Below are positions 1 to 64,000 of a stretch of DNA of 64,000 nucleotides, piece by piece. The DNA is taken from contig JAPOUR010000005.1 of assembly GCA_026708565.1 (NCBI GenBank), positions 32,273-96,272 on the forward strand. The letters are read 5' to 3'. How positions within the stretch are numbered: the first letter of the stretch is position 1; every line of letters starts with the position of its first letter. The stretch is from Candidatus Dadabacteria bacterium (GTDB lineage: Bacteria > Desulfobacterota_D > UBA1144 > Nemesobacterales > Mycalebacteriaceae). The position numbers and the translations under genes were made by a program. The notes under the pieces are model-generated. The model was not told the DNA's origin. It saw only the letters and a list, made by a program, of their open reading frames with translations, and did no database searches.

Positions 1-1955
1 AATACGATCTGAGCGAGTTTCAGACCATTAGCCAATCGTTGCCTTTCTTTCAGGATGCGAAAAACGGTTCGCTTGCTATCGGTCAGAATGCGAGCGTGTT
101 CGGGTATAACTCCACCGCCGTGGGAATTGGGGCGAGGGCGAATAGCCGTAGTTATTATGACGATAACATAGAAAGAGAAGTGTCTGCTAGTGGAACCGCC
201 TTCGGTTATGGTGCAAATGCGAGTTTCGGGGGAACGGCTATCGGTAGTGAATCTTTTGCGGAAGAAGGGGGAACGGCTATCGGCTTTTCCGCACAAGCTA
301 CCGCCGTAAAAGCCATAGCCATCGGTGCGCACAGTGGCTTTCTTACTTTCTACGATGAGAATTTGGGCATACATAGGGCCTCCGGCGCATACGCGGAAGA
401 CGCCATAGCCATTGGTTCCTTTTCATACGCTACTGCAAACGGAGCCATCGCCCTCGGCGGCGGGGCGAGCGCCATGGGCATGAACTCCATTGCAATCGGG
501 CGTAATATGTTTGCCAATGCCGGACAAATCCGTATCGGCGATTCCTCAATTGGGGATGTAACTGTTGGCGCGTTCAACCTGAGTGAGTTCTCCGACAAGG
601 AAACGGTCAGCAGTATTAACTCCGCCTTGCTCATGGCAGACGACACCCTCCGGGCGCAAATAGAGGGTGTCAACTCTTCCAGAGGCACTGCTGTCAGAGC
701 CATAATAGAGGAAGAGACAGAGGAAGGGAGAATCATTAACAACGCGATTCATACCGCAATCAATTCCACCGACTTTTCCTTTATACTCCCAAGCGCGACC
801 GGAACGGAGGCAACCACTTTCGGTGAGGGCGGCGCGGACGGGGTCGGCAACAACTCATCAACTTTCGGCTGGGGCGCATACGCAGGACCGGGCGCGGTTA
901 ATTCTTCAGCATTCGGCCATTCGGCAAACGCGACCTCGCCGCAATCCGTTGCCATTGGAGCAGGGGCGTCAACCGTGCCTGAAACTAATCTTCCCAACTT
1001 TAACTCGGAAGGCGCCATTGCCATTGGCGTGGGGGCGCACGCGGTCGGTTTGGGCGCAATTGCCATTGGACATAATGTGAAGGCCAAAGTGGCAACCAGC
1101 GGTGTAGGACAGATTCGCATCGGCAATACCAATCAGTCCGATGTGCAGATAGGGATTTACGATTTGCAGCATTTTGCCAGACGTGTAGGTTATGACCCTG
1201 CCACCGCCCACGGAACTTCAAGTCCTCCCCGCCCTCCCGACCCGCCGCGCCCCCCGATTCAAAGCGAGGTTGATGATGCTTCTGTTCAGGGAGCGGAGGC
1301 AAGAGCAGAAAGTCCGGTTGCAACGGCTGGCATACAGACAAGTAGCGGCTCAATTAACGGCGGCGATCGCTCCCGCGCAGATGGAACTGAATCAACGGCT
1401 CTCGGCTATAACGCATCCGTTACTTTAAGCGGCGGAACGGCTATCGGCGCAAATGCGAGTGTAACAATACGTGGCGGCATTTCCATAGGGGCAGGCGTTA
1501 GAACCGAATCAGGCAATTCCATTGTCATAGGCGAGAGAGATGAGACAGGTGTCCGTATCGGGCGATACTCACTTCAAGAAATGGATGACCGCATTGGCAC
1601 AATCGGCGATGACCCAAACCCCACCGGAAGCGCACACGCCCGTATCAACGACCACGAAACCCGCCTTTCCTCCGTTGAAAGCCGCGTCTCCGGCTTGGTG
1701 GATGTAAGCAACCGCTTGAGCAAAGCGGTCGCAATGTCTATGGCCCAAGAGTTCATAGCCGTTGAGAAAGACCGCCGGGCACGTTTCGGCATGACAAGTT
1801 CCGCCTATCGGGGCGAGTTCGGCATCGGCGCAAGTGCGGGTGTCCGTCTGAATGATATGATACAATTCCACTTTAGCGGAGCAATGGATTCGGGCTTTGA
1901 CGAGAAAGCGATCAAAGCGGGCTTTGACATCCAATTCGGAGGCAAACAGCAATAA
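1..1955 (+). CDS. Trimeric autotransporter adhesin (YadA-like), 5'-partial
   Basis: The open frame runs to the window start with no stop upstream of the TTG at 39. Many head-type repeats (AIG.NA.A.G, SIAIG). Pro-rich linker SSPPRPPDPPRPPIQ. C-terminal coiled stalk plus a YadA-like 4-strand beta anchor ending ...GFDIQFGGKQQ. Confidence 0.7.
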   Translation, partial: YDLSEFQTISQSLPFFQDAKNGSLAIGQNASVFGYNSTAVGIGARANSRSYYDDNIEREVSASGTAFGYGANASFGGTAIGSESFAEEGGTAIGFSAQATAVKAIAIGAHSGFLTFYDENLGIHRASGAYAEDAIAIGSFSYATANGAIALGGGASAMGMNSIAIGRNMFANAGQIRIGDSSIGDVTVGAFNLSEFSDKETVSSINSALLMADDTLRAQIEGVNSSRGTAVRAIIEEETEEGRIINNAIHTAINSTDFSFILPSATGTEATTFGEGGADGVGNNSSTFGWGAYAGPGAVNSSAFGHSANATSPQSVAIGAGASTVPETNLPNFNSEGAIAIGVGAHAVGLGAIAIGHNVKAKVATSGVGQIRIGNTNQSDVQIGIYDLQHFARRVGYDPATAHGTSSPPRPPDPPRPPIQSEVDDASVQGAEARAESPVATAGIQTSSGSINGGDRSRADGTESTALGYNASVTLSGGTAIGANASVTIRGGISIGAGVRTESGNSIVIGERDETGVRIGRYSLQEMDDRIGTIGDDPNPTGSAHARINDHETRLSSVESRVSGLVDVSNRLSKAVAMSMAQEFIAVEKDRRARFGMTSSAYRGEFGIGASAGVRLNDMIQFHFSGAMDSGFDEKAIKAGFDIQFGGKQQ

Positions 1956-1963
1956 TCCCCCTC

Positions 1964-1999
1964 CCCCTCTGGATTCCTTGTCGGAGCAAGGAATGACAG
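1964..1999. repeat. REP-like hairpin element copy A: CCCCTCTGGATTCCTTG-TCGGAG-CAAGGAATGACAG
   Basis: 8-bp stem ATTCCTTG/CAAGGAAT. Lies just downstream of the adhesin stop, so terminator-like. A second copy is at 9552-9586. Confidence 0.5.
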
Positions 2000-2169
2000 A
2001 AAAGAGACCGGATTCCGGCAAAACTATCTCCTTATTCAAGGCTACCTTGAATATAAACTGCAATTCCTTCCATATTAAAGGCCACCTTGAACAACACCTT
2101 TTGACCACAACCCCCACCCCGCCCCGTTCTGTGTTAAAATAACCCCAAACCCGCGCGGAGGCATTTGCT

Positions 2170-2505
2170 ATGAGTTACTACAAACCCGAAGACCTTAAAA
2201 AATTCAACGAGGTCGGAAAATTCGCAAAGAACCTGATGGACAAGTTCTTTGACTACTACAACGCCGCCACCTCCGATGAGGGGGCTTTGACCGCCAGAGA
2301 AAAAGCGCTCATCGCCCTTGCGGTGGCGCATTCCAAACAATGCCCCTACTGCATTGACGCCTACACCAACAGATGCATTGAAACCGGCGCGGGCCCCGAA
2401 GAAATGACCGAGGCCGTTCATGTCGCCGCCTCAATGGAAGCGGGAGTTAAACTTATCCACGCGGTTCAGATGCAAAATACCCTGAAGGAAAACGGCGCGC
2501 TGTAG
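2170..2505 (+). CDS. AhpD-like / carboxymuconolactone decarboxylase family protein (CxxC), arsenosugar-biosynthesis-associated peroxidase-like
   Basis: 111 aa. CPYC redox motif in an AhpD-like helical context (ALIALAVAHSKQCPYCIDAY). RBS GGAGG upstream. Immediately precedes the rSAM/Cys-rich gene. Confidence 0.7.
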   Translation: MSYYKPEDLKKFNEVGKFAKNLMDKFFDYYNAATSDEGALTAREKALIALAVAHSKQCPYCIDAYTNRCIETGAGPEEMTEAVHVAASMEAGVKLIHAVQMQNTLKENGAL

Positions 2506-2528
2506 CCCGCCCTCCCCCCTTTTTTACA

Positions 2529-3536
2529 ATGACGGAACACAACGGCAGCAACGGCGGCGGAAGAAACTTTTCCGCATTTATCAAAGACAGAAACGTCAGC
2601 ATAACGCCGCGCTCCCTCAAAACCCTTCAGGTTAATGTTACAAAACTCTGCAATCAGGCGTGCGTCCATTGCCACGTTGACGCCTCCCCGAAACGGACCG
2701 AGCAGATGGACATCAAAACCATAAACCGCTGCCTTGAAATACTGTCGGATGAAAAAGTGGAAACGCTTGACATTACGGGCGGCGCGCCGGAACTGAATCC
2801 GCATTTTGACCACCTCGTCCGGCGGGCGGCGGAAATGGGGAAACACATTATCGTGCGCCACAACCTGACCGTTACCTTTGACGGAAATCCCGTTACCGGG
2901 GAAAGCAAGGAATACCTGCCGGAATTTTTCGCCCGGCACGGGGTTGAGGTGGTTTCCTCTCTGCCGCATTACGATGAGTATTTCACAGACAAACAGAGAG
3001 GCAGGGGCGTGTTTGAAAAAAGCGTCCGCTCCGCCCTGCTGCTTAACGAACAGGGCTACGGCGGCGAGGGAAGCGGGCTTGTTCTGAATTTCGTCCACAA
3101 CCCTCCGGGAGAGTATCTTCCGTCCGAACAGACGGGGCTTGAAAAAACATTTAAGGAAAAACTCAAGTCACGGCACGGCATTGAGTTCAACAACCTTTAC
3201 TGCATAACAAATATGCCGATAAACAGATTCCGGCAGTGGCTGATACGGGAAAACAAATACTCCTCCTACATGGACAAAATCGTGTCCGCGTTCAACCCCT
3301 CCGCCGCCGAGGGCGTGATGTGCCGCGACATGATAAGCGTTGACCATAACGGAAACCTTTACGACTGCGATTTCAACCAGATGCTCGGCATGGGCGTCCC
3401 GGCGGAAAACGGCGGAGGGGCGACCGTTTTTAATTCCTCGCATGAAAGCATTGTCGGGCGCGATATTAAATTCGGAAGCCACTGTTTCGGCTGCACGGCG
3501 GGCGGGGGAAGCAGTTGCGGCGGGCAAACCGCCTGA
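2529..3536 (+). CDS. arsS: Radical SAM / Cys-rich domain protein (ArsS-like, TIGR04167 type)
   Basis: CxxxCxxC radical SAM motif (CNQACVHC) near the N-terminus. C-terminal Cys-rich domain (CRDMISVDHNGNLYDCDF...SHCFGCTAGGGSSCGG). Confidence 0.7.
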   Translation: MTEHNGSNGGGRNFSAFIKDRNVSITPRSLKTLQVNVTKLCNQACVHCHVDASPKRTEQMDIKTINRCLEILSDEKVETLDITGGAPELNPHFDHLVRRAAEMGKHIIVRHNLTVTFDGNPVTGESKEYLPEFFARHGVEVVSSLPHYDEYFTDKQRGRGVFEKSVRSALLLNEQGYGGEGSGLVLNFVHNPPGEYLPSEQTGLEKTFKEKLKSRHGIEFNNLYCITNMPINRFRQWLIRENKYSSYMDKIVSAFNPSAAEGVMCRDMISVDHNGNLYDCDFNQMLGMGVPAENGGGATVFNSSHESIVGRDIKFGSHCFGCTAGGGSSCGGQTA

Positions 3537-3555
3537 CCACGGGAAACCAGCAACA

Positions 3556-4170
3556 TTGAACACGGTGGCGATTTTTCTCAAGCACCCCACTCCGGGAAAA
3601 GTGAAGACGCGGCTGGCAAAGCAACTGGGAAACCGGCGGGCGGCGGCGGTTTATTCCGCCATGGCGAAAGATGTTGTGAAATCGGCGGAGCGCGGAGCGC
3701 GGATTTTCTTTGACCCGCCGGAAATGGAAAAAGAAGTAAGGCGGTGGCTCGGCGGCTTTTCGGGGGCTTTCTCTCCGCAGAGCGGGGATTCGCTGGGCGG
3801 AAGAATGGCAAACGCCATCGGGCTTTGCCTTCGGGAGGGAAGCGAAAAGGTTGTTGTCATCGGGACGGACTGCCCTGACATTACACCCGCAATTATCGCC
3901 GGGGCGTTTGAGCGGCTTGACGGGGCGGATGTGGTTATAGGGCCGTGCGAAGACGGCGGCTATTACCTTATAGGAATGAGGCGGCTTTACCGGGAGTTGT
4001 TTTGCGGAATTGAATGGAGTTCAAACTCGGTAACCGCCCGGACGGTTGAAAAAGCGGAGGCGCTTTCCCTTAAGGTGAGCATGCTGCAAACACTGCGCGA
4101 CATAGATGAAGCGGAAGACCTCGGCGGGCGGTTTGAATCGTATATCCAAAACGGCGGGGAAACGTCATGA
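3556..4170 (+). CDS. DUF2064 / TIGR04282-type transferase (rSAM-Cys-rich-associated transferase 1)
   Basis: N-terminus VAIFLKHPTPGKVKTRL matches the DUF2064 family start. The track ORF from 3340 overlaps arsS and is a 5' over-extension; the start chosen here is the TTG at 3556 (or the GTG at 3565). Stop overlaps the ccdA start (ATGA). Confidence 0.6.
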   Translation: MNTVAIFLKHPTPGKVKTRLAKQLGNRRAAAVYSAMAKDVVKSAERGARIFFDPPEMEKEVRRWLGGFSGAFSPQSGDSLGGRMANAIGLCLREGSEKVVVIGTDCPDITPAIIAGAFERLDGADVVIGPCEDGGYYLIGMRRLYRELFCGIEWSSNSVTARTVEKAEALSLKVSMLQTLRDIDEAEDLGGRFESYIQNGGETS

Positions 4171-4880
4171 TTGAAACCGCCTCCCCCGCGTTCACCCTCG
4201 CCTTTCTTGCCGGCGCGGCGTCTTTTCTCTCGCCCTGCATATTTCCTCTGGTTCCCGGATACCTGTCCGCGATTGCGGCGGGCAACGCCCGCCCGGTGGG
4301 TCCTGCGGTTTTGTTTGTGGCGGGATTTTCCTCAGTATTCTCCCTCATGGGAACTTCGGCGTCCTTCGCCGGGTCTTTTCTTGCGGAATACAGGGAGACC
4401 CTTTCTGTTGTTTCCGGCGCTCTGGTGATGATTTTAGGGCTCTTCACTTTGGAGGTCATTAAAATCCCCTTCCTGATGAGGGAGCGGCGGGCGTCCGCCC
4501 CCGGCGCGGGAAGAGGGGCGGCCTATGTGTTCATGCTGGGGTGCGCCTTTGCTTTCGGGTGGACGCCGTGCATAGGGCCTATGCTTGCGTCCATACTGTC
4601 TTACGCCGCGCTGTCTCCCGAACCGTCCGGGGGGATGCTGCTTCTGCTGACCTATTCGGCGGGGCTCGGCTCGCCGTTTGTGCTTGCCGCCCTGTTCCTC
4701 GGAAGGTGGCGGTCTCTCTCGGCGCTTGTGAGCCGCTATCACTCCGTCTATAAGTATGCGGTCGGGGGGATGCTGCTGGCGGCGGGGTTCTTGATGGCGG
4801 CGGGGTTGCTGTTTTATGTGAATATCTACGGGCAGAGGTTTTTTGAGTTTCTGGGGCTTGATTTCTGGACGAGGATTTGA
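4167..4880 (+). CDS. ccdA: CcdA/DsbD-family thiol-disulfide transporter (cytochrome c biogenesis CcdA-like)
   Basis: Multi-TM protein with the hallmark FLSPCIFPLVPGYLS motif and a second conserved Cys (WTPCIGP). Confidence 0.7.
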   Translation: MIETASPAFTLAFLAGAASFLSPCIFPLVPGYLSAIAAGNARPVGPAVLFVAGFSSVFSLMGTSASFAGSFLAEYRETLSVVSGALVMILGLFTLEVIKIPFLMRERRASAPGAGRGAAYVFMLGCAFAFGWTPCIGPMLASILSYAALSPEPSGGMLLLLTYSAGLGSPFVLAALFLGRWRSLSALVSRYHSVYKYAVGGMLLAAGFLMAAGLLFYVNIYGQRFFEFLGLDFWTRI

Positions 4881-4948
4881 CGGGATTGCCGCCTGTTGAC
4901 TAATCCCCCGTCTTTCCATATATTAAGCCGCTGACGGAGAGTCTTCCA

Positions 4949-5194
4949 ATGCCCTGTTACGAATACGAATGCGCGAAGTGCGGAAACAGATTTGAGTTCC
5001 TTCACCTCGGCAATGAGGTTGCAAAGTGCGAAAGTTGCGGAACGAAGAAAGTTACAAGACTTCTTTCCTCTTTCGGTTTTGGCTTCAAAGGGTTTGGAGC
5101 GAGTTCCGCCGAACCCCCCGCCCCTGTTGAGGCGGCTGAAACGGAAAACGGCACAGACACATGTTGCGGCGGCGGCAGTTGCGGGTGCGGGTAA
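4949..5194 (+). CDS. FmdB-family zinc-ribbon protein
   Basis: MPCYEYECAKCGNRFE...CESCG double CxxC. Gly/Cys-rich C-terminal tail. Confidence 0.6.
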   Translation: MPCYEYECAKCGNRFEFLHLGNEVAKCESCGTKKVTRLLSSFGFGFKGFGASSAEPPAPVEAAETENGTDTCCGGGSCGCG

Positions 5195-5212
5195 CGGCGA
5201 AGGAGAAAAACC

Positions 5213-6508
5213 ATGGCAGAAAAATCGGAACAAAACCTGAAAAAATCCGCGCTTGAGTATCACAGGAAAGAGAGGAAGGGAAAACTTGAGGTTATCCCCT
5301 CAAAGCCGTGCGCGACACAGTGGGACCTTTCCCTCGCCTACTCTCCGGGAGTGGCCGAGCCGTGCAAAGAGATAGAAAAAGATCCTGACACCGCTTACGA
5401 ATACACCAACAAGGGCAACCTTGTGGGCGTGGTTTCCAACGGAACGGCGGTTCTGGGCCTCGGCAGCATAGGGGCGCTTGCGGGCAAGCCGGTAATGGAG
5501 GGCAAAGGGGTTCTGTTCAAAAGGTTTGCGGACATTGACGCTTACGACATAAACATAAACTGCTCCGACCCCGACGAGTTTATAAGAATCGTTGAGAGCC
5601 TTGAGCCGACTTTCGGCGGCATTAACCTTGAAGACATAAAAGCGCCGGAATGTTTCAAGATAGAGGATGAGTTGAAAGAGAAGATGGACATCCCCGTCTT
5701 TCATGATGACCAGCACGGAACGGCGATCATATCCGCCGCCGGGCTTCTCAATGCGTGTGAGTTGACGGGCAGAAACATTGAAGACCTTACTATGGTTTTC
5801 AACGGCGCGGGCGCGTCCGCAATCGCTTGCGCGGAGTTGTTTGTCTCTCTCGGCGTGAAGCGGGAAAACATAATAATGTGCGACAGCAGGGGCGTAATCT
5901 ACGAAGGGCGCAAGGAGGGGCTGAACCCTCAGAAAGAGCGTTTTATCGTAAAGACCAAGCACCGCACTGTTGAAGACGCGATGAAAGGCGCGCAGTGTTT
6001 TGTGGGCTTGTCAAACGGCGGAGCGGTAAGTCAGGATATGGTGAGAAGCATGGACGCAAACCCCATTATATTCGCCATGGCGAACCCCGACCCGGAGATT
6101 TCATATCCGGATGCAAAAAGCGCGAGAAGTGATGATGTAATCATGGCGACCGGAAGGTCTGACTACCCCAATCAGGTGAACAATGTTCTCGGTTTCCCGT
6201 TCATATTCCGGGGCGCTCTTGATGTGAGGGCGCGTTCCATAAACGAGGAGATGAAAATTGCGGCGGTCAGGGCGCTTGCGGCTCTGGCGAAAGAGCCCGT
6301 TCCCGACAGTGTTATAAAGGCGTACGGCGGAAGCCCGATAGAGTTTTCTCCCGATTACATAGTGCCCAAGCCGTTTGACCCGCGCGTTCTTCCGTGGGAG
6401 TCCGCGGCGGTGGCGCAGGCGGCAATTGAAACCGGCGTTGCAAGAGTGAAGATAGACACGGCGGAATACAAAAAGTCGCTTGAAGACAAGATTCAAGACC
6501 AACTTTGA
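5213..6508 (+). CDS. NAD(P)-dependent malic enzyme (short MaeB-type, no PTA domain)
   Basis: Conserved [28 protein letters not shown] and [10 protein letters not shown] motifs. Confidence 0.85.
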
Positions 6509-7149
6509 ATTTTCAAGCCGTCATCTTTGACATGGACGGGGTGCTCATAGACAGCGAGCCCCTGTGGGAAGAAGCGGAAATAAAACTGCTCAAATCGGAG
6601 GGCGTTCGTTACGACCCTCTTTTCAGGGACAAGGTTGTCGGACTGAGCCAGATTGACTCGTCAAAACTGATTATCCGGGAGTTCGGGCTGAACTGCTCCC
6701 CCCAAAGTCTGATAGAGCGGAGGATGGAGATCCTTCTCGGCATTTATGAGGAGCGTCTGTCAATGTTTGAGGGCGCAAGGGAGGCGATTGAAAGATTCAG
6801 AGGCGGCGGGTTGAAAACCGCTCTTGCGTCCAGTTCGCCCATGAGGGTTATAGCGTATGTGCTTGAAAAGTTTTCGCTTGGGACCCTGTTTGATGCGGTG
6901 GTGTCGGGCGATTGTGTGGAAAACGGAAAGCCCGCGCCCGACATTTATTTGCTTGCGGCTGAAAAGATTGACATTGCGCCCCGCTTTTGCGCGGCGGTTG
7001 AGGACTCGCCGCGCGGGGTTGAGTCTGCGGCGGATGCCGGGATGTTTTGCGTGGCAATTCCCGACCCGCGCTTGAAAGCGGATGAGTTCGGCAAGTGCGG
7101 GGCGGTTTGCGGGAAGATATCGGAGGTTGAGGGTGTGCTTGGGTTTTGA
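6505..7149 (+). CDS. HAD-IA family hydrolase (beta-phosphoglucomutase-like)
   Basis: Motif [17 protein letters not shown] motifs downstream. ATGA overlap with the malic enzyme gene. Confidence 0.75.
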
Positions 7150-7181
7150 CATACGCAATGCGCCTTGTGATAATTGAAGGT

Positions 7182-7403
7182 ATGAGCAAGCAATCCCATT
7201 ACAAAGCGATAATCAAACAGGACGGCGACTGGTGGATAGGCTGGATACAGGAAATTTCCGGCGTGAACTGTCAGGAGGCGACCCGCGAGGAACTTATAGA
7301 GACGCTGAGAGTTTCCCTGTCTGAAATGCTTGAGTTGAACCGCTCTCAGGCGGTCAGCAGTGCGGGCGGCGGAAGTTTTGAAGAAGTTGAAATAGTGGTG
7401 TGA
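7182..7403 (+). CDS. HicB-like antitoxin (UPF0150 fold, no C-terminal DNA-binding domain)
   Basis: YKAIIKQDGDWWIGWIQEISGVNCQEATREELIETLRVSLSEMLE resembles the HicB N-domain. GAAGG RBS before the ATG at 7182. Confidence 0.5.
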   Translation: MSKQSHYKAIIKQDGDWWIGWIQEISGVNCQEATREELIETLRVSLSEMLELNRSQAVSSAGGGSFEEVEIVV

Positions 7404-7465
7404 AACGGCGGAAAGCCGAGAAAGAAAAATCAACAAAGTGTGAAAAGATCTCAAGGAGGAAAAGT

Positions 7466-7780
7466 TCTTTGAATAAAGAGTATACAGAATTGATCGAAAA
7501 ACTAAAATCGCTTAAAAGATACGAAGGAAAGCGTGGTGAATCTAATCCTACAAGAAAGTTATATAGGGAGCATCTGGAGATGAAAAAAGCCCTCAAAGAT
7601 ACAATGATGAAAGAAGGACTTCACAAAGGTACTGTTAAACACTTTATGTTGGAACAGATTAAAAAAGAATATGGCATGTCTTGTGAGGACATAAAGAAAG
7701 AAAAGAAGAATAATGAATCTACTAAAGATGCTATAATACGTCTCTTCTTATCTCTCACTCAACCCTCTCCAAGTGAATAA
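7466..7780 (+). CDS. Hypothetical Lys-rich small protein (weak HicA-like resemblance)
   Basis: AT-rich. AGGAGG RBS 9 nt before the TTG at 7466. ELIEKLKSL...GLHKGTVKHF loosely resembles HicA, but the GSHH motif is absent. Confidence 0.3.
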   Translation, partial: SLNKEYTELIEKLKSLKRYEGKRGESNPTRKLYREHLEMKKALKDTMMKEGLHKGTVKHFMLEQIKKEYGMSCEDIKKEKKNNESTKDAIIRLFLSLTQPSPSE

Positions 7781-8240
7781 CCTTGTAGTTGATTTTGTAT
7801 TTATAAAAGTCAATGTTAGGCACAACCGACAAAGCTCGTTTGATTTTCTTGTTTGTCTTTGAGGCTACTATTGCTCCCCTGACTTCCTGACCCTTCTTTG
7901 CCAGTTTCTCTTTCACAAACCCCATATACCTTTGGCATTGCCCGATAACCGTATCGGAAGTCCCGCCCCGTTTCAGTTCAATCACAAGAAAGGTCTTTTT
8001 GTCTTTGCTAATGGCAAGGATGTCAATCTTCCCTCCCGTGTCCGTAGGGTATTGCTTGCCGGTTCGCCCTTTCTTGTCTCTGTATATGTCAAAGTTTTCA
8101 GCAAAGACAGTGTGCTTCCAGTTCTTCACAAGGAAGTTTTCCATCTGTGACTCTTTCGGGAAATGGACTCTGTGAGCCTCTGCGGGTGTGGCGGAGAGGA
8201 GACAGAGGAAGAGAACAATGGCTGTCAGTTTTTTCTTCAT
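7755..8240 (-). CDS. NucS/DUF91-like PD-(D/E)xK nuclease with N-terminal signal peptide
   Basis: Signal peptide MKKKLTAIVLFLCLLSATPAEA. GGKIDILAISKDKKTFLVIELKRG...IGQCQRYMGF matches the D...ExK...QxxxY nuclease core. AT-rich. Confidence 0.5.
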   Translation of the reverse strand: MKKKLTAIVLFLCLLSATPAEAHRVHFPKESQMENFLVKNWKHTVFAENFDIYRDKKGRTGKQYPTDTGGKIDILAISKDKKTFLVIELKRGGTSDTVIGQCQRYMGFVKEKLAKKGQEVRGAIVASKTNKKIKRALSVVPNIDFYKYKINYKVIHLERVE

Positions 8241-8250
8241 GATGCAGACC

Positions 8251-8583
8251 CTACCATTCTATTCCATAATTAAGTATCGTAAAAGACTTGTGGTTCTGTT
8301 TCATAACCACATTAATATGAAATATCATTTTTTTTGTCTGTGAATACATTCGCAAACTGCCTTTTATACAAGATTGTCCCTTGCATTCTATCTTTTGATA
8401 CTTTGTATATAAAAGCATATAAGTAATCTGATCTGCTACTTCTTCCAGACTTTCACTATATCTCACAAGCAATTCTGCTTCGAAGCATGCGGGGTAAATA
8501 TAGGTATAGGTGTTATCATAAATAGGATCTTGAACAAGAATAGAGTAGCATGTTTGTCCGTATTTTTCTTTTTCTAAAATCAT
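8251..8583 (-). CDS. Hypothetical protein (AT-rich)
   Basis: ORF only. Lies in the low-GC pocket between the NucS-like gene and the ankyrin gene. Confidence 0.3.
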   Translation of the reverse strand: MILEKEKYGQTCYSILVQDPIYDNTYTYIYPACFEAELLVRYSESLEEVADQITYMLLYTKYQKIECKGQSCIKGSLRMYSQTKKMIFHINVVMKQNHKSFTILNYGIEW

Positions 8584-9467
8584 GGTTGAAGCAACCTTGT
8601 GATTTCGTAAAAATCAGGATGGTCTTTATGCGCCGCTTGCCATGCATCAAAAGCCGTAACTCCGTCGACACTTGCCCGTTTATCTGCTCCCGCTTTCAGC
8701 AATGCCTGTATTGCTTCGGTTTGGCCATGAATTGCCGCAATCATCAGAGCCGTGAGTCCATAATTCTCCCTTGCCTCTATATTAACCCCTGCTTTAAGCA
8801 ATGTCTGTATTGCTTCTATGTGCCCGCCGCCGAACAACGCTGCCATCAGAACCGTTGCGCCTAAATGATTTTTTGCCTCTATATCCGCTCCCGCTTTCAG
8901 CAATACTTGTATTGCTTCGGTTTGGCCATGAAATGCCGCCTGCCTTAGAGCCGTCCCGCCGCTTATACTCTCTCTTGCCTCTATATCCGCTCCCGCTTTC
9001 AGCAATGCCTGTATTGCTTCGGTTTGGCCGCCACCTGTCGCAAGCATTAAAGCCGTCAAATCGCTTTCACTCTCTCTTGCTTCTATATCTGCTCCCGCTT
9101 TCAGCAATGCCTGTATTGCTTCGGTTTGGCCGCCACCTGTCGCAAGCATTAAAGCCGTCAAATCGCTTTCACTCTCTCTTGCTTCTATATCTGCTCCCGC
9201 TTTTAGCAACTCTCTTACTGCTTCTGTCTGCCCGAGGATCGCCGCAATCATCAGAGCCGTCCAGCCATCGTTATCCTTTGCCTCTATGTCCGCACCCGCT
9301 TTTAGTAACTCTCGTATTGCTTTAGAGTTTCCGTCCCTCGCCGCAAACATTAGAGGTGTCCAACCTCTCTCATTCACCTCGGTTTGCGACCCATAAAGAC
9401 CCGCATAGTAAGCCGCACCCATTAAAACGACAACCGCTATGGCAAACCCGTAAAATGCTCTGTTCAT
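8580..9467 (-). CDS. Ankyrin-repeat protein with N-terminal TM/signal anchor
   Basis: About 7 ANK repeats (TALM.AA..G..E.v..LLKAGADIEA). Hydrophobic N-terminus. Confidence 0.8.
   Translation of the reverse strand: MNRAFYGFAIAVVVLMGAAYYAGLYGSQTEVNERGWTPLMFAARDGNSKAIRELLKAGADIEAKDNDGWTALMIAAILGQTEAVRELLKAGADIEARESESDLTALMLATGGGQTEAIQALLKAGADIEARESESDLTALMLATGGGQTEAIQALLKAGADIEARESISGGTALRQAAFHGQTEAIQVLLKAGADIEAKNHLGATVLMAALFGGGHIEAIQTLLKAGVNIEARENYGLTALMIAAIHGQTEAIQALLKAGADKRASVDGVTAFDAWQAAHKDHPDFYEITRLLQP
8995..9198. repeat. Perfect tandem duplication, 2 x 102 bp, inside the ankyrin gene
   Basis: Two identical 102-bp units. Each encodes ARESESDLTALMLATGGGQTEAIQALLKAGADIE. Confidence 0.8.
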
Positions 9468-9551
9468 CTCTCAATCCTTCCCGTCATCGGTTTGTTGGAC
9501 GGCGAAACCCTAACGGCAATCTCCCCGTTTTGTCAACGGCACATCTCCCCA

Positions 9552-9586
9552 TCCCCTCTGGATTCCGTGCGGAGCACGGAATGACG
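9552..9586. repeat. REP-like hairpin element copy B: CCCCTCTGGATTCCGTG-CGGAG-CACGGAATGACGG
   Basis: Same element as 1964-1999, with compensatory T>G / A>C changes that keep the stem. Partial direct repeat cccatccctctg at 9606-9617. Confidence 0.5.
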
Positions 9587-9637
9587 GGGAAAGCAATACT
9601 GCTTCTCCCCCATCCCTCTGCCTCTAACCGCCAAACA

Positions 9638-10135
9638 TCAACCCGATTTATCCCGCCCCGGAAAATCAAACTCAACCACCCTTCCCTCTCCCGCCGAAAC
9701 CCCGCTCCATTTTTCCGAACCCGTTTCTATATGAACAACCCCGCAAGTCGGCATTTCTATCTCCGCTCCCGCAAGAAGGTTCGCAACCCCGCTTACCGCA
9801 AAATTGTGACAGAAAACCGCAACAGTGGAAAACCCGTCATCAACAGACCGGACGGCGGACAAAAGCCTTTCAACATCAAAGGTGTAAAACCCTTCATCCC
9901 TTACAATATCCTCAACCGAAACCCCCACCTCCCCCGCAACAATTCTCGCCGTTTCATAAGCCCTTTTCGCAACACTTGAATAAAAGGCGTCAAAATTAAC
10001 CCTTCCTGCTTTAAGCCGTTTCCCCATCTCCGCCGCCTCCGCCTTTCCCCTGTCCGAAAGCGGACGTTTCGAATCATCCGCAACCCCCGACTTCCTTCCG
10101 CTGTGGGCGTGCCTTATCAGAAAAAGCGTTTTCAC
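9638..10135 (-). CDS. Histidine phosphatase family protein (SixA-like)
   Basis: N-terminal LIRHAHSG (RHG motif). 165 aa. 4-bp overlap with the upstream otsBA gene. Confidence 0.7.
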   Translation of the reverse strand: MKTLFLIRHAHSGRKSGVADDSKRPLSDRGKAEAAEMGKRLKAGRVNFDAFYSSVAKRAYETARIVAGEVGVSVEDIVRDEGFYTFDVERLLSAVRSVDDGFSTVAVFCHNFAVSGVANLLAGAEIEMPTCGVVHIETGSEKWSGVSAGEGRVVEFDFPGRDKSG

Positions 10136-12336
10136 TTAACCCTCGCCAACCGATGCACAAACTGCCGCGCCTCTGTGACCGAAGGCGTATAAAACCTCGC
10201 CCTGCTCGGTCGCCCGTGCCCGACCTTGATTGAATAAGCATAAGACGGAAGCGCCGAAAACATATCCTCATCCGTAACATCATCCCCCATTGCAATCGCG
10301 CAATCCCACCCGCCGCCTGAAAACCACGGGAGAACACCCGCGCCCTTGTTGACCGACAAATCCCCCACCTCAACAATCTTGTTTCCCTGCGTTACCCTGA
10401 CATTGAGATTTTGCACCATTCCGGCGAGCGCCTCGTTAATCTCCCCCACCCTCACAACCGCAAGCGCGGGGTCAACCTTTCTGTAATGCCACACAAGAGA
10501 ATAGTTTTTTTCCTCCACAAACGAGCCGGGAGTTCTGTCGGAAAATATCTCAAGCACGGACAAAACCTCTTTTTTCCAACCCGGCGTTTCGGGAGAAGTG
10601 CGCCGCCATTTCCCCCCGTCTCTTATCCACGCGCCATGCTCGGCAATGATGCAGTTGCTCACTTTCCCAAGCCAGCGGGAGAGGGTTTTTCTGTCTCTGC
10701 CGCTCACTATCACAAGTTTGATTTTCGGATTCGCGGCAACGGCTCGCAGACTTTTTAATATCTCATCATCGGGCTTTGCGTCTTCGGGGTTCTCCCTGAA
10801 AGAAACAAGCGTGCCGTCATAGTCCAGCAACACTATGGACTTTTTGCCCCTTCTTACCTTTCCGATGATTTCATCCGCCGCCCGCTTTGACAAAATCCTT
10901 GAAGACATGGCGGACTGCATGCGCCTTGTCTGCCGCAGTTTGTCCAGAAAATCGCGCGTCCACTTGGCAAGGTCGTATCTGACAAGCCGCCGCCTCATCG
11001 CCTCCATTCGCTGCTTGCGCTCCGCTGTGGGCGTCTCCAGAGCCGCGCGAAGCGCCCCCGCCGTGGCGGAAAAGTCATTCGGGTTGACTATGAACGCCTC
11101 TCCAAGCTCCCTTGAAGTGCCCGCCATCTCGCTCAAAATAAGCGCCCCCCGCCCGTCCGGGCGTGAAGCGACATACTCTTTTGCAATCAGATTCATCCCG
11201 TCCCGGACGGGGGTTATGAAAAGAACATCCGCAAGCGCGTAAAGGGAAACCATCTCCCGGAAACTGAAAGAGCGGTAAAGGTATTTAATCGGCTCCCAGT
11301 TCATTGTTCCCCACTTGCCGTTGATTTCACTCACCATCCGCTCAATTTCTGAGCGCAGAGTTTTGTAACTCTCAACATCGGAGCGCGAAGGGACTGCGAC
11401 AAGCAGAAGAACCGCCCTGCCCCGCCAGTTCGGGTTTTCCTTTAAGAACAAGTCAAACGCCTCAAGCCGCCTGTCTATGCCCTTTGTGTAATCCAGCCGG
11501 TCAATGGAAAGAATTACGCGGCAGTTCGGGGAAAAAAGGCGCGACTTTTTCCTGATGCTGTTTTTCACGGACTCCAGTTTGAGGGCGGAGGAAAACTTTT
11601 TCACATCCACGCCCATGGGGAACATGTCCGCTTTGACAAGGCGGGAGCCGACATTGAAAACGCCCATTGAGTTTTCAATTCTCTTGATTCGCCTCACGCT
11701 CTCTGAAAAATGCCGCACATAGTCAAAGGTGTGAAAGCCCACAAGGTCCGCCCCTAACATGCCGTCAAGGATTTCCGCCGCGCCCGGAAGCATTCTGAAA
11801 ATTTCGGAGGAAGGGAAAGGTATGTGAAGAAAGAACCCGATCTCGGCATCGGGAAGCCGCTCCCTCAAAAGCGAGGGAAGAAGCATCAGGTGGTAGTCGT
11901 GAACCCATATTGTGTCATTCCCGTCCGCCACTTCAAGAACGGCTTTTGCAAACTTTTTGTTCACCTTCCGGTATGCGTTAAAAAAGTGTTTGTCATATTC
12001 GGCAATCTGAGGGAAGTAGTGAAAGAGCGGCCAGAGGGTTGAGTTGCAAAAGCCGTTGTAGTAACCCTCGGTCTCCGCATCATCCAGAAAAACGGGATGA
12101 AGGCCGGGCCCAAGCAGCCGCTTTATCTCTTGCGTCCGCCCGGGGCTCATTCCGGAAGACGAAACGCCGGGCCAGCCCACCCACACGGCGTCTGCGCCGA
12201 AGTTCGCGCCGCCGATGCCCGTGGCAACCCCGCCTATGTTGCGCTTGAGGGAAACTCCCCCCGCGCCGGTGTTCGCCGCGCCAACCTTTGCGGAGAGGGG
12301 CGGGCGGTTTGAGACTGTGATTATTTTTCCTGCCAT
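10132..12336 (-). CDS. otsA: Bifunctional trehalose-6-phosphate synthase / trehalose-6-phosphatase (OtsA-OtsB fusion)
   Basis: N-terminal GT20 OtsA domain (IITVSNRPP...). C-terminal HAD TPP domain (SIVLLDYDGTLV). Start taken at MAGKII to avoid overlap with the divergent tlpA-like gene. Confidence 0.85.
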   Translation of the reverse strand: MAGKIITVSNRPPLSAKVGAANTGAGGVSLKRNIGGVATGIGGANFGADAVWVGWPGVSSSGMSPGRTQEIKRLLGPGLHPVFLDDAETEGYYNGFCNSTLWPLFHYFPQIAEYDKHFFNAYRKVNKKFAKAVLEVADGNDTIWVHDYHLMLLPSLLRERLPDAEIGFFLHIPFPSSEIFRMLPGAAEILDGMLGADLVGFHTFDYVRHFSESVRRIKRIENSMGVFNVGSRLVKADMFPMGVDVKKFSSALKLESVKNSIRKKSRLFSPNCRVILSIDRLDYTKGIDRRLEAFDLFLKENPNWRGRAVLLLVAVPSRSDVESYKTLRSEIERMVSEINGKWGTMNWEPIKYLYRSFSFREMVSLYALADVLFITPVRDGMNLIAKEYVASRPDGRGALILSEMAGTSRELGEAFIVNPNDFSATAGALRAALETPTAERKQRMEAMRRRLVRYDLAKWTRDFLDKLRQTRRMQSAMSSRILSKRAADEIIGKVRRGKKSIVLLDYDGTLVSFRENPEDAKPDDEILKSLRAVAANPKIKLVIVSGRDRKTLSRWLGKVSNCIIAEHGAWIRDGGKWRRTSPETPGWKKEVLSVLEIFSDRTPGSFVEEKNYSLVWHYRKVDPALAVVRVGEINEALAGMVQNLNVRVTQGNKIVEVGDLSVNKGAGVLPWFSGGGWDCAIAMGDDVTDEDMFSALPSYAYSIKVGHGRPSRARFYTPSVTEARQFVHRLARVK

Positions 12337-12397
12337 TTTTCCGGCGCTCTGGCAATATCCGGGCGGATAATGTAATACTATACGCGAAGCGGGCGGT

Positions 12398-12922
12398 ATG
12401 AGAACAGTAACGCGAGTCATCAGCGCGGCGCTCATCGCCGTTGTCGCAGTCTTAATTGTTTACTCTTTTGAAAGGCGTCTCTCCGGACAGCGCGGAGACT
12501 GGCCGGACTCTCCCCTGATTGGCAAGCCCGCGCCCGGCTTGCGGCTGACCCTGTTTGACGGAAAAAAGTTTGACATTGCCGGTGCGCCGGGGCGGCCTGT
12601 GGTGCTGAACTTCTGGGCGTCATGGTGTCTTCCGTGCGCTCAGGAGGCGGAAGAACTCAACAGGGCGCAAAGGGCGTACGGAAAAGATGCCGTCATTATG
12701 GGCGTCAATGTTATGGATGACAGGGAAGCCGCGCTTGAGTTCATCGCGAGGCACGGCGTTGAATACCCGAACGGCTACGACCCGGACAAAGCCGTCCACA
12801 TTGATTACGGTGTCGCGGGCGTTCCGGAAACCTTTTTCATCTCTCCCGACGGCAGGATAGTGAGCAAGATATCGGGTCCCGTAACCTTTGCCGAAATATC
12901 ATCGGGACTGAGGCAAAATTGA
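12398..12922 (+). CDS. TlpA/ResA/CcmG-like thiol:disulfide oxidoreductase (membrane-anchored thioredoxin fold)
   Basis: N-terminal TM helix. WASWCLPC active site. Confidence 0.75.
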   Translation: MRTVTRVISAALIAVVAVLIVYSFERRLSGQRGDWPDSPLIGKPAPGLRLTLFDGKKFDIAGAPGRPVVLNFWASWCLPCAQEAEELNRAQRAYGKDAVIMGVNVMDDREAALEFIARHGVEYPNGYDPDKAVHIDYGVAGVPETFFISPDGRIVSKISGPVTFAEISSGLRQN

Positions 12923-12963
12923 CACCGCCCGCTTTGCCGTAAAAAATTGTCCCGTCCTGTGTT

Positions 12964-14442
12964 ATGAACCTTGCCCAGCTTACAGCAAACGCCTCTCTGA
13001 TAGCCCCGGAGATTGCGCTGTGCATTGCGGGACTTGTCCTCGCCGTTGCCGCGCCCGTATTGAAAACCGTCTCTGAACAGAGGCGCGGGACGATCTTCTG
13101 CGCCGTTGCGCTTATCGGGTTTGCCATCGCCTTTGTTCTCAACGCGGACAGGTTCGGCGGCGCGGAGAGCGCGTTTTCCGGCACTCTTTACCTTGATGAT
13201 TTCTCCGCTTTTTTCAACTCCATATTTCTTGCAAGCGCGGCGGCGGCGTCCCTTTTTGCCGCCTCTTACATAAGAGAATCCGAGCGGCTTGGAGAGTTTC
13301 TCGCCCTTGTCTCGCTGTGTGTGCCGGGGATGATGCTGATGGCCGAATCGGTTGAGTTCGTGTCGCTTTTCGTTTCGTTTGAAGTGGTTTCAATCTGCGC
13401 CTACGCCCTTGCCGGATTTTCGTCCCGAACCGTTGCCCCCGCCGAGGCGGGGATTAAGTATCTGGTTACGGGAGGGTTTTCCTCCGCCGTTATGCTTCTG
13501 GGCATCGCGCTGCTTTACGGCGGGACGGGAAGTCTGGAATTCGGCGTCATATCGGGCGCGTTTGAAGCCTCGCCGTCAAATCCGATGTTGCTTGCGGGCG
13601 CGGCTCTTGTGTTTACGGGCTTCATATTCAAGGCGGGCGCCGCCCCCCTTCATCAGTGGATTCCCGATGTTTACCACGGCGCGCCCATGCCTGCGACCGC
13701 TTTTATGTCCGTGGGCGTCAAGGTGGCAGCGATTGCGGTTCTGGCAAGGTTTGTCGTGGAAATAGGGTCAGCCGGGCAGTGGGCGCTTCCGGTGATAGTC
13801 AGCGCGGTTGCCGCGGTAACCATGCTTGCCGGAAACATATCGGCCATAGCGCAGAGCAATGTGAAGAGAATGCTCGCATATTCAAGCGTCGCCCATGTGG
13901 GGTATGTTCTGGTCGGTGTCGCCGCCTATTTGTCCGGGGACGACCCGGCGGGGCTTTCCGGCGTTTTCTATTACTCTTACGCCTATGCGGCGGTCAGCCT
14001 CGGCGCGTTCGGGTTGCTGTCCGTTCTTGGAAGAGACGGAAACGAATACCAGACTTTCGGCGACATATCAGGGCTGTGGCGGACAAAACCCGCCGCCGCA
14101 TTGGCTCTTGCGGTGTTTATGTTTGCGCTCGCGGGAGTTCCTCCGACCATAGGTTTTTTTGCAAAATACCGGGTCTTCCTTCCGGCGGCGCAGGAGGGAT
14201 TGCACTTTCTGGTGGTGTTTGCCCTTGTCAACAGCGTGGTCTCCGCCTACTACTATTTGAAGGTTGCGGTGTTCGCGTTTATGAAGCCGGTGTCAAAACA
14301 GCAGACCGCCGGATGGAAAGCGGGGCTCGGAGCGCGCGCGGCGGTCGCCTTATTGTGCGTTGTAACCCTGCTGCTGGGGATTGCGCCGTTTGACACGGCG
14401 GGGCTTGCCGAATCCGCCGCGCGGGCGCTGACTTTACGATGA
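12964..14442 (+). CDS. nuoN: NADH-quinone oxidoreductase subunit N (NuoN / Mrp antiporter-like)
   Basis: 492 aa, 14 TM. Matches the NuoN-type antiporter-like subunit. Confidence 0.8.
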   Translation: MNLAQLTANASLIAPEIALCIAGLVLAVAAPVLKTVSEQRRGTIFCAVALIGFAIAFVLNADRFGGAESAFSGTLYLDDFSAFFNSIFLASAAAASLFAASYIRESERLGEFLALVSLCVPGMMLMAESVEFVSLFVSFEVVSICAYALAGFSSRTVAPAEAGIKYLVTGGFSSAVMLLGIALLYGGTGSLEFGVISGAFEASPSNPMLLAGAALVFTGFIFKAGAAPLHQWIPDVYHGAPMPATAFMSVGVKVAAIAVLARFVVEIGSAGQWALPVIVSAVAAVTMLAGNISAIAQSNVKRMLAYSSVAHVGYVLVGVAAYLSGDDPAGLSGVFYYSYAYAAVSLGAFGLLSVLGRDGNEYQTFGDISGLWRTKPAAALALAVFMFALAGVPPTIGFFAKYRVFLPAAQEGLHFLVVFALVNSVVSAYYYLKVAVFAFMKPVSKQQTAGWKAGLGARAAVALLCVVTLLLGIAPFDTAGLAESAARALTLR

Positions 14443-16661
14443 GCAACAAAAAAGGAGGATTTAAAAAAGAGGCGGCGGCTGTCGGCGTCTTTCTGCTCGG
14501 AGCAATAACGGCGGCGGGGCTTGTTGCGGGCGGCTCGCTTTCGCCGTTCGGCGGAGGCGCGGTCGGATGGGTTGGCAAAACAGTATCGGGGACGCTGTCT
14601 TCCGCATTCGGGGTCGCCTCCCTGCTGATTCCCGCCGGGTGCGCCTACCTGTGCGTCCGCCTTGTATTTTTCAGCGTGAAGGGAAAGGCGCTTCTGAAAG
14701 ACGCCGCCGCCGCCATAGGGCTTCTGGCGTCAACCGCGCTTTTGTCCGGTCTGGCTCTTGAGGGGGTTTTGGTAAACCACCTCACTCAGGACGGCGCGGG
14801 CGGGAAACTGGGACGGGAGATTCTACGCTTCACAGTGGATACGGTTGGTGTGTTCGGCTCTTATGTGGTCGGGCTTTCCGTTGTTTCCGTGTGCCTTGTG
14901 TTTCTTGCAAGAACCAGCCTGCGGACGGTTCTGTCATCAGGTTTTAACGCCGTTGCAAAAACATTGAGCGTGTCTCTGAAAGCCGTCGTTTCCGTTCTTT
15001 TGCGCCTGTCGGAAATGCTGCGGAGCGCGGCAGTGTTTGCCGCCGGTCTGGTGAAAAAGTTCCGCGCAAAAACCCCGCCCTCCCCGCCGGTAATCAAGGA
15101 AGAAAAACAACCCGCGCCCGTTGTCCCCTCCGGCGAAGAAAAGGCGGCGGAAGCCCCGAAACTGGTCATCAAAAAACAGGATAAGAAAAATCCCAAACCG
15201 GCGGAAAAAGACCCCGCCCCCCGGCCTGAAGGGCGCAGTTTTGCCCTTCCTCCCATAAACCTGCTGGAAAGGCCGGAAGGCGGAAAAACGGAGATTGACA
15301 AGGAAAGCGCCTACGGGAGCGCGCGCCTGATTGAGGAAAAACTCCAGAGTTTCGGCGTTTCGGGAAAAGTAACGGAGATCAGGCCCGGCCCCGTTATCAC
15401 CATGTTTGAATACAAGCCCGCCTCCGGGGTCAAGGTGAGCAAGATCGCCTCGCTTGAAGATGACCTTGCGATGAACCTCAGCGCGAGCAGCATAAGAATC
15501 ATATCCCCCATTCCGGGCAGGGATGTGGTGGGCATTGAAGTCCCCAACAACCGGCGGGAGAAGGTATGCCTGAGGGAAATTATAGAAAACCCCGAATTTG
15601 CGGCAAATAAATCGCTTCTTACCATAGCGGTCGGCAAAGACATATCCGGCGCGCCCTATTACACCGACCTTGCCGCCGCCCCTCACCTGATGATAGCGGG
15701 AACGACCGGGTCGGGCAAAAGCGTGCTTCTGAACTCGCTGCTCGCAAGCCTGTTTTACAAAACGGGGCCGGACAGGCTGCGCCTCCTTATGATAGACCCG
15801 AAAATGCTTGAGTTTGCCATTTATGAAGACATCCCCCACCTGCTCCACCCCATTGTTACAGAGCCGAGAAAAGCAATCGCCGCCCTCAAGTGGGCGGTCG
15901 CCGAGATGGAGGGCAGGTACAAGGTTCTTTCCCAAAAAGGCGTGAGAAACATAGATTCATACAACTCCGCAATAGAGCGGGATGAGGGTCCCGGCTCGCC
16001 GCAAATTATGCCCTACATTGTAATTCTGATAGACGAACTTGCGGATTTGATAATGTCCGCCGCGTCCGACACGCGGGACTGCATTATCAGGATAGCGCAG
16101 AAGGCGCGCGCGGCGGGAATACACCTTGTTGTTGCCACTCAGCGCCCGTCCGCGGATGTGGTTTCGGGACTTTTGAAAGCGAACATTCCGGCAAGAATCT
16201 CGTTTCTGGTCTCATCAAAGGTGGACTCAAGGATTATCCTTGACGCTCAGGGAGCGGAAAGTCTGTTAGGCAAGGGAGACATGCTTTATCTCAAGCCCGG
16301 AACCGGCGCGCTGGAGAGAATTCAGGGCGCGCTGATAACGGACGAGGAGCGGGAGAGAATTGTTGATTTTCTCAAATCACAGGGCGAGCCCGCGTTTGAC
16401 AGCGCGGTTGCGGACGCCATCAACAAACCTGAGGGCGAGCAGGGTGATTCCAGCACTGAGGAGCGGGACGAGATGTATGAGCAGGCGCTTGAAATAGTCA
16501 CCGAAGCGGGGCAGGTGTCAATATCAATGCTTCAGCGGCGGCTTAAGATTGGCTACAACCGCGCGGCGACCATTGTTGAACAGATGGAGCGCGAGGGGAT
16601 TGTGGGAGAGCCGCAGGGAGCGGGAAAACCGAGAGAGGTTATTTCGCCGAGCGAGGGGTAA
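14439..16661 (+). CDS. ftsK: DNA translocase FtsK
   Basis: N-terminal TM helices. Pro/Lys-rich linker. Walker A GTTGSGKS. C-terminal gamma winged-helix domain. Confidence 0.9.
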   Translation: MSNKKGGFKKEAAAVGVFLLGAITAAGLVAGGSLSPFGGGAVGWVGKTVSGTLSSAFGVASLLIPAGCAYLCVRLVFFSVKGKALLKDAAAAIGLLASTALLSGLALEGVLVNHLTQDGAGGKLGREILRFTVDTVGVFGSYVVGLSVVSVCLVFLARTSLRTVLSSGFNAVAKTLSVSLKAVVSVLLRLSEMLRSAAVFAAGLVKKFRAKTPPSPPVIKEEKQPAPVVPSGEEKAAEAPKLVIKKQDKKNPKPAEKDPAPRPEGRSFALPPINLLERPEGGKTEIDKESAYGSARLIEEKLQSFGVSGKVTEIRPGPVITMFEYKPASGVKVSKIASLEDDLAMNLSASSIRIISPIPGRDVVGIEVPNNRREKVCLREIIENPEFAANKSLLTIAVGKDISGAPYYTDLAAAPHLMIAGTTGSGKSVLLNSLLASLFYKTGPDRLRLLMIDPKMLEFAIYEDIPHLLHPIVTEPRKAIAALKWAVAEMEGRYKVLSQKGVRNIDSYNSAIERDEGPGSPQIMPYIVILIDELADLIMSAASDTRDCIIRIAQKARAAGIHLVVATQRPSADVVSGLLKANIPARISFLVSSKVDSRIILDAQGAESLLGKGDMLYLKPGTGALERIQGALITDEERERIVDFLKSQGEPAFDSAVADAINKPEGEQGDSSTEERDEMYEQALEIVTEAGQVSISMLQRRLKIGYNRAATIVEQMEREGIVGEPQGAGKPREVISPSEG

Positions 16662-16707
16662 TGTATGTCTTTGTTTCAGTATAAGCCATGTGGTTGACCC
16701 ATGAAAA

Positions 16708-17442
16708 TCAACTAGAACTTCTTTTAAGGTGTTTGCGGATGACATCTTTTACATAGTCTGGCACTTCCTTCTGGGCTTTGGAAACTTCTTTCATGAGAAA
16801 CTCATACTCTTTGACTTCCTCGCCAGACCATAAGATGTCAAGCCTCCGCATGTCACGCATCGCGATATGCTTATAAGATTCTGGGTAGGCCCAGTAGCAC
16901 TGTTGGCATGTCTCAGCCTTCTTGATTGTCCAATTAGCACAATTCTCACAACTCCATGATTTCGCCCTGTTTGCAGACGCGCATAGAAGCATATAGTCAT
17001 CCATATTACTTGAAAGATCACTTTGGTCTCCCACAATTTCAAAAGGGATTCTGTGATCAATTTGCAATTCCCTTGGGGGAAATGATTCAAGGTAAATATT
17101 GCACCGTGCGCCGTGCTTCTCAATCAGTGTATTTTTCATGCTTGAAGAAAACGCCGTACGACCAGAAAGTTGTGCAGACCGGATTTCTGATGGGTCTCCA
17201 AACTTATATGCAGCGATTTTCCTTCCATCCGAACCGATGGCACGGAAAGTTTTAATAGGCACACCTTGTTCTCTCACATCTCTTATAGCACGAGGAGGAT
17301 GGTTGTAGCCATAAATGTCCTTCAATTCCTCGGTTGTTACCTGACCATGTTTGAGGATATGGTCAATAACTGTTTTGGGACGCTTGGCATTAATACTCTT
17401 CAGCAAAGCAAGAAACTTCTTGGGGTAACTTTGCTTAGTCAT
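16708..17442 (-). CDS. HNH endonuclease (putative type II restriction endonuclease)
   Basis: LQIDHRIPFEIVGD...LLCASANRAKS HNH core with flanking CxxC pairs. Co-operonic with the Dam-family MTase. Confidence 0.65.
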   Translation of the reverse strand: MTKQSYPKKFLALLKSINAKRPKTVIDHILKHGQVTTEELKDIYGYNHPPRAIRDVREQGVPIKTFRAIGSDGRKIAAYKFGDPSEIRSAQLSGRTAFSSSMKNTLIEKHGARCNIYLESFPPRELQIDHRIPFEIVGDQSDLSSNMDDYMLLCASANRAKSWSCENCANWTIKKAETCQQCYWAYPESYKHIAMRDMRRLDILWSGEEVKEYEFLMKEVSKAQKEVPDYVKDVIRKHLKRSSS

Positions 17443-18449
17443 GCAAATATAATCTCTTGTTGCTTTCTATTACTAACACACAAAGCGGGGCCTTCATACC
17501 GTAGTCTATTCACCAAAGGATCAGACAAGTACAGGGATTCAATGGTCTGATGGTTTTTGCCCAACAATGTCGCTTGACTGGATCTGCCTGCATAGATTGT
17601 GGTGTGTTGAAGGCGGAGGTGTTTCGGGAGTGGTTTTCCATGCATTCTTTCACCAGTAATACCATCGTAGCTTATGATGTATGAGATGTTTCTTTTGTTC
17701 ATAACCGCAAGTGCATCCACGAAATCATCGTAAGACAAGCCATTGATGTATCTATGGTCCCTTGTAAACGATGTGCCTTGATAGGGTGGGTCCATGTAAA
17801 CCAAATCGTTCTCGCCAGCCCTTTCCACTATCACTTGAAAGTCCATTGCAGATGTGCTGGTTTTTCCAGCCAAAAGTGCTGACACGCCCAATATGTTTTG
17901 TCTCATTGTGTGGGGTTTCATTCCTGAACGCCTGTTATCCGCACTCTGATTGAATTTGCCGTCAGAACTGTATCTGATAGAGCCTTTTACAATCCGTGCC
18001 AATAAGTAAAGCAAGTAGCAAGGTTTGTGTGCGATGTTGAACTCATCCCTCACTTTCAGAAAGTAAGACTTTCTATCTGAATGTTGCTCACTCCACAGTC
18101 TTTCATATTCGTCACACAAGTCTTTTGGTCGCTCTAATATCTCCACCCATAAGTCCATCAGGGGTTTATTCAAATCATTTAGTGAAATTGTTTCCATCAT
18201 TCCGTAAGCGGCAGCGGCAATAGAGATAGCCCCGGCGCCACAAAACGGCTCTATTAAGCATTTGGTATCAGACGGAAAGTAAGGGAGGATGTACTTAGCA
18301 ATGCCTCGCTTGCTTCCCTGATACGGAAATGGGTGTGGTAACTTGCGTAAGTTGCAGTACGGGTCAATCTCTTGTAATTGATACAAGGGTTGATGCGACA
18401 TGTCTTTGCTATTGAGTTCTTTCATGTGTCTTACTTGAAATTGTAACAT
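17439..18449 (-). CDS. Dam-family (D12 class) N6-adenine DNA methyltransferase
   Basis: FPYQGSKRGIAKYILPYFP and EPFCGAGA (SAM-binding). DPPY catalytic motif (VYMDPPYQG). Confidence 0.8.
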   Translation of the reverse strand: MLQFQVRHMKELNSKDMSHQPLYQLQEIDPYCNLRKLPHPFPYQGSKRGIAKYILPYFPSDTKCLIEPFCGAGAISIAAAAYGMMETISLNDLNKPLMDLWVEILERPKDLCDEYERLWSEQHSDRKSYFLKVRDEFNIAHKPCYLLYLLARIVKGSIRYSSDGKFNQSADNRRSGMKPHTMRQNILGVSALLAGKTSTSAMDFQVIVERAGENDLVYMDPPYQGTSFTRDHRYINGLSYDDFVDALAVMNKRNISYIISYDGITGERMHGKPLPKHLRLQHTTIYAGRSSQATLLGKNHQTIESLYLSDPLVNRLRYEGPALCVSNRKQQEIIFA

Positions 18450-18596
18450 AAATGACCTGATACGCTACTGTGGAAAACAGTACAAGGCGATCTGGCAGAT
18501 TCTGGCCTTACCACTTGGGTGTCAATTGAATTCAGTTGATATATTGAGTTTCTACCTTGGTTTCTTGCTTATAATTGTTCAACATAAGGAGATACT
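18450..18596. promoter_or_regulatory. AT-rich divergent promoter region between the MTase and SIR2 genes, with a near-palindrome CAATTGAATTCAGTTG
   Basis: 14/16 palindromic around GAATTC. Strong RBS AAGGAG 8 nt before the ATG at 18597. Confidence 0.3.
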
Positions 18597-21500
18597 ATGC
18601 AATTTGTAAAAGGTGGTCCTGACATTCCAGAACAGTTGCTACAGGCGCACGAAGATGGGCAAGTAGCCTTTTTCTGTGGGGCCGGGATTTCTTACCCAGC
18701 AGGCTTGCCTGGCTTTGCCGACCTAGTGAAACAACTCTATGATAACTTGGTGGGCACACGCAATGAGGTGCAACAATCGGCAATAGAGGCCAAGAAGTTT
18801 GATACTGCGATAGGCTTATTGGAAGCAGATATTGCTGGTGATCGCGGGAAAGTAAGAAGGGAACTGGCAAGTATTCTAACCCCAGACATCAGTGACCCGA
18901 AGAGTGCCGAGAAAGCAACCGCGACTCACGAAGCCCTGTTGACGCTAGGCAGGAACCGCGAGGGACAAATGCGGTTGGTCACTACTAACTTTGACCGTCT
19001 TTTTGAGGAAGTAATCGCCACAAAATCACTGTCGGTCAACCGCTCTCAGGCACCACAGTTGCCAATTCCGAAGAACAGATGGGACAGGCTGGTGTATCTA
19101 CATGGTCTGTTGCCCGATACCAACCCACCCATGCCAAACGATCTGGATAGTCTGGTTGTCTCCAGTGGCGACTTTGGGTTGGCCTATCTTACGGAACGTT
19201 GGGCAGCGCGATTCGTGAGCGAACTGTTTCGCAACTATATTGTATGCTTTGTCGGTTACAGCATCGGCGACCCAGTATTGCGCTATATGATGGACGCTCT
19301 TGCTGCTGACCGTTTGCTCGGTGAGTCGCCACCGGAAATGTTTGCTTTTGGTAGTTACTCCAAAGGCAAGGAAGAGAAGGTCTACAACGAATGGCGGGCC
19401 AAAAATGTTACACCCATTCTCTATCGGGAGCACAATCGTCACTCCTACCTTCACAGAACACTGCGGGATTGGGCCGACAAATACAGAGATGGTGTGGGCG
19501 GGAAAGAAAGCATTGTTGTGCGATATGCAATGACACGTCCATCGAAGAGCACCAAGCAAGATGACTTTGTTGGTCGTATGCTATGGGCACTGAGCGACCA
19601 GACTGGACTCCCAATGAAGCGCTTCGCCGAGTTTAATCCGGTTCCACATCTGGATTGGCTCTTGGAACCTTTTAGTGAAGACCGCTACAAACATGTTGAC
19701 TTGGAGCGCTTTGGTGTTTCTTCTGGAACAGAGGTTGATAACGACCTTAAATTCAGTCTGGTTTCCAGACCATCACCTTACAGTCTGGCACCATGGATGG
19801 TCATCTCTGATACTGGTTCTCTTGGTAGTAAATGGGATAACATTATGCAACACTTGGCACGGTGGTTGGTACGTCATCTTGATGACCCTGCTCTGGTGCT
19901 TTGGTTGGCTAAACAGGGTGGTCAACTGCATAAGGACCTGATCCGGGTGGTAGAACAATGCTTGCACAAACTTGCTAAGTATGAGCAAGACGGTGATACG
20001 ACCACGATAGACCGTATTCGTAACAATGCACCCAAGGCAATTCCCGGGCCACACATGCGAACGCTATGGCGGCTTCTGCTTGCTGGGCGCGTTAAATCGC
20101 GTAAATCGCAGACACAAAGCAATGATTTCTACCAATGGCATAAGCGCTTTGAGCGAGACGGACTCACCACAACTTTACGGTTTGAACTACGTGAGATACT
20201 TACACCACGAGTATCTATAAGTGAACCACTTTTCCGTTTGCCAACAGGTGATAGCGAAAATCAAAAGCCAGAGTGTCTAAGCGAGCTTGTTAGTTGGGAG
20301 ATTGTGCTTTCGGCAGGCCCTATCCATTCCAAATTGAATGACTTGAATGATAACGAGCGCGAGCGTTGGACTGCGGCCTTACCGGAATTGCTGACCGATT
20401 TTAGCGCCTTATTGCGCGATGCCTTGGATTTGATGCGTGAACTTGGTGGCGCGGACAACAAGAGCGACCCGTCTTTTGAGTATCAACCTTCAATCAGTAA
20501 GCACCGGCAGAATAGGGGATTTCACGAATGGACTTCTTTGATAGACCTAGCTCGGGACGCATGGTTGGCCACAGCCGAGCAATCACCGCAACATGCATTA
20601 CTCGTGGCAGAGGCATGGTGGCAAACGCCCTATCCTCTTTTTAAGCGTCTCGCATTTTTTGCCGCTACACAGGGCGGTGTAGTAACCCATCGCCGCGCAC
20701 TTGACTGGTTGCTCGCAGATGAAAAGTGGTGGTTGTGGTCAGATAAAACCCGGCGTGAATCCATACGACTGCTGGCTGTCTTGGCTCCACAAATTGATGA
20801 ACCGATGTTGCGAGAACTTGAGCAGGCGGTCCTTGCCGGGCCACCCCTCAACATGTTCAGAGACAATATGACCCCGGAAGACAGGGACATTGTTGACAAA
20901 AAAATCTGGCTACGACTGGCAGAGATGGTTCAATCTGGTGCTGGTTTGAGCTCCACAGGCCAAGAACGTCTGAATGCGCTCTCTGTCCAGCACCAACTTG
21001 CTGAAGATGAACGTGATGAATTTCCAGACCGGATGGAGAGCGGTGTTTGGGGTGGACGAAAGCCTTGGCTACAGTTTGAACCGATACCGAGTGGCGACCT
21101 AGATGGGTTGGTAAACTACTTGACAGAAAACCACCATCCTGCCGAAGGAAGAGAGGATGACTGGCAAGAACTTTGCAAAAATGATTTTGAGAACACAGCA
21201 CAAGCCTTACACCATTTTGCCAGAAAAAACATTTGGCTTGACCAACGCTGGGGGGACGCTTTACGGGTCTGGTCATCAGATGAAAAAGTGCGCGAGACTT
21301 TATGGCGATCCGTCGCACCCGTATTAACCACAGCTCCCGATGACTTTCTACAGAACAAGGATGTCACCTACGGAGTTGGTTGGTGGTTGAAAGCCATTGC
21401 CAAAACCTTTGAGGGCCATGAAGAAGAGTTTCTAATCCTCACGCGCCGTATCCTGAGTCTGAAATATCAGGATAATGCCAAGACCGACGACCCTGTCAAC

Positions 21501-22439
21501 CTCGCCATCAATCATCCAGTAGGCTATGTAACGCAGGCGTTGTTAGATTGGTGGTATCGGCAGACCTTGGAAGATAAACAAGGTCTGCCGGAGAAACTCA
21601 AACCCATATTCACTGAACTTTGTGATACCCAAACCAGTCAGTTTCGACATGGCCGTGTTTTGTTAGCGCACCATGTTATCAATTTGTTTCGCGTAGACCG
21701 CGAGTGGACAATACAGCACTTGTTGCCGTTATTTAACTGGCAACAGTCAGAAACAGAAGCACGGGCAGTCTGGGAAGGTTTCCTGTGGTCACCCCGCCTA
21801 TACTACCCTCTGATGGAGGAACTCAAGTCGGACTTTCTCAATACTGCAACCCACTATGAGGATCTGGAAAACCACGGTAAGCAGTATTATGCGCGGATTC
21901 TCACCTTTGCGGCTCTTGACCAGAGTGGCAGTAGCACATTCACTCAAACTGAACTTAAGCGAGCTACTGACGCGCTCTCTACAGACGGGTTATGTGAAGT
22001 AGCCCAAGCACTCGTGATAGAGTTGGAAAGCGCAAGTGAGCAACGCACTAACTATTGGACAAACCGAGTCGTCCCATACCTGAAATCCATTTGGCCAAAA
22101 GACAAGGACAAAATTACTCCCGACATTTCCACAAGCCTCGGCAGTCTATGTGTCTCGGCGTCGGAAAAGTTTCCGGATGCGCTTGACCTTCTACGTCACT
22201 GGCTTCAACCGTCAGAAGGACACAGTTTTCTAGTCCATAAACTTTGTGATTCTGACTTGTGTAAAGAGTTTCCAGAGGAATCTCTGGAATTCTTGAGACT
22301 GGTCATCAACGATAATAGTGAATGGCCGCCCTATGAACTTAAAGACTGTCTTGAGGATATAAAAACTAATAATCCTGCATTGGAAAAAGATCTTCGGTAT
22401 GAAAATTTAATGACTTATCTGCGTCAGCACCCCATATAG
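18597..22439 (+). CDS. SIR2-like (SIR2_2) domain protein, 1280 aa, with a ~980-aa helical C-terminal region; DSR-like candidate anti-phage NADase
   Basis: N-terminus: FFCGAGISYPAGLPGFADLV, RLVTTNFDRLFEE, LVYLHGLL...LVVSSGDF. No P-loop. Lies in the low-GC island next to the R-M pair. Confidence 0.7.
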   Translation: MQFVKGGPDIPEQLLQAHEDGQVAFFCGAGISYPAGLPGFADLVKQLYDNLVGTRNEVQQSAIEAKKFDTAIGLLEADIAGDRGKVRRELASILTPDISDPKSAEKATATHEALLTLGRNREGQMRLVTTNFDRLFEEVIATKSLSVNRSQAPQLPIPKNRWDRLVYLHGLLPDTNPPMPNDLDSLVVSSGDFGLAYLTERWAARFVSELFRNYIVCFVGYSIGDPVLRYMMDALAADRLLGESPPEMFAFGSYSKGKEEKVYNEWRAKNVTPILYREHNRHSYLHRTLRDWADKYRDGVGGKESIVVRYAMTRPSKSTKQDDFVGRMLWALSDQTGLPMKRFAEFNPVPHLDWLLEPFSEDRYKHVDLERFGVSSGTEVDNDLKFSLVSRPSPYSLAPWMVISDTGSLGSKWDNIMQHLARWLVRHLDDPALVLWLAKQGGQLHKDLIRVVEQCLHKLAKYEQDGDTTTIDRIRNNAPKAIPGPHMRTLWRLLLAGRVKSRKSQTQSNDFYQWHKRFERDGLTTTLRFELREILTPRVSISEPLFRLPTGDSENQKPECLSELVSWEIVLSAGPIHSKLNDLNDNERERWTAALPELLTDFSALLRDALDLMRELGGADNKSDPSFEYQPSISKHRQNRGFHEWTSLIDLARDAWLATAEQSPQHALLVAEAWWQTPYPLFKRLAFFAATQGGVVTHRRALDWLLADEKWWLWSDKTRRESIRLLAVLAPQIDEPMLRELEQAVLAGPPLNMFRDNMTPEDRDIVDKKIWLRLAEMVQSGAGLSSTGQERLNALSVQHQLAEDERDEFPDRMESGVWGGRKPWLQFEPIPSGDLDGLVNYLTENHHPAEGREDDWQELCKNDFENTAQALHHFARKNIWLDQRWGDALRVWSSDEKVRETLWRSVAPVLTTAPDDFLQNKDVTYGVGWWLKAIAKTFEGHEEEFLILTRRILSLKYQDNAKTDDPVNLAINHPVGYVTQALLDWWYRQTLEDKQGLPEKLKPIFTELCDTQTSQFRHGRVLLAHHVINLFRVDREWTIQHLLPLFNWQQSETEARAVWEGFLWSPRLYYPLMEELKSDFLNTATHYEDLENHGKQYYARILTFAALDQSGSSTFTQTELKRATDALSTDGLCEVAQALVIELESASEQRTNYWTNRVVPYLKSIWPKDKDKITPDISTSLGSLCVSASEKFPDALDLLRHWLQPSEGHSFLVHKLCDSDLCKEFPEESLEFLRLVINDNSEWPPYELKDCLEDIKTNNPALEKDLRYENLMTYLRQHPI

Positions 22440-22477
22440 AGAGTAGAAATCAGTTACCAGAACTCTTGAATAGACAA

Positions 22478-23686
22478 TCACCTGTCAACCTCTCCGAGCA
22501 CTATGTCTATGCTTCCCAGAGCCGCCACCACATCCCCCACAAAAGCGCCTTCAAGCATCGGCGCGAGCGCCTGAAGATTGACAAATGACGGGCCCCGGAC
22601 GCGCATGCGGTAGGGCTTTTTCGTGCCATCGCTCACAAGGTAGTATCCAAGTTCACCCTTGGGGTTCTCAACCGCGCAATACGCCTCGCCCGCGGGCGGG
22701 GAAAAGCCTTCGTAAACCAAAACAAAGTGGCGTATCAGCGACTCCATCTTTGTATAAACCTGCTCTTTTTCGGGAAGAACAATCTCCGGCAAGTCGGCAA
22801 TGTAGCGGCCGTCCGGCAGGTTGTCTATCGCCTGCTTTATAATGCGGACGCTCTGCCTACACTCCTCCATCCGGCAGAGGTAACGGGAATAGACGTCCCC
22901 GTCTTCCCCCACCACAACATCAAAATCGTAATTCTCATACCCCAAATACGGCTTCGCCTTCCGCACATCAAACTCCACACCGCTTCCCCGAAGAGTGGGA
23001 CCCGACAAACCGAGATCAATCGCGTCCTCCGCGCTTATCTGCGCCACGCCCTTCGTTCTTTGAAGCCATATACCGTTTTTTGTCAGAAGTTTATCAACCT
23101 CATCAAGGGTTTGAGGGAAATCTTTAACAAAGTTGTTCACAGCATCGGCAAACCCTTCCGGCAGGTCTTTGGGGAGTCCTCCGACCCTCGGATAGGAGGT
23201 TGTCATTCTCGCTCCGCAAACCATCTCAAGGATGTCATAAATCCTTTCCCGCTCTTTGAAGCAATACATAAAGGAACTGAACGCGCCCAAATCAAGCGCG
23301 CCCGTCCCTATGCCGACCATGTGGGACTCAATCCTGCCGAGTTCAAACATTATGACCTCTGCCGCTTTTGCCCTCTCCGGGATTTCGTCTTCTATACCGA
23401 GCAACTTCTCAACCGCGAGAACAAATCCTATGTTGTTGCAGATTGCCGCAAGGTAGTCCATCCTGTCCGTGTAGGGGAGGCACTGCTGGTAGGTGATGTT
23501 TTCGCACAGTTTTTCTATGCCTCTGTGCAGGTATCCGATGTGAGGCACAACATTTTTTATGACCTCGCCGTCAAGCCCCAGCACTATGCGCAAAACCCCG
23601 TGCGTGGCGGGATGCTGGGGGCCCATGTTCAGAATCATTTCGGCGTCGCCATTGCCGCCGTCCGTAACAAACTGAACCTTTTCCAT
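22478..23686 (-). CDS. nuoD: NADH-quinone oxidoreductase subunit D
   Basis: MEKVQFV...LNMGPQHPATHGVLR. Start at MEKVQ, 12 nt after the nuoC stop. Confidence 0.9.
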   Translation of the reverse strand: MEKVQFVTDGGNGDAEMILNMGPQHPATHGVLRIVLGLDGEVIKNVVPHIGYLHRGIEKLCENITYQQCLPYTDRMDYLAAICNNIGFVLAVEKLLGIEDEIPERAKAAEVIMFELGRIESHMVGIGTGALDLGAFSSFMYCFKERERIYDILEMVCGARMTTSYPRVGGLPKDLPEGFADAVNNFVKDFPQTLDEVDKLLTKNGIWLQRTKGVAQISAEDAIDLGLSGPTLRGSGVEFDVRKAKPYLGYENYDFDVVVGEDGDVYSRYLCRMEECRQSVRIIKQAIDNLPDGRYIADLPEIVLPEKEQVYTKMESLIRHFVLVYEGFSPPAGEAYCAVENPKGELGYYLVSDGTKKPYRMRVRGPSFVNLQALAPMLEGAFVGDVVAALGSIDIVLGEVDR

Positions 23687-23699
23687 CAAAAACCCCTCA

Positions 23700-24212
23700 T
23701 CAGAAGTTTCCCTCTTTGAGCGCCTTTTCAAACGAGCGCTTTGCGGGTTCTCTGTCTCTGACGTCAAAATCCTTGCGGAGGGGAAAGCCCTCAAAATCTT
23801 CGGGCAGCAGGATTCTTCTCATGTCCGGGTGTCCGTTAAAAACGATTCCGAACATATCAAACACCTCTCTTTCAAGCCAGTCCGCCCCCTTCCACACGGA
23901 GGAAACCGTTTCCAGCCGCAACATGTCCGCATCCAGCGGAACTTTGAGAAAAACCCTCATCTCCTCGTTATACCGGGAGTCAAAGCGGACGGTGTTATAG
24001 ATAACTTCAAACCGCGCCCCGGCTCTTTCGCCCAGATAGTCCACGGCGGTGATGTCTGAAAGGTAGGCAAAGCCGCGCTCCAGTTTAAGGTTGAGGCACG
24101 CCTCTTTAACGGCTTCCCTCCGTATCACAAAAAAAGGCTCGCCCCCCCTCATCTCTCCGCTTGAGAGCGAGAACGGGCCGAGTGTGTTCTTAACTGACTC
24201 AAGAACGCTCAT
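23700..24212 (-). CDS. nuoC: NADH-quinone oxidoreductase subunit C
   Basis: 30-kDa subunit motifs ([17 protein letters not shown]). Confidence 0.85.
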
Positions 24213-24694
24213 TTCAGCGGAGCGCCTTCGTTTTCTATCTTTGCCTGTATCTTCATAACCGCATCTATCAGCGCTTCGGGGCGCGGGGGACAGCCGCCCA
24301 CATAAACATCAACGGGCAGAAACTCGTCTATTCCCTGAACCACCGCATAACTGTCAAACGGGCCGCCGCCGCAAGTGCATGAGCCCATCGCTATAACCCA
24401 CTTGGGCTCCGGCATCTGGTCGTAAATTCTCCGGCACACCGACGCCATTTTGTAGGTTATAGTGCCCGAAACTATCATGAGGTCCGCCTGACGCGGCGAG
24501 AATCTTGCGACCTCCGCCCCGAAACGCGCCATGTCATAGCGGGAGGCGAACGCTCCCATCATCTCTATCGCGCAACATGCCGTGCCCAGCGGCATGGGCC
24601 AGAGGCTGTTTTTTCTGGACCAGTTCACAAACTCGGAAAGTTTGGTTGAAACAAAGCCGTCTCCGCCTAAAATGCCGCCGCCGCTTACCGCCAA
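24209..24694 (-). CDS. nuoB: NADH-quinone oxidoreductase subunit B
   Basis: Fe-S ligand Cys motifs ([27 protein letters not shown]). Confidence 0.9.
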
Positions 24695-25044
24695 TCCAGC
24701 ACTCCTTTGAACAGAACATACAGATAGCCCGCCACTATGACGGCGAGAAACGCCCCAAGTTCAACCGCCGCCACCGCGCCGAGTTCGCGGGCGACCATTG
24801 ACCACGCAATCAGAAAAACCGCCTCTATGTCAAACAGGATAAAAAGCGCGCCGATGATGTAGTAGTTCACCGGAAACTTCCCGGCGGCTTCGCCAATCGG
24901 CGTTATGCCCGATTCGTAGGGGGAGGATTTCTCAGTATTCGGTTTGTCTTTTCCGAGGTAAACGGAAAAAAAAAGCAGGACAGCCGCAAGTCCCGCCGTC
25001 AGAACCCAGACAATAACCACCGGAGCGTAGGCGTCGCCGTCCAT
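24685..25044 (-). CDS. nuoA: NADH-quinone oxidoreductase subunit A (start may extend to 25155)
   Basis: YESGI.P.G...F...YY and [12 protein letters not shown] motifs. Internal Met gives the typical ~119 aa. Confidence 0.7.
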
Positions 25045-25211
25045 TACGGCAACAAGGTTAAGGGACGGGCGGGGATTGTCAAGAAGTGGGCGGGCGGTTA
25101 CGCCCCACCCGTTTTGAATGGCGCTTTGAGACAAGCGGAGTGAAACAGTGAACACTTGACCTGAAACCCTGTCAAAAAAAACCTCTCATTCCGGTATAAT
25201 CCCCCCGCCAA

Positions 25212-25919
25212 ATGACCAAACCACCCTGCGAACTGAACATCTTCATCACCTGCATGCGCGAGGAGGAAAATCTGAAAATCCTCCTGCCGCGTCTTATTGG
25301 CATTCTTGATGACTACGGAATCACTTACAGGATATTAGTTGTGGACACCGTAACCCCGATGGACGGAACTCCTGAGGTGTGCGCCGGTTTTGAAAACGTT
25401 GACTATGTGCCGACAGACGGAGGGAAAGACGGATACGGCAGAGCGGTGCGGACGGGCATCGGAAGAGTCAATGCGCAATACGCGATACTGATGGACGGAG
25501 ACCTTTCCCATCCGCCCGAAGTTATTCCCTCAATGCTTGACCTGAGAGAGAGCCACGACATGGTTATCGCCTCGCGCTACACCGAAGGCGGCGGCTCGGA
25601 AGATTACTTTCTTAACCACCTTATGTCCCGCGCCCTCAACATCTTTTGCTCCACGCTTCTGGGAATTGACTGCAAAGACTGGTCAACCAGTTTCAAACTT
25701 TACAAAGCCCCGCAAATTAAAGCCCTGCCGCTTGCGTGCGAGCACTTTGACATACATCAGGAAATCATCTGCAAACTTCACGAAAACCACCCGGACTTCA
25801 AATTTGCGGAAGTGCCCATGTCATTTTCAAAGCGGGTTCACGGCTCTTCAACCCGCCAGTTTTCCTACGGATTTTCAATCGCAAAAACAATTCTGAAACT
25901 GCGGCTGGGCCTTATGTGA
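25212..25919 (+). CDS. Family 2 glycosyltransferase (dolichyl-phosphate mannosyltransferase-like)
   Basis: GT-A fold with LMDGDLSHPP (DxD-type). Confidence 0.75.
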   Translation: MTKPPCELNIFITCMREEENLKILLPRLIGILDDYGITYRILVVDTVTPMDGTPEVCAGFENVDYVPTDGGKDGYGRAVRTGIGRVNAQYAILMDGDLSHPPEVIPSMLDLRESHDMVIASRYTEGGGSEDYFLNHLMSRALNIFCSTLLGIDCKDWSTSFKLYKAPQIKALPLACEHFDIHQEIICKLHENHPDFKFAEVPMSFSKRVHGSSTRQFSYGFSIAKTILKLRLGLM

Positions 25920-26859
25920 CCAGACGGACGGCCGTTTTGACCGCCTCTTTCATACTGCGCGGATTTGCCACCCCGCGCCAGGCTATGTCAAACGCAGTTC
26001 CGTGGTCGGGAGAGGTGCGCACTATGGGAAGCCCCAAAGTAACATTCACCCCCCTGTGGAAAGCCAGCATCTTAAACGGCGCAAGCCCCTGGTCGTGATA
26101 CATGGCCACAACAAGGTCCCACCTGCCCTCCATTGCGGAATGAAAAACCGCATCGGCGGGAAGAGGCCCGGAGACATCCAGACCCTCGGCGGAAGCCCTC
26201 ATAACCGCCGGGGCTATGCGCTCAATATCCTCCGAGCCGAACTCGCCGCCATCCCCCGCATGGGGGTTGAGGCCGCACACGGCAATCCTCGGAGACTCTA
26301 TGCCGAACCTCTCCGAAAGCCCGTCCGAGCAAACCTTCACCGTGTTAAAAACAGCGTCTGCGGTTATCAGCCCCGCAACCTCGCTCAAGGCGCAGTGAAT
26401 GGTAACAAGCGCCACCCGCAAGTCTCCGCCTTCAAACATCATCACCGCATTCTCCGCGCCGGTCATTTCCCTGAGCATCTCCGTATGCCCCGGATGAACT
26501 GAACCGGCAAGACGAATCGCCTTTTTGTGAACGGGAGCGGTAACCACGGCGTCCGCCGAACCGGAAAGGACGCTCTCCACCGCCTCCCTGACGGACGCAA
26601 GCGCCTCTGTGCCGGAGTCTTTGCTTACCTCCCCTATGGCAAGGTCATCAAAACTCATATCACCGGTTTCCGCCACCTCAATCCCGCCCGCGTCCGCGCC
26701 GACAAGTTCACACGCCTTGCCGAACACATCCGGGCTTCCAAAAATAACCGGCTCGCATATGCGCCTTGTCTCTTCGTCCGCCGCCGCTACGGCGGCAATC
26801 TCCGGCCCCACGCCGGAAGGGTCGCCGAGGGTGATGGCAATTTTCGGCTTTTTCTCCAT
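25912..26859 (-). CDS. pdxA: 4-hydroxythreonine-4-phosphate dehydrogenase
   Basis: IAITLGDPSGVGPEI signature. Confidence 0.85.
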   Translation of the reverse strand: MEKKPKIAITLGDPSGVGPEIAAVAAADEETRRICEPVIFGSPDVFGKACELVGADAGGIEVAETGDMSFDDLAIGEVSKDSGTEALASVREAVESVLSGSADAVVTAPVHKKAIRLAGSVHPGHTEMLREMTGAENAVMMFEGGDLRVALVTIHCALSEVAGLITADAVFNTVKVCSDGLSERFGIESPRIAVCGLNPHAGDGGEFGSEDIERIAPAVMRASAEGLDVSGPLPADAVFHSAMEGRWDLVVAMYHDQGLAPFKMLAFHRGVNVTLGLPIVRTSPDHGTAFDIAWRGVANPRSMKEAVKTAVRLVT

Positions 26860-26866
26860 GAAATTC

Positions 26867-27634
26867 TCAGGCCCTTATGCCCGCAAACAGCGCCGCGCTG
26901 TTGCGGAAAAGAGTGTCTTCAAGTTGGGCGGGCGTCTCGTTCCTTACTTCGGCGAGAACATCAAACACATGGCGCACAAATGCCGGCTCATTGTTTTTTC
27001 CCCTCATCGGAACGGGTGCGAGATATGGGGAATCAGTCTCAACCAGTATGCGGTCGGACGGAATTTTTGCAGCCGTTTCACGGACTTCCGGAGCATTCTT
27101 AAAGGTAAGTATTCCCGAAAAGGAGATGAAAAACCCAAGGTCAAGAAACCTCTTTGCAGTCTCGTAAGAGTCGGCAAAACAGTGAATCACTCCCGGCTTG
27201 TCGCCGGACGCCTTTGCTTTGAGCACTGACTCAACATCATCCGCCGACTCTCTCACATGGACAACAACGGGAAGCCCCAGCCGCCCCGCAAGGCTCACAA
27301 GGGCTTCAAAAGACTCAACCTGCCGTTCTCGGTCGGACTTCATATAGTGATAGTCAAGACCCGTTTCCCCTATCGCCACAACTTTCCGGTTTGACGCGAG
27401 GTTTGCCAGGGTCTCAACTGTTCCGTCTCCGAATACGGACGCGGAATGCGGATGAATGCCCGCCGCCGCATAGACGGACTCAAAACGTTCCGCAAGAGCG
27501 AGGGTTCGCACGGCGCTCTCAGGGTCAATTGACATGGAAACTATTGCCCCGACGCCGGACTCAGCCGCCCTCTCAACCGCGCCCGGCGCGCCGTCTCCAA
27601 GCATTTCCAGATGGGCGTGCGTGTCAACAAGCAC
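26867..27634 (-). CDS. TatD-family metal-dependent hydrolase
   Basis: LVDTHAHL N-terminus. TIM-barrel metal ligands. Confidence 0.85.
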   Translation of the reverse strand: MLVDTHAHLEMLGDGAPGAVERAAESGVGAIVSMSIDPESAVRTLALAERFESVYAAAGIHPHSASVFGDGTVETLANLASNRKVVAIGETGLDYHYMKSDRERQVESFEALVSLAGRLGLPVVVHVRESADDVESVLKAKASGDKPGVIHCFADSYETAKRFLDLGFFISFSGILTFKNAPEVRETAAKIPSDRILVETDSPYLAPVPMRGKNNEPAFVRHVFDVLAEVRNETPAQLEDTLFRNSAALFAGIRA

Positions 27635-27637
27635 CGG

Positions 27638-28114
27638 TCAGTCCTCTTTTTCCGGAACGTTTTTCTCATCAAGGGCGAGGTCTTTTACCTCGTCCAGAAA
27701 CTGGCTCACATCATTGAACGATTTATAGACGGACGCAAAACGCAGATAGGCGACTTTGTCCAGATTGCGAAGGTTTTTCATTATTTGTTCCCCGACCTTG
27801 TGCGCCTCTATTTCGCGCTCCCCGTTGCCTGCGAGTTCGCCTTCTATTTTCAGCACAAAGTTTTCCACATCTTCGGGGCTGATGCCTCTTTTCTCGCACG
27901 CCTTTTTAACACCGTCCGCGATCTTCTCCCTGCGGAAATCCTCTTTGCGCCCGTCCTTTTTGACAACGGTAATCTTCACCTCAGGCCGCTCGTATGTGGT
28001 GAACCTTTTCTTGCACGAGGAGCATTCCCTCCTCCGGCGGACATAGGACGTTTCATCATTGCTGCGCGAATCCACAACGCTGGTGTCATCCGCCATGCAG
28101 AATATGCACCTCAA
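27638..28114 (-). CDS. nrdR: Transcriptional repressor NrdR
   Basis: MRCIFC...DSRV zinc ribbon plus ATP-cone. Confidence 0.9.
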
Positions 28115-29367
28115 ATTTCCATTCCCTCATACACGGGAAACCGCGCGCACAAATCCCGCGCCCCGGCGGCGACCCCGGCAAGTTTTTTGTCATCGTCCGG
28201 GCTCTCAAGAGCCCTCAGAATGAAGTCCGCTATCAGGTCCATCTCATCCTCTTTCATCCCGCGTGTGGTAACCGCCGGAGTGCCTATGCGTATGCCGCTT
28301 GAAGTCGCCGGAGGAAGGGTGTCAAAAGGTATGGCGTTTTTGTTGACCGTAACGCCCGCCTTTTCAAGACAGATCTCCGCGTCCTTGCCGGTTATGTTCC
28401 GGTTCGTCAGGTCAATCAGTATCAGGTGATTGTCCGTTCCGCCGGAGATGACGTCAAAACCGCGCCGCGTGAGTCCGTCCGCCATGGCGCGCGCGTTGTC
28501 AAGCGTCTGCTGCTGATACAGTTTGAAGTCCGGTAAGAGAGCCTCGGCAAAAGCAACCGCTTTTGCCGCGATAACGTGCATAAGCGGCCCGCCCTGAACT
28601 CCGGGAAACACCCTGCCGTTCACAACCTTTTCGTGCTCGCCCTTCATCATGACTATCCCCCCTCTCGGCCCCCTGAGGGTTTTGTGCGTGGTGGTTGTAA
28701 CGAAATCGCAATGGGGAACCGGGTCGGGATAAAGCCCCGCCGCCACAAGCCCCGCAGGGTGCGCTATGTCCGCCATCAGCATCGCGCCCGCCTCGTCGGC
28801 TATCTGCCTGAACCGCTCAAAGTCAAGGCGGCGCGGATAGGCGCTGAAGCCCGCGACAATCAACTTCGGCTTGTGTTTGAGGGCAATGTCTCTCACCTCA
28901 TCATAGTCTATAAGAAAGGTTTCCGGGCTGACCCCGTAGGAAACGGCGTTGTAATAACGCCCGGAAAAGTTGACCTTGCTTCCGTGCGTCAAATGCCCCC
29001 CGTGGGCGAGGTCCATTCCGAGAAAGGTGTCGCCGGGGCTGAGGCATGAGAAAAAAACCGCCATGTTTGCCTGAGCCCCCGAATGAGGCTGAACATTCAC
29101 GCAGTCCGCGCCGAAGAGTTCCTTTGCTCTGTCCCGCGCGAGATTTTCGGCGATATCAACAAACTCGCAGCCGCCGTAATACCGTTTGCCGGGAAGCCCC
29201 TCGGCGTATTTGTTGGTCATCACGCTTCCCATGGCGGCAAGCACGGCGGGGCTCACATAGTTTTCCGAGGCGATGAGTTCAATCTTTGTTTCCTGCCTCT
29301 TTAACTCCCGCCTTATGGCGTCCGCCACCGCCGGGTCTGTTTGTTCAAGAATGGACATCATACGCAA
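28111..29367 (-). CDS. glyA: Serine hydroxymethyltransferase
   Basis: [25 protein letters not shown]-lysine region. Confidence 0.9.
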
Positions 29368-29481
29368 ACGCTAACAAAATTGAGAGGATTTCGCAAATAT
29401 GCCCGCCCCCGCGCCGCCGGGGGCGGAACGGGCGGCGGGCTGTTTTTTGCAACTGCGGGGATTGAAATCTATAGTTGTGAA

Positions 29482-32235
29482 ATGGCGGCGCTCACAAAAC
29501 GTTCCGTGCTTGTCAAAGGCGCGAGGGAGAACAACCTCAAAAACATAGACGTTGAAATCCCGCCGGAAAGTTTGACTGTGATAACGGGGCTTTCCGGTTC
29601 GGGGAAATCGTCTCTCGCGGTGGACACCATCCACGCCGAAAGCATGAGGAAATACATACAGTGCCTGTCCACCTACACAAGGCAGTTTCTGGACAGGGTC
29701 GCCCGCCCCGATGTTGACTCCATTGAAAACCTCCCCCCCTCCATCTCCATAGAAAACAGAAACCGCGTTCAGAACAACCGCTCAACACTGGGAACAACAA
29801 CCGAGATTTACGACTACCTCCGCCTGCTTTTCGCAAGCGCGGGCGAGACCGTCTGCCCCGGCTGCGACGGGCGCGCAACTGAGCACTCCGCCCGGTCTGT
29901 CGCGAAAACCCTGGCATCCGGATACAAGGGCCGGGCGGCGCTCATTATGTTCAAGCCGGAGGAAAATGAAACGGCGCAACGCCTGCTGAAAAAAGGGTTT
30001 GTCAGGGCGCTCACAAGATCGGGAAAGGTTGAGAGGATTGAAGACGCCGGAGAGATTGAAAACTTTTCGTATGTTGTTGTTGACAGAGTAAACATCACGG
30101 ACAAACCGCTTTCAAGGGTCAGCGGGTCGGCGGAGACGGCTTTCAGGGAAAGCCCCTCCGTTGTGGTTCAGCCGGAGGGCGGAAAACCGCTCTCTTTCAC
30201 AAAGGGGCTTTCCTGCGAGAAGTGCGGACTGACTTTTCCGAAACCGTATCCGGCGATGTTCTCGTTCAACAGCCCGCGAGGGGCGTGCGGAAACTGCAAC
30301 GGGTTTGGAAACAGACTTGAAACAGACCGCTCTCTTATTGTCCCGGACGGCGCGAAAACCTTGCGCGGCGGGGCGGTTGAGCCGTTCACCTACCCTTCAT
30401 ACAGATTTGCCAACAGAAAACTTATTCAACTCGCGGAAGCAAACGGCGTAAGCCCGGACGTTCCCTTTGACAGCCTCCGCCCCGAAGAAAAGGAAACATT
30501 GTTTCAAGGCGACGGCTCGGTCGGCGTGGCGCGAGGCGGCGTAATGGGGTTTTTCAAAAAAATAGAAAAGAAAATCTACAAGGTTCAGACAAGGGTTTTT
30601 CTCTCACGTTACAGGTCAACTGTTTTGTGCGGCGCATGCGGCGGAAGCAGATTGCGCCCAGAAGCCGATGCGGTCAAGATCGGGGGACTCTCAATAAGCG
30701 AGATGACGGAAATTCCCGTGGGCGAACTGGCGGAGATGTTTTCCGGAAAATCAATATCAAAAATTATTTCAAAAACAGGCCGGGCGGTCGCGGCGGATGT
30801 GTTGAAAGAGATACGCGGGCGGCTCTGTTTCCTTCGCGATGTGGGGCTTGAATACCTTGCCCTCTCCCGCCTCACGCGCACGCTTTCGGGAGGCGAGGCG
30901 CAGAGAGCCGCGCTTGCCTCTCAAATCGGCTCCGGCCTCACGGACACCCTGTACATACTGGATGAGCCTTCCGTGGGTCTGCACCCTCAGGACACGCGCA
31001 ACATGGTTTCGGTAATTAAAAACATTCGCGACAACGGCAACACGGTCGTGGTGGTGGAGCACGATATGGACATTATAAAAGAGTCCGACCACATAGTTGA
31101 GATAGGCAGGGAAACCGGAGAGGAAGGCGGAAATCTGGTTTATCAGGGGCCTCCGGGGAAAATGGTTTCCCGCGCGCCGCATTCCTATACGGGCCTCTAT
31201 CTTTCGGGGAAAAAAACCATCACGCCCCCGAAAAGAAACGGGAAAAACGGCGGCGGGAAAATAACCGTCCGAAAAGCGAGAAAAAACAACCTCAAAAATA
31301 TCAACGTTTCCATACCGCTCGGAACTCTCGTATGCGTAACCGGAGTTTCGGGCTCAGGCAAAAGCTCCCTGATAAAAGATGTCCTGCACAAAAACCTCCT
31401 AAACGGGACGCGCGAGACGGCGGATTGCGACGCCGTTTCCGGAGCGGAAAAAATCACGGACACGGTAATGCTTGACCAGTCTCCCATAGGGAAAAATTCG
31501 CGTTCAAACCCCGTTACCTATGTGAAGGCGTATGACGCAATACGCAAGGCGATGGCGGGCTCGCCCGATTCGGTGGAAAAAGGGCTTTCCGTGTCGGACT
31601 TCTCCTTCAATATCACGGGCGGCAGGTGCGAAATGTGCGAGGGGGAGGGAATACAAAAAGTGGAGATGCTGTTTCTTGCGGACGTGTCCGTCACGTGCCC
31701 GCAATGCGAGGGAAAGAGGTTCAAAAACAACGTTCTTTCAGCAAAGTTGCGGGGCAAAAACATAGATGATGTTTTGAACATGACAGTAAGCGAAGCGGCG
31801 GGGTTTTTCTCCGGCTCCGCGGCGGTCACAAAGAAATTGCAGGGGCTCACGGATGTCGGACTCGGATACCTGAGGCTCGGCCAGTCGGCGACAACGCTCT
31901 CCGGAGGAGAAGCGCAGAGGATGAAAATAGTGCGCGAACTGTCAAGAAAAGACGGTCGCGGCATTCTGTATATTCTGGACGAGCCGTCAATCGGCCTGCA
32001 CACCGAAGATGTGAGGCGGTTGCTTGAGGTTCTTGAAAAACTTATCTCGGCGGGAAACTCCGTAATTGTGATTGAGCACAATCCGGAGATAATCAAAACT
32101 GCGGCTCATGTGATAGACCTTGGCCCCGGAGGCGGAAAGCGCGGAGGGGAAATCGTGGCGCAGGGAACACCCCGGCAAGTGGCAAAAAACAAAAAATCTC
32201 TGACCGGCCGTTTTCTCAAGCCCTATTTTCAGTGA
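29482..32235 (+). CDS. uvrA: Excinuclease ABC subunit A
   Basis: Two ABC modules ([21 protein letters not shown]). Zinc-finger Cys clusters. Start at the MAALTK ATG at 29482. Confidence 0.9.
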
Positions 32236-33068
32236 TGAAAAAATATCTCTCTTTTGTGAAGTTTGAACACACCCTGTTTTCTCTTCCGCTGGTGGCGGCG
32301 GGCGCAATGCTGGCGGCGGGCGGCGTTCCGGACGTTCGCATTGCGGCGCTCATAGTTGCGGCGGCGGCGGGGGCGAGAACCGCTGCAATGGCGGTAAACA
32401 GAATTGTTGACGCCGCCGTGGACGCGGCAAATCCCAGAACCGCGGGCAGGGAGATTCCGGCGGGAAAAATAAGCCGGGGCGAGGCGTATGCGGTAACAGG
32501 CGCGGGCCTTGCCGTGTATTTCGGGGCGGCGTATATGATATGCCCTTTTGTGTTCCTGCTCTCCCCGTTTCCGGTGGCGGTGTTCTCCGCCTATCCTTAT
32601 ATGAAAAGGATAACGCCGCTGTGCCACCTCGGAGTCGGGTTCGCGCTTGCGCTTGCCCCGGCGGGCGGCTGGCTCGCCGTGCGGTGCGCGGCGGATGAAA
32701 TTTTTGCGCCCTTGATGCTCGGCCTGTTCACACTGTTGTGGGTGTCGGGGTTTGACGTCATCTATTCAACCGCCGATGAGGATTTTGACAGGGCAAACGG
32801 GTTGCATTCGGCGGCGGTCTCTCTCGGCGCGCGGGGCGCGCGGCGGGTCTCGGCGGCGCTTCACGCAGGCGCGGCGATTCCTCTGGCGGCGCTGCAAATA
32901 CTGGAATTCGGCGGGAATATGTTTTCCCTCGCCGCCCTTGCGGCCGTCTGCGCCGTTCTGGCGGCGGAGAGCAGAGCGGCGGACAACATCGGCTTTGCCT
33001 TTTTCAAACTGAACGCGGTTTGCGGGGCGCTTGTTTTAGTTTTCATTCTGTGCGGGATATACTTGTGA
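32235..33068 (+). CDS. UbiA-family prenyltransferase (MqnP-like)
   Basis: Multi-TM UbiA fold. 1-nt overlap with the uvrA stop. Confidence 0.7.
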   Translation: MKKYLSFVKFEHTLFSLPLVAAGAMLAAGGVPDVRIAALIVAAAAGARTAAMAVNRIVDAAVDAANPRTAGREIPAGKISRGEAYAVTGAGLAVYFGAAYMICPFVFLLSPFPVAVFSAYPYMKRITPLCHLGVGFALALAPAGGWLAVRCAADEIFAPLMLGLFTLLWVSGFDVIYSTADEDFDRANGLHSAAVSLGARGARRVSAALHAGAAIPLAALQILEFGGNMFSLAALAAVCAVLAAESRAADNIGFAFFKLNAVCGALVLVFILCGIYL

Positions 33069-33081
33069 GAGAGGTCGGGAT

Positions 33082-33633
33082 TTGAGAACAATAATCGGCA
33101 TAACCGGGGCTTCGGGGGCCGTCTATGCGGTTGATTTTCTGAGACGCTGCGAAGGGGAGAAGTATCTGGTCGCAAGCAAATGGGGCAAAGCCGTTCTGAA
33201 CGAGGAAATGGGGGTCAAAATGGAGGAACTCGGACAGTGGGCGGATAAAACCTTCAGCGATTCCGACCTCGCCTCGCCGTTTTCATCGGGAAGCAATCAC
33301 TTTGACTCAATGGTCATAGTTCCCTGCTCCGTTTCCACTCTTGCCAAAATCGCAAACGGAATAGCCGACACTCTCATAACAAGAATCGCCCAGGTGGCGC
33401 TCAAGGAAAAGCGCAAACTGATTATAGCGTTAAGGGAGACGCCGCTCAGCACCGTCGCCCTTGAGAACGCCGCCCGCCTCTCATCCTACGGGGCGACAAT
33501 AATGCCCGTAAGCCCGCCCTCTTATACCGGGGCAAAAACCGCCGAAGAACTCGCGCGCGCCTTTGTGGACAGGCTCATTTCCGTCTCGTCAAACAAACAT
33601 GCGGACGGCTGGCGAAGCGGTGAACTTGAGTGA
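33082..33633 (+). CDS. ubiX: UbiX-family flavin prenyltransferase
   Basis: IIGITGASGAVYAV flavoprotein motif. Confidence 0.85.
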   Translation: MRTIIGITGASGAVYAVDFLRRCEGEKYLVASKWGKAVLNEEMGVKMEELGQWADKTFSDSDLASPFSSGSNHFDSMVIVPCSVSTLAKIANGIADTLITRIAQVALKEKRKLIIALRETPLSTVALENAARLSSYGATIMPVSPPSYTGAKTAEELARAFVDRLISVSSNKHADGWRSGELE

Positions 33634-35399
33634 GCAAAACCTTCTCAAATCTCCGCGAATACATAGCGCACCTTGAAAAGAAAGGCGACCTGATGAGGGT
33701 TCAAACCGCCGTTGACCCCGAACTTGAGATTACGGAAATTGCCTCGCGCGAGATGAAAGCCGGAGGCCCGGCGTTGTTGTTTGAAAACGTGAAGGGCTCG
33801 CGCTTTCCCCTCGCAATAAACCTTTTTGCCTCGGAGGAGAGGATCAGAACCGCTCTCGGCGGCGACCCCAAAGAGGTGGGCGAGGAACTTGTGGAGATTT
33901 TTGAAAAGGTAAACCCGCCCTCGGTGAAGGGCGTATTTTCCGCGCTGCCCAAACTTACGCGCGCCCTCTCAATGAGAACATCAAACTCGTGGACGCGCGC
34001 GCCCGTTCTGGCAAACAGCGAGGAGGCAGACCTCTTGAGCCTGCCCGCCATAAAGTGCTGGCCGAAAGACGGCGGAAGGTTTATAACCTTCGGGCTCGTA
34101 ATAACTCACAGCCCCGTTTCAGGCTCAAGAAACATGGGGCTTTACCGCCTTCAGATATACGACTCAAAAACCACCGGCATGCACTGGCATCCCCACAAGG
34201 GCGGCGCGGCTCATTACGATGAGGCGGAAAAACTGGGGCGCGACCTTGAGGCGGCGGTTGTCCTCGGAGGCCACCCCGCCCTGATATTCAGCGCCATCGC
34301 CCCGCTGCCCGAAGGGGTTGATGAAGTGGCGTTTTCGGGATACCTCCGCCGCAGGGCGGTCTCCATGACAAAGGGGCGGTCTGTTTCCCTGAAGATTCCC
34401 GCAAATGCCGAGATGGTAATAGAGGGCGTAGTTCCGAAAAACAAGCGCCGCACCGAGGGGCCGTTCGGCGACCATTTCGGCCATTATTCAATGCAGGCGG
34501 ATTTTCCCGTCTTTGAGGCAAAAAGCATGAGTTTTGCGGACGGGGCGGTGTTTCCCGCCACAGTGGTGGGCAAGCCGCCGCAGGAGGATATGTTTCTCGG
34601 AGTCGCGGCGGGAGAGATGTTTTCCCCCCTGATACGCATAATCCATCCCGAAATAAAAGAGATGTGGGCGTGCCCCGAAGCGGGCTTTCACAACCTTCTG
34701 TTTGTGAAGGTGGACGAGAGGTATCCGAAAAACGCGGTCAAATCCATGCTCGCGCTCTGGGGAACGGGGCAGCTTGCGCTCACAAAATGCATTGTTACCG
34801 TGTCGGGCGATGTCAACCTGCGGGACTTCTCCGCCGTTACAAGGGAGATAGGAAAACACTTTGACCCGAAAGACGATTTTGTCCTTATTCCGACCGCGCC
34901 TCTTGACACGCTTGATTTCACAAGCGGAAGGTTCAACGTGGGAAGCAAGATGGGGATCAACGCCGTCAAAAAAACCGGCGCGCCGCCCGCGCAGTATTGC
35001 TCTTCCGTTCCCGACCCAAGGGAAAAACACCCTGAAATAAAAGACTGGCGGTTGCTTGAGGGCGGTTTTTTTGTCGCCAAACTCGCTGCCCGCCCCGGCG
35101 GCCTTGCGAAACGCCTTTTTGAAACCCCCGGCTTTGAGAACATCAGAATCGCCGTCTTTGTGAGCGCCGACATAGACGTCCATAACGACACCGAACTGAT
35201 ATGGGGCATATTCACGCGGTTTGACCCGCGCCTTGACATTGAGTTTGAAAAAACATCCCCCGTGGGCTCGGACATAAAAAGGGAGGGGCGCATGGCAATA
35301 GACGCCACAATCAAGGAGTGGTATCCTGAAGTAACCGAAATGACGCCGGAAATTCAGGCAAAGGTGTCAAAGAGTTGGAAAACAGACCGGAACTCATAG
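33630..35399 (+). CDS. UbiD-family (prFMN-dependent) decarboxylase
   Basis: UbiD-family N-terminus and core. 589 aa. Confidence 0.8.
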   Translation: MSKTFSNLREYIAHLEKKGDLMRVQTAVDPELEITEIASREMKAGGPALLFENVKGSRFPLAINLFASEERIRTALGGDPKEVGEELVEIFEKVNPPSVKGVFSALPKLTRALSMRTSNSWTRAPVLANSEEADLLSLPAIKCWPKDGGRFITFGLVITHSPVSGSRNMGLYRLQIYDSKTTGMHWHPHKGGAAHYDEAEKLGRDLEAAVVLGGHPALIFSAIAPLPEGVDEVAFSGYLRRRAVSMTKGRSVSLKIPANAEMVIEGVVPKNKRRTEGPFGDHFGHYSMQADFPVFEAKSMSFADGAVFPATVVGKPPQEDMFLGVAAGEMFSPLIRIIHPEIKEMWACPEAGFHNLLFVKVDERYPKNAVKSMLALWGTGQLALTKCIVTVSGDVNLRDFSAVTREIGKHFDPKDDFVLIPTAPLDTLDFTSGRFNVGSKMGINAVKKTGAPPAQYCSSVPDPREKHPEIKDWRLLEGGFFVAKLAARPGGLAKRLFETPGFENIRIAVFVSADIDVHNDTELIWGIFTRFDPRLDIEFEKTSPVGSDIKREGRMAIDATIKEWYPEVTEMTPEIQAKVSKSWKTDRNS

Positions 35400-36481
35400 A
35401 GAAATTGTGCGCCGACAAGTCTCTGCTTCCCGTGCTCAGGAAGGTGGAGGCGTCCGAGCGGCTGTCTTTTGAAGACGGAGTGCGGCTTCTGGAAACGGAT
35501 GACTTGCACACGGTCGGAATGATGGCGGACATGGTAAAGCGCAGAAAGAGCGGCGACAAGGTTTATTTCGTGGTCAACCGCCACATAAACCCGTCCAATA
35601 TATGCGCCATATCCTGCAAGTTCTGCGCGTTTGGAAAAACCAAAAAATCCTCCGATGCCTATGAGATGACAACGGAGCAGATATTGGGGCTTCTGCATAG
35701 CGACCTCAAGGAGGTTCACATAGTCGGCGGATTGCATCCCGACTGGGAATTCAGCCATTATCTGAACATTGTCCGGGCAATAAGGGAGGCGCAGCCCTCC
35801 TGTCACATCAAGGCGTTTACCGCCGTGGAGATAGACTGGTTTTCGGAGATAAGCGGCAAGCCGGTTGAGCGCGTCCTTGAGGATTTGACCGCCGCCGGTG
35901 TAAACGCGCTTACGGGCGGCGGGGCGGAGATACTGCACCCGGAGATCAGAAAGAAAATCTGCGCCCCGAAAACGGTCGCCACAAAATGGGAGGAGATTCA
36001 CAAACTGGCGCACGGCATGGGCATACCGACAAACGCCACCATTCTCTACGGCCATCTGGAAAAGCCGTTTCACGTCATTGACCATTTTGAGAGGTTGAGA
36101 AACCTTGAGGATGAGGCGCCCGGATTCTTTGCGTTCATTCCCGTTCTTTTTCAGCCCGCAAACACCGGATTGAAAGACATTCCGCCCTTCCCCGCCTCTT
36201 ACGATATGAAGATTCACGCCGCCGCGCGTCTGTTTCTGGACAACATCCCGCACATAAAGGCGTATTGGATAACGCTCGGTGAAAAGGCGGCGCAAGTCGC
36301 CCTTCACTACGGCGCGAGTGATGCGGACGGCACGATAATGCGCGAGAAAATCATTCACGACGCCGGAGCGCCCTCGGAGTTGGGACACAGCAGGGATTTT
36401 ATGGTGAATATGATTAAGAATGCGGGGTATGTGCCGGTTGAAAGGGATGCGCTGTATAATGAGTTGAGGGTGTATAATTAG
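35375..36481 (+). CDS. Radical SAM menaquinone (futalosine pathway) enzyme, MqnC/MqnE family
   Basis: CAISCKFCAF (Cx3Cx2C). MqnC/MqnE/CofH-like layout. Confidence 0.75.
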   Translation: MENRPELIEKLCADKSLLPVLRKVEASERLSFEDGVRLLETDDLHTVGMMADMVKRRKSGDKVYFVVNRHINPSNICAISCKFCAFGKTKKSSDAYEMTTEQILGLLHSDLKEVHIVGGLHPDWEFSHYLNIVRAIREAQPSCHIKAFTAVEIDWFSEISGKPVERVLEDLTAAGVNALTGGGAEILHPEIRKKICAPKTVATKWEEIHKLAHGMGIPTNATILYGHLEKPFHVIDHFERLRNLEDEAPGFFAFIPVLFQPANTGLKDIPPFPASYDMKIHAAARLFLDNIPHIKAYWITLGEKAAQVALHYGASDADGTIMREKIIHDAGAPSELGHSRDFMVNMIKNAGYVPVERDALYNELRVYN

Positions 36482-36482
36482 A

Positions 36483-37223
36483 ATGTTGCAGAAACTGACT
36501 GGCTACTATAAACGCAAAGGGATATTATCAACCTCTTTCACTTGTAAACACGAAGAAATCTGCAAAGGAGATTGTAAAAAGTTCACGGGGCCAAAATCGG
36601 CTTTTGTGAGTAGCGGGTATGTACGAAACGAACTCCCTAGGTTACTGTTTCTATCTTTGGATTCTGGCAAGGGAAAACCTGATGACAGAGAAAGACTTCC
36701 TTCCGCAGTAAGAAAACAAGAAGAAGTAGAAAGAGACATTAACTCATTGCACAAAGGCAGGCATTGGTATAGAACCCACGAACTTGCGTGGATTATTTTC
36801 AGAAAGTTCAACCGCGAACTGGAGTTATCTCAAGCAAAGCATTTTTTTGCTCACGCAAACTCTGCAAAGTGTTGCCTAAATAAGAAGCATAAGAGAAAAG
36901 CGGATAAGCGGTTGTTTGATAACTGTAGGGAATATATGGACGGGGAGTTGAAAATTCTTGCTCCCGACATACTGGTTACTCAGGGCAATGAAGCAGAACA
37001 GGCGGTTCTCCCACTCATAGAGAAGAAGAAACAGATTGACAGGTTCGCTTCAGAGTCCGTTTTGCACGGAAGGCGCATTTTCTGGCTTCATACTTGGCAT
37101 CCGAGTAATTATGGGAAGTTTTACAAGCAAAAAGAAAAATGGGATTTTTATGCTGAAAAAATCCACTCATTCATTTCAAACTTACAAACAACTCAGGATT
37201 CAAATACAAAGGAGAAATTCAAA
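36483..37223 (+). CDS. Uracil-DNA-glycosylase-superfamily-like protein, AT-rich, no in-frame stop
   Basis: Layout LFLSLDSG...NSAKCC...NCREY...ILVTQGNEAEQ...WLHTWHPS resembles UDG family 4/5. GC drops sharply here. The frame runs without a stop into the next gene. Confidence 0.4.
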
Positions 37224-38309
37224 ATGACCACCAAAAAACTCATTAACATCAACGACTTCCACCGAGAAGCTAAAGAAAAACTTCCGCAAATGTTTTACGA
37301 CTATTACGCCTCCGGCGCGCACGATGAACTCACCCTTTCAGACAACAGCGCGGCGTATTCCCGCATACGTCTCCGCTACAGGGTGATGGTGGATGTGTCC
37401 GACCGCGATATGTCCGTTGAGATTCTGGGGCAGCGGTGTTCAATGCCCATACTGGTCGCTCCGACTGCGTTTCACGGGCTCGCGTCTCCTCAGGCGGAGA
37501 TTGCCACCGTCCGCGCCGCAAGCGAGGCGCAAACGCTTATGATACTCAGCACCCTGTCAAACACCGCCCTTGAAGATGTGAAGAAAGAGGCGGAAGTCCC
37601 GCTTTTCTTCCAACTGTATGTTTACCGCGACAGAAGCGCCACCGCCGAACTCGTGAAAAGAGCGGAACAAGCGGGCTACAAGGCGATTGTTGTTACGGTT
37701 GACGCCCCTATTCTCGGAACTCGCGAGCGCGATGTGCGCAACGACTTCCGCCTGCCCGAAGGGCTGACAATCAAAAACATGACCGCCGCGCAACTTGAAA
37801 AGATGAGCGAAGACACCGGCTCCGGACTCGGCAACTACTTTGCCTCCTCCATAGACCCCTCCCTTTCATGGAAAGACATTGAATGGCTCAAAGGCATAAC
37901 GGAACTTCCCGTTCTGGTAAAAGGCGTGGTTCATCCCGAAGACGCAAGAATTGCCCTGAAAAGCGGCGCGAGCGGGATTGTGGTCTCAAACCACGGCGGA
38001 CGCCAGCTTGACACAAGCCCGGCAACCATAGACGCCCTGCCCGACATTGCCGAAGCGGTGGACGGCGGCGGGGCGGTGCTCGTTGACGGCGGCGTGAGGC
38101 GGGGAACTGATGTTTTCAAGGCGCTTGCCCTCGGCGCGGACGCCGTTCTGGTGGGAAGACCTATTCTGTGGGGGCTCGCGGCGGACGGGCAAAACGGCGC
38201 GCGGCAGGTTCTTGAAATCCTCAGGGCGGAGTTTGACAAGGCAATGATGCTCTGCGGATTCCGCTCCGCCGCCGAGATAAGGGAAAAGGGAAAACAGATA
38301 CTGTTTTGA
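37224..38309 (+). CDS. FMN-dependent alpha-hydroxy-acid dehydrogenase/oxidase (L-lactate/glycolate oxidase family)
   Basis: Strong RBS AAGGAG before the ATG at 37224. TIM-barrel FMN motifs (SNHGGRQLD, VDGGVRRGTDV). Confidence 0.8.
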   Translation: MTTKKLININDFHREAKEKLPQMFYDYYASGAHDELTLSDNSAAYSRIRLRYRVMVDVSDRDMSVEILGQRCSMPILVAPTAFHGLASPQAEIATVRAASEAQTLMILSTLSNTALEDVKKEAEVPLFFQLYVYRDRSATAELVKRAEQAGYKAIVVTVDAPILGTRERDVRNDFRLPEGLTIKNMTAAQLEKMSEDTGSGLGNYFASSIDPSLSWKDIEWLKGITELPVLVKGVVHPEDARIALKSGASGIVVSNHGGRQLDTSPATIDALPDIAEAVDGGGAVLVDGGVRRGTDVFKALALGADAVLVGRPILWGLAADGQNGARQVLEILRAEFDKAMMLCGFRSAAEIREKGKQILF

Positions 38310-38321
38310 CCGCGCCGCAAA

Positions 38322-38669
38322 CTACAGCAGATTGTATATCAGCATGAATATGTAGCGCATGTGGGGGCTCTTTTTCTGAGCCGCCAGTTTGGGTTGCAGA
38401 TTGTTTATGCCGCCGAACAGGGTCTCATTGTAGGCCCCGGCAACCACACTGAACTCTGCAAAGTCAATCAGGGGTTCATCCGGAACAGAAAGCGGGCGCA
38501 CATTCCTCTCCGCCGCTGTAATTCTTATGCCGTCTCCGTCAACCTTTGCGAGAAACCATCTCTGCGAGTCCGGAAGCATATACTCAATGCCGCCGCCAAC
38601 CTTCTGCTTGAGCAACTCCCATTCTTTTTGCGGCGGGTCGCCGAAATCTATTCTTCTGTCTTTAAGCAC
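38322..38669 (-). CDS. Hypothetical protein
   Basis: ORF with host-like codon usage. No recognisable motif. Confidence 0.3.
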   Translation of the reverse strand: MLKDRRIDFGDPPQKEWELLKQKVGGGIEYMLPDSQRWFLAKVDGDGIRITAAERNVRPLSVPDEPLIDFAEFSVVAGAYNETLFGGINNLQPKLAAQKKSPHMRYIFMLIYNLL

Positions 38670-38727
38670 TTGTTTGTCCCCCGTTTGGTGTTTGGCTTTA
38701 ATATAACTGACCGATACAATAGCCGAA

Positions 38728-40095
38728 ATGGCCGGAAGCGAACTGATAGAAGAAATAAGGCGGAACGCGGAAAACGGCGCCCGCGCCGATGTCGCAAAGG
38801 CGCTTGGCGGGATTCACCCGTCCGAAATCGCCAAAATTATTGATGTTCTTGAAAGAGACGAGCAGTCGTTTGTGCTCTCGTCCCTCAGCAAATCTGTTGC
38901 CTCCGAAGTGCTTCCCGAACTTGATGAAAGCCTCAGGGAAGAACTGCTCTCCATCCTTGACGAAGACGAAATAGCGGACATCGCAAGCGAGATGGACTCC
39001 GATGACGCAGCCGACCTTTTGCAGGAACTGTCCGAGGAAAAGGCGGAGGAAGTCCTCTCAAAAATAGACCCTGAGGAAAGGCGGGAAGTTGAACCGCTGC
39101 TCAAATACCCGGACGACTCCGCAGGCGGGATAATGCAGACCGAAGTCCTCAAGGGCTCGCCGGAGTCTCAGGTCAGGGAAACCATTGAGAAGATAAGGGA
39201 GTTGTCCAAATCAAACAATGTTGAGGAATACTACAAAATCTATGTGGTTGACGAGAAAGACAAACTGGTCGGAGCGGTGTCGCTGGGCAAACTGGCAATA
39301 GCAGACCCCGTCGCCCCGCTGTGGAGCGTAATGGAATCGGTGTCGGGGCAACCCACGGTCTCCCCTCTTATGGATCAGGAGGAAACGGCCGTTATGTTCC
39401 GCAAATACGACCTGCTTTCCGCGCCCGTTGTGGACGAGAACGGAACACTTCTCGGCAGAATAACCGGCGATGACATAATGGATGTTATCACCGAGGAGGC
39501 GGAGGAGGACATTGGCCGCATCGTGGGACTGGGGGATCACCTCCACCCCATTCACACGCCGGTGTTTGAAAAGATAAAGGTGAGAATCCCGTGGATAATT
39601 TTCACGCTTCTCGGGGAAATCCTCATCGCGTTTCTGGTTCTGAACAACTTTCAGGTTACGCTTGAGCAGTTCGCCATACTCGCGGCTTTTATGCCCGCCA
39701 TTATGGCGGCGGGCGGAAATGTGGGCGTTCAGACAAACACTGTGGTCATACGCTCGCTGGGGCTTGGAAGCATAAGCGGCGGGCAGGTGGTGTCAATCCT
39801 GTTTGCGGAAACCAAAGTCGGACTGATCCTCGGTCTTATCTGCGGAATTATAGGAGCGTTCACGGTCGGTTTCATTAACCCGGGAGACCCAAGCAACTTC
39901 ATGGTGGGCTCTGCGGTTTTCATAGCAATGCTCACCGCAACCATAGCGACATCCTCCATCGGCGTTGTGCTTCCCATGGTCTTGAAAAAATTGAACATAG
40001 ACCCCGCGGCCTCATCCGGCCCGTTTCTGATGATGTTTAACGACATGCTGGGCTCGGTGTTCTACCTGTTCGTGGGAACGGTGCTGCTGTTTTGA
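38728..40095 (+). CDS. mgtE: Magnesium transporter MgtE
   Basis: N-domain, two CBS domains and a 5-TM C-terminus. Confidence 0.9.
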   Translation: MAGSELIEEIRRNAENGARADVAKALGGIHPSEIAKIIDVLERDEQSFVLSSLSKSVASEVLPELDESLREELLSILDEDEIADIASEMDSDDAADLLQELSEEKAEEVLSKIDPEERREVEPLLKYPDDSAGGIMQTEVLKGSPESQVRETIEKIRELSKSNNVEEYYKIYVVDEKDKLVGAVSLGKLAIADPVAPLWSVMESVSGQPTVSPLMDQEETAVMFRKYDLLSAPVVDENGTLLGRITGDDIMDVITEEAEEDIGRIVGLGDHLHPIHTPVFEKIKVRIPWIIFTLLGEILIAFLVLNNFQVTLEQFAILAAFMPAIMAAGGNVGVQTNTVVIRSLGLGSISGGQVVSILFAETKVGLILGLICGIIGAFTVGFINPGDPSNFMVGSAVFIAMLTATIATSSIGVVLPMVLKKLNIDPAASSGPFLMMFNDMLGSVFYLFVGTVLLF

Positions 40096-40781
40096 CGGGC
40101 GTCTCGGAAGCATTGCTCATAAAGAAAATGCCTTTGGGCGAATCCGACATTATGACAACCCTGTTTACAAAACAGTTCGGCAAAATAAGGGCGGCGGCAA
40201 GAAACGCCGCAACCAGCAGAAAGCGCTTTGGCGGGCGGCTTGAGCCGTTTGCGCTCATAAGGGTTGAAACGGCGCTCACCCGCTCCGGCGGGCGGGCGAT
40301 TACGGACGCCGAAGTGGTGAAAAGTTTTGAGAATATCGCAAAAAAGATGGAGGTGTTTCTTCAGGCAAGTTGTGTGCTTGAGTTCATAGACGCCGCCGTG
40401 TCCGAGGAAGAAAGCCCTTGCGAAGAAGTGTTTGCCGAAGCCGTCCGCGCTCTGGAGGCGATGGACGGCGGCGCGGGGTTTCAGGCGACTCTTGATTTCC
40501 AGACCGCCGCGCTCGGCATACTCGGATACGGAGTTGATTTCTCACTCTGCGGCGGGTGCGGCGACAGTCCGCAAAGCGGCGTGCTGGTTTTTCCGTCCGG
40601 TCTTTTTCTGTGCGGCAGGTGCGCCCGCAAGTCGCGCGGGCGGCCCGCGCGCAAGGCGTTCAGTCTCCGCTCGGCGGGCGGCGCGCTTGAAAACATCAAA
40701 TGCCTCAACGCCTTTGTTCAGTATCAGACGGGAAAAGAGTTGAAATCGGCGAAACTTCTGGAGAATATGCTGAACGTATGA
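40092..40781 (+). CDS. recO: DNA repair protein RecO
   Basis: RecO N-terminal OB region. C4 zinc motif CGGCG...CGRC. TTG start overlapping the mgtE stop. Confidence 0.8.
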   Translation: MTGVSEALLIKKMPLGESDIMTTLFTKQFGKIRAAARNAATSRKRFGGRLEPFALIRVETALTRSGGRAITDAEVVKSFENIAKKMEVFLQASCVLEFIDAAVSEEESPCEEVFAEAVRALEAMDGGAGFQATLDFQTAALGILGYGVDFSLCGGCGDSPQSGVLVFPSGLFLCGRCARKSRGRPARKAFSLRSAGGALENIKCLNAFVQYQTGKELKSAKLLENMLNV

Positions 40782-41983
40782 ATGCGAAGAACTTGAAAAC
40801 CCGCCCGCCCGCCGTGCCCGGCTTCCTTTTTTCGTCCGTCCGGTGCGGCATCAAAAGCCGCTTGCTTGACCTTGCGCTGATATTTGCGGAAAGCCCCGCC
40901 GTGGCGTCCGCCGTCTTCACAACCAACAGGGTCAAGGCGGCGCCGGTCATTTTAGGAGCGGAGCGGATGCGCAGGGGGAAATGTCAGGCGCTTCTAATAA
41001 ACAGCGGCCACGCAAATGCGATGACCGGCAAAGCCGGAGCCCGCGCGGCGGTGGAAACAACCTCCGCCCTCTCCCGCGCCCTGAAAATTGACGCTTCCCT
41101 CGCCGTCCCGTCTTCAACGGGGCTTATAGGCGGAAAGTTTCCGGCGGAAAAAATCAAAAAGGCGATTCCGTCTCTGGTTTCACGGATGAGTCCGGGCGGG
41201 GCGGAAGAAGTCGCGCGGGCGATAATGACCACGGACGCCTTCCCAAAAATATCTTCAAGGAAGGTTAAAATCGGCGGGCAAAACGGAACTGTGCTTGCCG
41301 TTGGCAAAGGCGCGGGAATGGTGTCGCCGGACATGGCGACCATGCTTTGCTTTATTCTCACGGACATAAAAATTTCAAAATCCCTTGCCGACAAAACCGT
41401 GCGCGCGGCGGCGGACGGCTCTTTCAACCGGATAATTGTGGACGGCGATATGTCAACAAACGACTCGGTTTTTCTGCTTTCGGGCGGGGCGCTTGGAAAC
41501 AAAACTTTCTCCGCTTCAAGCCCGGACGGCGCGAGGTTCTCAAAAGCGGTTGCGGATGTTTGCGGAGACATTGCGGAGATGATAGTGAGGGACGGCGAAG
41601 GCGCGACAAAGGCGGTTCGGATTGAAGTTGAGGGCGCGAAAAACGCGGCTGATGCGGACAAAGCCGCAAGGGCGGCAGGCGGTTCAGCGCTGGTGAAAAC
41701 GGCGTTCTTCGGGGAAGACCCGAATTTCGGGCGTGTGGCCGCCGCCGTTGGAAGGTCGGGGGCTACGTTCAACCCTGACGGGATGGACATCTTTATTGAG
41801 GGGCTGAAGGTTATGAGCCGTGGAATGGAGATTGCGGGAGTGGAGAAAAAAGCGGCAAAAATAATGAAAAAAAGCGGTTACACAATAAAGATACGCCTCT
41901 CGGAAGGAAAAGGGAAAGCGTTTGTTCTCGCGTCCGACTTGTCGCTTGAGTATGTTAGAATTAACTCGGAGTACAGGAGTTGA
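40778..41983 (+). CDS. argJ: Bifunctional glutamate N-acetyltransferase / amino-acid acetyltransferase ArgJ
   Basis: ATMLCFILTD autocleavage-site region. ATGA overlap with recO. Confidence 0.85.
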   Translation: MNAKNLKTRPPAVPGFLFSSVRCGIKSRLLDLALIFAESPAVASAVFTTNRVKAAPVILGAERMRRGKCQALLINSGHANAMTGKAGARAAVETTSALSRALKIDASLAVPSSTGLIGGKFPAEKIKKAIPSLVSRMSPGGAEEVARAIMTTDAFPKISSRKVKIGGQNGTVLAVGKGAGMVSPDMATMLCFILTDIKISKSLADKTVRAAADGSFNRIIVDGDMSTNDSVFLLSGGALGNKTFSASSPDGARFSKAVADVCGDIAEMIVRDGEGATKAVRIEVEGAKNAADADKAARAAGGSALVKTAFFGEDPNFGRVAAAVGRSGATFNPDGMDIFIEGLKVMSRGMEIAGVEKKAAKIMKKSGYTIKIRLSEGKGKAFVLASDLSLEYVRINSEYRS

Positions 41984-42013
41984 CGGGAGCGGTCTTCCCT
42001 GTTTGAACTGAAC

Positions 42014-42283
42014 ATGCCCACAATATCGGTCTTTTACGGAATAGTTATCAGGATGTTCTTCCGTGACATAGGAAAACATCACACTCCGCACATACACGCA
42101 GAGTATCAGGGACAGATGGGAGAGTATTCAATTGAAGACGGGGGGTTGCTTTCGGGTAAACTGCCTCCTAAGAAGCATAAACTTGTTGTTGCGTGGATTG
42201 AAATTCACAAGGAAGATTTAGCGGCAAACTGGAAACTTGCCATGAATGGGGAAAAACCGTTGCCAATCAAGGGGCTGGAATAA
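42014..42283 (+). CDS. DUF4160 domain protein
   Basis: MPTISVFYGIVIRMFFRDIGKHHTPHIHAEY is typical of DUF4160. Confidence 0.6.
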   Translation: MPTISVFYGIVIRMFFRDIGKHHTPHIHAEYQGQMGEYSIEDGGLLSGKLPPKKHKLVVAWIEIHKEDLAANWKLAMNGEKPLPIKGLE

Positions 42284-42528
42284 TGACAATCAGGGAAGTG
42301 TTACCTAAGAACAACTACAAACTTTACATTGTAGCCGAAGACGGCAGGTCCGGGCTGTTTGATGTTTCGGCCTACTTGAATCTGGAAGCGTTTGAAGAAC
42401 TGAAAAATGCGGAAAGTTTCCGCAAAGTCAGAAGTGGCGGATATTTCATTGAATGGGACTGCGGAGCCGACTTGTGCGCCGACACCATTGAAGCGGAGTG
42501 GAAACCAACGCCACAATCTGCTGGTTAA
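42283..42528 (+). CDS. DUF2442 domain protein
   Basis: Small DUF2442-like protein. Forms the common adjacent pair with DUF4160. Confidence 0.6.
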   Translation: MTIREVLPKNNYKLYIVAEDGRSGLFDVSAYLNLEAFEELKNAESFRKVRSGGYFIEWDCGADLCADTIEAEWKPTPQSAG

Positions 42529-42538
42529 AGTGTAGTGG

Positions 42539-43288
42539 CTATTTCTTCTTCAACAACTGCTGAATCCTCTGTCTTGCTCGTTGTTGACCCATTCTAAGAG
42601 CCTTGTGAACCTCATCTTTATTTTCCCAATTATAAATTCGTCCAGATCTACCGGCTAACCCATAAACGGTGTAACCTTTGATGTCTCGCTCTCGCACATC
42701 AGCACCATTGGCAATAAAAGTAACTATAACATCTGGATTTGGTTCATAAGGGTTAGTTATTGCCTCCATCAGTGGCGTTTTTCCTGCATCATCTTTTGCA
42801 TCCACATACGCCCCTGCTTCAAGAAGTATAATGATAGTTTCGGGCAACACTTTGTGGGAAGTAATGCCCGCATAATGCAAAGGCGTACCACCATATACAT
42901 CCCTTGCTTTGACATCCGCACCACTGTCAATTAAGGACTGGATAACTTGAGGATTAGGATTGGCAATACCTTCCATTAATGCCGTTGAAGCGTCCGAATA
43001 CTGTCCCTTGGTCTTGGCGTTGACCTCTACACCTTTCTTGACAAGGAATTTCACAACATCGGGATAGGGGGTATACTTTGCTGCGTAGAACAAGGCAGTC
43101 TTCCCATCTCTATCTTTCGCCTTTACTTTCGCCCCTCCCTTTATGGCTTTCTTAATATCTTCAAGCGTTGCGGTTTCCATAAACTGATAGTCCAGCAACT
43201 TATCTTTCTTTGTTGCTTCCGCAAGTGATGAAAGCCCAAAGAGGACAATTAGGGCAATGGCAAGTAGTCTTTTCATAGCAAACCACAC
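42539..43288 (-). CDS. Ankyrin-repeat protein with signal peptide
   Basis: Signal peptide MKRLLAIALIVLFGLSSLA. About 5 ANK repeats. AT-rich. Confidence 0.75.
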   Translation of the reverse strand: MWFAMKRLLAIALIVLFGLSSLAEATKKDKLLDYQFMETATLEDIKKAIKGGAKVKAKDRDGKTALFYAAKYTPYPDVVKFLVKKGVEVNAKTKGQYSDASTALMEGIANPNPQVIQSLIDSGADVKARDVYGGTPLHYAGITSHKVLPETIIILLEAGAYVDAKDDAGKTPLMEAITNPYEPNPDVIVTFIANGADVRERDIKGYTVYGLAGRSGRIYNWENKDEVHKALRMGQQRARQRIQQLLKKK

Positions 43289-43354
43289 TTTTTCTACGAA
43301 GTGATGGGCATTGTAACAGGATTACTTCCTGCGTCAAAACAAACTGACTCTATA

Positions 43355-44434
43355 TCAGACATCCGCGCCCACAATCTCGGAGATGGACTTAACGCCCTCT
43401 TTTTCCATAAACCGGACAAGCCCGCGATTTATATTACCGGCAACCCCCGCCCCCTCGCCTCTTATGGCGGTGAAAAGTTGAACCGCACTCGCTCCGGCTT
43501 TGATTTTTTCAAGCGCGGTTTCGGCGTCCTTAACCGCGCCTGATCCTATAACGGTTATCTTCCCCTTCGTCTGAGAGCGTATATATCTGACCCTTTCGGT
43601 TGACAGTTTTCTGTAATCCTCATCGTCTCCGCTCACTCCGCCGCTTCGTTCAGCCCACCGCTCGCCGTATTTGGCTTTAATCTGCGGCGAGTTTGTGGTG
43701 TTGGTCGCAATGACGCCCCGCGCCCCGGCTGACAAAACCGCGTCTATCACGCCGTCCGTTTCGGCAAATGACAGTTCGGGAGAGACCTTCACATAAACCG
43801 GAATTTCCCCGGCAACGGGGACAACCGCTTTCAGGATCTCGGACAGATACTCCCTTGCCTGAAAATCCCTTAAGCCCGGAGTGTTCGGGGAACTGACATT
43901 AACCGCAAAATACGAAGCAAACCGGAGCAGTTTTTTCGCCGTTTCCGCATGCTCCGCCGGGTCGCCGTCCTTATTCAAACCTATGCTTATGCCGACCGGC
44001 ATCGGGAACGGAAACGACTTTTCCAGATTTCCGGCGACTCCGTCCGCGCCGGGGCTGTTGAAACCCAGACTGTTGAGAAACACCCCCGGAGCGAGTGAAA
44101 AAAGGCGGGGGCGGGGATTTCCGACTTGCGGGCGCAAGGTAACAGTTCCGACCTCCGCGCACGAAAAACCCATGGCGCGCATTCCCTCAACCGCCCTTCC
44201 CGCTTTATCCCACCCGGCGGCGACCATCAGCGGGCTGTCCAGACGAATGCCGTCAAACCCGACCTCAAGGCGGGCGTCTTTGAACCTTGTTCCGCCGTTT
44301 GCCGCGAGTTCGGCAAGAAAAAGGGTCAGGCGCGTTTTTGCCGCAAAATGCAGGCTTTCAACGGCAAGGGAATGAAGCGTTTCCGAATCAAACCTGTCAA
44401 GTATGGGGCTTATCGCAGTTTTGTATACGGACAC
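43355..44434 (-). CDS. pyrD: Dihydroorotate dehydrogenase (quinone), class 2
   Basis: LGFNSPG, GFDGIRL...AAGWDK. N-terminal membrane-association helix. Confidence 0.85.
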   Translation of the reverse strand: MSVYKTAISPILDRFDSETLHSLAVESLHFAAKTRLTLFLAELAANGGTRFKDARLEVGFDGIRLDSPLMVAAGWDKAGRAVEGMRAMGFSCAEVGTVTLRPQVGNPRPRLFSLAPGVFLNSLGFNSPGADGVAGNLEKSFPFPMPVGISIGLNKDGDPAEHAETAKKLLRFASYFAVNVSSPNTPGLRDFQAREYLSEILKAVVPVAGEIPVYVKVSPELSFAETDGVIDAVLSAGARGVIATNTTNSPQIKAKYGERWAERSGGVSGDDEDYRKLSTERVRYIRSQTKGKITVIGSGAVKDAETALEKIKAGASAVQLFTAIRGEGAGVAGNINRGLVRFMEKEGVKSISEIVGADV

Positions 44435-44446
44435 TTTCCCGCCTCC

Positions 44447-45532
44447 CTAAACATTGAAGCGGAAAAGCATAATGTCTCCGTCGCACACTTCGTAATCCTT
44501 CCCCTCGGAGCGCATTTTCCCGGCTTCCCGCGCCGAGGCTTCAGACCCTGCGGCGACAAAGTCCTCGTATTTGATTGTCTCCGCCCTGATGAACCCTTTT
44601 TCAAAATCGGTATGGATGACACCCGCCGCCTGAGGGGCTTTTGTCCCGCGTTTGATTGTCCAAGCTTTTGCTTCCTTGGGACCCGCCGTGAAATAGGTTA
44701 TGAGACCAAGCCCGTCGTAAGCGGCTTTTACCAGTTTTTGAAGGCCCGTTGTCTCAATCCCCATTTCCTGCAGAAATTCCTCTCTCTCCTCCGGGTCAAG
44801 CGTTGAGATTTCCTCTTCAATTCTGGCGCAAACCTTCACCGCCGGGGCGGACATTTTTGCCGCATGGCTTTCAACTTCACGCGAGAATTCCGAATCGGCC
44901 TCACCGTCCGCAACATTGCACACATACAAAAACGGCTTGGCGGTCAGAAGAAAAAGCTGCTGTTCCGCGTTGATCTCCGCGCAATCCGGATGAGCGCGGG
45001 CAAGGTTGCCTTCCTCAATAAACCGCCTCAGTTCCTCAACTTCGGAAAGGTGTTTCCTTATCTCCTTGTCGCCGCTCTTTGACTGGGATGACAGTTTTTG
45101 CTCTCTTTTTTCAAGCGTCTCAATATCTTTAAGTATCAGTTCGGTCTCAATGGTCTCAATGTCGCGCGCGGGCGAAACCGAGCCGTCAACATGGGTGATG
45201 TCGCCGTCTTCAAAGCACCGGACAACATGCGCTATCAAGTCAACCTCGCGAATATGGGAGAGAAAGGCGTTTCCCCTGCCCTTGCCTTCGGAAGCCCCCT
45301 TGACGAGCCCCGCAATGTCAACAAACTCAATAAAAGCCGGAACGGTTTTCTTCGGGCGGACAATTGACTCTATCTTTTCCAGCCGCTCATCCGCAACCGG
45401 AACTACGCCCACATTGGGCTCTATGGTGCAGAAGGGGAAGTTTGCGGCTTCCGCCCCGGCTCCCGTGAGAGAGTTGAAAAGAGTTGACTTGCCGACATTT
45501 GGAAGCCCGACAACACCGCATTTAAGTCCCAT
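44447..45532 (-). CDS. ychF: Redox-regulated ATPase YchF (Obg-like)
   Basis: GVVGLPNVGKSTLFN. C-terminal TGS domain. Confidence 0.9.
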   Translation of the reverse strand: MGLKCGVVGLPNVGKSTLFNSLTGAGAEAANFPFCTIEPNVGVVPVADERLEKIESIVRPKKTVPAFIEFVDIAGLVKGASEGKGRGNAFLSHIREVDLIAHVVRCFEDGDITHVDGSVSPARDIETIETELILKDIETLEKREQKLSSQSKSGDKEIRKHLSEVEELRRFIEEGNLARAHPDCAEINAEQQLFLLTAKPFLYVCNVADGEADSEFSREVESHAAKMSAPAVKVCARIEEEISTLDPEEREEFLQEMGIETTGLQKLVKAAYDGLGLITYFTAGPKEAKAWTIKRGTKAPQAAGVIHTDFEKGFIRAETIKYEDFVAAGSEASAREAGKMRSEGKDYEVCDGDIMLFRFNV

Positions 45533-45560
45533 GGAATTTTTTCAACGCGCGCCCTGCAGG

Positions 45561-45636
45561 GGTGAATGACCGGATTTGAACCGGCGACCTCCGAGGCCAC
45601 AACTCGGCGCTCTTACCAGACTGAGCTACATCCACC
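45561..45636 (-). tRNA. tRNA-His (GTG)
   Basis: Manually folded cloverleaf. Anticodon loop TTGTGGC. G-1:C73 pair. T-loop TTCAAAT. Confidence 0.85.
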
Positions 45637-45648
45637 ATATCTTTTTTT

Positions 45649-45723
45649 CGCGCCCGAGAGGATTTGAACCTCTGACCCACGGATTAGAAGTCCGTTGCTC
45701 TGTCCGGGCTGAGCTACGGGCGC
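45649..45723 (-). tRNA. tRNA-Arg (TCT)
   Basis: Acceptor GCGCCCG/CGGGCGC. Anticodon loop CTTCTAA. Confidence 0.85.
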
Positions 45724-45746
45724 AGACGCCTAATCCGGCAAGCGTG

Positions 45747-45820
45747 TCGGGGCGAGAGGATTTGAACCTCCGACCCCGGCGTCCCAAACGCCGTGCGCTG
45801 CCAAACTGCGCCACGCCCCG
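45747..45820 (-). tRNA. tRNA-Pro (TGG)
   Basis: Acceptor CGGGGCG/CGCCCCG. Anticodon loop TTTGGGA. Confidence 0.85.
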
Positions 45821-45877
45821 AATTCAACGCACGCCTATTATACATTGCTTGATGAAACGGAGCAAAAGCCAACCGTT

Positions 45878-46774
45878 TCACTTTTCCATCCTGAACTTCT
45901 TCCAATACCTGATAAGCCCGCCGGTGTTCATTCCCACCGTGTCCGTGTTCCTGTAGGAGTCAAGCAACTTTTCCCCCTCCGGACGCGACAACACCCGATC
46001 TTCCAGATGCCGCTGAAACCCCTCCGCTATCTCATCGTCCGCAACACCCTCTTCAACCCTTTTGCCAACCCATGAGGAAAACTCATCAAGCGCCTCTTCA
46101 AGGTCGTCAAGGTGGGCGGCGACATCGGTGTGCCGCCCGAAATGTGTCGGACAGAGGCACTCCGGAGATATGCTCCGTATCTTGTTTGCCGTTTCGCGCC
46201 ACAGTTCTATGTTGATCTCCGGCGGCGGCGTGGGCGGGATTACAGCGCCGGAATCTATCCTCACGCCCGCGGCGTCGCCCGAAAACATTTCGCCGTCATT
46301 GGTCAGGTAACAGTGGTGATGCCCCGCATGACCCGGAGTGTCAAAAGCCGTTATCTTGAGGCCGCCCAGAGAAACCGTCCGCCCGTCTTCAACCACCTTG
46401 ATTCCGTCTTTGTCAATCGGTCTGATATCGCCCCACATTGTTGCCATATTGTCCTCTCCGAACACCCTTGCCGCGGATGCCACAAGACGTTCAGGGGCGG
46501 TCAGGTGTTCCGCGCCGTTCGGATGAACATAAACCTTTGCGCCCATTTCGGCGTACTTCCACGCCCCGCCGCTGTGGTCAAGATGTATGTGCGTAACAAA
46601 CACATGCCTGATGTCCGAAGCCGCCGCCCCGAGCGCGGCGAGACCCTTCTCAACATTGCCGAAAGTGGAATGCGGGCCGCTCTCCACAAGCGCCAGTCCT
46701 TCGGAACTGTCAAGCAGGTATGAGGCAATGACCTTCGGTGATATAAAATTGTGGTCTATTATCTTTGCGTCCAT
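45878..46774 (-). CDS. MBL-fold metallo-hydrolase
   Basis: HIHLDHSGG metal-binding motif. Confidence 0.75.
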   Translation of the reverse strand: MDAKIIDHNFISPKVIASYLLDSSEGLALVESGPHSTFGNVEKGLAALGAAASDIRHVFVTHIHLDHSGGAWKYAEMGAKVYVHPNGAEHLTAPERLVASAARVFGEDNMATMWGDIRPIDKDGIKVVEDGRTVSLGGLKITAFDTPGHAGHHHCYLTNDGEMFSGDAAGVRIDSGAVIPPTPPPEINIELWRETANKIRSISPECLCPTHFGRHTDVAAHLDDLEEALDEFSSWVGKRVEEGVADDEIAEGFQRHLEDRVLSRPEGEKLLDSYRNTDTVGMNTGGLIRYWKKFRMEK

Positions 46775-46827
46775 AAATTACAATCTACTGGTGAAGAGTT
46801 CAGTTCACAAGGCGGAAAGCACGAAAA

Positions 46828-47700
46828 ATGACACCGATGCTAAAACTTAAAACCCCGGTCTCTGAGGCGGATATCTGGGTGAAACTTGAGAACATGCACG
46901 GGTCGGGCAGTTCCAAGGAAAGAATCTGCGCGGCGATAATCGCCGATGCGGAAAGCCGAGGACTGCTTCGGGCGGGTCTGTCAACCCTGGTGGAAGCGAC
47001 AAGCGGAAACACCGGCATAGGGCTCTCCTACCTGTGCGCGGCGCGGGGATACGCCGCCGCCCTGTTTATGCCCGAAAATGTGGAGGCCGAAAAAAAAGCG
47101 ATAGCGCGCGTCTACGGGGCGGGGGTGTTTGAAACACCGGCGGACAAGGGAATATTCGGAGCGATGAGCGAAGCAAAGCGGTTTGTCTCTGAAATGCCGG
47201 AGGCGCGCTTTCTTGTGGACCAGTTCTCAAATCCGCTGAATCCCGAAACCCACGAGCGCGAAACGGCGCGGGAAATCACAGGCCAGATGCGCGGCGGGAT
47301 AGACGCCTTTGTGATGGGGGTCGGCACGGGAGGAACGATTACCGGCATCGGGCGGGAGATAACAAAACAGTTTCCGGACGCAAAAATTGTTGCGGTTGAG
47401 CCGGACGCCTCAGCCGTTCTCTCCGGCGGAAAGGCGGGCAAGCACTCCATTTCAGGCATAGGAGCCGGGTTCATTCCCGATGTTCTTGACACCGGAGTTT
47501 ACGACTCCATTGTTACGGTGACGGACGAAGAGGCGCGGCGCGGGACGGAGCGGCTGGCGAGGGAAAACGGGTTGCTTGCCGGTCCCTCGTCGGGAGCAAA
47601 CTACATCGCCGCCCAAAAAGTTGCGCGTGAACTCGGCCCTTCCGCGCAAGTGGTCACCATAGTGTGCGATTCGGGCGACCGCTATCCGGCGGGCGGGTAA
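46828..47700 (+). CDS. PLP-dependent cysteine synthase family protein (CysK/CysM-like)
   Basis: SGNTGIGL, GSSKER (PLP Lys) and GTGGTITG motifs. Confidence 0.75.
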   Translation: MTPMLKLKTPVSEADIWVKLENMHGSGSSKERICAAIIADAESRGLLRAGLSTLVEATSGNTGIGLSYLCAARGYAAALFMPENVEAEKKAIARVYGAGVFETPADKGIFGAMSEAKRFVSEMPEARFLVDQFSNPLNPETHERETAREITGQMRGGIDAFVMGVGTGGTITGIGREITKQFPDAKIVAVEPDASAVLSGGKAGKHSISGIGAGFIPDVLDTGVYDSIVTVTDEEARRGTERLARENGLLAGPSSGANYIAAQKVARELGPSAQVVTIVCDSGDRYPAGG

Positions 47701-47741
47701 TTGAAACAGTCCGCCGCGTGTGATATTTTTGAGAAGCCCCT

Positions 47742-49640
47742 ATGAAAAGCAGTGTCTTCAGGAGCATCTTTATCTGGTTGCTGATCTTTGTCGGATTGGT
47801 GGCCTTTTACCAATTCAAGGACTCAGCCGGAGAGAAACCGCTTCAGATTTCTTACGGAAACTTCCTCTCCTACCTTGAAGACGGAAAGATAAAAGAGGTG
47901 AAAATAAGCCTTGAAAGCGGCCTTGTGGAAGGCTCTTTCGCGGACGGCTTTCTGCCTCCCGCGCCGCCGGTTGACAAAGCCGATGACACCCCGCAAGCCA
48001 CCGGCGCGGAAGGGTTCAAAACCTTCGGCCCCGTGAGCGATGACTACCTGCTCAAAGCCCTCGTCAACAGCAAGACCCGCTTCAGTTACGAAAAAAGTTC
48101 AGGCAAAACACTTGGGCAGATACTGATAAGCTGGGGCCCCTTCCTGTTCCTGATAATGCTCATCTTCCTGTTTTTGCGCCAGATGCAGACCGGCGGCTCG
48201 CGCATGATGTCGTTCGGGAAAAACAAGGCAAGAATGCTGACCATGGACAAGAACAGAATAACATTCGGGGATGTGGCCGGAATTGAAGAGGCGAAGGAGG
48301 AAGTGAGGGAGATAGTGGAGTTTCTGAGAAACCCGTCCAAGTTCACCTCCATCGGCGGCAGGATTCCCAAGGGCGTGCTGCTTGTCGGCCCTCCGGGAAC
48401 GGGCAAAACCCTGCTTGCCAGAGCGATAGCGGGAGAGGCGAACGTTCCGTTCTTTCTGATAAGCGGGAGTGATTTTGTGGAGATGTTCGTGGGGGTGGGC
48501 GCTTCAAGGGTGAGAGACCTCTTTGCTCAGGCGAAAAAGAATTCTCCCTGCATAGTTTTTGTGGACGAAATTGATGCGGTCGGCAGGCACCGGGGGGCGG
48601 GGCTCGGCGGCGGGCACGATGAAAGAGAGCAGACCCTAAATCAGTTGCTTGTGGAGATGGACGGCTTTGAAAACAACAGGGGAACCATAGTGATGGCGGC
48701 GACCAACCGCCCTGACGTGCTTGACCCCGCGCTTTTGCGCCCCGGAAGATTTGACAGGCAGATAGCAGTCCCCCTGCCGGACCTCAAGGGACGCGAGGCC
48801 ATACTGAAAGTTCATTCGGGAAAGACGCCGCTTAAGGAGGATGTTGACCTCGCGGTCATAGCGCGTTCAACTCCCGGTTTTTCCGGAGCGGATTTGGAAA
48901 ACCTTGTCAACGAGTCCGCTCTTCGCGCGGCGCGGCGCGGCGTCAATGTGGTGTCAATGGAGGATTTTGAATACGCAAAAGACAAGGTCATGATGGGCTC
49001 GGAGCGCAAAAGCCTTGTCATCAGCGACAAAGAGCGCGAAATAACCGCGTATCACGAGGCGGGGCATGCGATTGTGGCAAAACTCACCCCCGGCACAGAC
49101 CCCATACACAAGGTGACCATCATCCCGCGCGGAATGGCCCTGGGGCTGACTCAGCAGATACCGGAGGAAGACAAATACACGCAGTCCCGGTCATACCTGA
49201 ACGCAATGATTATGGTTCTGCTCGGCGGACGGGCGGCGGAAGAGGTCATATTCGGAGAGCGCACAAGCGGAGCGGGCAATGACCTGAAACGGGTTACGGA
49301 GATAGCCAGAAAAATGGTGTGCGAATGGGGAATGAGTGAAAACATCGGCCCCATATCGCTTGCGAAAACCGATGAACAGGTTTTTCTCGGCAAGGAGTTT
49401 CAAAGAAGCGCGGAGCACAGCCAGCAGACGGCCGAGGAGATAGACAAAGAGATTAAAAACATAGTGGAGACAAATTATAAAAAGACCCTGAAGGTGGTCA
49501 GGGAAAACACCGACCTGCTCAAATCGGTGGCGCGGCGGCTGCTGAAGAAAGAGAGCATAGACGGAAAAGAAATTGACGAAATAATGGAGGCGGCGGACTT
49601 GTTCGCAAAGCATTTCAAAGTGGCGGGCGCCGGAACATGA
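47742..49640 (+). CDS. ftsH: ATP-dependent zinc metalloprotease FtsH
   Basis: N-terminal TM helices. AAA Walker [14 protein letters not shown] zinc site. Confidence 0.95.
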
Positions 49641-50527
49641 CGGCGGGTGAAACAAGCGCGGCGCGGTTTCCTCAAGCGCCGGTTCTTAAGGTCAAAGGCA
49701 AAGTTTTACAAACCTCAAAGACCCTCGTAATGGGGGTTGTGAACCTGACTCCCGACTCATTTTTCCCTCAAAGCAGATTTGACGGAAACATTGAGGAAAC
49801 GGTTTCACGCATCGGGCGCATGTTTGATGAAGGGGCGGACATTGTGGACATCGGGGCGGAATCCACAAGGCCCGGCTCTCTTCCCGTGAGCGAAGAGGAG
49901 GAGACCGCGCGTCTCATGCCCGTTGTTGAGATGTGCGCGAAAAAATTTCCGGACGGCATCCTGTCCGTTGACACCACAAAAGCCGCAGTGGCGCGGCGGG
50001 CTCTGGAGGGCGGAGCGCGAATGATAAATGATATAAGCGGCCTCGCTTTTGAGCCTGAAATAGCGGGCATTGTGGCGGAAGCGGGAGGCGCGATAGTCCT
50101 TTCCCACACCTCCGGGCGGCCAGACATTATGCAGAGCAGAACCGAATACGGGTGCGTGGTGAGAGATGTGACGGACTGTCTGAAACTGTCGGCGCAAAAA
50201 GCCATAGAGGCCGGAGTGGGTGAAGAGTCCATAGTGATTGACCCGGGCATCGGGTTTGGGAAAACGTTCCGGCAGAACCTTGAAATACTGAACCGGCTTG
50301 ACGAGTTTGCCGCCCTCCCCCACCCCGTTCTTGTGGGAACTTCGCGCAAATCCTTCATCGGCGAGGCGCTTGGCGGGCTTCCCTCCGAAGAGCGGCTTGA
50401 GGGAACTGCGGCGACCGTGGCGGTGGCGGTTATGAAAGGCGCGTCCGTGGTGCGGGTGCACGATGTCAGGGAAATGGCGCGTGTGGCGAGAGTGGCGGAC
50501 GCGATAAAAAACAGGATGGCGGCATGA
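49637..50527 (+). CDS. folP: Dihydropteroate synthase
   Basis: Pterin-binding TIM-barrel motifs (DIGAESTRPG, INDISG). Confidence 0.9.
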   Translation: MTAGETSAARFPQAPVLKVKGKVLQTSKTLVMGVVNLTPDSFFPQSRFDGNIEETVSRIGRMFDEGADIVDIGAESTRPGSLPVSEEEETARLMPVVEMCAKKFPDGILSVDTTKAAVARRALEGGARMINDISGLAFEPEIAGIVAEAGGAIVLSHTSGRPDIMQSRTEYGCVVRDVTDCLKLSAQKAIEAGVGEESIVIDPGIGFGKTFRQNLEILNRLDEFAALPHPVLVGTSRKSFIGEALGGLPSEERLEGTAATVAVAVMKGASVVRVHDVREMARVARVADAIKNRMAA

Positions 50528-51339
50528 AAGAGATAACGGAGATTTTGTCACTGGATTTCTCCGGCGGCTTCGGCGTCGGAGACGCCGTTGACCTGCTTCT
50601 GGTCACGGTGATTATTTACAAACTCATATCCATTCTCCAGAGCAAACGCGCCATACAGATGATCATGGGGCTGTTTTTTATATTCGGCGTCTATCTGCTG
50701 TCGGGCAAACTGGGCATCTTCACAATCAACTGGATACTCGGCGAGTTCCTCAGCGCGATAATCATCATAATAGTGGTGCTGTTTCAGAACGACATAAGAA
50801 CGGCACTCGCCAGTATCGGGCGCGGTTCGCCGTTGAGGAAATTTTTCAAGCAGTCAAATTACAACGCGCAAACGGTGGATGAGGTGGTAAAGGCGGCAAA
50901 CTACCTTGCCAATAACAAAACGGGCGCCATAATCGCCATAGAAAGGGCGAATAGCCTCGGCGATTTTGCCGAGGGGGGAATAGTAATTGACGCATCCGTC
51001 TCCGCGGAAACCCTGATAAGCATATTCAACCCCGGCTCTCCCCTCCATGACGGGGGCGTGATAATCAGAGGCAACAAGATACACACCGCCGGATGTTTCT
51101 TCCCCATAGACACAAACCCGGAAATCCCCAATCATTTCGGAACGCGTCACCGCGCCGGATTCGGGCTGTCAAATGAAACTGATGCCGCCGTCATTGTAGT
51201 TTCCGAAGAAAGGGGGGAGATATCGCTCATGGTTCAGAACGAGCGGAATTTCGCAATAGACGCAACGGCGGTCAGGAGCGCGCTTATATCTCTTCTTGAC
51301 TCACAGGGCGCGGCGCGGGACAAGGAGAAAAGCAGTTGA
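50524..51339 (+). CDS. cdaA: Diadenylate cyclase CdaA
   Basis: N-terminal TM helices. DAC domain (DGAIII, RHRAGFG). Confidence 0.85.
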   Translation: MKEITEILSLDFSGGFGVGDAVDLLLVTVIIYKLISILQSKRAIQMIMGLFFIFGVYLLSGKLGIFTINWILGEFLSAIIIIIVVLFQNDIRTALASIGRGSPLRKFFKQSNYNAQTVDEVVKAANYLANNKTGAIIAIERANSLGDFAEGGIVIDASVSAETLISIFNPGSPLHDGGVIIRGNKIHTAGCFFPIDTNPEIPNHFGTRHRAGFGLSNETDAAVIVVSEERGEISLMVQNERNFAIDATAVRSALISLLDSQGAARDKEKSS

Positions 51340-52292
51340 TGTCCTCGGTAAGTGTTGGTCGGCTTGCCCTCTCATTCCTGCTTGCGGGCGCTCTGTGGTT
51401 TGTGGCAAACTACGAGTCCGATCTGGAAAAAGAGGTTGAGATACCCATCAACTACCTCAACCTGCCGGAAAATCTGATCATCAGCAACAAGCCCTACCTG
51501 CCCGTTTACGTAAAATTGAGAATAAAAGGAACGCGCAGTCAGGTCTCCTCCGTTCTGAAAACCAACGCCGCCATAAATGTAGACCTTCGGGATGAAAACA
51601 CCGGAACTTTCTCCCACAAGATAAGCCCCGAATCAGTCAGCCTTCCGAGAAATGTGCAGATAGTAAGAATAAGCCCCCGCGAGGTCAATCTGGACATAGA
51701 CACAATTCTTGAGAAATTCGTGCGCGTGAACCCCGACCTCGGCCAGCCCGCGCAGGGATATAAAATGGACGGCCCGGCAAAAGTCATACCCTCGGCGGTT
51801 AGAATCAGGGGCCCCCAGAAGGTCATACGGGACATCAGCGAGGTGGTAACAGTTCCCATTGAGGTGGAAAAAGAAAAATCAACCTTCTCTCTGGATGTGG
51901 GACTTGTGCTGCCGGATTCCCGTGTGGAATTCACGGAGAGCGAAACTGTGAAGGTAACGGTAAACATCATTGAGACAAACGTGGAAAAAACATTCCGCAG
52001 TCTTGAAGTGAAAATTGTAAACGCGCCCAAAAAAGACATTTATTCTCTGAAAAATAACACGGCGGACATTAAGTTTTACGGGCCGCGCTCCCTGATAAAC
52101 AGCCTTTACAGTGAAGACATCACAATATACGCCGATGTCCGCGCTGCGGGGGAAATAGAGAAAGGCGGCAGAAAAACCGTGCCTCTGGAATCAAAATACC
52201 CCCACGCTGAAAAGATACGGCTGATGGGCATCTCGCCTGAAAAAACCGTGATTACAAGACAGAAAACAACGGAAGGGGAAAAGGGAAAGTAA
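51336..52292 (+). CDS. cdaR: CdaA regulatory protein CdaR (YbbR-domain)
   Basis: TM anchor plus repeated YbbR-like domains. Sits in the conserved cdaA-cdaR-glmM position. Confidence 0.75.
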   Translation: MMSSVSVGRLALSFLLAGALWFVANYESDLEKEVEIPINYLNLPENLIISNKPYLPVYVKLRIKGTRSQVSSVLKTNAAINVDLRDENTGTFSHKISPESVSLPRNVQIVRISPREVNLDIDTILEKFVRVNPDLGQPAQGYKMDGPAKVIPSAVRIRGPQKVIRDISEVVTVPIEVEKEKSTFSLDVGLVLPDSRVEFTESETVKVTVNIIETNVEKTFRSLEVKIVNAPKKDIYSLKNNTADIKFYGPRSLINSLYSEDITIYADVRAAGEIEKGGRKTVPLESKYPHAEKIRLMGISPEKTVITRQKTTEGEKGK

Positions 52293-52309
52293 CAAGCGAA
52301 AGCGGAAAA

Positions 52310-53638
52310 CTGTTCGGCACGGACGGAATACGCGGGGTGTCCGGCGCTTTTCCGGTGAGCGCGGAAGGCGCAAGAAAGGTCGGCTTTGCAATTGCGGAAA
52401 TTCTGAAAAGAAACAAGCCCGCCCCTCTGGTGGCGGTGGGCAGAGACACGCGAAAGTGCGGAGCCGGTCTTCAAGATGAGATATGCCGGGGACTCACCGG
52501 CGCGGGAGCCCGGGTTGTTTGCGCCGGAATATGCCCCACGCCCGCCGTTGTGTCGCTCATTATTGAAAGCGGCGCGGATGCGGGAATCATGGTTTCGGCC
52601 TCTCACAATCCGCCGGAATACAACGGCTTCAAAGTGTTCAATTCAGACGGGCTGAAAATTCCGCAAGAGGCGGAGGCGGAGATAGAAAGCGAGTTTGAAA
52701 AACCCGGAGATTTGCCGCCGCCCCGAAACGGAGAGGAAAACGGGTTGTGGAAAACCGTTTACGGAGACGCGCTCGGCGGGTCCGCTCCGGAGGGGCGCGA
52801 CTTCTCCGGAATAAAAATTGCCCTTGACTGCGCAAACGGCGCCATGAGTGAAATCGCTCCGGAGATATTTGAAAAAACAGGGGCGGCTCTTTACACAATC
52901 GGTTGCGAGCCAGACGGCGATAATATCAACAGCGGCTGCGGTAGCCTGCAACCCGCCGCGCTGGGGCGGGAGGTCAGGCGGCGCGGCGCGGCTTTCGGCG
53001 CGGCCCTTGACGGAGACGGAGACAGAGTGTCATTCTGTTGCGAGAACGGGCGGGAGGTGGACGGCGACAAGATCATTGCCCTGTTTGCGGCGGCGATGGT
53101 TGAAAATCAAACGCTTAAAAAACCTTCCGTTGCCGCAACTGTGATGAGCAACAAAGGGCTTGAAATTTTTCTTGAAAACATGGGGCTGAAGATGGTGCGA
53201 ACCGCCGTGGGAGACAGAAATGTCGCCGATGCAATGAAAAAAGAGGGTTTAAATTTCGGCGGTGAAAAATCCGGACACCTGATATTTTCCGATTATTCAA
53301 CCGGCGGAGACGGGCTTCTCGCGGCTCTTCTCATGGCTGATATGGTCAAAGAAAAAAACAAACCGCTCTCTCTCATCCTGCCGGAGTTTGATCTTTTCCC
53401 TCAGGTTCTCAAGAATGTGCGTGTCCGGGAAAGAAAATCGTTTGATTCCATGCCGGGTCTCCGAGGTCTGGTTGCGGCAAGGGAAAAGAAACTTGGGAGG
53501 GCGGGAAGGATACACATCCGCTATTCGGGCACAGAGCCGCTTGCAAGAGTGCTGGTTGAAGGTGAAGATGAAAGCGCGGTCAACAGCGCCGCCGAAGAAA
53601 TAGCGGAGACCATAAAACGGGCGGAGGGCGCGCCGTGA
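52310..53638 (+). CDS. glmM: Phosphoglucosamine mutase (start codon uncertain/non-canonical)
   Basis: SASHNPPEYNGFK active site. The conserved N-terminus KLFGTDGIRG is encoded from the CTG at 52310, upstream of the first canonical start (GTG at 52337). Confidence 0.85.
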   Translation: MFGTDGIRGVSGAFPVSAEGARKVGFAIAEILKRNKPAPLVAVGRDTRKCGAGLQDEICRGLTGAGARVVCAGICPTPAVVSLIIESGADAGIMVSASHNPPEYNGFKVFNSDGLKIPQEAEAEIESEFEKPGDLPPPRNGEENGLWKTVYGDALGGSAPEGRDFSGIKIALDCANGAMSEIAPEIFEKTGAALYTIGCEPDGDNINSGCGSLQPAALGREVRRRGAAFGAALDGDGDRVSFCCENGREVDGDKIIALFAAAMVENQTLKKPSVAATVMSNKGLEIFLENMGLKMVRTAVGDRNVADAMKKEGLNFGGEKSGHLIFSDYSTGGDGLLAALLMADMVKEKNKPLSLILPEFDLFPQVLKNVRVRERKSFDSMPGLRGLVAAREKKLGRAGRIHIRYSGTEPLARVLVEGEDESAVNSAAEEIAETIKRAEGAP

Positions 53639-54360
53639 CGCTGTTGAATGTAAACATAGACCATGTGGCCACCCTGAGGCAGGCGCGGGGCGGAAGCGAG
53701 CCGGACCCGGTAAAGGCGGCTCTTGCCGCTGAAAAAGCGGGAGCGGCGGGCATAGTGGCGCATTTGCGGGAGGACAGAAGGCACATACTTGACGGCGACC
53801 TGTTTGAACTCCGGCGGCGCGTCTCCACCCGGCTTAATATGGAGATGGCGGCGACCGCCGAGATGACGGAGATTGCGCTGTCCGTTCTTCCCGACACGGC
53901 CACCCTTGTGCCGGAAAAGAGGGAGGAATTGACAACCGAAGGGGGGCTTGATGTTGCCGGAAACCGGCGGGCGGTGGCGGAAACGGTTTCCGCTCTGCAA
54001 GAAAAGAATGTGGCGGTCAGCCTTTTCATAGAGCCAAGTCCAAAGCAGGTGGAGGCGTCGGCTGATATCGGGGCGGATATGGTTGAAATCCACACGGGCG
54101 TGCTTGCAAATGCGTCTTCACAAAAAGATGCGGACAGGGAGATGCTGCTGATAAAGGACGCCGTTTCATCCGCGCTGTCTGCGGGCTTGTGTGTAGCCGC
54201 CGGGCACGGGCTTGACTACGGGAATGCGGGCGCGGTGGCGGGCATTAAGGGAATGGAAGAATTGAACATTGGTTATTCCATAGTTTGCAGGGCGGTTTTT
54301 GACGGTATGGAGAAAGCGGTGAGGGATATGGTGGCGGTCATGGGAGGGAAAACGGGTTGA
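53635..54360 (+). CDS. pdxJ: Pyridoxine 5'-phosphate synthase
   Basis: LNVNIDHVATLRQARGG N-terminus. Confidence 0.9.
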   Translation: MTLLNVNIDHVATLRQARGGSEPDPVKAALAAEKAGAAGIVAHLREDRRHILDGDLFELRRRVSTRLNMEMAATAEMTEIALSVLPDTATLVPEKREELTTEGGLDVAGNRRAVAETVSALQEKNVAVSLFIEPSPKQVEASADIGADMVEIHTGVLANASSQKDADREMLLIKDAVSSALSAGLCVAAGHGLDYGNAGAVAGIKGMEELNIGYSIVCRAVFDGMEKAVRDMVAVMGGKTG

Positions 54361-54731
54361 TACTTGGAATAGGCACGGACATAGTGGACAACGAAAGAAT
54401 AAATTCCGTTCTTTCAAAACACGGGCAAAGATTCATTAAAAAGGTTTTTTCAAGCCGTGAGGCGGAGCGGTTGCGGGGAGTCGGGAACACACAGCGGGCG
54501 GCGTCAACCTTTGCCGCAAAAGAGGCGCTGGTAAAGGCGCTCGGCACGGGTTTCAGATACGGCATCTCTTTTGGCGACATTGAAGTAGTCCGCGACCGGC
54601 ACGGAAAACCCCGCATCAATCTGTCCGGCAGGGCGGCGGGTTTCGCCCGGAAAATGGGAGTGAAGCGCATCCACCTGTCTCTCTCTCATGAAAAATCCCA
54701 CAGTGTGGCCGTTGTTCTTCTTGAATCCTGA
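54357..54731 (+). CDS. acpS: Holo-[acyl-carrier-protein] synthase
   Basis: ILGIGTDIV...FAAKEA. Confidence 0.85.
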   Translation: MILGIGTDIVDNERINSVLSKHGQRFIKKVFSSREAERLRGVGNTQRAASTFAAKEALVKALGTGFRYGISFGDIEVVRDRHGKPRINLSGRAAGFARKMGVKRIHLSLSHEKSHSVAVVLLES

Positions 54732-56025
54732 AACAGACCCTTTCAAGTATCTCAACTCGCTCGGACGGCACACTGTCAAGCCCGGACTTGAGAGAATATC
54801 ATCCATCATGAGCGCGGCGGACAATCCGCATTTACTGCAAAATTCCGTGCTGATAGCCGGAACAAACGGCAAAACATCGGTCGCCGCCATGCTTGCCAAA
54901 ATACTCTCCGGCGCGGGTCTCCGCACGGGCCTTTACACCTCCCCCCACCTGATAAAGGTGAATGAGAGAATAAGCGTTGACGGGATTCCGATAACAGACG
55001 CCGAATTTGCCGGTGCAATAAACGAAGCGCGGCGGGTTTCGCTTCTGGTCGGCGTTCAGCCGAGTTATTTTGAAATCCTGACTGTGGCGGCGTTTATTTT
55101 TTTCAAGGAAAGAAAAACCGATTTTGCCGTGCTTGAAACCGGAATGGGAGGAAGGTGGGACGCAACAAACATCTCGCGTCCGCTTGGGACGGCGATAACC
55201 AATGTTTCGCTTGACCACACCCGCTATCTGGGCGGCACTGTAGAGGAGATAGCGGCGGAGAAAGCGGGAATAGCAAAGCCGGAAACCCCTCTTGTAACGG
55301 CGGCTGAGGGCGGCGCGCTTGGTGTCATAGAAAAGATCTGTTCTGAAAAAAATGCTCCCGTTTCTGTAAACGGAAGGGATTTCAGATGTCGGCAAACGGG
55401 GAACGGGGAGTTTTCATACGGAGGACTTAAATGGGAGATTCACGGCATTCGCCCGGCGGCAAAAGGAATTTTCCGGGCGGAAAACATTGCGGTCGCCCTT
55501 GCGTGTGCCGAATCGCTTGAGGCGGCGGGCGGTTTCAACATAACGCCGGACGGGGCAAAGGAGGCGGTGGAGAGCGCCTTTGTCTCCGCAAGAATGGAGT
55601 ATCTGCGCCACTCCCCTCCCCTGATATTGGACGGAGCGCACAACGCCGCCGCCGCAGAACGTCTTGCGCGGTCAATAAGGGAGAGCCACGGGGAGGAAAA
55701 GTTTGTTTTTGTTGTGGCTATGTCTGATGACAAAGACCACCGGAGGTTTGTGGAGAATATCGCTCCAGTATGTTCGCGCCTTATATTCACAGGGACCGGA
55801 GGTGAAAAGTTTGTTGACCCTGAAAAATTGTTAAAACTCGCGCCCCCGCAAATCAGAGCGGAGGCGGTTTCGCCTCCCTTGTTTGCCATGGAAAAGGCGC
55901 TTCAAACATCACTTCCCTGTTGTTTGACGGGTTCGCTTTATTTCGCGGGAGAAGTAAAGAGGTTGATACACGAACATTCCGTCTCAATCCATCCCCAAAA
56001 ACTCGCACATCGCCGAAATCCTTGA
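54688..56025 (+). CDS. folC: Folylpolyglutamate synthase / dihydrofolate synthase (Mur ligase family)
   Basis: IAGTNGKTS P-loop. Mur ligase middle and C-terminal domains. Confidence 0.8.
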   Translation: MKNPTVWPLFFLNPETDPFKYLNSLGRHTVKPGLERISSIMSAADNPHLLQNSVLIAGTNGKTSVAAMLAKILSGAGLRTGLYTSPHLIKVNERISVDGIPITDAEFAGAINEARRVSLLVGVQPSYFEILTVAAFIFFKERKTDFAVLETGMGGRWDATNISRPLGTAITNVSLDHTRYLGGTVEEIAAEKAGIAKPETPLVTAAEGGALGVIEKICSEKNAPVSVNGRDFRCRQTGNGEFSYGGLKWEIHGIRPAAKGIFRAENIAVALACAESLEAAGGFNITPDGAKEAVESAFVSARMEYLRHSPPLILDGAHNAAAAERLARSIRESHGEEKFVFVVAMSDDKDHRRFVENIAPVCSRLIFTGTGGEKFVDPEKLLKLAPPQIRAEAVSPPLFAMEKALQTSLPCCLTGSLYFAGEVKRLIHEHSVSIHPQKLAHRRNP

Positions 56026-56745
56026 AAAACTTCTGTCCCCCACATGAGTCTTAAACTCGCTCTCGCCATATTTAGTGGTAATAACCGTCTTCGCCCTCGC
56101 CCCATGACGTTTTGAAACAATACTCTCAAGCACATTCCTCTCCCAATCCGTAATCTCCCTCCCGCCGGAGCCGACGCCGTCTATTACAAGCAACGGGATT
56201 TTGAAAAGCGGTTCAAGAACAACAAGTTCGGAAGTCCCCGCGCTCCTGTCTTTCAAGCGGAGAATCAAATCGCCAAAATCCTGAAAGAGACACCCCACCC
56301 CTTGTTTGAGCGTAAGTTCCGCCACCACCAAGGCGGCAAGATCACTCTTGCCGCACCCGGCGGAACCGCAAAGAACAAAACCTTGCCTTTCAGGATAGTG
56401 AGTTATAAAACCCTCCACATATTGGGCGGCGGCAATGTAGTTGTTCGTCACGCTACCGCCTTTCACCCTGGCGCCCGCCATTACTGCGGGAATCTGCGCC
56501 CGGTTGTATTTTTTCACATTGTCGCGCATATCTGAGCATGAGCGGCACGAAACCTTGGACTTGTAGCCATCCTTCTTTTCAATAAGAAACCCCCGCCCCC
56601 CGCAATCGCCGCAATCCCCGGCGCAACCACACACAACCGCGCGCGCAAACTCGCCTTTCCCGTCTATCCGATACTTCTTGCCGCCGCACTTGTTGCAACT
56701 GTCACCCATCGCCTTCCTCACCCGACAGGGAAAACAGCCCCTCAA
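55984..56745 (-). CDS. DnaC/DnaI-like AAA+ helicase-loader family ATPase with N-terminal Cys-rich zinc ribbon
   Basis: Walker A LCGSAGCGKSDLA. LLVIDGVG...TVITTKY resembles the DnaC box. N-terminal CxxC clusters. Confidence 0.55.
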   Translation of the reverse strand: MRGCFPCRVRKAMGDSCNKCGGKKYRIDGKGEFARAVVCGCAGDCGDCGGRGFLIEKKDGYKSKVSCRSCSDMRDNVKKYNRAQIPAVMAGARVKGGSVTNNYIAAAQYVEGFITHYPERQGFVLCGSAGCGKSDLAALVVAELTLKQGVGCLFQDFGDLILRLKDRSAGTSELVVLEPLFKIPLLVIDGVGSGGREITDWERNVLESIVSKRHGARAKTVITTKYGESEFKTHVGDRSFSRISAMCEFLGMD

Positions 56746-57358
56746 AACCGGCCTCCCTCATAACAAGATCATCCACACAGGCGGTCAGAACCTTTTGCTC
56801 TTCATCTTCATTGATAAACTTCCGCCCCGAAGAAAAAACCGTTTCACGCGCGGCGGACACAATACGCTCGCGGCGGGACGGCTCAAAAACAGCCATTAAA
56901 TCTTCACACATTTGCCTGCGCGTTTGCTTCAACAAATCCCACACATCCGGCGCTTCGGGAGTGGACTGCGAAAAGGTTTTATGCGCCGCCCTCAAACACT
57001 CCGCGATCTTCGGGTCGCGGGTTTGAGCAAGAACATTTGTCATATTCACTGAGACCGCCGAAAGAACGGAATGGACGCCCGCGCGCTCCGCCTGCCCGCC
57101 GGGGGCGACGGACGGAGAGCCGCCCGCCCGCTCTTCAACAAACCTGCTGCATGCGGAAATTCTCATCCTTTTCACCCCGCCGCCTTCAAACGCCTTTTTT
57201 ATGCCCGTCAGAACATCCTGCTTTGATATGCCGTCTCTCCGCCACTTCATAAGAAGATGCTCGTCTTCGGAGGAGATCATCGCCACCCTGCCCGCGAGGG
57301 CGCAGAAATAGTCAGTCACCTCGCGTATGTAACTGCTTTCAGAGTCCGTATCGCTCAT
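56702..57358 (-). CDS. Hypothetical protein (upstream partner of the DnaC-like ATPase)
   Basis: ORF with good codon usage, co-operonic with the ATPase. No motif recognised. Confidence 0.4.
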   Translation of the reverse strand: MSDTDSESSYIREVTDYFCALAGRVAMISSEDEHLLMKWRRDGISKQDVLTGIKKAFEGGGVKRMRISACSRFVEERAGGSPSVAPGGQAERAGVHSVLSAVSVNMTNVLAQTRDPKIAECLRAAHKTFSQSTPEAPDVWDLLKQTRRQMCEDLMAVFEPSRRERIVSAARETVFSSGRKFINEDEEQKVLTACVDDLVMREAGFEGLFSLSGEEGDG

Positions 57359-58035
57359 TGCGCCCGACCGCCCGCAAGTGATTTCATTTTCCGGACCGCC
57401 GCGCTTATGTCGGGCTTGCCGAATATGCCGGAGCCGCTCACAAGGGCGTCCGCGCCGGCGCTGAAAACCGCCCCGGCATTTTCAAGAGTTATGCCGCCGT
57501 CCACCTCAATGATTGGCGCGCCGTCAGAAGGCGGGCCCAATACGCCGCGCAACTCCCTTATCTTTCCGAGAGACGACTCTATGAAACTCTGCCCTGAGAA
57601 CCCCGGCTCAACCGACATCACAAGAAGAATATCCGCATATTGAATCATGCCGCCAATGCGGGAGACGGGCGTTGAAGGGTTGAAAGCCAGACCCGCTTTG
57701 AGGCCGAGGGAACGTATGTGAGAGAGAACCGGCGGCGCGTCTTCGCACGACTCAATCTGAACGGTGATGCCGTTTATCCGGTCTCCGCCCGCCTGCGCGA
57801 ATGCGTCTATCATGTTTTCGGGATTCTCTATCATAAGGTGAACATCCATCGGCGGGCAGTAGCCGGTCTTTGAAAGGGACGCCACAACCGGAACTCCTAT
57901 GCTTATATTGGGAACAAAACGCCCGTCCATAACATCCACATGTATCCAGTCCGCCCCTCCGTCCGCCGCAACGCGAACCTGCTCTCCGAGATTTGTGAAG
58001 TCGGCGGCGAGAATTGAGGGGGCGATAATGCTCAT
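57355..58035 (-). CDS. rpe: Ribulose-phosphate 3-epimerase
   Basis: IAPSILAADF...HVDVMDG. Confidence 0.9.
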   Translation of the reverse strand: MSIIAPSILAADFTNLGEQVRVAADGGADWIHVDVMDGRFVPNISIGVPVVASLSKTGYCPPMDVHLMIENPENMIDAFAQAGGDRINGITVQIESCEDAPPVLSHIRSLGLKAGLAFNPSTPVSRIGGMIQYADILLVMSVEPGFSGQSFIESSLGKIRELRGVLGPPSDGAPIIEVDGGITLENAGAVFSAGADALVSGSGIFGKPDISAAVRKMKSLAGGRAQ

Positions 58036-58104
58036 AATCCGTGTGAATTATACCACACCCCCGGTATGTGGACTTGCGCGGCGGTTGTGGTAGGATTGGC
58101 TGTT

Positions 58105-58305
58105 ATGAGCGAAAAAACAACCATACAGATTCTTCAAAACGGCCCCATCATTGTTTCGGGCGATTTTGAGTTGACCGGCGCTCCGGGCGCAAAAGTTGAA
58201 GGCGGGGAAAAATTGGCGCTGTGCAGATGCGGCGCTTCACAGACAAAGCCGTTTTGTGACGGAACTCATAAGAAAATAGGTTTCGTTGACGGCTCCGGAG
58301 AGTAA
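58105..58305 (+). CDS. CDGSH iron-sulfur domain protein
   Basis: CRCGASQTKPFCDGTH motif. Start at the MSEKTT ATG. Confidence 0.7.
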   Translation: MSEKTTIQILQNGPIIVSGDFELTGAPGAKVEGGEKLALCRCGASQTKPFCDGTHKKIGFVDGSGE

Positions 58306-58310
58306 CAGCC

Positions 58311-58865
58311 ATGGTTCTTACACCGTCAAGTATGATTCCGCTGGGAATGAAAGCGCCCGACTTTGATCTTGCGGACGTGGTCAGCGGGGAAAACAGGAAA
58401 CTTGAAAATTTCCGCTCCGATGTGGCAACCGTGGTGATGTTTATATGCAACCACTGCCCCTATGTGAAGCACATTCAGCATGAACTGGTGTCTCTCGCGC
58501 GCGAATATACGGAGCGCGGGGTCAGTTTTGTCGCCATCAACTCAAACGATGTTGAGAACTATCCCGATGACTCGCCCGAAAAGATGCTTGAAGACGCAAA
58601 CCGGCTCGGCTATCCGTTTCCCTACCTTTTTGACGAGACTCAAGAAACGGCAAAGGCGTATGACGCGACATGCACGCCGGACTTCTTTGTTTTTGACTCT
58701 GATTTCCGGTGCGTTTACAGAGGCCAACTTGACGATTCAAGGCCCGAAAACGGCAAGCCTGTTACGGGGAAAGACCTCCGCGCGGCGCTTGATGCAATAG
58801 CGCGCGGGCAGTCTCCCTCAGAAAACCAGATTCCAAGCATGGGATGCAATATCAAGTGGAAGTAA
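58311..58865 (+). CDS. Thioredoxin-fold family protein
   Basis: FICNHCPYV CxxC in a thioredoxin-like context. Confidence 0.65.
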
Positions 58866-58887
58866 CTTTGCGCTTCCGGGGCGGCGC

Positions 58888-60555
58888 GTGAGCGGCGGCA
58901 AAAAGAGAGATTTTATAAGGGAGATTATCGCCGGGGATTTAAGCGCCGGAAAAAACGGCGGGCGGGTGGTCACCCGTTTCCCCCCCGAACCCAACGGACG
59001 CCTGCACATCGGGCACGCCAAATCCATCTGCCTGAATTTTTCCGTGGCGGCGGAAAATTCCGGAATCTGCAAACTGCGGTTTGACGACACTAATCCCGGA
59101 AAGGAGAGCGGCGAATTTGTTGAGTCAATCAAGGAGGATGTCAAGTGGCTTGGCTTTGACTGGGAAGACCGGCTGCGTTTCGCCTCCGATTACTTTGACA
59201 AACTTTTTGAATGCGCCTCTTATCTCACGTTTGGAGAACTCGCGTATGTGGATGACCAGAGCCCCGATGAGATTCGCCGCCTTCGCGGCACTCTGACCGA
59301 GCCCGGAAGCGACAGCCCGTTCAGAGACAGGTCGCGGTGGGAAAACCTTGACCTTTTGAAACAAATGAAGGACGGCAAGTTTGATGAGGGGGAAAAGGTG
59401 TTGCGGGCGAAAATTGACATGGCGGCAGGCAATATCAACATGCGCGACCCGGTGATATACCGCATACTGAAAACCCCTCACCACAGAACCGGCGAAAAAT
59501 GGAACATCTATCCCACTTACGATTTCGCCCACCCGCTTTCGGACGCGATTGAGGGCGTAACACACTCGCTCTGCACCCTTGAGTTTGAAGACCACAGGCC
59601 CCTTTACGACTGGTTTGTTGAAAAACTCTCCCATCGGCTCGGTAGTAGCAGACCGCGCCAGATAGAGTTTTCCCGTCTGGACATCAGCCACACGGTGATG
59701 AGCAAGCGGCTGCTGTCCGAACTGGTTGAGGATGGCGCGGTAAGCGGCTGGGATGACCCGCGCATGCCCACGATATCGGGAATGAGGAGGCGCGGATACC
59801 CGCCGGAAGCCATAAGGGATTTCTGTGACAAGGCGGGCGTTACAAAGCAGAAAAGCACGATTGAACTGGAACTGCTTGAGCACACCGTCAGGGAGCGCCT
59901 GAACAAAACCGCAGAAAGAAGAATGGCCGTGCTTGACCCGCTGAAACTTGTCATAACGAACTATCCGCCCGGCTCAGAAGAGATGCTGCCCGCCGTGAAC
60001 AATCCTGAAGACCCGTCTGCGGGAAGCAGAGATGTGCCGTTTTCCGGCGTCCTTTACATAGAGCGGGATGACTTTATGGAAAACCCGCCCAAAAAGTTTC
60101 ACCGCCTCTCTCCGGGAACAGAAGTGCGGCTCAGATACGCATACTTCATCACTTGCGAGGAGGTCGTCAAAAACGGGGACGGCAGTGTAAGGGAGTTGCG
60201 CTGCCGGTATGACCCGCAGACACGCGGAGGAAACGCCCCGGACGGGCGCAAGCCCCGCGGCACCATACACTGGGTCAGCGCCGGGCATGCGGCGCGCGCC
60301 GAAGTGCGGCTTTACGACAGGCTGTTTGAAGAAAAAAACCCCGCCGCCTCAGGCGGGCCGCTGAAGGAGTTGACAAACCCCGCCTCCCTTGAAATTCTGA
60401 AAGATGTTCCGGTTGAGCCGTCTCTTGTCGATTCGCACCCCGGCGCAATTTTTCAATTTGAGAGAAAGGGTTATTTTGCCGCCGATGAGGATTCAAGCGG
60501 CATGCGGCCGGTGTTTAACAGAACCGCAACTTTGAGGGATTCGTGGAAGAAGTAA
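58888..60555 (+). CDS. glnS: Glutamine--tRNA ligase
   Basis: [18 protein letters not shown] (HIGH). VMSKR (KMSKS variant). 555 aa. Confidence 0.9.
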
Positions 60556-60562
60556 CGAACGG

Positions 60563-61513
60563 TCAGGCGGTCTCAAGCCATTCCCCATATTTTCCGTTCT
60601 CGGCTCTCGTTATCTCAAAAAAGGTTTCCTGAAGACCCTTTGTCACCTCTCCGGGCTTGCCGTCCCCTATCATCCTGTTGTCCACCTCACGCACGGGGGT
60701 TATCTCCGCCGCAGTGCCGGTCAGAAAAACCTCGTCCGCCGTATAAAGCTCATCTCTGGTAAAGCGCTGCTGCTCAACCGGTATTCCCCTGTCCCGCGCA
60801 ATCTCAATCACACACGCCCTTGTTATGCCCTCAAGAGCGGAGGTCAGCGGAGGGGTTTTAAGCGCTCCGCCGCGCGCTATGAAAATGTTCTCACCGCTCC
60901 CCTCGGCCACATAGCCTTCCGCGTCAAGAAGCAACGCCTCATCAAAGCCGGTTGATATTGCCTCCTGCTTTGCAAGCACGGAGTTCACATAGTTGCCGCA
61001 TATCTTGGCTTTTGTCATGAAGGAGTTGACGTGCATTCTGGTAAAGGATGAGATTTTCGTTCTGATGCCGTTTTTAATGCCGTCATCACCCAGATAGGCA
61101 CCCCAGACCCATGCGGCAACGGCGACGCGGACAGGGTTGTCCACGGGCAACAGCCCCATTGAGCCATGTCCGAGAAAAGCGATGGGCCTTATGTACGCTT
61201 CCTTGAGACTGTTCTTCTCCAGAACGGAAAAAACCGCTTCGCGTATCTCGTCTTTGCCGTAGGGGATTTTAATGCCCGCGATGTGGGCGGACATAAAAAG
61301 CCGGTCTATGTGCGCGCCCAATTTCAGAACGGCGGTTTTGCCGCCCGCGCCCCTGTAGGCCCTGATGCCTTCAAAGACCCCTATCCCGTAGTGAAGGGTG
61401 TGGGTGAGTATATGAACATTTGCCTGCTCCCACGGAACAAGAGAGCCGTTGAACCATATAAGTCCGGGCGTGTCCGCGCTTTTACGGCCTGTTTCTGATG
61501 AAGAATGACTCAT
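60563..61513 (-). CDS. ilvE: Branched-chain amino acid aminotransferase
   Basis: [14 protein letters not shown] fold type IV motifs. Confidence 0.9.
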
Positions 61514-61583
61514 GAAGATTCGCCAACAAAGGCGCTATTCTAACGGTAGCGGAGGCAAAGGGCAATTCCCTTGACGCCGTTGT

Positions 61584-62858
61584 GTGTTAGATTTCCCGCC
61601 GTCTGTCATGGAAAACGGCGAAAAAAGAGTTCTCTTCATCAATCACTCCGTTCGGGACGGCGGCCCCGGAAGGAGTCTGTTTTATATTCTCAAGCACCTG
61701 GACAGAAACTCCGTCCGCCCGTTTGTGCTCATTCCCAGAGACGACATCTTCTCTGAAAGGCTCAAAGAGCACGGGATATACCGGGACGTTATAGTTGATT
61801 CCCGATTTCCCGACGGGCTCTTCCGCCCGTTTTGGAACAGTTTGCCGGGACGGGTGAGTTGGCGCGGCCCCCTCGGCGGCGTCCTTTCGGCTCTGATGAA
61901 AACCGCCTATGCGGCGGCAAACATAGCGCGGATAGCCGCCCTTGTGCTCACCTTTGGCAATGTGATACGAGAGCGGCGCATAGACCTTCTCCACTGCAAC
62001 GGGACGATAGCGAAAATAACGGGCGCGTTCACGGGAATGCTGCACGGCGTGCCCGTGGTGTGGCATGTGCGCAACATTCAGCAGACGCCGTTTATGAAGT
62101 TTCTAATCACGCGCCTTGCCCGCGCGGACGCGGTAAAAAGGATTATCTGCGTTTCCGAGGCCACCGCCGTTCAGTTCGGAGGCAACCCCAAGGTTCGTGT
62201 CATACACAACGGAATTGACACCGAAGAGTTTGACCCCGCCGCGCCGCGCGCGCAAACGGTCAGGCGGGAGTATCAAATCCCGAACGGCGCGGTGGTGGTG
62301 GGAAACACCGGCAGGGTGGTTCCACGCAAGGGTTACGGGCGCTTCGTTGAAGCGGCGGCGGCGCTGCTCAAAGACCCCGGACTGAAAACCGCTCTGAGAT
62401 TCGTGATAGTGGGAGACACGCCGGGCTTTTTTGTGGGCAACCATCTGTCCGAAATAAAAGAGAAAGTGGAGCGCATGGGCATAGCGGACAACTTCATCTT
62501 CACCGGCTTCAGGAAAAACGTGACGGACTGCCTGCCGGACTTTGACATATTCCTCATCCCCTCAAACTATCCCGACCCGTTCCCGCGCTCCGTCATAGAA
62601 GCAATGTGTTTTGCCTTGCCGGTTGTCGGCTTTGCAATCGGGGGGATAGAGGAATCGGTGGAGGACGGTGTTACGGGACTGCTCAGCCCGCCCGGAGACA
62701 CCCGCCACATGACTGAAAACCTCCGCCGGCTGATTGAAGACGCCGGGATGAGAAAGTCCATGGGAAGCGCCGCGAGAAAGCGCGTCCGCGCGCTGTATCA
62801 GGCAAGGGAGAAAACCGCAGAGATTCAGGCGGTTCTGCTTGAAGCGGCGGAGGTTTGA
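61584..62858 (+). CDS. Family 4 glycosyltransferase (GT-B)
   Basis: GT4 C-terminal E-x7-E region (ESVEDGVTGLL). N-terminal Rossmann domain. Confidence 0.75.
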   Translation: MLDFPPSVMENGEKRVLFINHSVRDGGPGRSLFYILKHLDRNSVRPFVLIPRDDIFSERLKEHGIYRDVIVDSRFPDGLFRPFWNSLPGRVSWRGPLGGVLSALMKTAYAAANIARIAALVLTFGNVIRERRIDLLHCNGTIAKITGAFTGMLHGVPVVWHVRNIQQTPFMKFLITRLARADAVKRIICVSEATAVQFGGNPKVRVIHNGIDTEEFDPAAPRAQTVRREYQIPNGAVVVGNTGRVVPRKGYGRFVEAAAALLKDPGLKTALRFVIVGDTPGFFVGNHLSEIKEKVERMGIADNFIFTGFRKNVTDCLPDFDIFLIPSNYPDPFPRSVIEAMCFALPVVGFAIGGIEESVEDGVTGLLSPPGDTRHMTENLRRLIEDAGMRKSMGSAARKRVRALYQAREKTAEIQAVLLEAAEV

Positions 62859-62875
62859 GGGGCTTTTCCTCACTG

Positions 62876-64000
62876 TCATTTTCCGCCGGAATCCTTCCTT
62901 TTTCTGAAAAACAGCCGCACGGGTGTGCCCTCAAAGCCGAACTCATCCCTGAGGCAACGTTCAAAATATCTTGCGTAATGGCGGGGAATGGAGGCGCTCA
63001 GCGCGTTTGTGAAAACCACAAAGGCGGGCGGACGGACGCCCACCTGACTCATGTAATACGCCTTGAACTCGCGCCCCTTGAAAACCGACGGCCCGCGCGC
63101 GACCGTTTTTTTGAGAAAATCGTTCAGTTTTCTTGTGGAGATTTTAGCGCCGTGCCGGGAGGCGGCCCTGCGGACGGCGGCAAAGAGGCTGCGTATGCCG
63201 CCGCCCTGAAGAGCTGAAAGTTTTACGACCGGCGCGAAATGCAACGCGCCGCCCAGCCGCCGGACGGTTTTCTCCGCTATGTCGCCCGCCTCCTCCTCCA
63301 TTCCATCGGGCGCAAGGTCCCACTTATTGAGCGCGATAACGGCCGCCTTCCCCCTGTCCTCTATAATGGAGGCAATCCGGGTGTCCTGACGCGAAGGCCC
63401 CCCGGCCGCGTCTATCATCAAAACCGCCGCATCGCACTCCGCTATGCTTCTTATCGCCCTGAGGGTTGCCAGCCTCTCAACTCCCGCCCCCACTCTCGCC
63501 CTTTTCCGCACACCGGCGGTGTCCGTCATGACGTATTTGCGTCCGCCGTATTCAAACTCAACATCAACCGCGTCCCGCGTAGTTCCCGCCACCGGGCTGG
63601 TTACCATTCTTTCAGCCTTCAGAACGGTGTTAACAAGGGTGGATTTGCCCACATTGGGCTTTCCCAATACGGCGAGCCGGACGGCGGGTTCACCCTCCCG
63701 AAGAGACGGTTCTGAAGCCGGAAGCAGAGATGCTATCCGGTCAACAAGTTCATAGATGTTTCTGCCGTGAAGCGCGGAGACTCCCGCCCGCTCCACCTCT
63801 CCCAGAGAGTGAAAATCGTCAACAAGGCCCTCATGCTTTTTATGGTCAACCTTGTTAACAACGCAGAGAACCTTTTTCCCGCTCTTTCTGAGAGCCCTTA
63901 TAATCTCGCCGTCCTGAGGGAGAGGGGCATCGGTCGCGCTGAGAAGCATCAGTATGAGGTCGGCCTCTTCAATGGCAACCTCCGCCTGCTCACGCGCTCC
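62876..64000 (-). CDS. der: Ribosome-biogenesis GTPase Der (EngA), N-terminally truncated by the window end
   Basis: Second G domain GKPNVGKSTLVN plus KH-like C-terminus. The open frame continues to position 64000. Confidence 0.85.
   Translation of the reverse strand, partial: GAREQAEVAIEEADLILMLLSATDAPLPQDGEIIRALRKSGKKVLCVVNKVDHKKHEGLVDDFHSLGEVERAGVSALHGRNIYELVDRIASLLPASEPSLREGEPAVRLAVLGKPNVGKSTLVNTVLKAERMVTSPVAGTTRDAVDVEFEYGGRKYVMTDTAGVRKRARVGAGVERLATLRAIRSIAECDAAVLMIDAAGGPSRQDTRIASIIEDRGKAAVIALNKWDLAPDGMEEEAGDIAEKTVRRLGGALHFAPVVKLSALQGGGIRSLFAAVRRAASRHGAKISTRKLNDFLKKTVARGPSVFKGREFKAYYMSQVGVRPPAFVVFTNALSASIPRHYARYFERCLRDEFGFEGTPVRLFFRKRKDSGGK

Follow-up and report, generated by a model that had tools for sequence, protein, structure and literature searches.

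An intact AhpD-like/ArsS/DUF2064 arsenosugar-type module without a linked arsM in Mycalebacterium-like Dadabacteria

The window, meaning the whole stretch of 64,000 nucleotides that was analysed, carries four open reading frames on the plus strand between positions 2170 and 4880, and the ORF list places all of them where the first-pass annotation had put them. The first gene (2170..2505) encodes a small thiol-redox protein of the AhpD-like/CMD family with 111 amino acids and a CPYC motif (C58, C61). It matches Pfam CMD and scores 157 bits (cutoff 120) on TIGR04169, a model labelled "arsenosugar biosynthesis-associated peroxidase-like protein". Immediately downstream lies arsS (2529..3536), which encodes a radical SAM protein of 335 amino acids with a C-terminal Cys-rich domain. 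Pfam recognizes Radical_SAM and DUF3641 in this protein, and TIGR04167 is matched at 402 bits (cutoff 300) over profile positions 2-302 of 303, which supports the earlier assignment of the radical SAM protein to the ArsS family. The window gene encodes the cysteine form, not the selenocysteine form. The third gene (3556..4170) encodes a GT-A-like, CofC-like transferase with a Pfam DUF2064 domain, 194 bits on TIGR04282 (cutoff 134), a weak CofC match, and similarity to PDB 3CGX, a "putative nucleotide-diphospho-sugar transferase" (E=6e-30). In the ORF list this gene begins within arsS, at 3340, but its true start codon is a TTG at 3556 or a GTG at 3565, 20-29 nt past the arsS stop codon (3534-3536). 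The fourth gene (4167..4880) encodes the membrane thiol-disulfide electron transporter CcdA (DsbD_TM). Its product scores 47 bits on PF02683 (gathering score 27), aligns with CcdA of T. thermophilus (PDB 5VKV, E=1.6e-29, residues 8-223), and contains two PCxxP cysteine motifs in translation, SPCIFP and TPCIGP; it is a true CcdA, typical in sequence. The proposed identities and order of the four genes are therefore confirmed. All three core genes (ahpD, arsS, and the DUF2064 gene) are contiguous and exceed the curated NCBIfam cutoffs, and their placement in the conserved radical SAM/Cys-rich (ArsS) neighbourhood also holds.

The translational coupling through ATGA that had been described for the cluster applies to the DUF2064/CcdA junction only (4167-4170), where start and stop codons overlap. 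The other two junctions are not coupled in this way, as ahpD and arsS are separated by 23 nt, and arsS and the DUF2064 gene by approximately 20-29 nt. A promoter-like site (TTGACT-17-TATATT, 4896..4924, plus strand) was identified by a consensus scan between the ccdA stop codon and a Zn-ribbon gene; it has 10 of 12 consensus matches, is a consensus match alone, and is likely to mark the downstream boundary of the four-gene unit. A strain with 97% identity carries a 657-bp insertion at this site. Upstream of ahpD, the same type of scan revealed no convincing promoter. Matches from the terminator scan were ignored because of their positions inside genes, and an Rfam scan of the window returned three tRNAs only, with neither a riboswitch nor a leader in the vicinity of the cluster. 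In GC content (0.54-0.56), the cluster does not differ from the window. Clusters of this type are already known and annotated, and the three-gene arsenosugar-type module found here is ordinary and intact.

Conservation was assessed for each of the three core proteins. In ArsS, the CxxxCxxC cysteines (C41/C45/C48) together with C265, C280, C319, C322, and C330 are invariant in all 87 aligned sequences. Among 82 other ArsS proteins, 110 positions show conservation of 90% or more; ArsS from the window retains 107 of them, and the three deviations are L to I or L to F replacements. The CPYC cysteines are invariant in all 54 AhpD-like homologues, and the window protein matches each of the 32 positions conserved at 90% or more; the DUF2064 protein likewise keeps 13 of 13 conserved positions. 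Across lineages without ArsM, the triad is under purifying selection, with dN/dS values, calculated at saturated synonymous sites, of 0.03-0.06 for ahpD, 0.06-0.11 for arsS, and 0.23-0.27 for the DUF2064 gene. The ArsS sequence gives no sign of altered specificity. A PDB search with ArsS yielded only distant radical SAM cores, such as YydG, and no informative structure.

The reported absence of ArsM from the window was corroborated by several methods. The best tblastn match of Dadabacteria ArsM had an E-value of 1.0, and a profile HMM of 143 ArsM-like proteins reached only E = 6.3 against the six-frame translation of the window. Motif I expressions for SAM-methyltransferases detected no methyltransferase among all window ORFs of at least 80 aa, and tblastn detected no arsM remnant in the 214 bp that precede ahpD, in the whole window, or in the related loci L001, L004, and L005. 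NCBIfam searches with most of the likely-gene ORFs of at least 150 aa returned housekeeping genes and no ars genes.

Related Dadabacteria loci indicate how this arrangement may have arisen. At the syntenic site, L006/L007 and L090 have the order ArsM-AhpD-ArsS-DUF2064-Trx-CcdA-malic-HAD. Their methyltransferase matches crystallised ArsM with E=5e-36 and contains the YGCG, SNCV, and GEC cysteine motifs. Both arsM and the Trx gene are absent from this site in the window, L004, L005, L088, and L089, and the gap between HAD (minus strand) and ahpD in the ArsM-less loci is only about 50 bp. The ancestral Dadabacteria operon can be reconstructed as arsM-ahpD-arsS-DUF2064-resA-ccdA, an order that deeper Dadabacteria retain. 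As judged from these gene orders, the Mycalebacterium-like clade that includes the window has demonstrably deleted arsM, formerly the head of the operon, and it also lost resA from the operon. We consider the cluster to be a native, intact copy of the widespread ArsS neighbourhood in Mycalebacterium-like (sponge-symbiont-type) Dadabacteria, reduced to the core triad AhpD-like/ArsS/DUF2064. Literature searches found no paper that mentions Mycalebacterium and none that relevantly links Dadabacteria to arsenic metabolism.

Neighbourhoods in other taxa were compared using 79 ArsS loci in all, and neighbours within 10 kb were counted for the 30 loci that are fully flanked and come from outside the recognised Dadabacteria set. 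AhpD is the commonest neighbour (25 loci), followed by DUF2064 and TIGR04283 (13 each) and ArsM (9), and CcdA does not occur. AhpD and ArsS stand alone in 10 of the 30 loci, and among 80 GTDB loci the most frequent order is AhpD>ArsS>DUF2064. One neighbourhood cluster, c7, was left out of the counts because it appears to be an artefact, with an antisense ORF called where ahpD lies. In 21 of the 30 loci, which is the majority state, ArsM is more than 10 kb from ArsS or absent; its absence nearby therefore says little by itself. The first-pass annotation had argued that the missing ArsM leaves the product of the cluster open, a view that these counts and the unaltered ArsS sequence do not support.

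The arsenosugar neighbourhood defined by NCBIfam/TIGRFAMs comprises TIGR04167, TIGR04169, TIGR04282, and TIGR04283, plus ArsM (NF038099), and three of these families are contiguous and co-oriented in the window. The family 2 glycosyltransferase (GT2) at 25212-25919 had been suggested as the second associated transferase, a candidacy that we reject. This gene is located between nuoA and pdxA, its product has no TIGR04283 match at E<=0.001, and its best NCBIfam matches, to AglJ and to a Dol-P-hexose-transferase-like model, are below the cutoff. It scores 16 bits on a local HMM of 21 true TIGR04283-type neighbours; a representative of these neighbours scores 215 bits on TIGR04283. Neither a TIGR04283 transferase nor a nucleoside phosphorylase nor any ars resistance gene is present in the window. 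Unlike richer arsenosugar loci, it lacks TIGR04283, ArsM, and the purine-nucleoside phosphorylase, rhodanese, and Pit transporter that occur in some of them, and the pathway downstream of ArsS appears incomplete in the window relative to the richest loci.

An ArsM-ArsS arsenosugar pathway in Synechocystis sp. PCC 6803 was reportedly described by Xue et al. in 2019. The window ArsS belongs to the same TIGR04167 family as the Synechocystis enzyme, carries all five of the conserved C-terminal cysteines besides the CxxxCxxC motif, and would be expected to convert DMAs(III) to DDMAA. In contrast to Synechocystis, the window has no adjacent arsM, and the organism is a heterotrophic sponge-symbiont-type member of the Dadabacteria. 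For this pathway, PMC12159101 and PMC13598754 cite Cheng et al. 2021, and the latter describes the adenosylation of DMAs(III) by ArsS to form DDMAA. So far, 5'-deoxyadenosylation of DMAs(III) is known solely from the ArsS that Cheng et al. 2021 characterised (PMC13598754); for the window ArsS, we infer it from the 107 of 110 conserved positions and equivalog membership.

The reading that we consider somewhat more probable than not is an intact core triad in which ArsS acts on DMAs(III) that an unlinked ArsM or other organisms supply, with CcdA as a syntenic neighbour only. The substrate would be the trivalent dimethylated arsenical DMAs(III), made through an arsM that lies outside the window or taken from dimethylarsenic that other organisms produce. 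The CPYC protein would work with ArsS, as suggested by the almost invariable pairing of the two, also in loci that lack ArsM; most plausibly it would reduce DMAs(V) and so keep or make the arsenical trivalent. ArsS would then reductively cleave SAM, and the 5'-deoxyadenosyl radical would add to arsenic to give 5'-deoxy-5'-dimethylarsinoyl-adenosine. This step is assigned here on the basis of equivalog-level membership and full conservation of the family residues, and, according to a review, Cheng et al. 2021 demonstrated the reaction itself for ArsS. Finally, the DUF2064 enzyme of the GT-A/CofC-like type may process the nucleoside toward a ribosyl arsenical. Literature searches found no paper on the arsenosugar steps after ArsS or on what the AhpD-like and DUF2064 proteins do. 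From its sequence, ArsS most likely still adenosylates dimethylarsenite, whichever of these two sources provides it.

The source of the dimethylarsenite allows two alternatives. If arsM has been relocated elsewhere in the genome, the pathway would be complete in the ordinary way and the cell could make arsenosugar precursors from arsenite alone, a serious possibility that nevertheless falls short of an even chance. Separation of ArsM from ArsS is common, as the 21 unlinked loci show, the triad is under purifying selection, and the window represents part of a genome whose relatives have contigs reaching 1.16-1.40 Mb. Among the best 120 relatives of Dadabacteria ArsM (down to approximately 54% identity), at least 10 were assignable to ArsS-bearing contigs of other lineages and none to Mycalebacterium-clade ArsS contigs; this argues weakly, and against a vertically inherited copy. 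Such a search would miss an arsM that is divergent or was gained by horizontal transfer. More tentatively, and with a clearly smaller chance, the Mycalebacterium-like sponge-symbiont clade may lack arsM throughout its small genome. The triad would then convert dimethylarsenic from the host or holobiont to adenosyl- or ribosyl-arsenicals, the pathway would be split between organisms, and the CPYC protein would be a DMAs(V) reductase that enables scavenging. A genome truly without arsM would make the lineage dependent on methylated arsenic from other organisms and a candidate contributor to organoarsenicals in sponges, and under a split pathway these bacteria could be a source, other than cyanobacteria, of the arsenosugars that sponges are reported to contain. 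It is very improbable that the module instead switched its substrate after the loss of ArsM, and now forms a new product from inorganic or monomethyl arsenite, another metalloid, or a thiol-reactive species. The long retention of the triad despite the arsM deletion fits such a switch, as does the lack of the second glycosyltransferase and nucleoside phosphorylase of richer loci, but the conserved positions kept by ArsS, AhpD, and DUF2064 (107/110, 32/32, and 13/13) speak against it, and the same ArsM-less architecture in many unrelated genomes means that no special explanation is needed.

The role of CcdA can be judged from its distribution. Proteins of the CcdA/DsbD type move electrons outward to the periplasm. 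Adjacency to the cluster is kept in seven of eight Dadabacteria genomes over deep divergence (the window, L004, L005, L088, L006/7, L090, and L008 are the loci concerned), and together with the start/stop overlap this makes a functional link within the phylum possible. CcdA, with ResA in deeper Dadabacteria, could thus be a true part of the module that recycles the CPYC protein or handles thiol-reactive trivalent arsenicals across the membrane, by electron transfer or Cys-pair transport; we regard this as unlikely. One unrelated locus (L039) likewise has a ResA-like thioredoxin after the cluster, and the L006 CcdA matches the model of the organoarsenical efflux permease ArsG weakly (42 bits, cutoff 200), but the window copy has no ArsG match at E<=0.001 and its sequence is that of a typical CcdA. 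Furthermore, CcdA is absent within 10 kb in all 30 fully flanked loci outside the Dadabacteria, its sole occurrence among the 79 loci is in the Dadabacteria-like L008, and in a close relative (L089) the ahpD-arsS-DUF2064 triad has no CcdA next to it. The electrons that CcdA carries would reach the periplasm, but both ArsS and the AhpD-like protein reside in the cytoplasm. The earlier proposal of CcdA as a pathway partner is thus not supported, and from these comparisons CcdA is probably a lineage-specific Dadabacteria neighbour and not a pathway component. Its downstream, translationally coupled position would reflect phylum-specific operon synteny only, and the protein itself would export thiol reductant toward the periplasm, as its counterparts do in cytochrome c maturation. 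The window CcdA resembles the CcdA-ResA/CcmG module of that process in its nearly full-length alignment with 5VKV and in both PCxxP cysteines, and deeper Dadabacteria have, as in that module, a ResA-like lipoprotein thioredoxin immediately upstream of CcdA. Unlike that module, the window ccdA shows translational coupling to a gene of the arsenic pathway and has lost the ResA-like gene next to it; a periplasmic thioredoxin of the DsbE/ResA-like type is encoded at 12398-12922, 7.5 kb from ccdA.

The locus shows AhpD-like plus ArsS (plus DUF2064) to be the minimal maintained unit. This unit outlasts the loss of ArsM under purifying selection, which ties the CxxC protein to ArsS and not to methylation. 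The triad also offers a compact three-gene system for heterologous reconstitution. ArsL of arsinothricin biosynthesis likewise forms a C-As bond by radical SAM chemistry, but it is a noncanonical enzyme, belongs to a different family, and transfers a 3-amino-3-carboxypropyl group to arsenite; no ArsL-type match was found at the window cluster. In two NCBIfam models, NF041537 and NF045649, an AhpD domain is fused to ArsM-type methyltransferases, and the AhpD-like protein of the window matches both weakly.

At positions 2170-4880 of the window, four co-oriented ORFs on the plus strand encode an AhpD-like CPYC protein, the radical SAM protein ArsS, a DUF2064 transferase, and CcdA. The AhpD-like protein (2170-2505, 111 aa) scores 157 bits against TIGR04169 (cutoff 120), and ArsS (2529-3536, 335 aa) scores 402 bits against TIGR04167 (cutoff 300), a model titled 'arsenosugar biosynthesis radical SAM (seleno)protein ArsS', with the whole profile covered and Pfam matches to Radical_SAM and DUF3641. 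The DUF2064 transferase reaches 194 bits against TIGR04282 (cutoff 134) and also matches Pfam DUF2064, and the DsbD_TM protein CcdA (4167-4880) can be aligned along almost its entire length to the solved Thermus thermophilus CcdA 5VKV (E=1.6e-29). All four family memberships are therefore clear at the sequence level, and the gene identities, their order, and the ArsS assignment made in the first-pass annotation are confirmed; the feature of a complete pathway that the window lacks is ArsM, the As(III) SAM methyltransferase. The families, the neighbourhood, and the ArsS protein itself are already named in public annotation, where the database copy carries the title 'arsenosugar biosynthesis radical SAM protein ArsS [Candidatus Dadabacteria bacterium]'.

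The mechanically listed DUF2064 ORF opens at 3340, within arsS. Its HMM match, together with the way the gene is called on two near-identical contigs in public databases, moves the start to TTG 3556 or GTG 3565, so that the ATGA overlap is limited to the DUF2064/ccdA junction (4167-4170). The translational coupling first proposed for the cluster stands at this junction and fails at the others, which are short gaps without overlap. The base composition of the cluster is that of the rest of the window, and a promoter-like site lies 3' of the ccdA stop (4896-4924).

The initial reading that the window contains no ArsM was borne out by several methods. A tblastn search with Dadabacteria ArsM gave nothing better than E=1 in the window, and a profile of 143 ArsM-like sequences gave nothing better than E=6.3 in six frames; in the comparison loci, the same profile picks up 23 ArsM genes, with scores of 357-567 bits. 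NCBIfam scans of most of the likely-gene ORFs of at least 150 aa revealed no other ars genes; apart from a small defence island, they found only housekeeping genes, namely nuo, pdxA/J, glyA, uvrA, ftsH, folP/C, glmM, glnS, ilvE, der, and those of the futalosine pathway to menaquinone. As a weak proxy for the rest of the genome, none of the best 120 database relatives of Dadabacteria ArsM is on a contig equal in length to a Mycalebacterium-clade ArsS contig, and at least 10 of them are on contigs equal in length to ArsS contigs of other lineages. A GT2 protein at 25212-25919 had been put forward as a possible second associated transferase. It has no NCBIfam match to TIGR04283, and the models closest to it, for AglJ and dolichyl-phosphate-hexose-transferase, fall far short of cutoff. 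Against true TIGR04283-type neighbours, taken as a profile, it reaches 16 bits, and its position between nuoA and pdxA is 20 kb from the cluster. These results rule it out.

It had also been argued that the missing ArsM leaves the product of the cluster an open question, and that CcdA is a partner of the module. GTDB was scanned with each species represented by one genome, which yielded 80 ArsS loci from many taxa; their neighbours were clustered without prior labels and the recurrent clusters then named with NCBIfam. These are TIGR04169, TIGR04282, an ArsM-like methyltransferase, TIGR04283 (215 bits, cutoff 182), a purine-nucleoside phosphorylase (NF006054, 359 bits), an NF045521 protein titled 'rhodanese near glycosyltransferase', and a transporter of the Pit type. 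Neighbours in these homology clusters, as defined in this analysis, were counted within 10 kb at 30 fully flanked loci (at least 9 kb on each side; recognised Dadabacteria set excluded). AhpD-like genes occur at 25 of the 30, DUF2064 and TIGR04283 at 13 each, ArsM-like genes at nine, nucleoside phosphorylase at four, and CcdA at none. The lack of a nearby ArsM is thus the majority state and is not evidence for an unusual product. The AhpD-like gene is the sole ArsS neighbour at 10 of the 30 loci, and by these counts the CxxC protein is the tightest partner of ArsS, with or without ArsM; that it belongs with ArsS is indicated here as a modest new point. The conserved neighbourhood does not include CcdA, whose only occurrence among the 79 loci is at L008, a locus with Dadabacteria-like gene order and identities.

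Comparison within Dadabacteria shows how the cluster has changed. Three deeper-branching genomes (L006, L007, L090; ArsS ~60% identical) have one common arrangement: HAD(-) / methyltransferase > AhpD-like > ArsS > DUF2064 > ResA-like thioredoxin > CcdA > (Zn ribbon) > malic enzyme > HAD. The methyltransferase is an ArsM homologue: its best NCBIfam matches are all arsenite methyltransferase models, albeit below cutoffs (236 vs 263 bits), it aligns with the crystallised Cyanidioschyzon ArsM (E=5e-36), and it keeps the YGCG, SNCV, and GEC cysteine motifs. Five Mycalebacterium-like genomes (that of the window with its near-identical copies L001-L003, and L004, L005, L088, and L089) have the same flanks and neither arsM nor the ResA-like gene. 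In the last four, only ~15-60 bp separate the divergent HAD gene from ahpD. These syntenic loci with and without arsM show that arsM formerly headed the operon and was deleted in the window's clade; the loss of arsM and resA, specific to this lineage, from what was ancestrally an operon of six genes is a further modest new point. The left flank of the window is rearranged further, with a trimeric-autotransporter-like gene upstream of ahpD. This gene (39-1955, +) encodes a 638-aa repetitive protein with weak Ata/YadA similarity; relatives carry HAD(-)-gmk-relA at that site, and the break in synteny coincides with the cluster's left edge. In L089, the adjacency to CcdA is lost as well, and ahpD, arsS, and a full-length DUF2064 gene are kept. 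Downstream of its triad, a giant LRR/cadherin-like/He_PIG protein of >3700 aa (L089 8603-13002) replaces ccdA-malic-HAD. At the right edge, the 97%-identical L001 bears a 657-bp insertion with a DUF4760 gene in the ccdA/Zn-ribbon gap (L001 2851-3507), which the window lacks (4880-4896), a case of variation between strains.

Synonymous sites are saturated among the window, L004, and L005 (dS>1.2), and dN/dS is 0.03-0.06 for ahpD, 0.06-0.11 for arsS, and 0.23-0.27 for DUF2064, compared with 0.03-0.05 for the neighbouring malic enzyme gene. The window ArsS has all eight of the cysteines that are invariant in 87 sequences. Of 110 positions with at least 90% conservation among 82 other ArsS, it matches 107, the three exceptions being L->I or L->F. 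Conserved positions are fully kept in AhpD (32/32) and DUF2064 (13/13). None of these measures gives a sign of decay or altered specificity; the ArsM-less module is thus still alive, and long-term maintenance of the triad after the arsM/resA deletion is likewise a modest new point.

According to PMC13598754 (citing Cheng et al. 2021), ArsS cleaves SAM reductively and adds the 5'-deoxyadenosyl radical to trivalent dimethylated arsenical, DMAs(III), to form 5'-deoxy-5'-dimethylarsinoyl-adenosine in a redox-neutral reaction. The window ArsS would catalyse the same adenosylation, on substrate that would have to be supplied either by an unlinked ArsM or by a source outside the cell. Because its pairing with ArsS is independent of ArsM, the CPYC protein would act with ArsS, plausibly to hold the dimethylarsenical in the trivalent state or to bring it there. 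AhpD domains are also found fused to ArsM-type methyltransferases in two NCBIfam models (NF041537, NF045649), both matched weakly by the window protein. The GT-A/CofC-like DUF2064 protein, whose family has a sole structure (3CGX, a structural-genomics entry), would process the adenosyl arsenical. The nucleoside phosphorylase recurring in richer loci fits a pathway proposal, quoted in PMC10456119, in which the ArsS product loses adenine before glycosidation. The most likely role of CcdA is thiol reduction in the periplasm, as in CcdA-ResA/CcmG systems, and its gene is probably co-transcribed with the triad only through inherited gene order; a DsbE/ResA-like gene lies at 12398-12922. The CcdA of L006 (12240-12995) weakly matches the ArsG organoarsenical efflux permease (42 bits, cutoff 200), a model apparently of the same DsbD_TM fold; no NCBIfam ArsG match at E<=0.001 was obtained for the window CcdA.

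A 'Candidatus Dadabacteria bacterium' MAG, GCA_026708365.1, encodes an identical ArsS on a contig (L001) that shares 97% DNA identity with the window, and a Logan contig is 99.9% identical. Candidatus Mycalebacterium, of the class Dadabacteria, is among the next ArsS relatives (73-79% identity); these include Ca. M. zealandia, which lives in symbiosis with the sponge Mycale hentscheli. The literature recognises Dadabacteria as sponge symbionts, and we infer a sponge association for the window's genome. Also encoded in the window (8580-9467, -) is an ankyrin-repeat protein of 295 aa, whose internal repeats are near-identical; proteins of this kind are typical of sponge symbionts. Arsenosugars and further organoarsenicals are present in sponges, and which organisms produce them is under debate (PMC4340220); this lends a symbiont-borne ArsS module some ecological interest.

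Elsewhere in the window, a small defence island adjoins ftsK (16708-22439). It comprises a full-length Dsr1 anti-phage sirtuin (18597-22439; NF041818, 1805 bits, cutoff 1400) and, on the opposite strand, a Dam-family DNA methyltransferase (17439-18449; 111.6 bits, just below the 114.85 cutoff) and a 244-aa protein without assigned family (16708-17442). Contiguous futalosine-route menaquinone genes at 32232-36481 encode a UbiA-like prenyltransferase, UbiX, an SCO4490-type UbiD decarboxylase, and MqnE. An OtsA/OtsB fusion lies at 10132-12435, and three tRNAs are found at 45561-45820.

Follow-up and report, generated by a model that had tools for sequence, protein, structure and literature searches.

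A 5,820-bp segment lying between the convergent 3' ends of ftsK and nuoD in a Candidatus Dadabacteria strain is very probably a horizontally acquired, integrase-free island, carried by one strain lineage and combining two independent anti-phage modules of known kinds, a type II restriction-modification (R-M) pair and the sirtuin DSR1. We analyzed it within one strand of a 64,000-nucleotide stretch (GCA_026708565.1, JAPOUR010000005.1:32273-96272), hereafter the window, from whose first letter all coordinates are counted. We consider the island acquired and strain-variable because contigs of the same species carry an empty site and because its composition is foreign. The features on which the argument draws are as follows.

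14439-16661, plus strand: ftsK (host flank), with Pfam FtsK domains, the gamma domain ending at residue 735 of 740
16658-22477, no strand: inserted segment (defense island), 5,820 bp, delimited by blastn breakpoints and as a composition outlier
16708-17442, minus strand: predicted type II restriction endonuclease, 244 aa (PADLOC REase_II PDLC03566, 6e-56)
17439-18449, minus strand: predicted D12-class (alpha) N6-adenine DNA methyltransferase, 336 aa as the longest ORF (MethyltransfD12, 6e-34)
18450-18596, no strand: intergenic region from which the R-M operon and DSR1 diverge, 147 bp
18597-22439, plus strand: DSR1 (defense-associated sirtuin 1), 1,280 aa (NCBIfam NF041818, PADLOC, Pfam SIR2_2)
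22478-23686, minus strand: nuoD (host flank), Pfam Complex1_49kDa 1e-119, unchanged to its stop codon

Empty sites define the limits of the segment. When the window was compared by blastn with five same-species contigs (L089, L091, L093, L095 and L098), homology ended at 16657, or at 16660 if a 3-bp indel is allowed, and restarted at 22478, placing the breakpoints within about 5 bp of the limits given by the first-pass annotation (16662-22477). Each of these contigs carries the ftsK TAG, the three nucleotides CCC and then the nuoD stop, with flanks 97.4-99.1% identical to the window and an identical NuoD protein. The check proposed earlier, whether ftsK and nuoD are directly adjacent in relatives, thus finds them 3 bp apart within the species, and in L002, the nearest other genome sampled (ftsK 67% identical), the site likewise holds no insert, the spacer there being 22 bp. 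These junctions show directly that the insertion site lies between the convergent 3' ends of the two genes, as had been claimed. In more distant Dadabacteria this position is occupied by nothing other than lolA and small genes. The island genes were absent from it in all 30 other Dadabacteria loci examined, and the same three genes at equal GC, the pattern that the first-pass annotation had set against acquisition, appeared in none of the Dadabacteria compared.

A third allele is found in another strain (L092), in which the same junction holds a different gene of 139 aa, small and Mrr-like, flanked by a ACCTGTCA repeat. The earlier proposal of a strain-variable, horizontally acquired island is therefore borne out by filled, empty and third alleles in one species together with foreign composition. 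An identical 402-aa NuoD is encoded on 15 contigs with three different neighbors, and no intermediate allele, carrying only the R-M pair or only DSR1, occurred among the contigs found. The island-bearing contigs are all 100% identical, so the variability lies between strain lineages about 2% apart; as we read these contigs, presence and absence of the island is not evidence of ongoing mobility and may simply track one clone. Two further strain-variable spots lie within 20 kb of the ftsK/nuoD junction.

At the left junction, ftsK ends in ...SPSEG-TAA in the island strain versus ...SPGEGG-TAG in the empty-site strains; the insertion changed both the final codons and the stop codon of the gene. 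At the right junction nuoD is intact, and beyond it nuoC, nuoB and nuoA extend to 25155. About 4-10 bp of the empty site (AGGGTAGCCC) are replaced by the inserted segment, and neither junction shows a target duplication when compared with the empty site. We observed no integrase or transposase among the three island genes, only short chance matches in a search for boundary or att repeats over 16400-22800, and no tRNA or Rfam element in or beside the island, the nearest tRNAs lying at 45.5 kb. A 15-nt copy of the nuoD end within the DSR1 gene (21492 and 22481) occurs at the frequency expected by chance. In all of these searches the picture is that of the first-pass annotation, which had seen neither a mobility gene nor an att repeat. 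Its suggestion of a landing spot between two convergent terminators is unsupported, because only 3 bp separate the stop codons of the empty site and no terminator hairpin is predicted at either junction (folding z-scores of 0 to +1). We also considered a dif/Xer (IMEX-type) insertion and rejected it: the left end, GGTAATGTATGTC, loosely resembles a dif core, but by eye its arms mismatch, and no such site exists at the right end or in the empty site.

We infer that the segment entered, in one event or in two, by illegitimate, non-site-specific recombination into the 3-bp spacer and thereby overwrote the stop codon of ftsK; from there it would spread, if at all, by homologous recombination via the flanks. 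Both filled alleles, that with the 139-aa gene and that with the R-M pair and DSR1, rewrite the last ftsK codons. A broader reading, that the ftsK/nuoD junction is a recurrent recombinase-free capture site in this species and represents an undescribed way of loading defense cargo into tight convergent junctions, strikes us as improbable.

The composition of the island departs sharply from that of its surroundings. Its GC content is 0.469, compared with a mean of 0.542 (sd 0.016, minimum 0.499) over 94 other windows of 5.82 kb (z = -4.5), and its tetranucleotide L1 distance is 0.412 versus a mean of 0.126 and a maximum of 0.191 elsewhere (z = 12.7). Along the sequence, GC is 0.53-0.62 in ftsK and ahead of it, drops to 0.42-0.45 at 16.75-18.75 kb, and then runs at 0.48-0.53 across the DSR1 gene and at 0.51-0.60 in nuoDCBA. 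Third-position GC is likewise lower in the endonuclease (0.43), methyltransferase (0.47) and DSR1 (0.49) genes than in 14 flanking host genes (0.57-0.69), in agreement with the abrupt drop in GC and codon usage, relative to ftsK and nuoABCD, that had been noted at the outset. The island holds exactly the three genes first reported, separated from each other and from the flanks by spacers of only 46, 147 and 38 bp.

Short palindromes give a signal of foreign DNA that is independent of GC. The island, which makes up 9% of the window, contains 20 of its 52 TCGA, CTAG, AGCT and GTAC sites, a density of 3.4/kb versus 0.55/kb elsewhere (about 6-fold; Poisson P = 2.5e-10). The host backbone itself is nearly devoid of these four tetranucleotides, and such extreme avoidance of 4-bp palindromes is more unusual than the island. 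The DSR1 gene is partly depleted of the host-avoided palindromes, unlike its homologues, which suggests either that the island did not come from a distant lineage very recently or that its donor was under similar pressure.

This partial depletion could also mean long residence, as would be expected if the island were ancestral at ftsK/nuoD and had been lost by exact deletion from L002 and from the other strains. Presence and absence alone do not give the direction of change, and lolA, which lies 3' of ftsK in other Dadabacteria, is missing from both the window strain and L002, so the ftsK junction does have a history of deletion. We nonetheless regard loss as very unlikely. It would have to account for the foreign GC, GC3, tetranucleotide and palindrome content of the island; for the tight, empty junctions, their stop codons intact, in at least five contigs from at least two strain lineages and in L002; for the lack of these genes at every other Dadabacteria locus compared; and for the presence of the island in what amounts to a single clone. 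Acquisition remains the reading that we carry forward.

The first module is encoded by two genes that overlap by 4 bp. The methyltransferase matches Pfam MethyltransfD12 (118 bits) and PADLOC MTase_II PDLC03341 (7e-84) and carries the motifs FCGAGA and DPPY. Of the earlier label, a Dam-family methyltransferase, the D12 class stands, whereas Dam identity does not: the protein scores just below the cutoff of TIGR00571 (111.6 versus 114.85 bits) and far below that of the Dam equivalog NF008152 (55.5 versus 441 bits). Its true start is probably a downstream methionine, since homologues align from residue ~37.

The endonuclease consists of an N-terminal winged helix (residues ~1-88; Pfam HTH_39, 9e-6) and a C-terminal HNH-like, Cys-rich module. 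Residues D129, H130, N158, C114, C165, C168, C179 and C182 are invariant in relatives of 50-78% identity, the nearest being 78% identical, and C154 is invariant only in relatives of at least 68% identity. Pfam HNH (PF01844) reaches residues 124-161 only below threshold (11.5 bits versus a cutoff of 21.4, E = 0.36), and an AF2 model built from 28 homologues is confident for the winged helix (pLDDT 72-94) and not for residues 89-244 (<50). A Foldseek search of the PDB returned winged helices of a generic type, with no match at E <= 1e-3, a profile search of PDB sequences gave no relative and just Zn-finger-like chance matches, and the catalytic half had no counterpart among Pfam families, NCBIfam models or PDB entries. 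The identical protein is named HNH endonuclease at NCBI. The first-pass call of an HNH restriction enzyme holds as to the restriction enzyme, through the type II model match, and gains from the invariant DH...N and Cys residues; the HNH assignment is sub-threshold in Pfam, and on the conserved residues we consider an HNH-type nuclease module likely. With more than 6,500 homologues, the enzyme is assigned to a large, structurally uncharacterized winged-helix/HNH-like type II family.

A methyltransferase homologue lies directly upstream of the endonuclease gene, on the same strand, in all of the ~30 related loci with upstream sequence, and related cassettes are present also on small plasmids; IMG/VR yielded no relative of the pair. 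Palindrome statistics revealed no recognition site attributable to it. An NlaIII/IceA-like CATG system, guessed from gene sizes, was discarded, given that no Pfam restriction-enzyme family matched even at E values up to 10 and that CATG is not notably depleted. In the function that we propose, the D12-class enzyme would mark adenines of its recognition sequence on host DNA, and the winged-helix/HNH-like endonuclease, whose translation is coupled to that of the methyltransferase, would cut unmarked incoming DNA.

The endonuclease might instead be a methylation-dependent (type IV) winged-helix-HNH enzyme, the neighboring methyltransferase having another role or site. At 244 aa, with a winged helix and an HNH-like module, it fits the 224-283 aa range of such enzymes, which are toxic in Dam+ E. 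coli (PMC11037411). The same work describes these modification-dependent enzymes as mostly stand-alone and leads one to expect stand-alone genes, whereas here a D12 methyltransferase is the immediate upstream neighbor in every relative examined and overlaps the endonuclease gene in the window. PADLOC moreover groups the protein with type II enzymes, and the winged-helix fold search retrieved generic winged helices and not DpnI. We accordingly give a type IV activity little credence. Constant pairing with a methyltransferase points to classical methylation-blocked restriction, which is the activity that we favor.

The second module is the protein that had been called SIR2-like and giant, and its identity can now be given precisely as DSR1. 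It scores 1805.2 bits on the NCBIfam Dsr1 equivalog NF041818 (cutoff 1400), residues 1-1276 covering model positions 1-1263, and 1549 bits on PADLOC Dsr1 (PDLC02183), while Pfam SIR2_2 matches residues 127-274 (2e-22). The layout is an N-terminal SIR2 NADase domain (residues ~12-274) followed by a long C-terminal stretch, presumably the sensor. The catalytic residues are intact: across 11 Dsr1 proteins the motifs TTNFDR (N131, D133) and YLHG (H169) do not vary, and in an alignment the counterpart of H169 in KomC is H146, which is mutated in PDB 9xvc. By analogy, the C-terminal region would sense infection, upon which the SIR2 domain would hydrolyze NAD+ and the phage would be starved. NAD+ depletion and protection against phage are known for the DSR1 of Bacillus only, in which the loss is transient and the culture does not collapse (bioRxiv 10.1101/2021.12.14.472415). 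The nearest homologue is 65% identical, so that for DSR1, as for the endonuclease (78%), no close donor emerges; two homologues of 64% identity (on four contigs) have unrelated neighbors, namely AbiEi, type I R-M genes, and DUF87 with an N6_N4 methyltransferase. From such comparisons of sequence we take DSR1 to be a single-gene system with no obligatory partner gene.

Between the two modules, the 147-bp intergenic region contains an imperfect palindrome at ~18519-18542, a perfect TATAAT at 18570-18575 and an AAGGAG ribosome-binding site before the DSR1 ATG. The hairpin appears in folding, with a whole-region z of just -1.25. The palindrome region may act as a promoter or operator; a conserved operator was rejected, as the palindrome is absent from related R-M cassettes.

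Arrangement of the genes around one such region raises the question of whether all three form one integrated system, for example if cleavage products of the R-M pair trigger DSR1 or back it up. The genes diverge from the shared region, were inserted as a block and have similar GC3 (0.43-0.49), and DSR1 homologues often lie beside R-M genes of other types. Elsewhere, the modules are found apart: DSR1 is missing from all of the ~11 related R-M loci whose upstream sequence extends for 1.5 kb or more, and neither of the two DSR1 homologue neighborhoods examined has the R-M pair of the island. Given also that DSR1 is documented as a single-gene system and that the intergenic palindrome is not kept in other cassettes, an integrated system seems hardly probable. 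Separate occurrence argues that the island is a combination of two independent modules.

That the junctions are a metagenome assembly chimera, with the island coming from another organism, is next to impossible: the window is a metagenome contig, several short contigs break off exactly where the island does (L094, L096 and L097 at 22478) and L083 and L084 start ~70-95 bp left of the junction, but independent assemblies from at least five samples, produced by different assemblers, run across both junctions at 100% identity (L083, L084, L085, L088), and breaks at island ends are expected where filled and empty alleles coexist. The island is not an assembly artifact.

Taken as a case, the locus is a cleanly documented gain of defense genes in a poorly studied, uncultured phylum, with filled, empty and alternative alleles from natural populations. 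It shows that no mobility gene is needed for defense cargo to settle in a spacer of 3 bp separating two convergent core genes, and it extends DSR1 and a widespread, uncharacterized winged-helix/HNH-like R-M family to a Dadabacteria lineage. Both anti-phage systems were already known, so that the island adds no new mechanism and is in this respect an ordinary defense island. In practice it can serve to tell strains of the species apart, and it supplies one more divergent DSR1 and an R-M pair that can be tested.

Compared with the DSR1 reference system (Gao et al. 2020; Garb et al. 2021/2022, bioRxiv 10.1101/2021.12.14.472415), the island protein is likewise a large single protein with an N-terminal SIR2 domain, a full-length model match and conserved catalytic Asn and His, and it too adjoins other defense genes. 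It differs from its nearest, mostly proteobacterial, homologues in its source, a Dadabacteria MAG, in sequence (61-65% identity) and in GC (0.49 versus ~0.65). The R-M pair resembles type II systems that join a D12/alpha m6A methyltransferase (Dam/DpnII/EcoRV-type) to an HNH-type endonuclease, sharing the overlapping M-then-R operon, the D12 domain with DPPY, an endonuclease match to a PADLOC/REBASE-derived model and wide transfer of the cassette. It departs from the typical D12 and HNH combination in the N-terminal HTH_39 winged helix of its endonuclease, and from Dam in that its methyltransferase is not a Dam orthologue. Compared by layout, the endonuclease has the two domains and the size of m6A-dependent type IV winged-helix-HNH enzymes such as SruGXI (Helbrecht et al. 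2024, PMC11037411), unlike which its family is always paired with a methyltransferase in the relatives examined. As in the defense islands and integration hotspots of Makarova et al. 2011, as far as these are represented by their citation in PMC11037411, unrelated systems are clustered between core genes and one spot holds different cargo across strains; unlike in those islands, the site has no integrase, tRNA or att, and consists of a 3-bp spacer between convergent essential-type genes, one of whose stop codons has been rewritten.

We found that the window, which derives from a 91-kb metagenome contig (ENA ERZ27276908 k141_16807), carries a 5,820-bp island (16658-22477) between ftsK and nuoD. 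The contig belongs to the Dadabacteria / Thermodesulfobacteriota group, and NCBI lists the identical proteins under 'Candidatus Dadabacteria bacterium'. Its gene content, determined from an ORF listing and profile searches, is as follows.

14439-16661, + strand: ftsK (host flank)
16708-17442, - strand: endonuclease, 244 aa (island)
17439-18449, - strand: D12-class adenine methyltransferase, 4-bp overlap with the endonuclease gene (island)
18597-22439, + strand: SIR2 protein, defence-associated sirtuin 1 (DSR1), 1,280 aa (island)
22478-23686, - strand: nuoD, then nuoC, nuoB and nuoA (host flank)

The spacers around the island genes measure 46, 147 and 38 bp and so leave no space for additional genes, and ORF, profile, tRNA and Rfam searches of the island found no tRNA, no Rfam element and no gene for an integrase or transposase. 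The first-pass annotation was thus right to describe only three genes, without integrase or transposase, between the convergent 3′ ends of ftsK and nuoD.

GC content is 0.53-0.62 in the nuoN-like gene and ftsK, only 0.42-0.45 at 16.75-18.75 kb, 0.48-0.53 onward to 22.2 kb, and back up at 0.51-0.60 in nuoDCBA. Relative to 94 same-length windows without island overlap, the island as a whole has a GC of 0.469 (reference mean 0.542, minimum 0.499; z -4.5) and a tetranucleotide distance of z 12.7, while GC3 is 0.43, 0.47 and 0.49 in its three genes versus 0.57-0.69 in 14 host genes, in agreement with the abrupt drop in GC and codon usage first reported. As an independent signal, the island, 9% of the window's length, holds 20 of the 52 TCGA, CTAG, AGCT and GTAC sites, a density of 3.4 per kb versus 0.55 per kb elsewhere (Poisson P = 2.5 × 10−10). 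The compositional break is genuine and well past chance.

An exact look-up of the NuoD protein returned 15 contigs, five of which carry an empty site where only CCC separates the ftsK TAG from the nuoD stop (L089, 1.2 Mb; L091, GCA_026708365.1; L093, GCA_026708425.1; L095; L098). Since their flanks share 97.4-99.1% nucleotide identity with the window, these contigs belong to the same species; homology ends at 16657, or at 16660 if a 3-bp indel in the GAGGGAGGG run is allowed, and restarts at 22478. The insert replaced 4-10 bp of the empty site and brought its own TAA stop, so that FtsK has 740 rather than 741 residues and a changed tail beyond the gamma domain; nuoD is unaltered. A third allele occurs in contig L092 (flanks ~97% identical), where the junction holds another ORF, AT-rich and 139 aa long. 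The anticipated strain variability is evident within the species. At least five samples yielded the filled allele, with 100% nucleotide identity and extending across both junctions, which excludes an assembly chimera and shows the island carriers to be one clone. Several short contigs end exactly at the island boundaries, as would be expected if filled and empty alleles co-exist in a sample.

In the closest other genome of the species-representative collection (L002; FtsK 67% and NuoD 87% identical), synteny is as in the window (nuoN-ftsK / nuoDCBA-GT2-pdxA) and ftsK lies just 22 bp from nuoD, so the two genes are adjacent in this relative as well as in the same-species contigs. More distant Dadabacteria have lolA, at times small genes, at this position; no restriction-modification (R-M) or DSR1 genes occupy it in those examined, and the same three genes at equal GC were found at this locus in none of the Dadabacteria examined.

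Repeat searches and junction comparison found no boundary repeats or target duplication, consistent with the att direct repeat already noted as missing, and the island has no recombinase gene; the insertion was therefore probably not site-specific. The proposed landing between two convergent terminators did not hold up, as the site offers a 3-bp spacer with no predicted hairpins. The junction has been hit at least twice independently. In L092, the ORF (2574-2993) has a GTG start overlapping the nuoD stop and weak Mrr_cat/PDDEXK similarity (E 0.005-0.1); a near-repeat of the nuoD 3′ end (GACAGGTAA / GACAGGTGA) flanks its insert, and ftsK has a different tail there too.

The methyltransferase is recognised by Pfam (MethyltransfD12) and by a type II model of PADLOC (7e-84), placing it in the D12 class; the Dam-family label holds only in this broad sense, as it scores slightly below the TIGR00571 Dam-subfamily cutoff and far below the Dam equivalog. 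Its ORF carries ~29 extra 5′ codons relative to homologues (307 aa, alignment from residue ~37), and translation probably begins at Met9 or Met17, in which case the divergent intergenic region would grow to ~170-195 bp. PADLOC classes the endonuclease as a type II REase (6e-56), and the sole domain recognised by Pfam is an N-terminal winged helix (HTH_39). It is likely of HNH type, as initially proposed: D129, H130, N158 and five cysteines do not vary among relatives as distant as 50% identity (C154, a sixth cysteine, is constant only in those at least 68% identical), and NCBI names the identical protein an HNH endonuclease. However, PF01844 HNH scores a sub-threshold 11.5 bits on residues 124-161, Foldseek and a profile search against PDB sequences both came back without an HNH match, and the AF2 model has pLDDT 72-94 in the winged helix and <50 in the catalytic half. 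Residues 163-182 (window 17200-17260) hold an invariant W-x-C-x2-C ... C-x2-C stretch whose weak profile matches to Nup153 RanBP2-type zinc fingers (E 0.36-0.5) are probably due to chance but hint at a small zinc ribbon beside the nuclease motif.

From family membership, the methyltransferase would mark adenines within a specific sequence and the endonuclease would bind via its winged helix and cut incoming unmarked DNA. Published wH-HNH enzymes of similar size read m6A and act as type IV restriction (PMC11037411), but these are typically stand-alone, whereas the island's endonuclease and its relatives with upstream sequence are always linked to a methyltransferase; this constant linkage argues for classical type II behavior, with a type IV, m6A-reading role kept as an improbable alternative.

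The third gene, first described as a SIR2-like giant, can be assigned more precisely to DSR1 by its whole-length match to NCBIfam equivalog NF041818 (1805 bits, cutoff 1400) and its score against the PADLOC Dsr1 model (1549 bits). The SIR2 motifs TTNFDR (N131, D133) and YLHG (H169) are invariant across the named Dsr1 proteins compared, and H169 aligns to the catalytic His146 of KomC, a SIR2 NADase with a solved structure. In Bacillus, NAD+ depletion by DSR1 on infection is transient and occurs without culture collapse (bioRxiv 10.1101/2021.12.14.472415); by homology, the island protein would deplete NAD+ upon infection, with its C-terminal region as the putative trigger sensor. DSR1 comes with candidate expression signals of its own: a perfect TATAAT (18570-18575) as putative promoter element and, ahead of the ATG, an AAGGAG as putative ribosome-binding site.

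Over 6,500 relatives of the endonuclease exist, the best-scoring 120 being 69-78% identical, and every related locus with upstream sequence has a methyltransferase homologue directly upstream on the same strand. DSR1 was absent from all of these loci, ~11 of which extend for 1.5 kb or more on the side in question. The R-M pair is also present on small plasmids, with no match in a viral contig collection. The nearest DSR1 homologues (61-65% identical) are chiefly from Pseudomonadota with GC ~0.65, and the neighbours examined are other defence genes (AbiEi, a type I R-M, a DDE transposase), not the island's R-M pair; plasmids carry DSR1 too. That the pair and DSR1 are found apart elsewhere argues that the island joins two independently mobile defence modules rather than forming one system. 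No contig found had one module alone at ftsK/nuoD.

More surprising than the island is the extreme avoidance of 4-bp palindromes by this species and, in part, by L002. Outside 16658-22477, observed/Markov-expected counts are 5/94 for TCGA, 2/35 for CTAG, 15/116 for AGCT, 10/68 for GTAC, 44/171 for GATC and 132/397 for GGCC; the same-species contigs L089 and L091 share this avoidance (TCGA 0/28 and 0/26). L002 avoids only TCGA and GTAC of these, and more distant Dadabacteria are normal (O/E ~0.8-1.2), which suggests a small clade long exposed to several 4-cutter restriction systems. The island's DSR1 gene is itself partly depleted (TCGA 2/10.8, GTAC 1/9.9, AGCT 5/12.3, GATC 6/15.0), a depletion not seen in homologous DSR1 genes elsewhere, pointing to a donor under similar restriction pressure or to some time of residence in the present lineage or a related one, rather than to a recent transfer from the proteobacteria with the nearest homologues. 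No close donor sequence was found in the collections searched.

Other spots also vary between strains. A second low-GC, palindrome-rich patch (7150-9637), between HAD hydrolase and His_Phos_1 genes, holds small ORFs, a 110-aa ORF with GC 0.32, an ankyrin-repeat protein (PDC-M72A, 2.5e-42) and a 161-aa PD-(D/E)xK nuclease whose match to candidate defence model PDC-S02 (1.3e-58) is confined to the model's C-terminal half. Of the sister strains, L089 carries an HSDR_N/TPR gene at this position and L092 a HicA toxin pair. Ankyrin-repeat proteins are encoded in low-GC patches at two places (8580-9467 and 42539-43288); enrichment of such proteins is common in host-associated symbionts, for example of sponges. 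Between the GT2 gene and nuoA, L089 (5282-6420) has two additional ORFs of 194 and 180 aa, without family matches, where the window has a 56-bp spacer (25156-25211). Across Dadabacteria (L003-L030; window 12964-16661, 22478-25155), the nuoN-like gene and ftsK converge on nuoDCBA, with a conserved overlap between the nuoN-like antiporter-type subunit gene and the ftsK start. lolA follows ftsK in most relatives but not in the window species or L002, and no copy was found in the rest of the 64-kb window.

We give little credence to a broader reading in which the junction is a recurrent recombinase-free capture site and the endonuclease belongs to a wH/HNH-like family with an uncharacterised recognition mode. 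The R-M pair and DSR1 both come from known families and their arrangement is that of a typical defence island, slightly unusual in its 3-bp landing junction with a rewritten ftsK stop codon and, a little, in carrying no mobility functions.

Follow-up and report, generated by a model that had tools for sequence, protein, structure and literature searches.

In the 64 000-nucleotide stretch of DNA analysed here (the window), we found a gene whose 1280-aa product very probably belongs to Dsr1, a single-protein anti-phage system with a sensor-triggered NADase, and which Candidatus Dadabacteria (Thermodesulfobacteriota) would have acquired horizontally with or beside a type II restriction-modification (R-M) cassette. 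An earlier note made from the sequence had read the gene as a single-gene defence-associated sirtuin NADase, and the curated Dsr1 models, the identity with Escherichia coli Dsr1, the candidate catalytic Asn and His, and the genomic contexts of the homologues all agree with that reading. The gene and its parts are:

18570-18575, upstream of dsr1: perfect TATAAT hexamer
18586-18591, + strand: Shine-Dalgarno AAGGAG, read from the sequence, 5 nt 5' of the dsr1 ATG
18597-22439, + strand: dsr1 coding sequence, ATG-initiated open reading frame, 1280 aa plus stop
18597-19466, + strand: SIR2 (SIR2_2, Pfam PF13289) predicted NADase effector domain, aa 1-290
aa 28-32 of the dsr1 product: GAGIS NAD-binding loop
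18987-18989, + strand: codon of N131, candidate catalytic residue
19101-19103, + strand: codon of H169, candidate catalytic residue
19467-19835, + strand: linker or middle region, conserved, aa 291-413
19836-22436, + strand: C-terminal alpha-solenoid predicted sensor, aa ~414-1280 (~870 aa)

Dsr1 family membership

The protein matched the NCBIfam Dsr1 equivalog model NF041818 with 1805.2 bits (cutoff 1400), aa 1-1276 covering profile positions 1-1263 of 1263, and the PADLOC Dsr1 model PDLC02183 with 1549 bits (profile positions 1-1273 of 1275), and these were likewise the best curated models for the E. coli reference Dsr1. It aligned with Dsr1 of E. coli ETEC H10407 (WP_001159678.1) at 48% identity and 63% positives over residues 1-1280 versus 1-1275, while many proteins annotated as Dsr1 in Proteobacteria were 61-65% identical to it. 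Its 100% identical database entry was NCBI MCY4046737.1, named 'SIR2 family protein [Candidatus Dadabacteria bacterium]', and the closest other sequence in a database of 5.8 billion proteins was at most 65% identical. Judged from these alignments and profiles, the open reading frame is a bona fide full-length Dsr1 (defence-associated sirtuin 1), and the deposited entry can be confidently renamed Dsr1. The Dsr1 family has already been described, so the gene is a real but ordinary member, documenting Dsr1 in Candidatus Dadabacteria. Gao et al. 2020 are reportedly linked with Dsr1 (DSR1).

The window protein and E. coli Dsr1 are collinear from end to end (1280 versus 1275 aa), with the same succession of SIR2_2, linker and ~870-aa helical sensor and with N131 and H169 conserved, and both are single-gene systems found in defence or mobile surroundings. 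They differ in host, which is a Candidatus Dadabacteria metagenome-assembled genome (MAG) here and Proteobacteria for the reference, in neighbourhood, with a type II R-M pair beside the window gene and an integrase or prophage beside the E. coli gene, and in the middle of the sensor, where identity falls to only 34%.

The start signals fitted the strong ribosome-binding site claimed earlier, with AAGGAG placed ahead of the ATG as listed above. The TATAAT hexamer may conceivably act as the -10 element of dsr1; a consensus promoter scan of the dsr1 region gave no more sites than expected by chance or in shuffles, and no terminator hairpin was found 3' of the gene (z = -0.13).

The N-terminal SIR2 domain and linker

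The SIR2_2 signature that the earlier note had recognised was recovered, its motifs GAGIS, TTNFD, YLHG and SSGDF standing at aa 28, 129, 167 and 189, respectively. In the HMM search that the note had proposed, Pfam SIR2_2 (PF13289) matched aa 127-274 (E = 2e-22, 80 bits, cutoff 24.5) in addition to the PADLOC Dsr1 match. In an alignment of 22 Dsr1 sequences, N131, H169 and G28-S32 were invariant. H169 aligned with H146 of KomC, the residue changed in the PDB entry 9xvc, 'KomC(H146N)', and N131 with KomC N107. The SIR2 region (aa 1-290) was 59% identical to that of E. coli Dsr1.

Identity in the linker (aa 291-413) was similarly 60%, with many invariant residues. The linker had pLDDT values below 50 in both AF2 models, at residues 1-123 of the C-terminal model and at aa 280-430 of the N-terminal model, and it is likely to pack on both SIR2 and the sensor. 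For SIR2 and linker together (aa 1-430), AF2 run on an alignment of 37 sequences gave a mean pLDDT of 42.2, probably because the alignment was too shallow and its sequences too similar (~73% identity); this model was left out of the fold comparison and the active site was judged from the sequence alignment.

PDB sequence and profile searches with the SIR2 part returned only KomC (E = 2.5e-6) and weak ThsA or SIRT3 matches, and PADLOC gave a ThsA match at 1.4e-8. KomC and Thoeris ThsA, small SIR2 defence NADases whose structures are solved, share the SIR2 motifs GAGxS, TTNxD and xHG with the window protein, but they are 264-480 aa long without a ~900-aa solenoid sensor, and their regulation is through partner proteins or a signalling-nucleotide-binding SLOG domain.

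Deacylases exist within the SIR2 superfamily, and PDB depositors name some SIR2 NADases 'NAD-dependent protein deacetylase', so that a housekeeping sirtuin deacetylase or ADP-ribosyltransferase had to be considered in place of a defence NADase. We regard its chance as practically negligible. SIR2_2 alone was matched, while canonical SIR2 (PF02146) was unmatched at E up to 1, and human SIRT3 chains reached E ~0.7 across just 39 residues. The Dsr1 equivalog match was full-length, the closest relative lacks the gene at its syntenic locus, and homologues of dsr1 occupy defence or mobile contexts (see below).

The C-terminal sensor and its proposed action

The region C-terminal of SIR2 (about 950-980 aa), which the earlier note had called a long helical region, was all-alpha in the AF2 model, in which a low-confidence break at aa ~801-828 parts two helical blocks. 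The note had also reported the absence of a P-loop; indeed, no Walker A motif was found in the dsr1 product, and no NTPase family in Pfam was matched at E up to 1. A search with the sensor alone matched 2859 representative clusters, 803 of them at E ≤ 1e-30. Nearly all of these 803 were ~1250 aa long and were matched at about residues 296-1260, and the best 150 matches were all Dsr1-like. By sequence, the sensor belongs to a very large family with one common architecture. The note had envisaged a new variant if the C-terminal region lacked homology to the DSR1 and DSR2 sensors; the region aligned to the ends of the Dsr1 profiles and is homologous to the Dsr1 sensor, and the protein is therefore not a new variant.

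DSR2 of Bacillus subtilis is a tail-tube-activated SIR2 NADase inhibited by DSAD1. It works by the logic proposed for the window protein: one large chain joins a SIR2 NADase at the N-terminus to a C-terminal alpha-solenoid that senses a phage protein, and infection leads to NAD+ depletion. However, the Dsr2 profile models and the DSR2 PDB chains were unmatched by the window protein, and the AF2 sensor model, compared with DSR2 as the note had suggested, did not match the DSR2 fold. Of the two types named in the earlier note, the protein therefore belongs with DSR1 and not with DSR2. The PDB, searched by sequence and by profile, yielded no match to the sensor.

Avs7 proteins are STAND NTPase antiviral receptors whose sensor was reported to be homologous to that of Dsr1 (PMC12803255). 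According to this preprint, the Avs7 and Dsr1 sensors are bilobed, sharply bent helical-repeat structures and both recognise the phage major capsid protein. The window protein was likewise modelled as an all-helical solenoid, whose low-confidence break lies between two blocks, but the protein has no STAND NTPase, as the Walker A and Pfam results above indicate, and its effector is SIR2, not a nuclease or another Avs7 effector. When plasmids were searched by tblastn with the sensor only, the matches were for the most part SIR2-family proteins, with a few unnamed ones, and no STAND NTPase was among them.

Our analysis supports family membership, domain architecture, active-site conservation, the insertion and the homologue context; phage protection, NAD+ depletion and a capsid trigger are likely by analogy with other, published Dsr1 proteins. 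In the uninfected cell, the rest of the protein would hold the N-terminal SIR2 NADase inactive. Upon infection, the ~870-aa alpha-solenoid sensor would bind a phage protein, which for E. coli Dsr1 is the major capsid protein, and this binding would release or activate the SIR2 domain, with NAD+ being hydrolysed at the N131/H169 site and the drop in NAD+ blocking phage replication. That SIR2 might be autoinhibited and allosterically released we infer purely from analogy with DSR2.

In published work, DSR1 gave protection from phage and reduced NAD+, and the DSR1 tested in B. subtilis was active against phi29 (10.1101/2021.12.14.472415). Abortive infection, of which the earlier note had spoken, is at most a possible outcome for DSR1, as in the one published test of its physiology NAD+ depletion was transient and the culture did not collapse (10.1101/2021.12.14.472415). 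The phage NAD+-rebuilding pathways NARP1 and NARP3 defeat DSR1 (10.1101/2024.02.11.579819; PMC13464706). A co-expression screen singled out the major capsid protein as the one activator of EcDsr1 toxicity, which was lost when the NADase domain was disrupted (PMC12803255 / 10.64898/2026.01.04.697583, preprint). The EcDsr1 of that screen is WP_029488749.1 and the protein aligned here is WP_001159678.1 (418-member 90% cluster).

Over successive thirds of the sensor, identity with E. coli Dsr1 was 49%, 34% and 48%, the lowest value falling at aa 701-1000; given 48% identity overall and 34% in this part, trigger specificity may differ. It is accordingly possible, and we hold it only tentatively, that the window protein has the same Dsr1 family and NADase output and senses a phage protein or capsid fold other than the major capsid protein to which EcDsr1 responds. 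Of the Drexlerviridae tested, EcDsr1 gave protection from just a few (PMC12803255); phi29, against which the DSR1 tested in B. subtilis was active, is a phage of a very different kind; and the host here is a Dadabacteria MAG. On the other hand, the preprint groups the Dsr1 sensors in a single clade and favours a recognition mechanism common to Avs7 and Dsr1 (PMC12803255), HK97-fold capsids are generally known to be near-universal among tailed phages, and 93% of the positions invariant in other Dsr1 sequences are kept in the window protein. PDB searches found no solved Dsr1 structure and a 2026 paper calls DSR1 'poorly characterized' (PMC13464706), so that a divergent orthologue (48% identical to EcDsr1) could aid comparisons of structure and trigger specificity.

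The islet between ftsK and nuoD and the contexts of dsr1

The dsr1 gene lies in an islet inserted between the stop codons of the convergent ftsK and nuoD genes:

14439-16661, + strand: ftsK, left flank of the islet
16662-22477: low-GC defence islet, 5.8 kb, R-M pair and dsr1
16708-17442, - strand: putative type II restriction endonuclease, 244 aa, winged-helix and nuclease
17439-18449, - strand: Dam-family (D12 class) N6-adenine DNA methyltransferase, identified by Pfam and PADLOC
22478-23686, - strand: nuoD, right flank of the islet

The GC content was 0.469 in the islet and 0.545 in the rest of the window, and GC3 was 0.43-0.49 in all three islet genes versus 0.63-0.67 in the flanking genes; at 0.49, dsr1 is the low-GC gene that the earlier note had described. 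The note's picture of an R-M neighbour and an island breaking housekeeping synteny was also borne out, since the closest relative (L004) keeps the gene order with a gap of only 19 bp between ftsK and nuoD where the window has the 5.8-kb insertion. Among the tabulated Dadabacteria and Thermodesulfobacteriota loci (L004-L036), dsr1 was absent from the ftsK-nuoD locus. At the islet borders, no integrase, tRNA or flanking direct repeat was found, making this a clear case of a defence islet of 5.8 kb set between convergent housekeeping genes with no visible mobility gene. An assembly chimera was considered and rejected, because an independent assembly with 99.86% identity over 23.5 kb has identical islet junctions.

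The foreign composition and the missing mobility genes, together with the gene being absent at this locus in L004-L036 and the protein being a singleton at 90% identity clustering, would also fit an inactive passenger or a decaying relic of horizontal transfer, to which we give a very small chance. The 3.8-kb open reading frame is intact behind a strong Shine-Dalgarno sequence, and the protein keeps 384 of the 413 positions invariant in 21 other Dsr1 sequences, including the candidate catalytic Asn and His, and thus gives no sign of decay. Moreover, it is 100% identical in the assemblies of two ENA samples (ERZ27276908 and ERZ23500915), and one of these assemblies has 34 nucleotide differences from the window over 23.5 kb.

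The methyltransferase matched Pfam MethyltransfD12 (5.9e-34) and PADLOC MTase_II PDLC03341 (280 bits), and scored 111.6 bits for the TIGR00571 dam subfamily, slightly below the cutoff of 114.85. The nuclease matched PADLOC REase_II PDLC03566 (187.6 bits) and Pfam HTH_39, and an identical NCBI protein is named 'HNH endonuclease'. The nuclease gene and the methyltransferase stop codon share a 4-bp overlap, and the pair with this overlap was also found without dsr1 in two unrelated genomes. On the strength of these matches, the pair is a putative type II R-M system. Strong avoidance of 4-bp palindromes was observed in the host genome.

Homologues of dsr1 were found after hsdRMS, inside BREX, beside integrases, on 14 plasmids and in an Stx2c prophage. 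The nine contexts sampled, which included the window, E. coli, Desulfobulbus, Stenotrophomonas, Dokdonella and plasmids of Nitrosococcus, Shewanella and Pantoea, all had different neighbours with no conserved partner gene. The start of dsr1 is 1 nt past the hsdS stop in Stenotrophomonas and Dokdonella, BREX genes flank it in Desulfobulbus, an integrase or prophage accompanies it in E. coli, and it has no partner on the Pantoea, Nitrosococcus and Shewanella plasmids. In contrast to the core housekeeping contexts that the note had said would speak against a defence role, the homologues sit in defence or mobile settings.

The close spacing to hsdS, the BREX surroundings, and in the window the 147 bp between dsr1 and the type II R-M pair and the low-GC signature common to the three genes might suggest that dsr1 and the R-M pair form one dependent composite system, for example with one backing up the other. 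We consider this quite improbable. The partners vary case by case (type II R-M, type I R-M, BREX, integrase or prophage, none), the methyltransferase-nuclease cassette recurs without dsr1, and dsr1 and the methyltransferase are divergently transcribed in the window. In the published work, what was cloned and tested as DSR1 was one SIR2-domain protein (10.1101/2021.12.14.472415; PMC12803255), and dsr1 standing alone, for instance on the Pantoea plasmid, fits a self-sufficient single gene.

That the divergent sensor recognises a component other than a Drexlerviridae-type major capsid protein, or that its repeated position within R-M and BREX operons, and here beside a type II R-M, stems from functional coupling and not from mere clustering in defence islands, is rather unlikely. 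Either, if true, would extend a known system modestly and not add a new kind. The importance of the single-protein Dsr1 reading beyond annotation is small, and it opens no new question.

The ftsK-nuoD junction was also considered as a defence hotspot and rejected, as more distant Dadabacteria have a conserved gene and a small secreted protein there. By its position and sequence, the conserved gene after ftsK appears to be LolA-like.

Identity of the SIR2-domain protein

The 1280-aa SIR2-domain protein of the window is supported as a Dsr1, a member of a family already described. The NCBIfam model NF041818 ('anti-phage defense-associated sirtuin Dsr1', an equivalog with a cutoff of 1400 bits) matched its residues 1–1276 over profile positions 1–1263 of 1263 with 1805 bits, and the PADLOC Dsr1 model PDLC02183 matched it over profile positions 1–1273 of 1275 with 1549 bits. 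The same two models were the best for E. coli Dsr1 (ETEC H10407, WP_001159678.1), the annotated Dsr1 taken as reference from a complete-genome collection, to which the window protein was collinear (1–1280 against 1–1275) with 48% identity and 63% positives. As judged by homology, this end-to-end match to curated Dsr1 models, extending beyond the SIR2 part, is the decisive evidence for identity. The gene and its ribosome-binding site are as follows.

18597–22439, + strand: dsr1 ORF, ATG at 18597, stop codon at 22437–22439, 1280 aa
18586–18591, + strand: Shine-Dalgarno AAGGAG of dsr1, read from the sequence

In a database of 5.8 billion proteins, MCY4046737.1 ('MAG: SIR2 family protein [Candidatus Dadabacteria bacterium]') was identical to the window protein, followed by relatives with 61–65% identity over the full length, many of which carry a Dsr1 annotation (Dokdonella, Stenotrophomonas, Pseudomonas, Parvibaculum and Desulfobulbus). 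When residues 301–1280 were searched alone, 2859 clusters (50% identity) were matched, 803 of them at E ≤ 1e-30; the matched clusters were almost all of ~1250-aa proteins, aligned at about residues 296–1260.

The ORF agreed exactly with its description in the earlier note, and the motifs quoted there were found in it (GAGIS, TTNFD, YLHG and SSGDF at residues 28, 129, 167 and 189, respectively). The note's reading of a DSR-type NADase is supported and can be narrowed to Dsr1 by the full-length curated models and the similarity to the E. coli protein. The note had also raised a possible new variant, provided that the C-terminal region lacked homology to DSR1 or DSR2 sensors; this was refuted, because that region is homologous to DSR1 sensors. 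Since the family is called automatically by standard pipelines (PGAP and PADLOC), the window gene is of low interest.

SIR2_2 (PF13289) was the sole Pfam family in the protein (aa 127–274, E = 2e-22), and a search of it for a Walker A motif found none. N131, H169 and the loop G28-A-G-I-S32 were invariant in a 22-sequence alignment. When the protein was aligned residue by residue with the solved SIR2 NADase KomC, N131 fell on KomC N107 and H169 on KomC H146, the residue altered in the deposited entry 9xvc, KomC(H146N). Of 413 positions that show no variation among the 21 other Dsr1 sequences, the window protein kept 384, and therefore nothing suggests its decay. In an AF2 model of aa 291–1280 (mean pLDDT 73.7), the fold was entirely α-helical with pLDDT above 85 across the last ~450 residues, the low-confidence parts being aa 291–413 and a break at aa ~801–828.

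Genomic contexts of dsr1 and proposed mechanism

In E. coli ETEC H10407, dsr1 directly follows a tyrosine integrase and has three tRNA-Leu genes and prophage remnants beside it (L003:6577-11810); dsr1 was present in 90 of 5426 complete E. coli genomes. In Stenotrophomonas and Dokdonella (L086:2657-11783 and L088:2639-11783), it starts 1 nt past the hsdS stop codon of an hsdR-hsdM-hsdS operon, and in Desulfobulbus (L084:1-13804) it is flanked, within a BREX cluster, by BrxC/PglY-like and PglZ genes. Full-length copies were also found on 14 plasmids, several of which carried dsr1 without any defence neighbour, and in one Stx2c-converting phage record or prophage. An R-M or BREX locus is thus a repeated setting for dsr1, not an obligatory one. 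No conserved partner gene was found across the sampled contexts, which fits a self-sufficient single-gene system. Rather than the consistent housekeeping surroundings that the earlier note had named as evidence against its reading, these homologues occupy R-M, BREX, integrase, plasmid and prophage contexts.

The definition of DSR1 as a single-gene system goes back to Gao et al. 2020, according to a citing paper (10.1101/2021.12.14.472415), which reported that a DSR1 expressed in B. subtilis protected against phi29 and that its NAD+ depletion there was transient, without culture collapse. The system is overcome by NARP1 and NARP3, phage NAD+-reconstitution pathways (10.1101/2024.02.11.579819; PMC13464706). 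In a 2026 preprint (PMC12803255 / 10.64898/2026.01.04.697583), the Dsr1 sensor was reported to share homology with the helical-repeat sensor of the Avs7 STAND proteins, a co-expression screen identified the phage major capsid protein as the sole activator of EcDsr1 toxicity, and this toxicity was lost when the NADase domain was disrupted. A SeAvs7-MCP-EF-Tu complex is also described in that preprint. By inference from these other Dsr1 members, from which, and not from the window protein, the mechanism steps come, the window protein would work likewise: its sensor would bind a phage structural protein, this binding would activate the SIR2 domain, and NAD+ would then fall. Of these steps, what the trigger is stands least secure, since the sensor shares 34–49% identity with that of E. 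coli Dsr1.

The islet and its insertion site

The gene lies in an islet together with a restriction-modification pair.

16662–22477: islet, between the stop codons of the convergent ftsK and nuoD
16708–17442, − strand: 244-aa winged-helix and nuclease protein (PADLOC REase_II, 188 bits)
17439–18449, − strand: Dam-family D12 methyltransferase (Pfam, 5.9e-34; PADLOC MTase_II, 280 bits)

The three genes at 16708–22439 are foreign in composition, with GC3 of 0.43–0.49 versus 0.63–0.67 in ftsK, nuoN and nuoB/C/D, and the GC content of the islet was 0.469 versus 0.545 across the remaining window. The methyltransferase gene diverges from dsr1, 147 bp upstream, and its stop codon is overlapped by 4 bp by the nuclease gene, whose identical protein is named 'HNH endonuclease' at NCBI. 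Two unrelated genomes carry the same cassette in housekeeping surroundings, with the 4-bp overlap kept and without dsr1, which marks it as a type II R-M module in its own right.

In the closest available relative (L004), ftsK and nuoD are spaced by 19 bp (L004:12227-12245), their products are 67% and 87% identical to FtsK and NuoD of the window, and the block of otsAB, ahpC-like, nuoN and ftsK on one side and nuoD-C-B-A, GT2 and pdxA on the other is kept. No integrase, tRNA or flanking repeat was found at the islet borders. An assembly chimera was ruled out by an independent assembly of another sample with identical junctions (99.86% identity).

In most Dadabacteria and Thermodesulfobacteriota relatives (L005–L032 range), the ftsK-nuoD gap holds a candidate LolA-like gene, read as such solely from its sequence and position after ftsK, and a small secreted protein; both are absent between ftsK and nuoD in the window lineage (16662–16707) and in L004. 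Larger and different inserts were found in L013 and L026, with a 447-aa ORF on the minus strand in the latter. The genes for NADH dehydrogenase are split into two groups: nuoN (12964–14442, + strand) overlaps ftsK by 4 bp, and nuoA-B-C-D run towards ftsK from the other strand (regions 12964–16661 and 22478–25155), an arrangement kept across related MAGs.

Palindrome depletion and other patches

Across the window (1–64000) and L004, 4-bp palindromes were strikingly depleted. The six lowest observed/expected ratios among all 256 tetramers in the window were all palindromes: TCGA 0.07 (7 observed/105 expected), AGCT 0.16, CTAG 0.17, GTAC 0.19, GATC 0.28 (55/194) and GGCC 0.36, with a median of 1.02 for non-palindromic tetramers. 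L004 was likewise depleted (TCGA 0/39), and the depletion was absent in the more distant Dadabacteria L010 and L011. This suggests that the lineage was long exposed to pressure from several 4-cutter restriction systems. Within the islet the depletion was weaker (GATC 0.49), consistent with recent arrival.

Two more low-GC patches (GC 0.43–0.45) were found at 7755–9467 and 42539–43288, both on the minus strand; these and a further lower-GC ORF are listed below.

7755–8240, − strand: 160-aa PD-(D/E)XK-like nuclease, first patch
8251–8583, − strand: 110-aa ORF with no assigned function, first patch
8580–9467, − strand: 294-aa ankyrin-repeat protein, first patch
42539–43288, − strand: 248-aa ankyrin-repeat protein, second patch
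36483–38309, + strand: 608-aa ORF, lower-GC stretch (0.47)

Ankyrin-repeat proteins are typical of host-associated bacteria such as sponge symbionts. The 608-aa ORF had a weak uracil-DNA-glycosylase-superfamily match (aa 116–222, 1.3e-7) and a strong FMN-dependent dehydrogenase domain (aa 263–601, 1.7e-137), which, if real, would be an unusual fusion.

Follow-up and report, generated by a model that had tools for sequence, protein, structure and literature searches.

Does a UDG-superfamily-like gene in a Dadabacteria genome truly lack its stop codon, and if so, is the protein formed by reading on into the next gene a functional fusion, a relic of decay or an artefact? The window, the whole 64,000-nucleotide stretch of Candidatus Dadabacteria DNA that was analysed, contains a 608-aa open reading frame (36483..38309, + strand) whose translation has zero stops between an N-terminal UDG-like part and a C-terminal dehydrogenase, as the original prediction had stated; CAG occupies 37194-37196, where five sibling assemblies have TAG. 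The N-terminal part matches Pfam PF03167 UDG (34.6 bits against a gathering cut-off of 24.3, residues 116-222) and the C-terminal part PF01070 FMN_dh (E=3.5e-138). The exact 608-aa product was not on record in a database look-up. The two parts differ in composition, the marked AT-richness ascribed to the first being evident from a GC content of 0.41 in 36483-37193 vs. 0.536 in the upstream radical-SAM gene, 0.572 in the dehydrogenase and 0.538 in the whole window, and from a GC3 of 0.43 vs. 0.66-0.68. The reading that best accounts for the data, and which we consider very likely, is that the window carries a natural, segregating stop-loss allele of an accessory, acquired UDG-superfamily gene, with in-frame read-through into the dehydrogenase.

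In sibling strains the UDG-superfamily core is the whole gene (36483..37193, +, 237 codons); PF03167, homologues and an AF2 model support its identity. In one sibling contig (L001), the gene caller annotated just an 86-aa fragment of it. The predicted structure (pLDDT 88.2, pTM 0.89) has the four-stranded parallel beta-sheet of the alpha/beta UDG fold, and this and the PF03167 profile match place the protein in the superfamily. All 46 of the best Foldseek PDB hits were UDG, UdgX, TDG or SMUG1 structures, headed by the family-4 UDG 4zby/4zbx and UdgX (probability 1.0 and TM 0.5-0.6 to 4zby), and a profile match to 4zbx (E=9e-6) spans the C-terminal half. Four cysteines that are invariant in the family (C21, C27, C130 and C148) are putative 4Fe-4S ligands; C130 and C148 align with cysteines of StoUDG. 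A motif-B-like H206-P-S208, in which H206 and P207 are invariant and are followed by S208 in the window, aligns with TYHPAA of 4zbx and corresponds to the HPS/HPA motif B of family 4. The motif-A-like L57-S-L-D60-S-G62 belongs to a strand-loop, LFLSLDSGxG, that is invariant in 64 sequences.

The superfamily and fold implied by the original description of a family 4/5-like UDG were thus upheld, whereas membership in family 4 was not. The protein shares the alpha/beta fold with family 4 UDGa (Sulfolobus tokodaii 4zbx/4zby, Thermus thermophilus 1ui1, Thermotoga maritima 1l9g/1vk2) and with UdgX (6ail and others), and it has in common with family 4 the HPS-like motif B; its four invariant cysteines, as putative cluster ligands, are placed like the Fe-S ligands there. 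However, it is only 13-16% identical to family 4/UdgX proteins, about 50 aa longer, and equipped with extra helices. Family 4 is marked by a motif A of GE(A/G)PG, and UdgX by GEQPG and the KRRIH loop (PMC4787834); in the window protein GE(A/G)PG is replaced by LSLDSG, and neither GEQPG nor a KRRIH loop is present in the sequence. Scores against the family-4 and UdgX NCBIfam models were 22-23 bits vs. cut-offs of 125-190 (22.1 vs. 125.3 for TIGR00758; 22.8 vs. 189.95 for the UdgX model TIGR03914), and the family-4 model NF040953 gave 16.7 bits vs. 250. The probable assignment is to monofunctional DNA glycosylases of the 4Fe-4S type, related to family 4/UdgX but with a motif A of its own.

If the UDG-like gene were instead a decaying pseudogene left by an old insertion, loss of its stop would simply be part of its erosion. 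An accessory, AT-rich and dispensable gene, replaced by other cargo in siblings, with a poor RBS, an ATG 1 nt past the upstream stop and a fragmentary annotation in L001, could have such a history. Against this, no internal stop or frameshift was present in any of eight assemblies, all 51 invariant family columns are retained in the window protein, and the AF2 model is confident. The dN/dS of the gene between haplotypes is 0.18-0.20, though from few substitutions, and that of the dehydrogenase is 0.21; an A-versus-B estimate for the dehydrogenase was discarded as invalid, since the reading frame of L086 is displaced by a stretch of N. Erosion, which had been among the explanations offered originally, is therefore improbable in view of the preserved invariant residues and the dN/dS of about 0.2.

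The surroundings of the gene are those of a variable spot. On its left lies a radical-SAM MqnE/CofH-like gene (35375..36481, +, 368 aa; Pfam Radical_SAM and CofH_C), which gene calls on sibling contigs identify as the last member of a UbiA-UbiX(flavoprotein)-UbiD-radical-SAM quinone operon, and whose TAG stop ends 1 nt ahead of the UDG-like ATG. Across 72 related Dadabacteria loci the radical-SAM gene retains 64-90% identity, and none of the 72 has a UDG-like gene after it. The AT-rich cargo extends over 36482..37208 (GC 0.41 vs. 0.54), with similarity to the restriction-modification (R-M)-carrying siblings L079, L081 and L083 resuming at 37209. In these three siblings, which are 98.4-98.5% identical, and in L007 and L009 (sister species), a BsoBI REase adjoins the dehydrogenase; a methylase was called with it in L007, L009 and L081, and L007 additionally has GmrSD_N and HEPN genes. 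L010 has a 446-bp spacer in place of the cargo, in which no convincing remnant of a UDG-like, REase or MTase gene was found.

Taken together, the AT-richness of the gene, its absence from all 72 loci, its replacement by R-M genes in siblings and the TAG that siblings retain support the proposal of a foreign insertion that lost its stop, and on this sequence evidence the UDG-like gene appears to have been acquired horizontally. Target-site duplications, terminal inverted repeats and attC-like elements were looked for at the cargo flanks and not found, leaving insertion as a transposon, as an integron cassette or through an integrase unsupported. Relatives of the UDG-like protein were absent from IMG/VR, INPHARED phages and PLSDB plasmids, so a phage or plasmid origin is not supported either, and the UDG-like part had no match in PADLOC (2023 library) or PHROGs.

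The downstream gene (37224..38309, +) encodes a complete FMN-dependent alpha-hydroxy-acid dehydrogenase/oxidase of 361 aa plus TGA, with its own start. Like LldD, lactate oxidase and glycolate oxidase, the product matches PF01070 over its full length (460.8 bits, model positions 1-345 of 350), and it has the 361-aa length of its orthologues; it differs from LldD-type enzymes in scoring below every NCBIfam equivalog cut-off and, in the window, in following the UDG-like ORF without a change of frame. Six contigs on record encode the exact 361-aa product. Because orthologues (83-87% identity; L010 and others) and all sibling assemblies give a 361-aa protein with the N-terminus MT(T/N)KKLININDFH, ATG 37224 is the native start. 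This and the RBS AAGGAG at 37209-37214, 9 nt ahead of the ATG, confirm the separate translation signals that had been attributed to the dehydrogenase. No sigma-70-like promoter or terminator was found between the two genes.

The site of stop loss is a CAG (Gln) codon at 37194..37196 (+); in the alignments, haplotypes A and C have TAG here, the stop of their UDG-like gene. Homologues in the family end 3-9 residues past a conserved Y(S/A)..I..F(I/V) motif. TAG is the likely ancestral state, a direction that rests on where the family homologues end and not on a rooted tree. Beyond CAG, the former intergenic spacer, including the dehydrogenase RBS, is read as a linker, DSNTKEKFK (37197..37223, +). 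The stop-less junction allele has CAG together with TTCAAAATG within 37190-37226, and the predicted fusion peptide across the junction is ...SNLQTTQDSNTKEKFKMTTKK.... In haplotypes A and C a single additional C follows 37221, so that their TAG and the ATG lie in different frames. The R-M siblings are also without the extra C (TTCA-AAATG), which indicates that it is derived in haplotypes A and C and that a single T-to-C change suffices for fusion. The two critical junction positions are 27 nt apart.

How these alleles are distributed among assemblies bears directly on whether the junction is real. TAG at 37194-96 and the extra C occur in five near-identical sibling assemblies (L001/L005, L002/L006, L003, L004 and L082), in which the UDG-like gene stands by itself as an ORF of 237 aa (seen in L001). 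Over ~15 kb, 16 of the 19 differences between the window and L001/L005 lie in a divergent patch of 116 bp (37106..37221), which has 15 substitutions and a 1-nt indel relative to haplotypes A/C and includes both changes that produce the in-frame fusion. The patch is identical to haplotype B, represented by L085 (ERZ23497894) and L086 (ERZ23500905) from other samples; both match the window exactly from 37063 to 37297, with CAG and without the additional C, and haplotype-specific SNPs flank this stretch at 37062 and 37298. Elsewhere they differ from the window at 33 sites (98.4% identity) and therefore represent a distinct strain. Both scaffolds are short (2.6 kb), were produced with the same assembly pipeline, have a run of N inside the dehydrogenase and include no more of the UDG-like gene than its final 106 codons; in L086 the gene caller gave a 478-aa partial fused ORF. 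Since two independent assemblies of a second strain carry the exact patch, we conclude that the stop-less junction is a natural allele. JGI metagenome contigs were scanned for the junction in either allelic form and, separately, for the conserved sequence immediately before it; neither scan gave a match.

Within the patch dS is 0.45, vs. 0.09 immediately upstream, and omega is 0.12. An origin of the patch by a DGR-like (diversity-generating) process was rejected, as the changes are mixed transitions and transversions at all bases, are mostly synonymous and reach into the spacer. The window as a whole, a haplotype A backbone with a B patch, is matched by no other assembly; this mosaic could be a true recombinant with a short tract or a strain-chimeric assembly or consensus.

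It might be argued that the missing stop arose in sequencing or assembly and that the two genes are separate in the real genome, as the window departs from five sibling assemblies exactly at the junction, is a two-haplotype mosaic of the kind expected if each strain bubble is resolved independently in a de Bruijn assembly, and encodes a 608-aa product that is not on record. This is highly unlikely. The stop-less junction and all 16 patch variants recur base for base in the two assemblies of a distinguishable strain from other samples, the critical positions are close enough to be linked on single reads, and the 15 substitutions within 116 bp, with their excess of synonymous changes, have the look of an old allele and not of errors. 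The identical junctions leave very little room for the sequencing error that had been suggested. An assembly error, suggested alongside it, fares differently in its two parts: it is a very unlikely explanation of the junction itself, but the strain mosaic of the window could be an assembly chimera.

The search for homologues of the N-terminal part, a check that had been proposed with the original prediction, identified 636 proteins at 53-64% identity, mostly 240-260 aa long, and those listed were stand-alone; most of them have a precomputed PF03167 hit. At 50% identity the family forms ~700 clusters (701 representatives). No fusion to FMN_dh was present among the 120 homologues listed of the 636 or among the best 150 of the 701 representatives, in which the longest proteins were 398 aa and 495 aa, respectively. 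Of fifteen extended proteins inspected (5 by alignment, 10 by Pfam), none had FMN_dh; what they did carry were N-terminal extensions, DUF4268 or a second UDG domain, or else nothing. A tblastn match of the UDG-like protein at 10324-10575 of the window was weak, lay inside an opposite-strand trehalose-phosphate-synthase-like ORF and was set aside as spurious. In another Dadabacteria clade, members of the family occupy a conserved pyrF-linked housekeeping context, which gives them the appearance of a resident repair gene. Of 4 genomes examined, 3 have an AT-rich copy.

These results speak against a genuine fusion shared by orthologues, the remaining explanation put forward at the outset. FMN_dh enzymes do accept N-terminal fusions, flavocytochrome b2 being an established example. 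A selected, functional protein in which a DNA glycosylase is tethered to an FMN dehydrogenase is nevertheless very improbable: the frame is open, both domains are intact and the allele persists in at least 2 samples, but the architecture is absent among the homologues and representatives listed (636; 701 clusters), five assemblies of the same population keep the unfused allele and some strains are without the UDG-like gene, the linker is a former 5′ UTR that has kept its RBS, and the two activities share no functional logic.

We therefore return to a segregating stop-loss allele. The stand-alone UDG-like gene would be a gene-tight cassette between the last gene of the quinone-biosynthesis operon and the dehydrogenase, its cargo most likely swapped through homologous recombination in the conserved flanks. 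In one population haplotype the TAG of the UDG-like gene would have become CAG, and the 30-nt spacing to the dehydrogenase ATG in that haplotype would bring the UDG-like frame into the dehydrogenase frame. Ribosomes starting at the UDG-like gene are predicted to make a 608-aa UDG-linker-dehydrogenase protein, and free dehydrogenase should still be translatable, as its RBS and ATG are intact, how often each start is used being a matter of inference. The window would then hold the stop-loss allele in a patch of 116-235 bp within a backbone of the other haplotype, introduced by a short recombination tract or by strain mixing in metagenome assembly. Probably the allele is neutral, or else slightly deleterious, and it does not represent an enzyme designed for two functions. 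As in other stop-loss (nonstop) fusions of adjacent same-strand bacterial genes, in which one stop-codon substitution joins tightly spaced in-frame genes, it is polymorphic within its population, with nothing unusual about it; the dehydrogenase retains its RBS and its start codon within the newly formed linker. It is ordinary strain polymorphism with read-through, real, and neither a sequencing error nor a conserved fusion protein. For annotation, the 608-aa "fusion" should neither be spread as a bifunctional enzyme nor be discarded as an error.

The locus is also a clean, gene-tight variable spot at which a UDG-fold gene and an R-M system swap within a 98.4%-identical population, and this setting invites comparison with the Brig1/Brig2 antiviral glycosylases (PMC11078745; bioRxiv 10.1101/2025.10.29.685425). 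Those too have a stand-alone UDG fold with S. tokodaii UDG as the best solved match, and Brig2 homologues are reported to be AT-rich relative to the host genome, as the window gene is. In favour of a defence or mobile location, the site otherwise holds restriction-modification, GmrSD and HEPN genes; the pyrF-linked synteny in another clade and the lack of phage, plasmid and IMG/VR copies count against it. No Brig entry was among the Foldseek PDB hits, and the likeness is one of described features. Tentatively, and with the balance still against it, the AT-rich gene might belong to an undescribed, widespread UDG family (~700 clusters, an LSLDSG motif A with a conserved Asp, four Cys), act as a Brig-type stand-alone antiviral glycosylase that excises a modified phage base, and be exchanged with BsoBI R-M, GmrSD and HEPN genes at a defence hot spot that core metabolic genes flank in sponge-associated Dadabacteria. 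Were this so, the stop-loss allele would be a by-product of rapid turnover at the hot spot. The family itself points to a sizeable uncharacterised branch of the UDG superfamily, whose substrate, putative Fe-S cluster and possible anti-phage activity are cheaply testable.

The fusion observed in the window stems from a stop-loss allele that segregates naturally; it belongs to an accessory UDG-superfamily gene, gained by horizontal transfer and lying in a variable spot between core genes, and read-through into the dehydrogenase frame is a chance of frame. A single ORF extends from an ATG at 36483 to a TGA at 38307-38309 (608 codons, + strand). Its first 741 bases are AT-rich (GC 0.41, GC3 0.43), as compared with the radical-SAM gene upstream (GC 0.536, GC3 0.68) and the dehydrogenase (GC 0.572, GC3 0.66). 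Residues 248-608 match the full-length FMN_dh domain (PF01070, E=3.5e-138), and residues 1-247 match the UDG superfamily (PF03167, 34.6 bits, cut-off 24.3), with only the C-terminal half of the model matched. An AAGGAG at 37209-37214 lies 9 nt 5′ of the ATG at 37224. These data bear out the original observation of an AT-rich, UDG-superfamily-like ORF without a stop that reads into a high-GC dehydrogenase gene with its own RBS and start codon.

Exact matches to the 361-aa dehydrogenase and to the 368-aa radical-SAM protein have been recorded from other assemblies. Over about 15 kb, contigs from sibling strains (L001/L005, ERZ23500915; L002/L006, SRR10996909; L003, ERR5002185; L004, ERR5003464) differ from the window at 19 positions, 16 of which fall inside 37106-37221. 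All six carry TAG at 37194-37196 and one extra C after 37221; in them the UDG-like gene stands as an ORF of its own, 237 aa long, that closes with ...SNLQTT and a stop, 31 nt 5′ of an out-of-frame dehydrogenase ATG. The TAG-plus-C allele recurs in a more divergent contig with 104 differences (L082, ERZ21788760), where a 237-aa UDG protein was called. In L001 (5712-5972, equivalent to window 36936-37196), although the 237-aa ORF is intact, the caller annotated just its last 86 residues, which indicates that AT-rich cargo genes are easily under-annotated. On the window-type allele, a gene caller would probably report the 361-aa dehydrogenase only.

Ten further contigs were obtained by look-up of a neighbouring 115-aa protein. 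Two of these, L085 (ERZ23497894, SAMN13943202) and L086 (ERZ23500905, SAMEA7724011), represent a third haplotype, with 33 differences from the window over 36890-39399 and full identity to it across 37063-37297, including all 15 substitutions, CAG in place of TAG, and the lack of the extra C. The stop-less junction is therefore natural, being present in at least one strain that was sampled twice. Both contigs have a run of 10 N in the dehydrogenase (equivalent to window 37394-37403), and L086 is one base shorter; the junction region is unaffected, but dehydrogenase frames there consequently cannot be relied on. In L086 the caller gave a 478-aa partial ORF spanning the UDG-like part through the dehydrogenase.

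The window itself is of haplotype A (that of L001-L006) throughout, except for a patch of 116 to 235 bp that matches L085/L086; the CAG and the site of the missing C lie 27 nt apart and are part of one allele. Such a patch can be a short recombination tract. Equally, the mosaic may be an assembly chimera, in which the assembler settled strain bubbles independently. Sequencing error at the junction, another explanation originally put forward, is very unlikely, as the same junction was recovered from the separate samples of L085 and L086.

A genuine fusion was also proposed; its occurrence in orthologues was not borne out. A search of 5.8 billion proteins with the N-terminal part identified 636 homologues; the best 120 align to 88-100% of its length (94% in the typical case) at 53-64% identity and are nearly all stand-alone proteins of 238-267 aa. 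'Candidatus Mycalebacterium sp.' supplied the top homologue; MAGs of Dadabacteria and Gammaproteobacteria supplied others. When 1.84 billion cluster representatives were searched with a profile, 701 clusters matched at E≤1e-3 (234 at E≤1e-30), and most of those listed are again 240-260 aa. Longer family members examined have N-terminal extensions, a C-terminal DUF4268, a second UDG domain, or nothing recognisable, and none of those examined among the 636 homologues and the clusters listed carries FMN_dh. Individual cases include P0124 (C-terminal DUF4268), P0153 (tandem second UDG domain), and, among P0010/P0014/P0026/P0068 and P0067, several with N-terminal extensions of ~120-150 aa that have no Pfam match.

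In the alignment, homologues stop 3-9 residues past a conserved Y(S/A)..I..F(I/V) helix, and the window's protein extends 16 residues further, up to the dehydrogenase's Met. The place where family C-termini end argues that a stop near 37194 is likely to be ancestral. Three same-population siblings with other cargo (L079, L081 and L083) have TTCA-AAATG ahead of the dehydrogenase ATG; they lack the extra C, which is therefore derived in the TAG-carrying haplotypes. On a C-less background, a single T-to-C change in the TAG suffices for in-frame fusion. Between patch alleles dS is 0.45, compared with 0.09 over the preceding 230 bp and 0.02-0.05 for flanking genes, and ω within the patch is 0.12. 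These values point to an old patch and to import of a diverged allele, as opposed to recent mutation or error.

Upstream of the fusion, an operon at 31225-36481 encodes a UvrA-like ABC ATPase, a UbiA prenyltransferase, a UbiX-type flavoprotein, a UbiD decarboxylase and a radical-SAM MqnE/CofH-like protein, with ORFs that overlap or adjoin within a few bases (25 nt of overlap for UbiD and radical-SAM). It is a quinone biosynthesis cluster (futalosine-type menaquinone or related). The UDG-like gene was found downstream of the UbiD and radical-SAM pair in 0 of 72 related Dadabacteria loci. Among the four closest species (L007-L010, radical-SAM protein 87-90% identical), one has a 446-bp AT-rich spacer in its place and otherwise the window's synteny (L010, 6108-6553), one an N6/N4 methylase and BsoBI-type endonuclease (L009, 6108-8570), and one a methylase and BsoBI-type endonuclease plus GmrSD_N and RiboL-PSP HEPN proteins (L007, 6105-10385); L008 is rearranged. 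L079 (a 1.2-Mb contig), L081 (GCA_026708365.1) and L083 share 98.4-98.5% identity with the window. They have a BsoBI endonuclease directly 5′ of the dehydrogenase and no UDG-like gene (the methylase was called in L081), and match the window again from 37209. The cargo is gene-tight (36482-37208): the UDG-like ATG lies 1 nt past the upstream TAG, and 12 nt separate its stop from the shared RBS region. The cargo ends showed neither duplications nor inverted repeats. The simplest mechanism would be cargo swapping by homologous recombination in conserved flanks. The proposal of a foreign insertion that lost its stop thus agrees with the AT-richness, the 72 loci, the restriction-modification genes in siblings, and the TAG in L001-L006 and L082.

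An AlphaFold2 model of the UDG-like protein, built on 64 sequences, was confident (pLDDT 88.2, pTM 0.89). Its best PDB match was the Sulfolobus tokodaii family-4 UDG (4zby, E=3.9e-5, TM 0.51/0.60, 16% identity), followed by UdgX and then by Thermus and Thermotoga family-4 enzymes; the sequence profile matches 4zbx at E=9e-6. C21, C27, C130 and C148 are invariant, with C130 and C148 aligning with cysteines of the S. tokodaii enzyme, and H206-P207 is invariant within an HPS-type motif B. Although fold and motif B are shared with family 4 and UdgX, the motif-A place holds an invariant L-S-L-D-S-G strand-loop instead of GE(A/G)PG (family 4) or GEQPG (UdgX) (PMC4787834), and NCBIfam models for both score 22-23 bits vs. 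cut-offs of 125-190. The suggested family 4/5 likeness therefore stands for superfamily and fold (PF03167, 4zby), but not for family 4 membership. The protein is a UDG superfamily member nearest the Fe-S branch (family 4 and UdgX) that belongs to neither. We predict a monofunctional DNA glycosylase with a putative 4Fe-4S cluster and D60, which would be equivalent by position to the Asp of the family-1 GQDPY motif, as candidate catalytic residue.

The evidence on the gene's role points both ways; a repair-type glycosylase gained as a xenologue is our default reading. Family members from different species of another Dadabacteria clade are 79-85% identical and lie in conserved pyrF-UDG-MBL-fold synteny (L091, 6001-6789; L092, 4001-4795; L093/L094, 4001-4777), as is characteristic of a resident gene passed on vertically, and the ATG overlaps the pyrF stop by 1 nt (TGATG), suggesting translational coupling and a resident role in that clade. 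No copies were found in phages, plasmids or IMG/VR by sequence searches, and PADLOC gave no match. A Brig-like defence glycosylase is less likely. Its appeal is that the site holds defence genes (restriction-modification, GmrSD, HEPN) in other strains and species, and that, in the window and in two of the three other genomes examined, the gene stands out as AT-rich against its flanks (GC 0.40 vs. 0.52 and 0.38 vs. 0.59; 0.47 vs. 0.50 in the third). Brig1, a stand-alone UDG-fold antiviral glycosylase, likewise has S. tokodaii UDG as best structural match (PMC11078745), and Brig2, another, is commoner in AT-rich regions (bioRxiv 10.1101/2025.10.29.685425), a setting like the window's. The by-products of most interest are an uncharacterised UDG branch and the exchange of a glycosylase gene and restriction-modification at one site.

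The UDG-like gene is not in decay: its copies in all assemblies are free of frameshifts and internal stops, all 51 of 51 invariant columns are kept, and ω is ~0.2, an estimate with few substitutions behind it. Since all genes from ubiA on are co-directional with tiny gaps, and no promoter-like or terminator-like site was found between the UDG-like gene and the dehydrogenase, co-transcription is likely. Ribosomes starting on the stop-less gene would make a 608-aa protein in which the UDG-like C-terminal helix is followed by QDSNTKEKFK and the whole dehydrogenase, and free dehydrogenase should still be made from the intact RBS and ATG. The FMN_dh family tolerates N-terminal fusions, flavocytochrome b2 being the established example, so the fusion need not be harmful. 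Nothing suggests that it is selected.

Directly 3′ of the dehydrogenase, the 115-aa ORF at 38322-38669 (− strand) has no Pfam match; 15 contigs have it unchanged, and several Dadabacteria loci have versions at 47-79% identity. Further downstream, at about 42053-43180 (from L001 10830-11957), lies a toxin-antitoxin-like DUF4160/DUF2442 pair, followed on the opposite strand by a gene for an ankyrin-repeat protein. A sponge-associated Dadabacteria host is suggested by ankyrin proteins and by sample names that point to sponge metagenomes.
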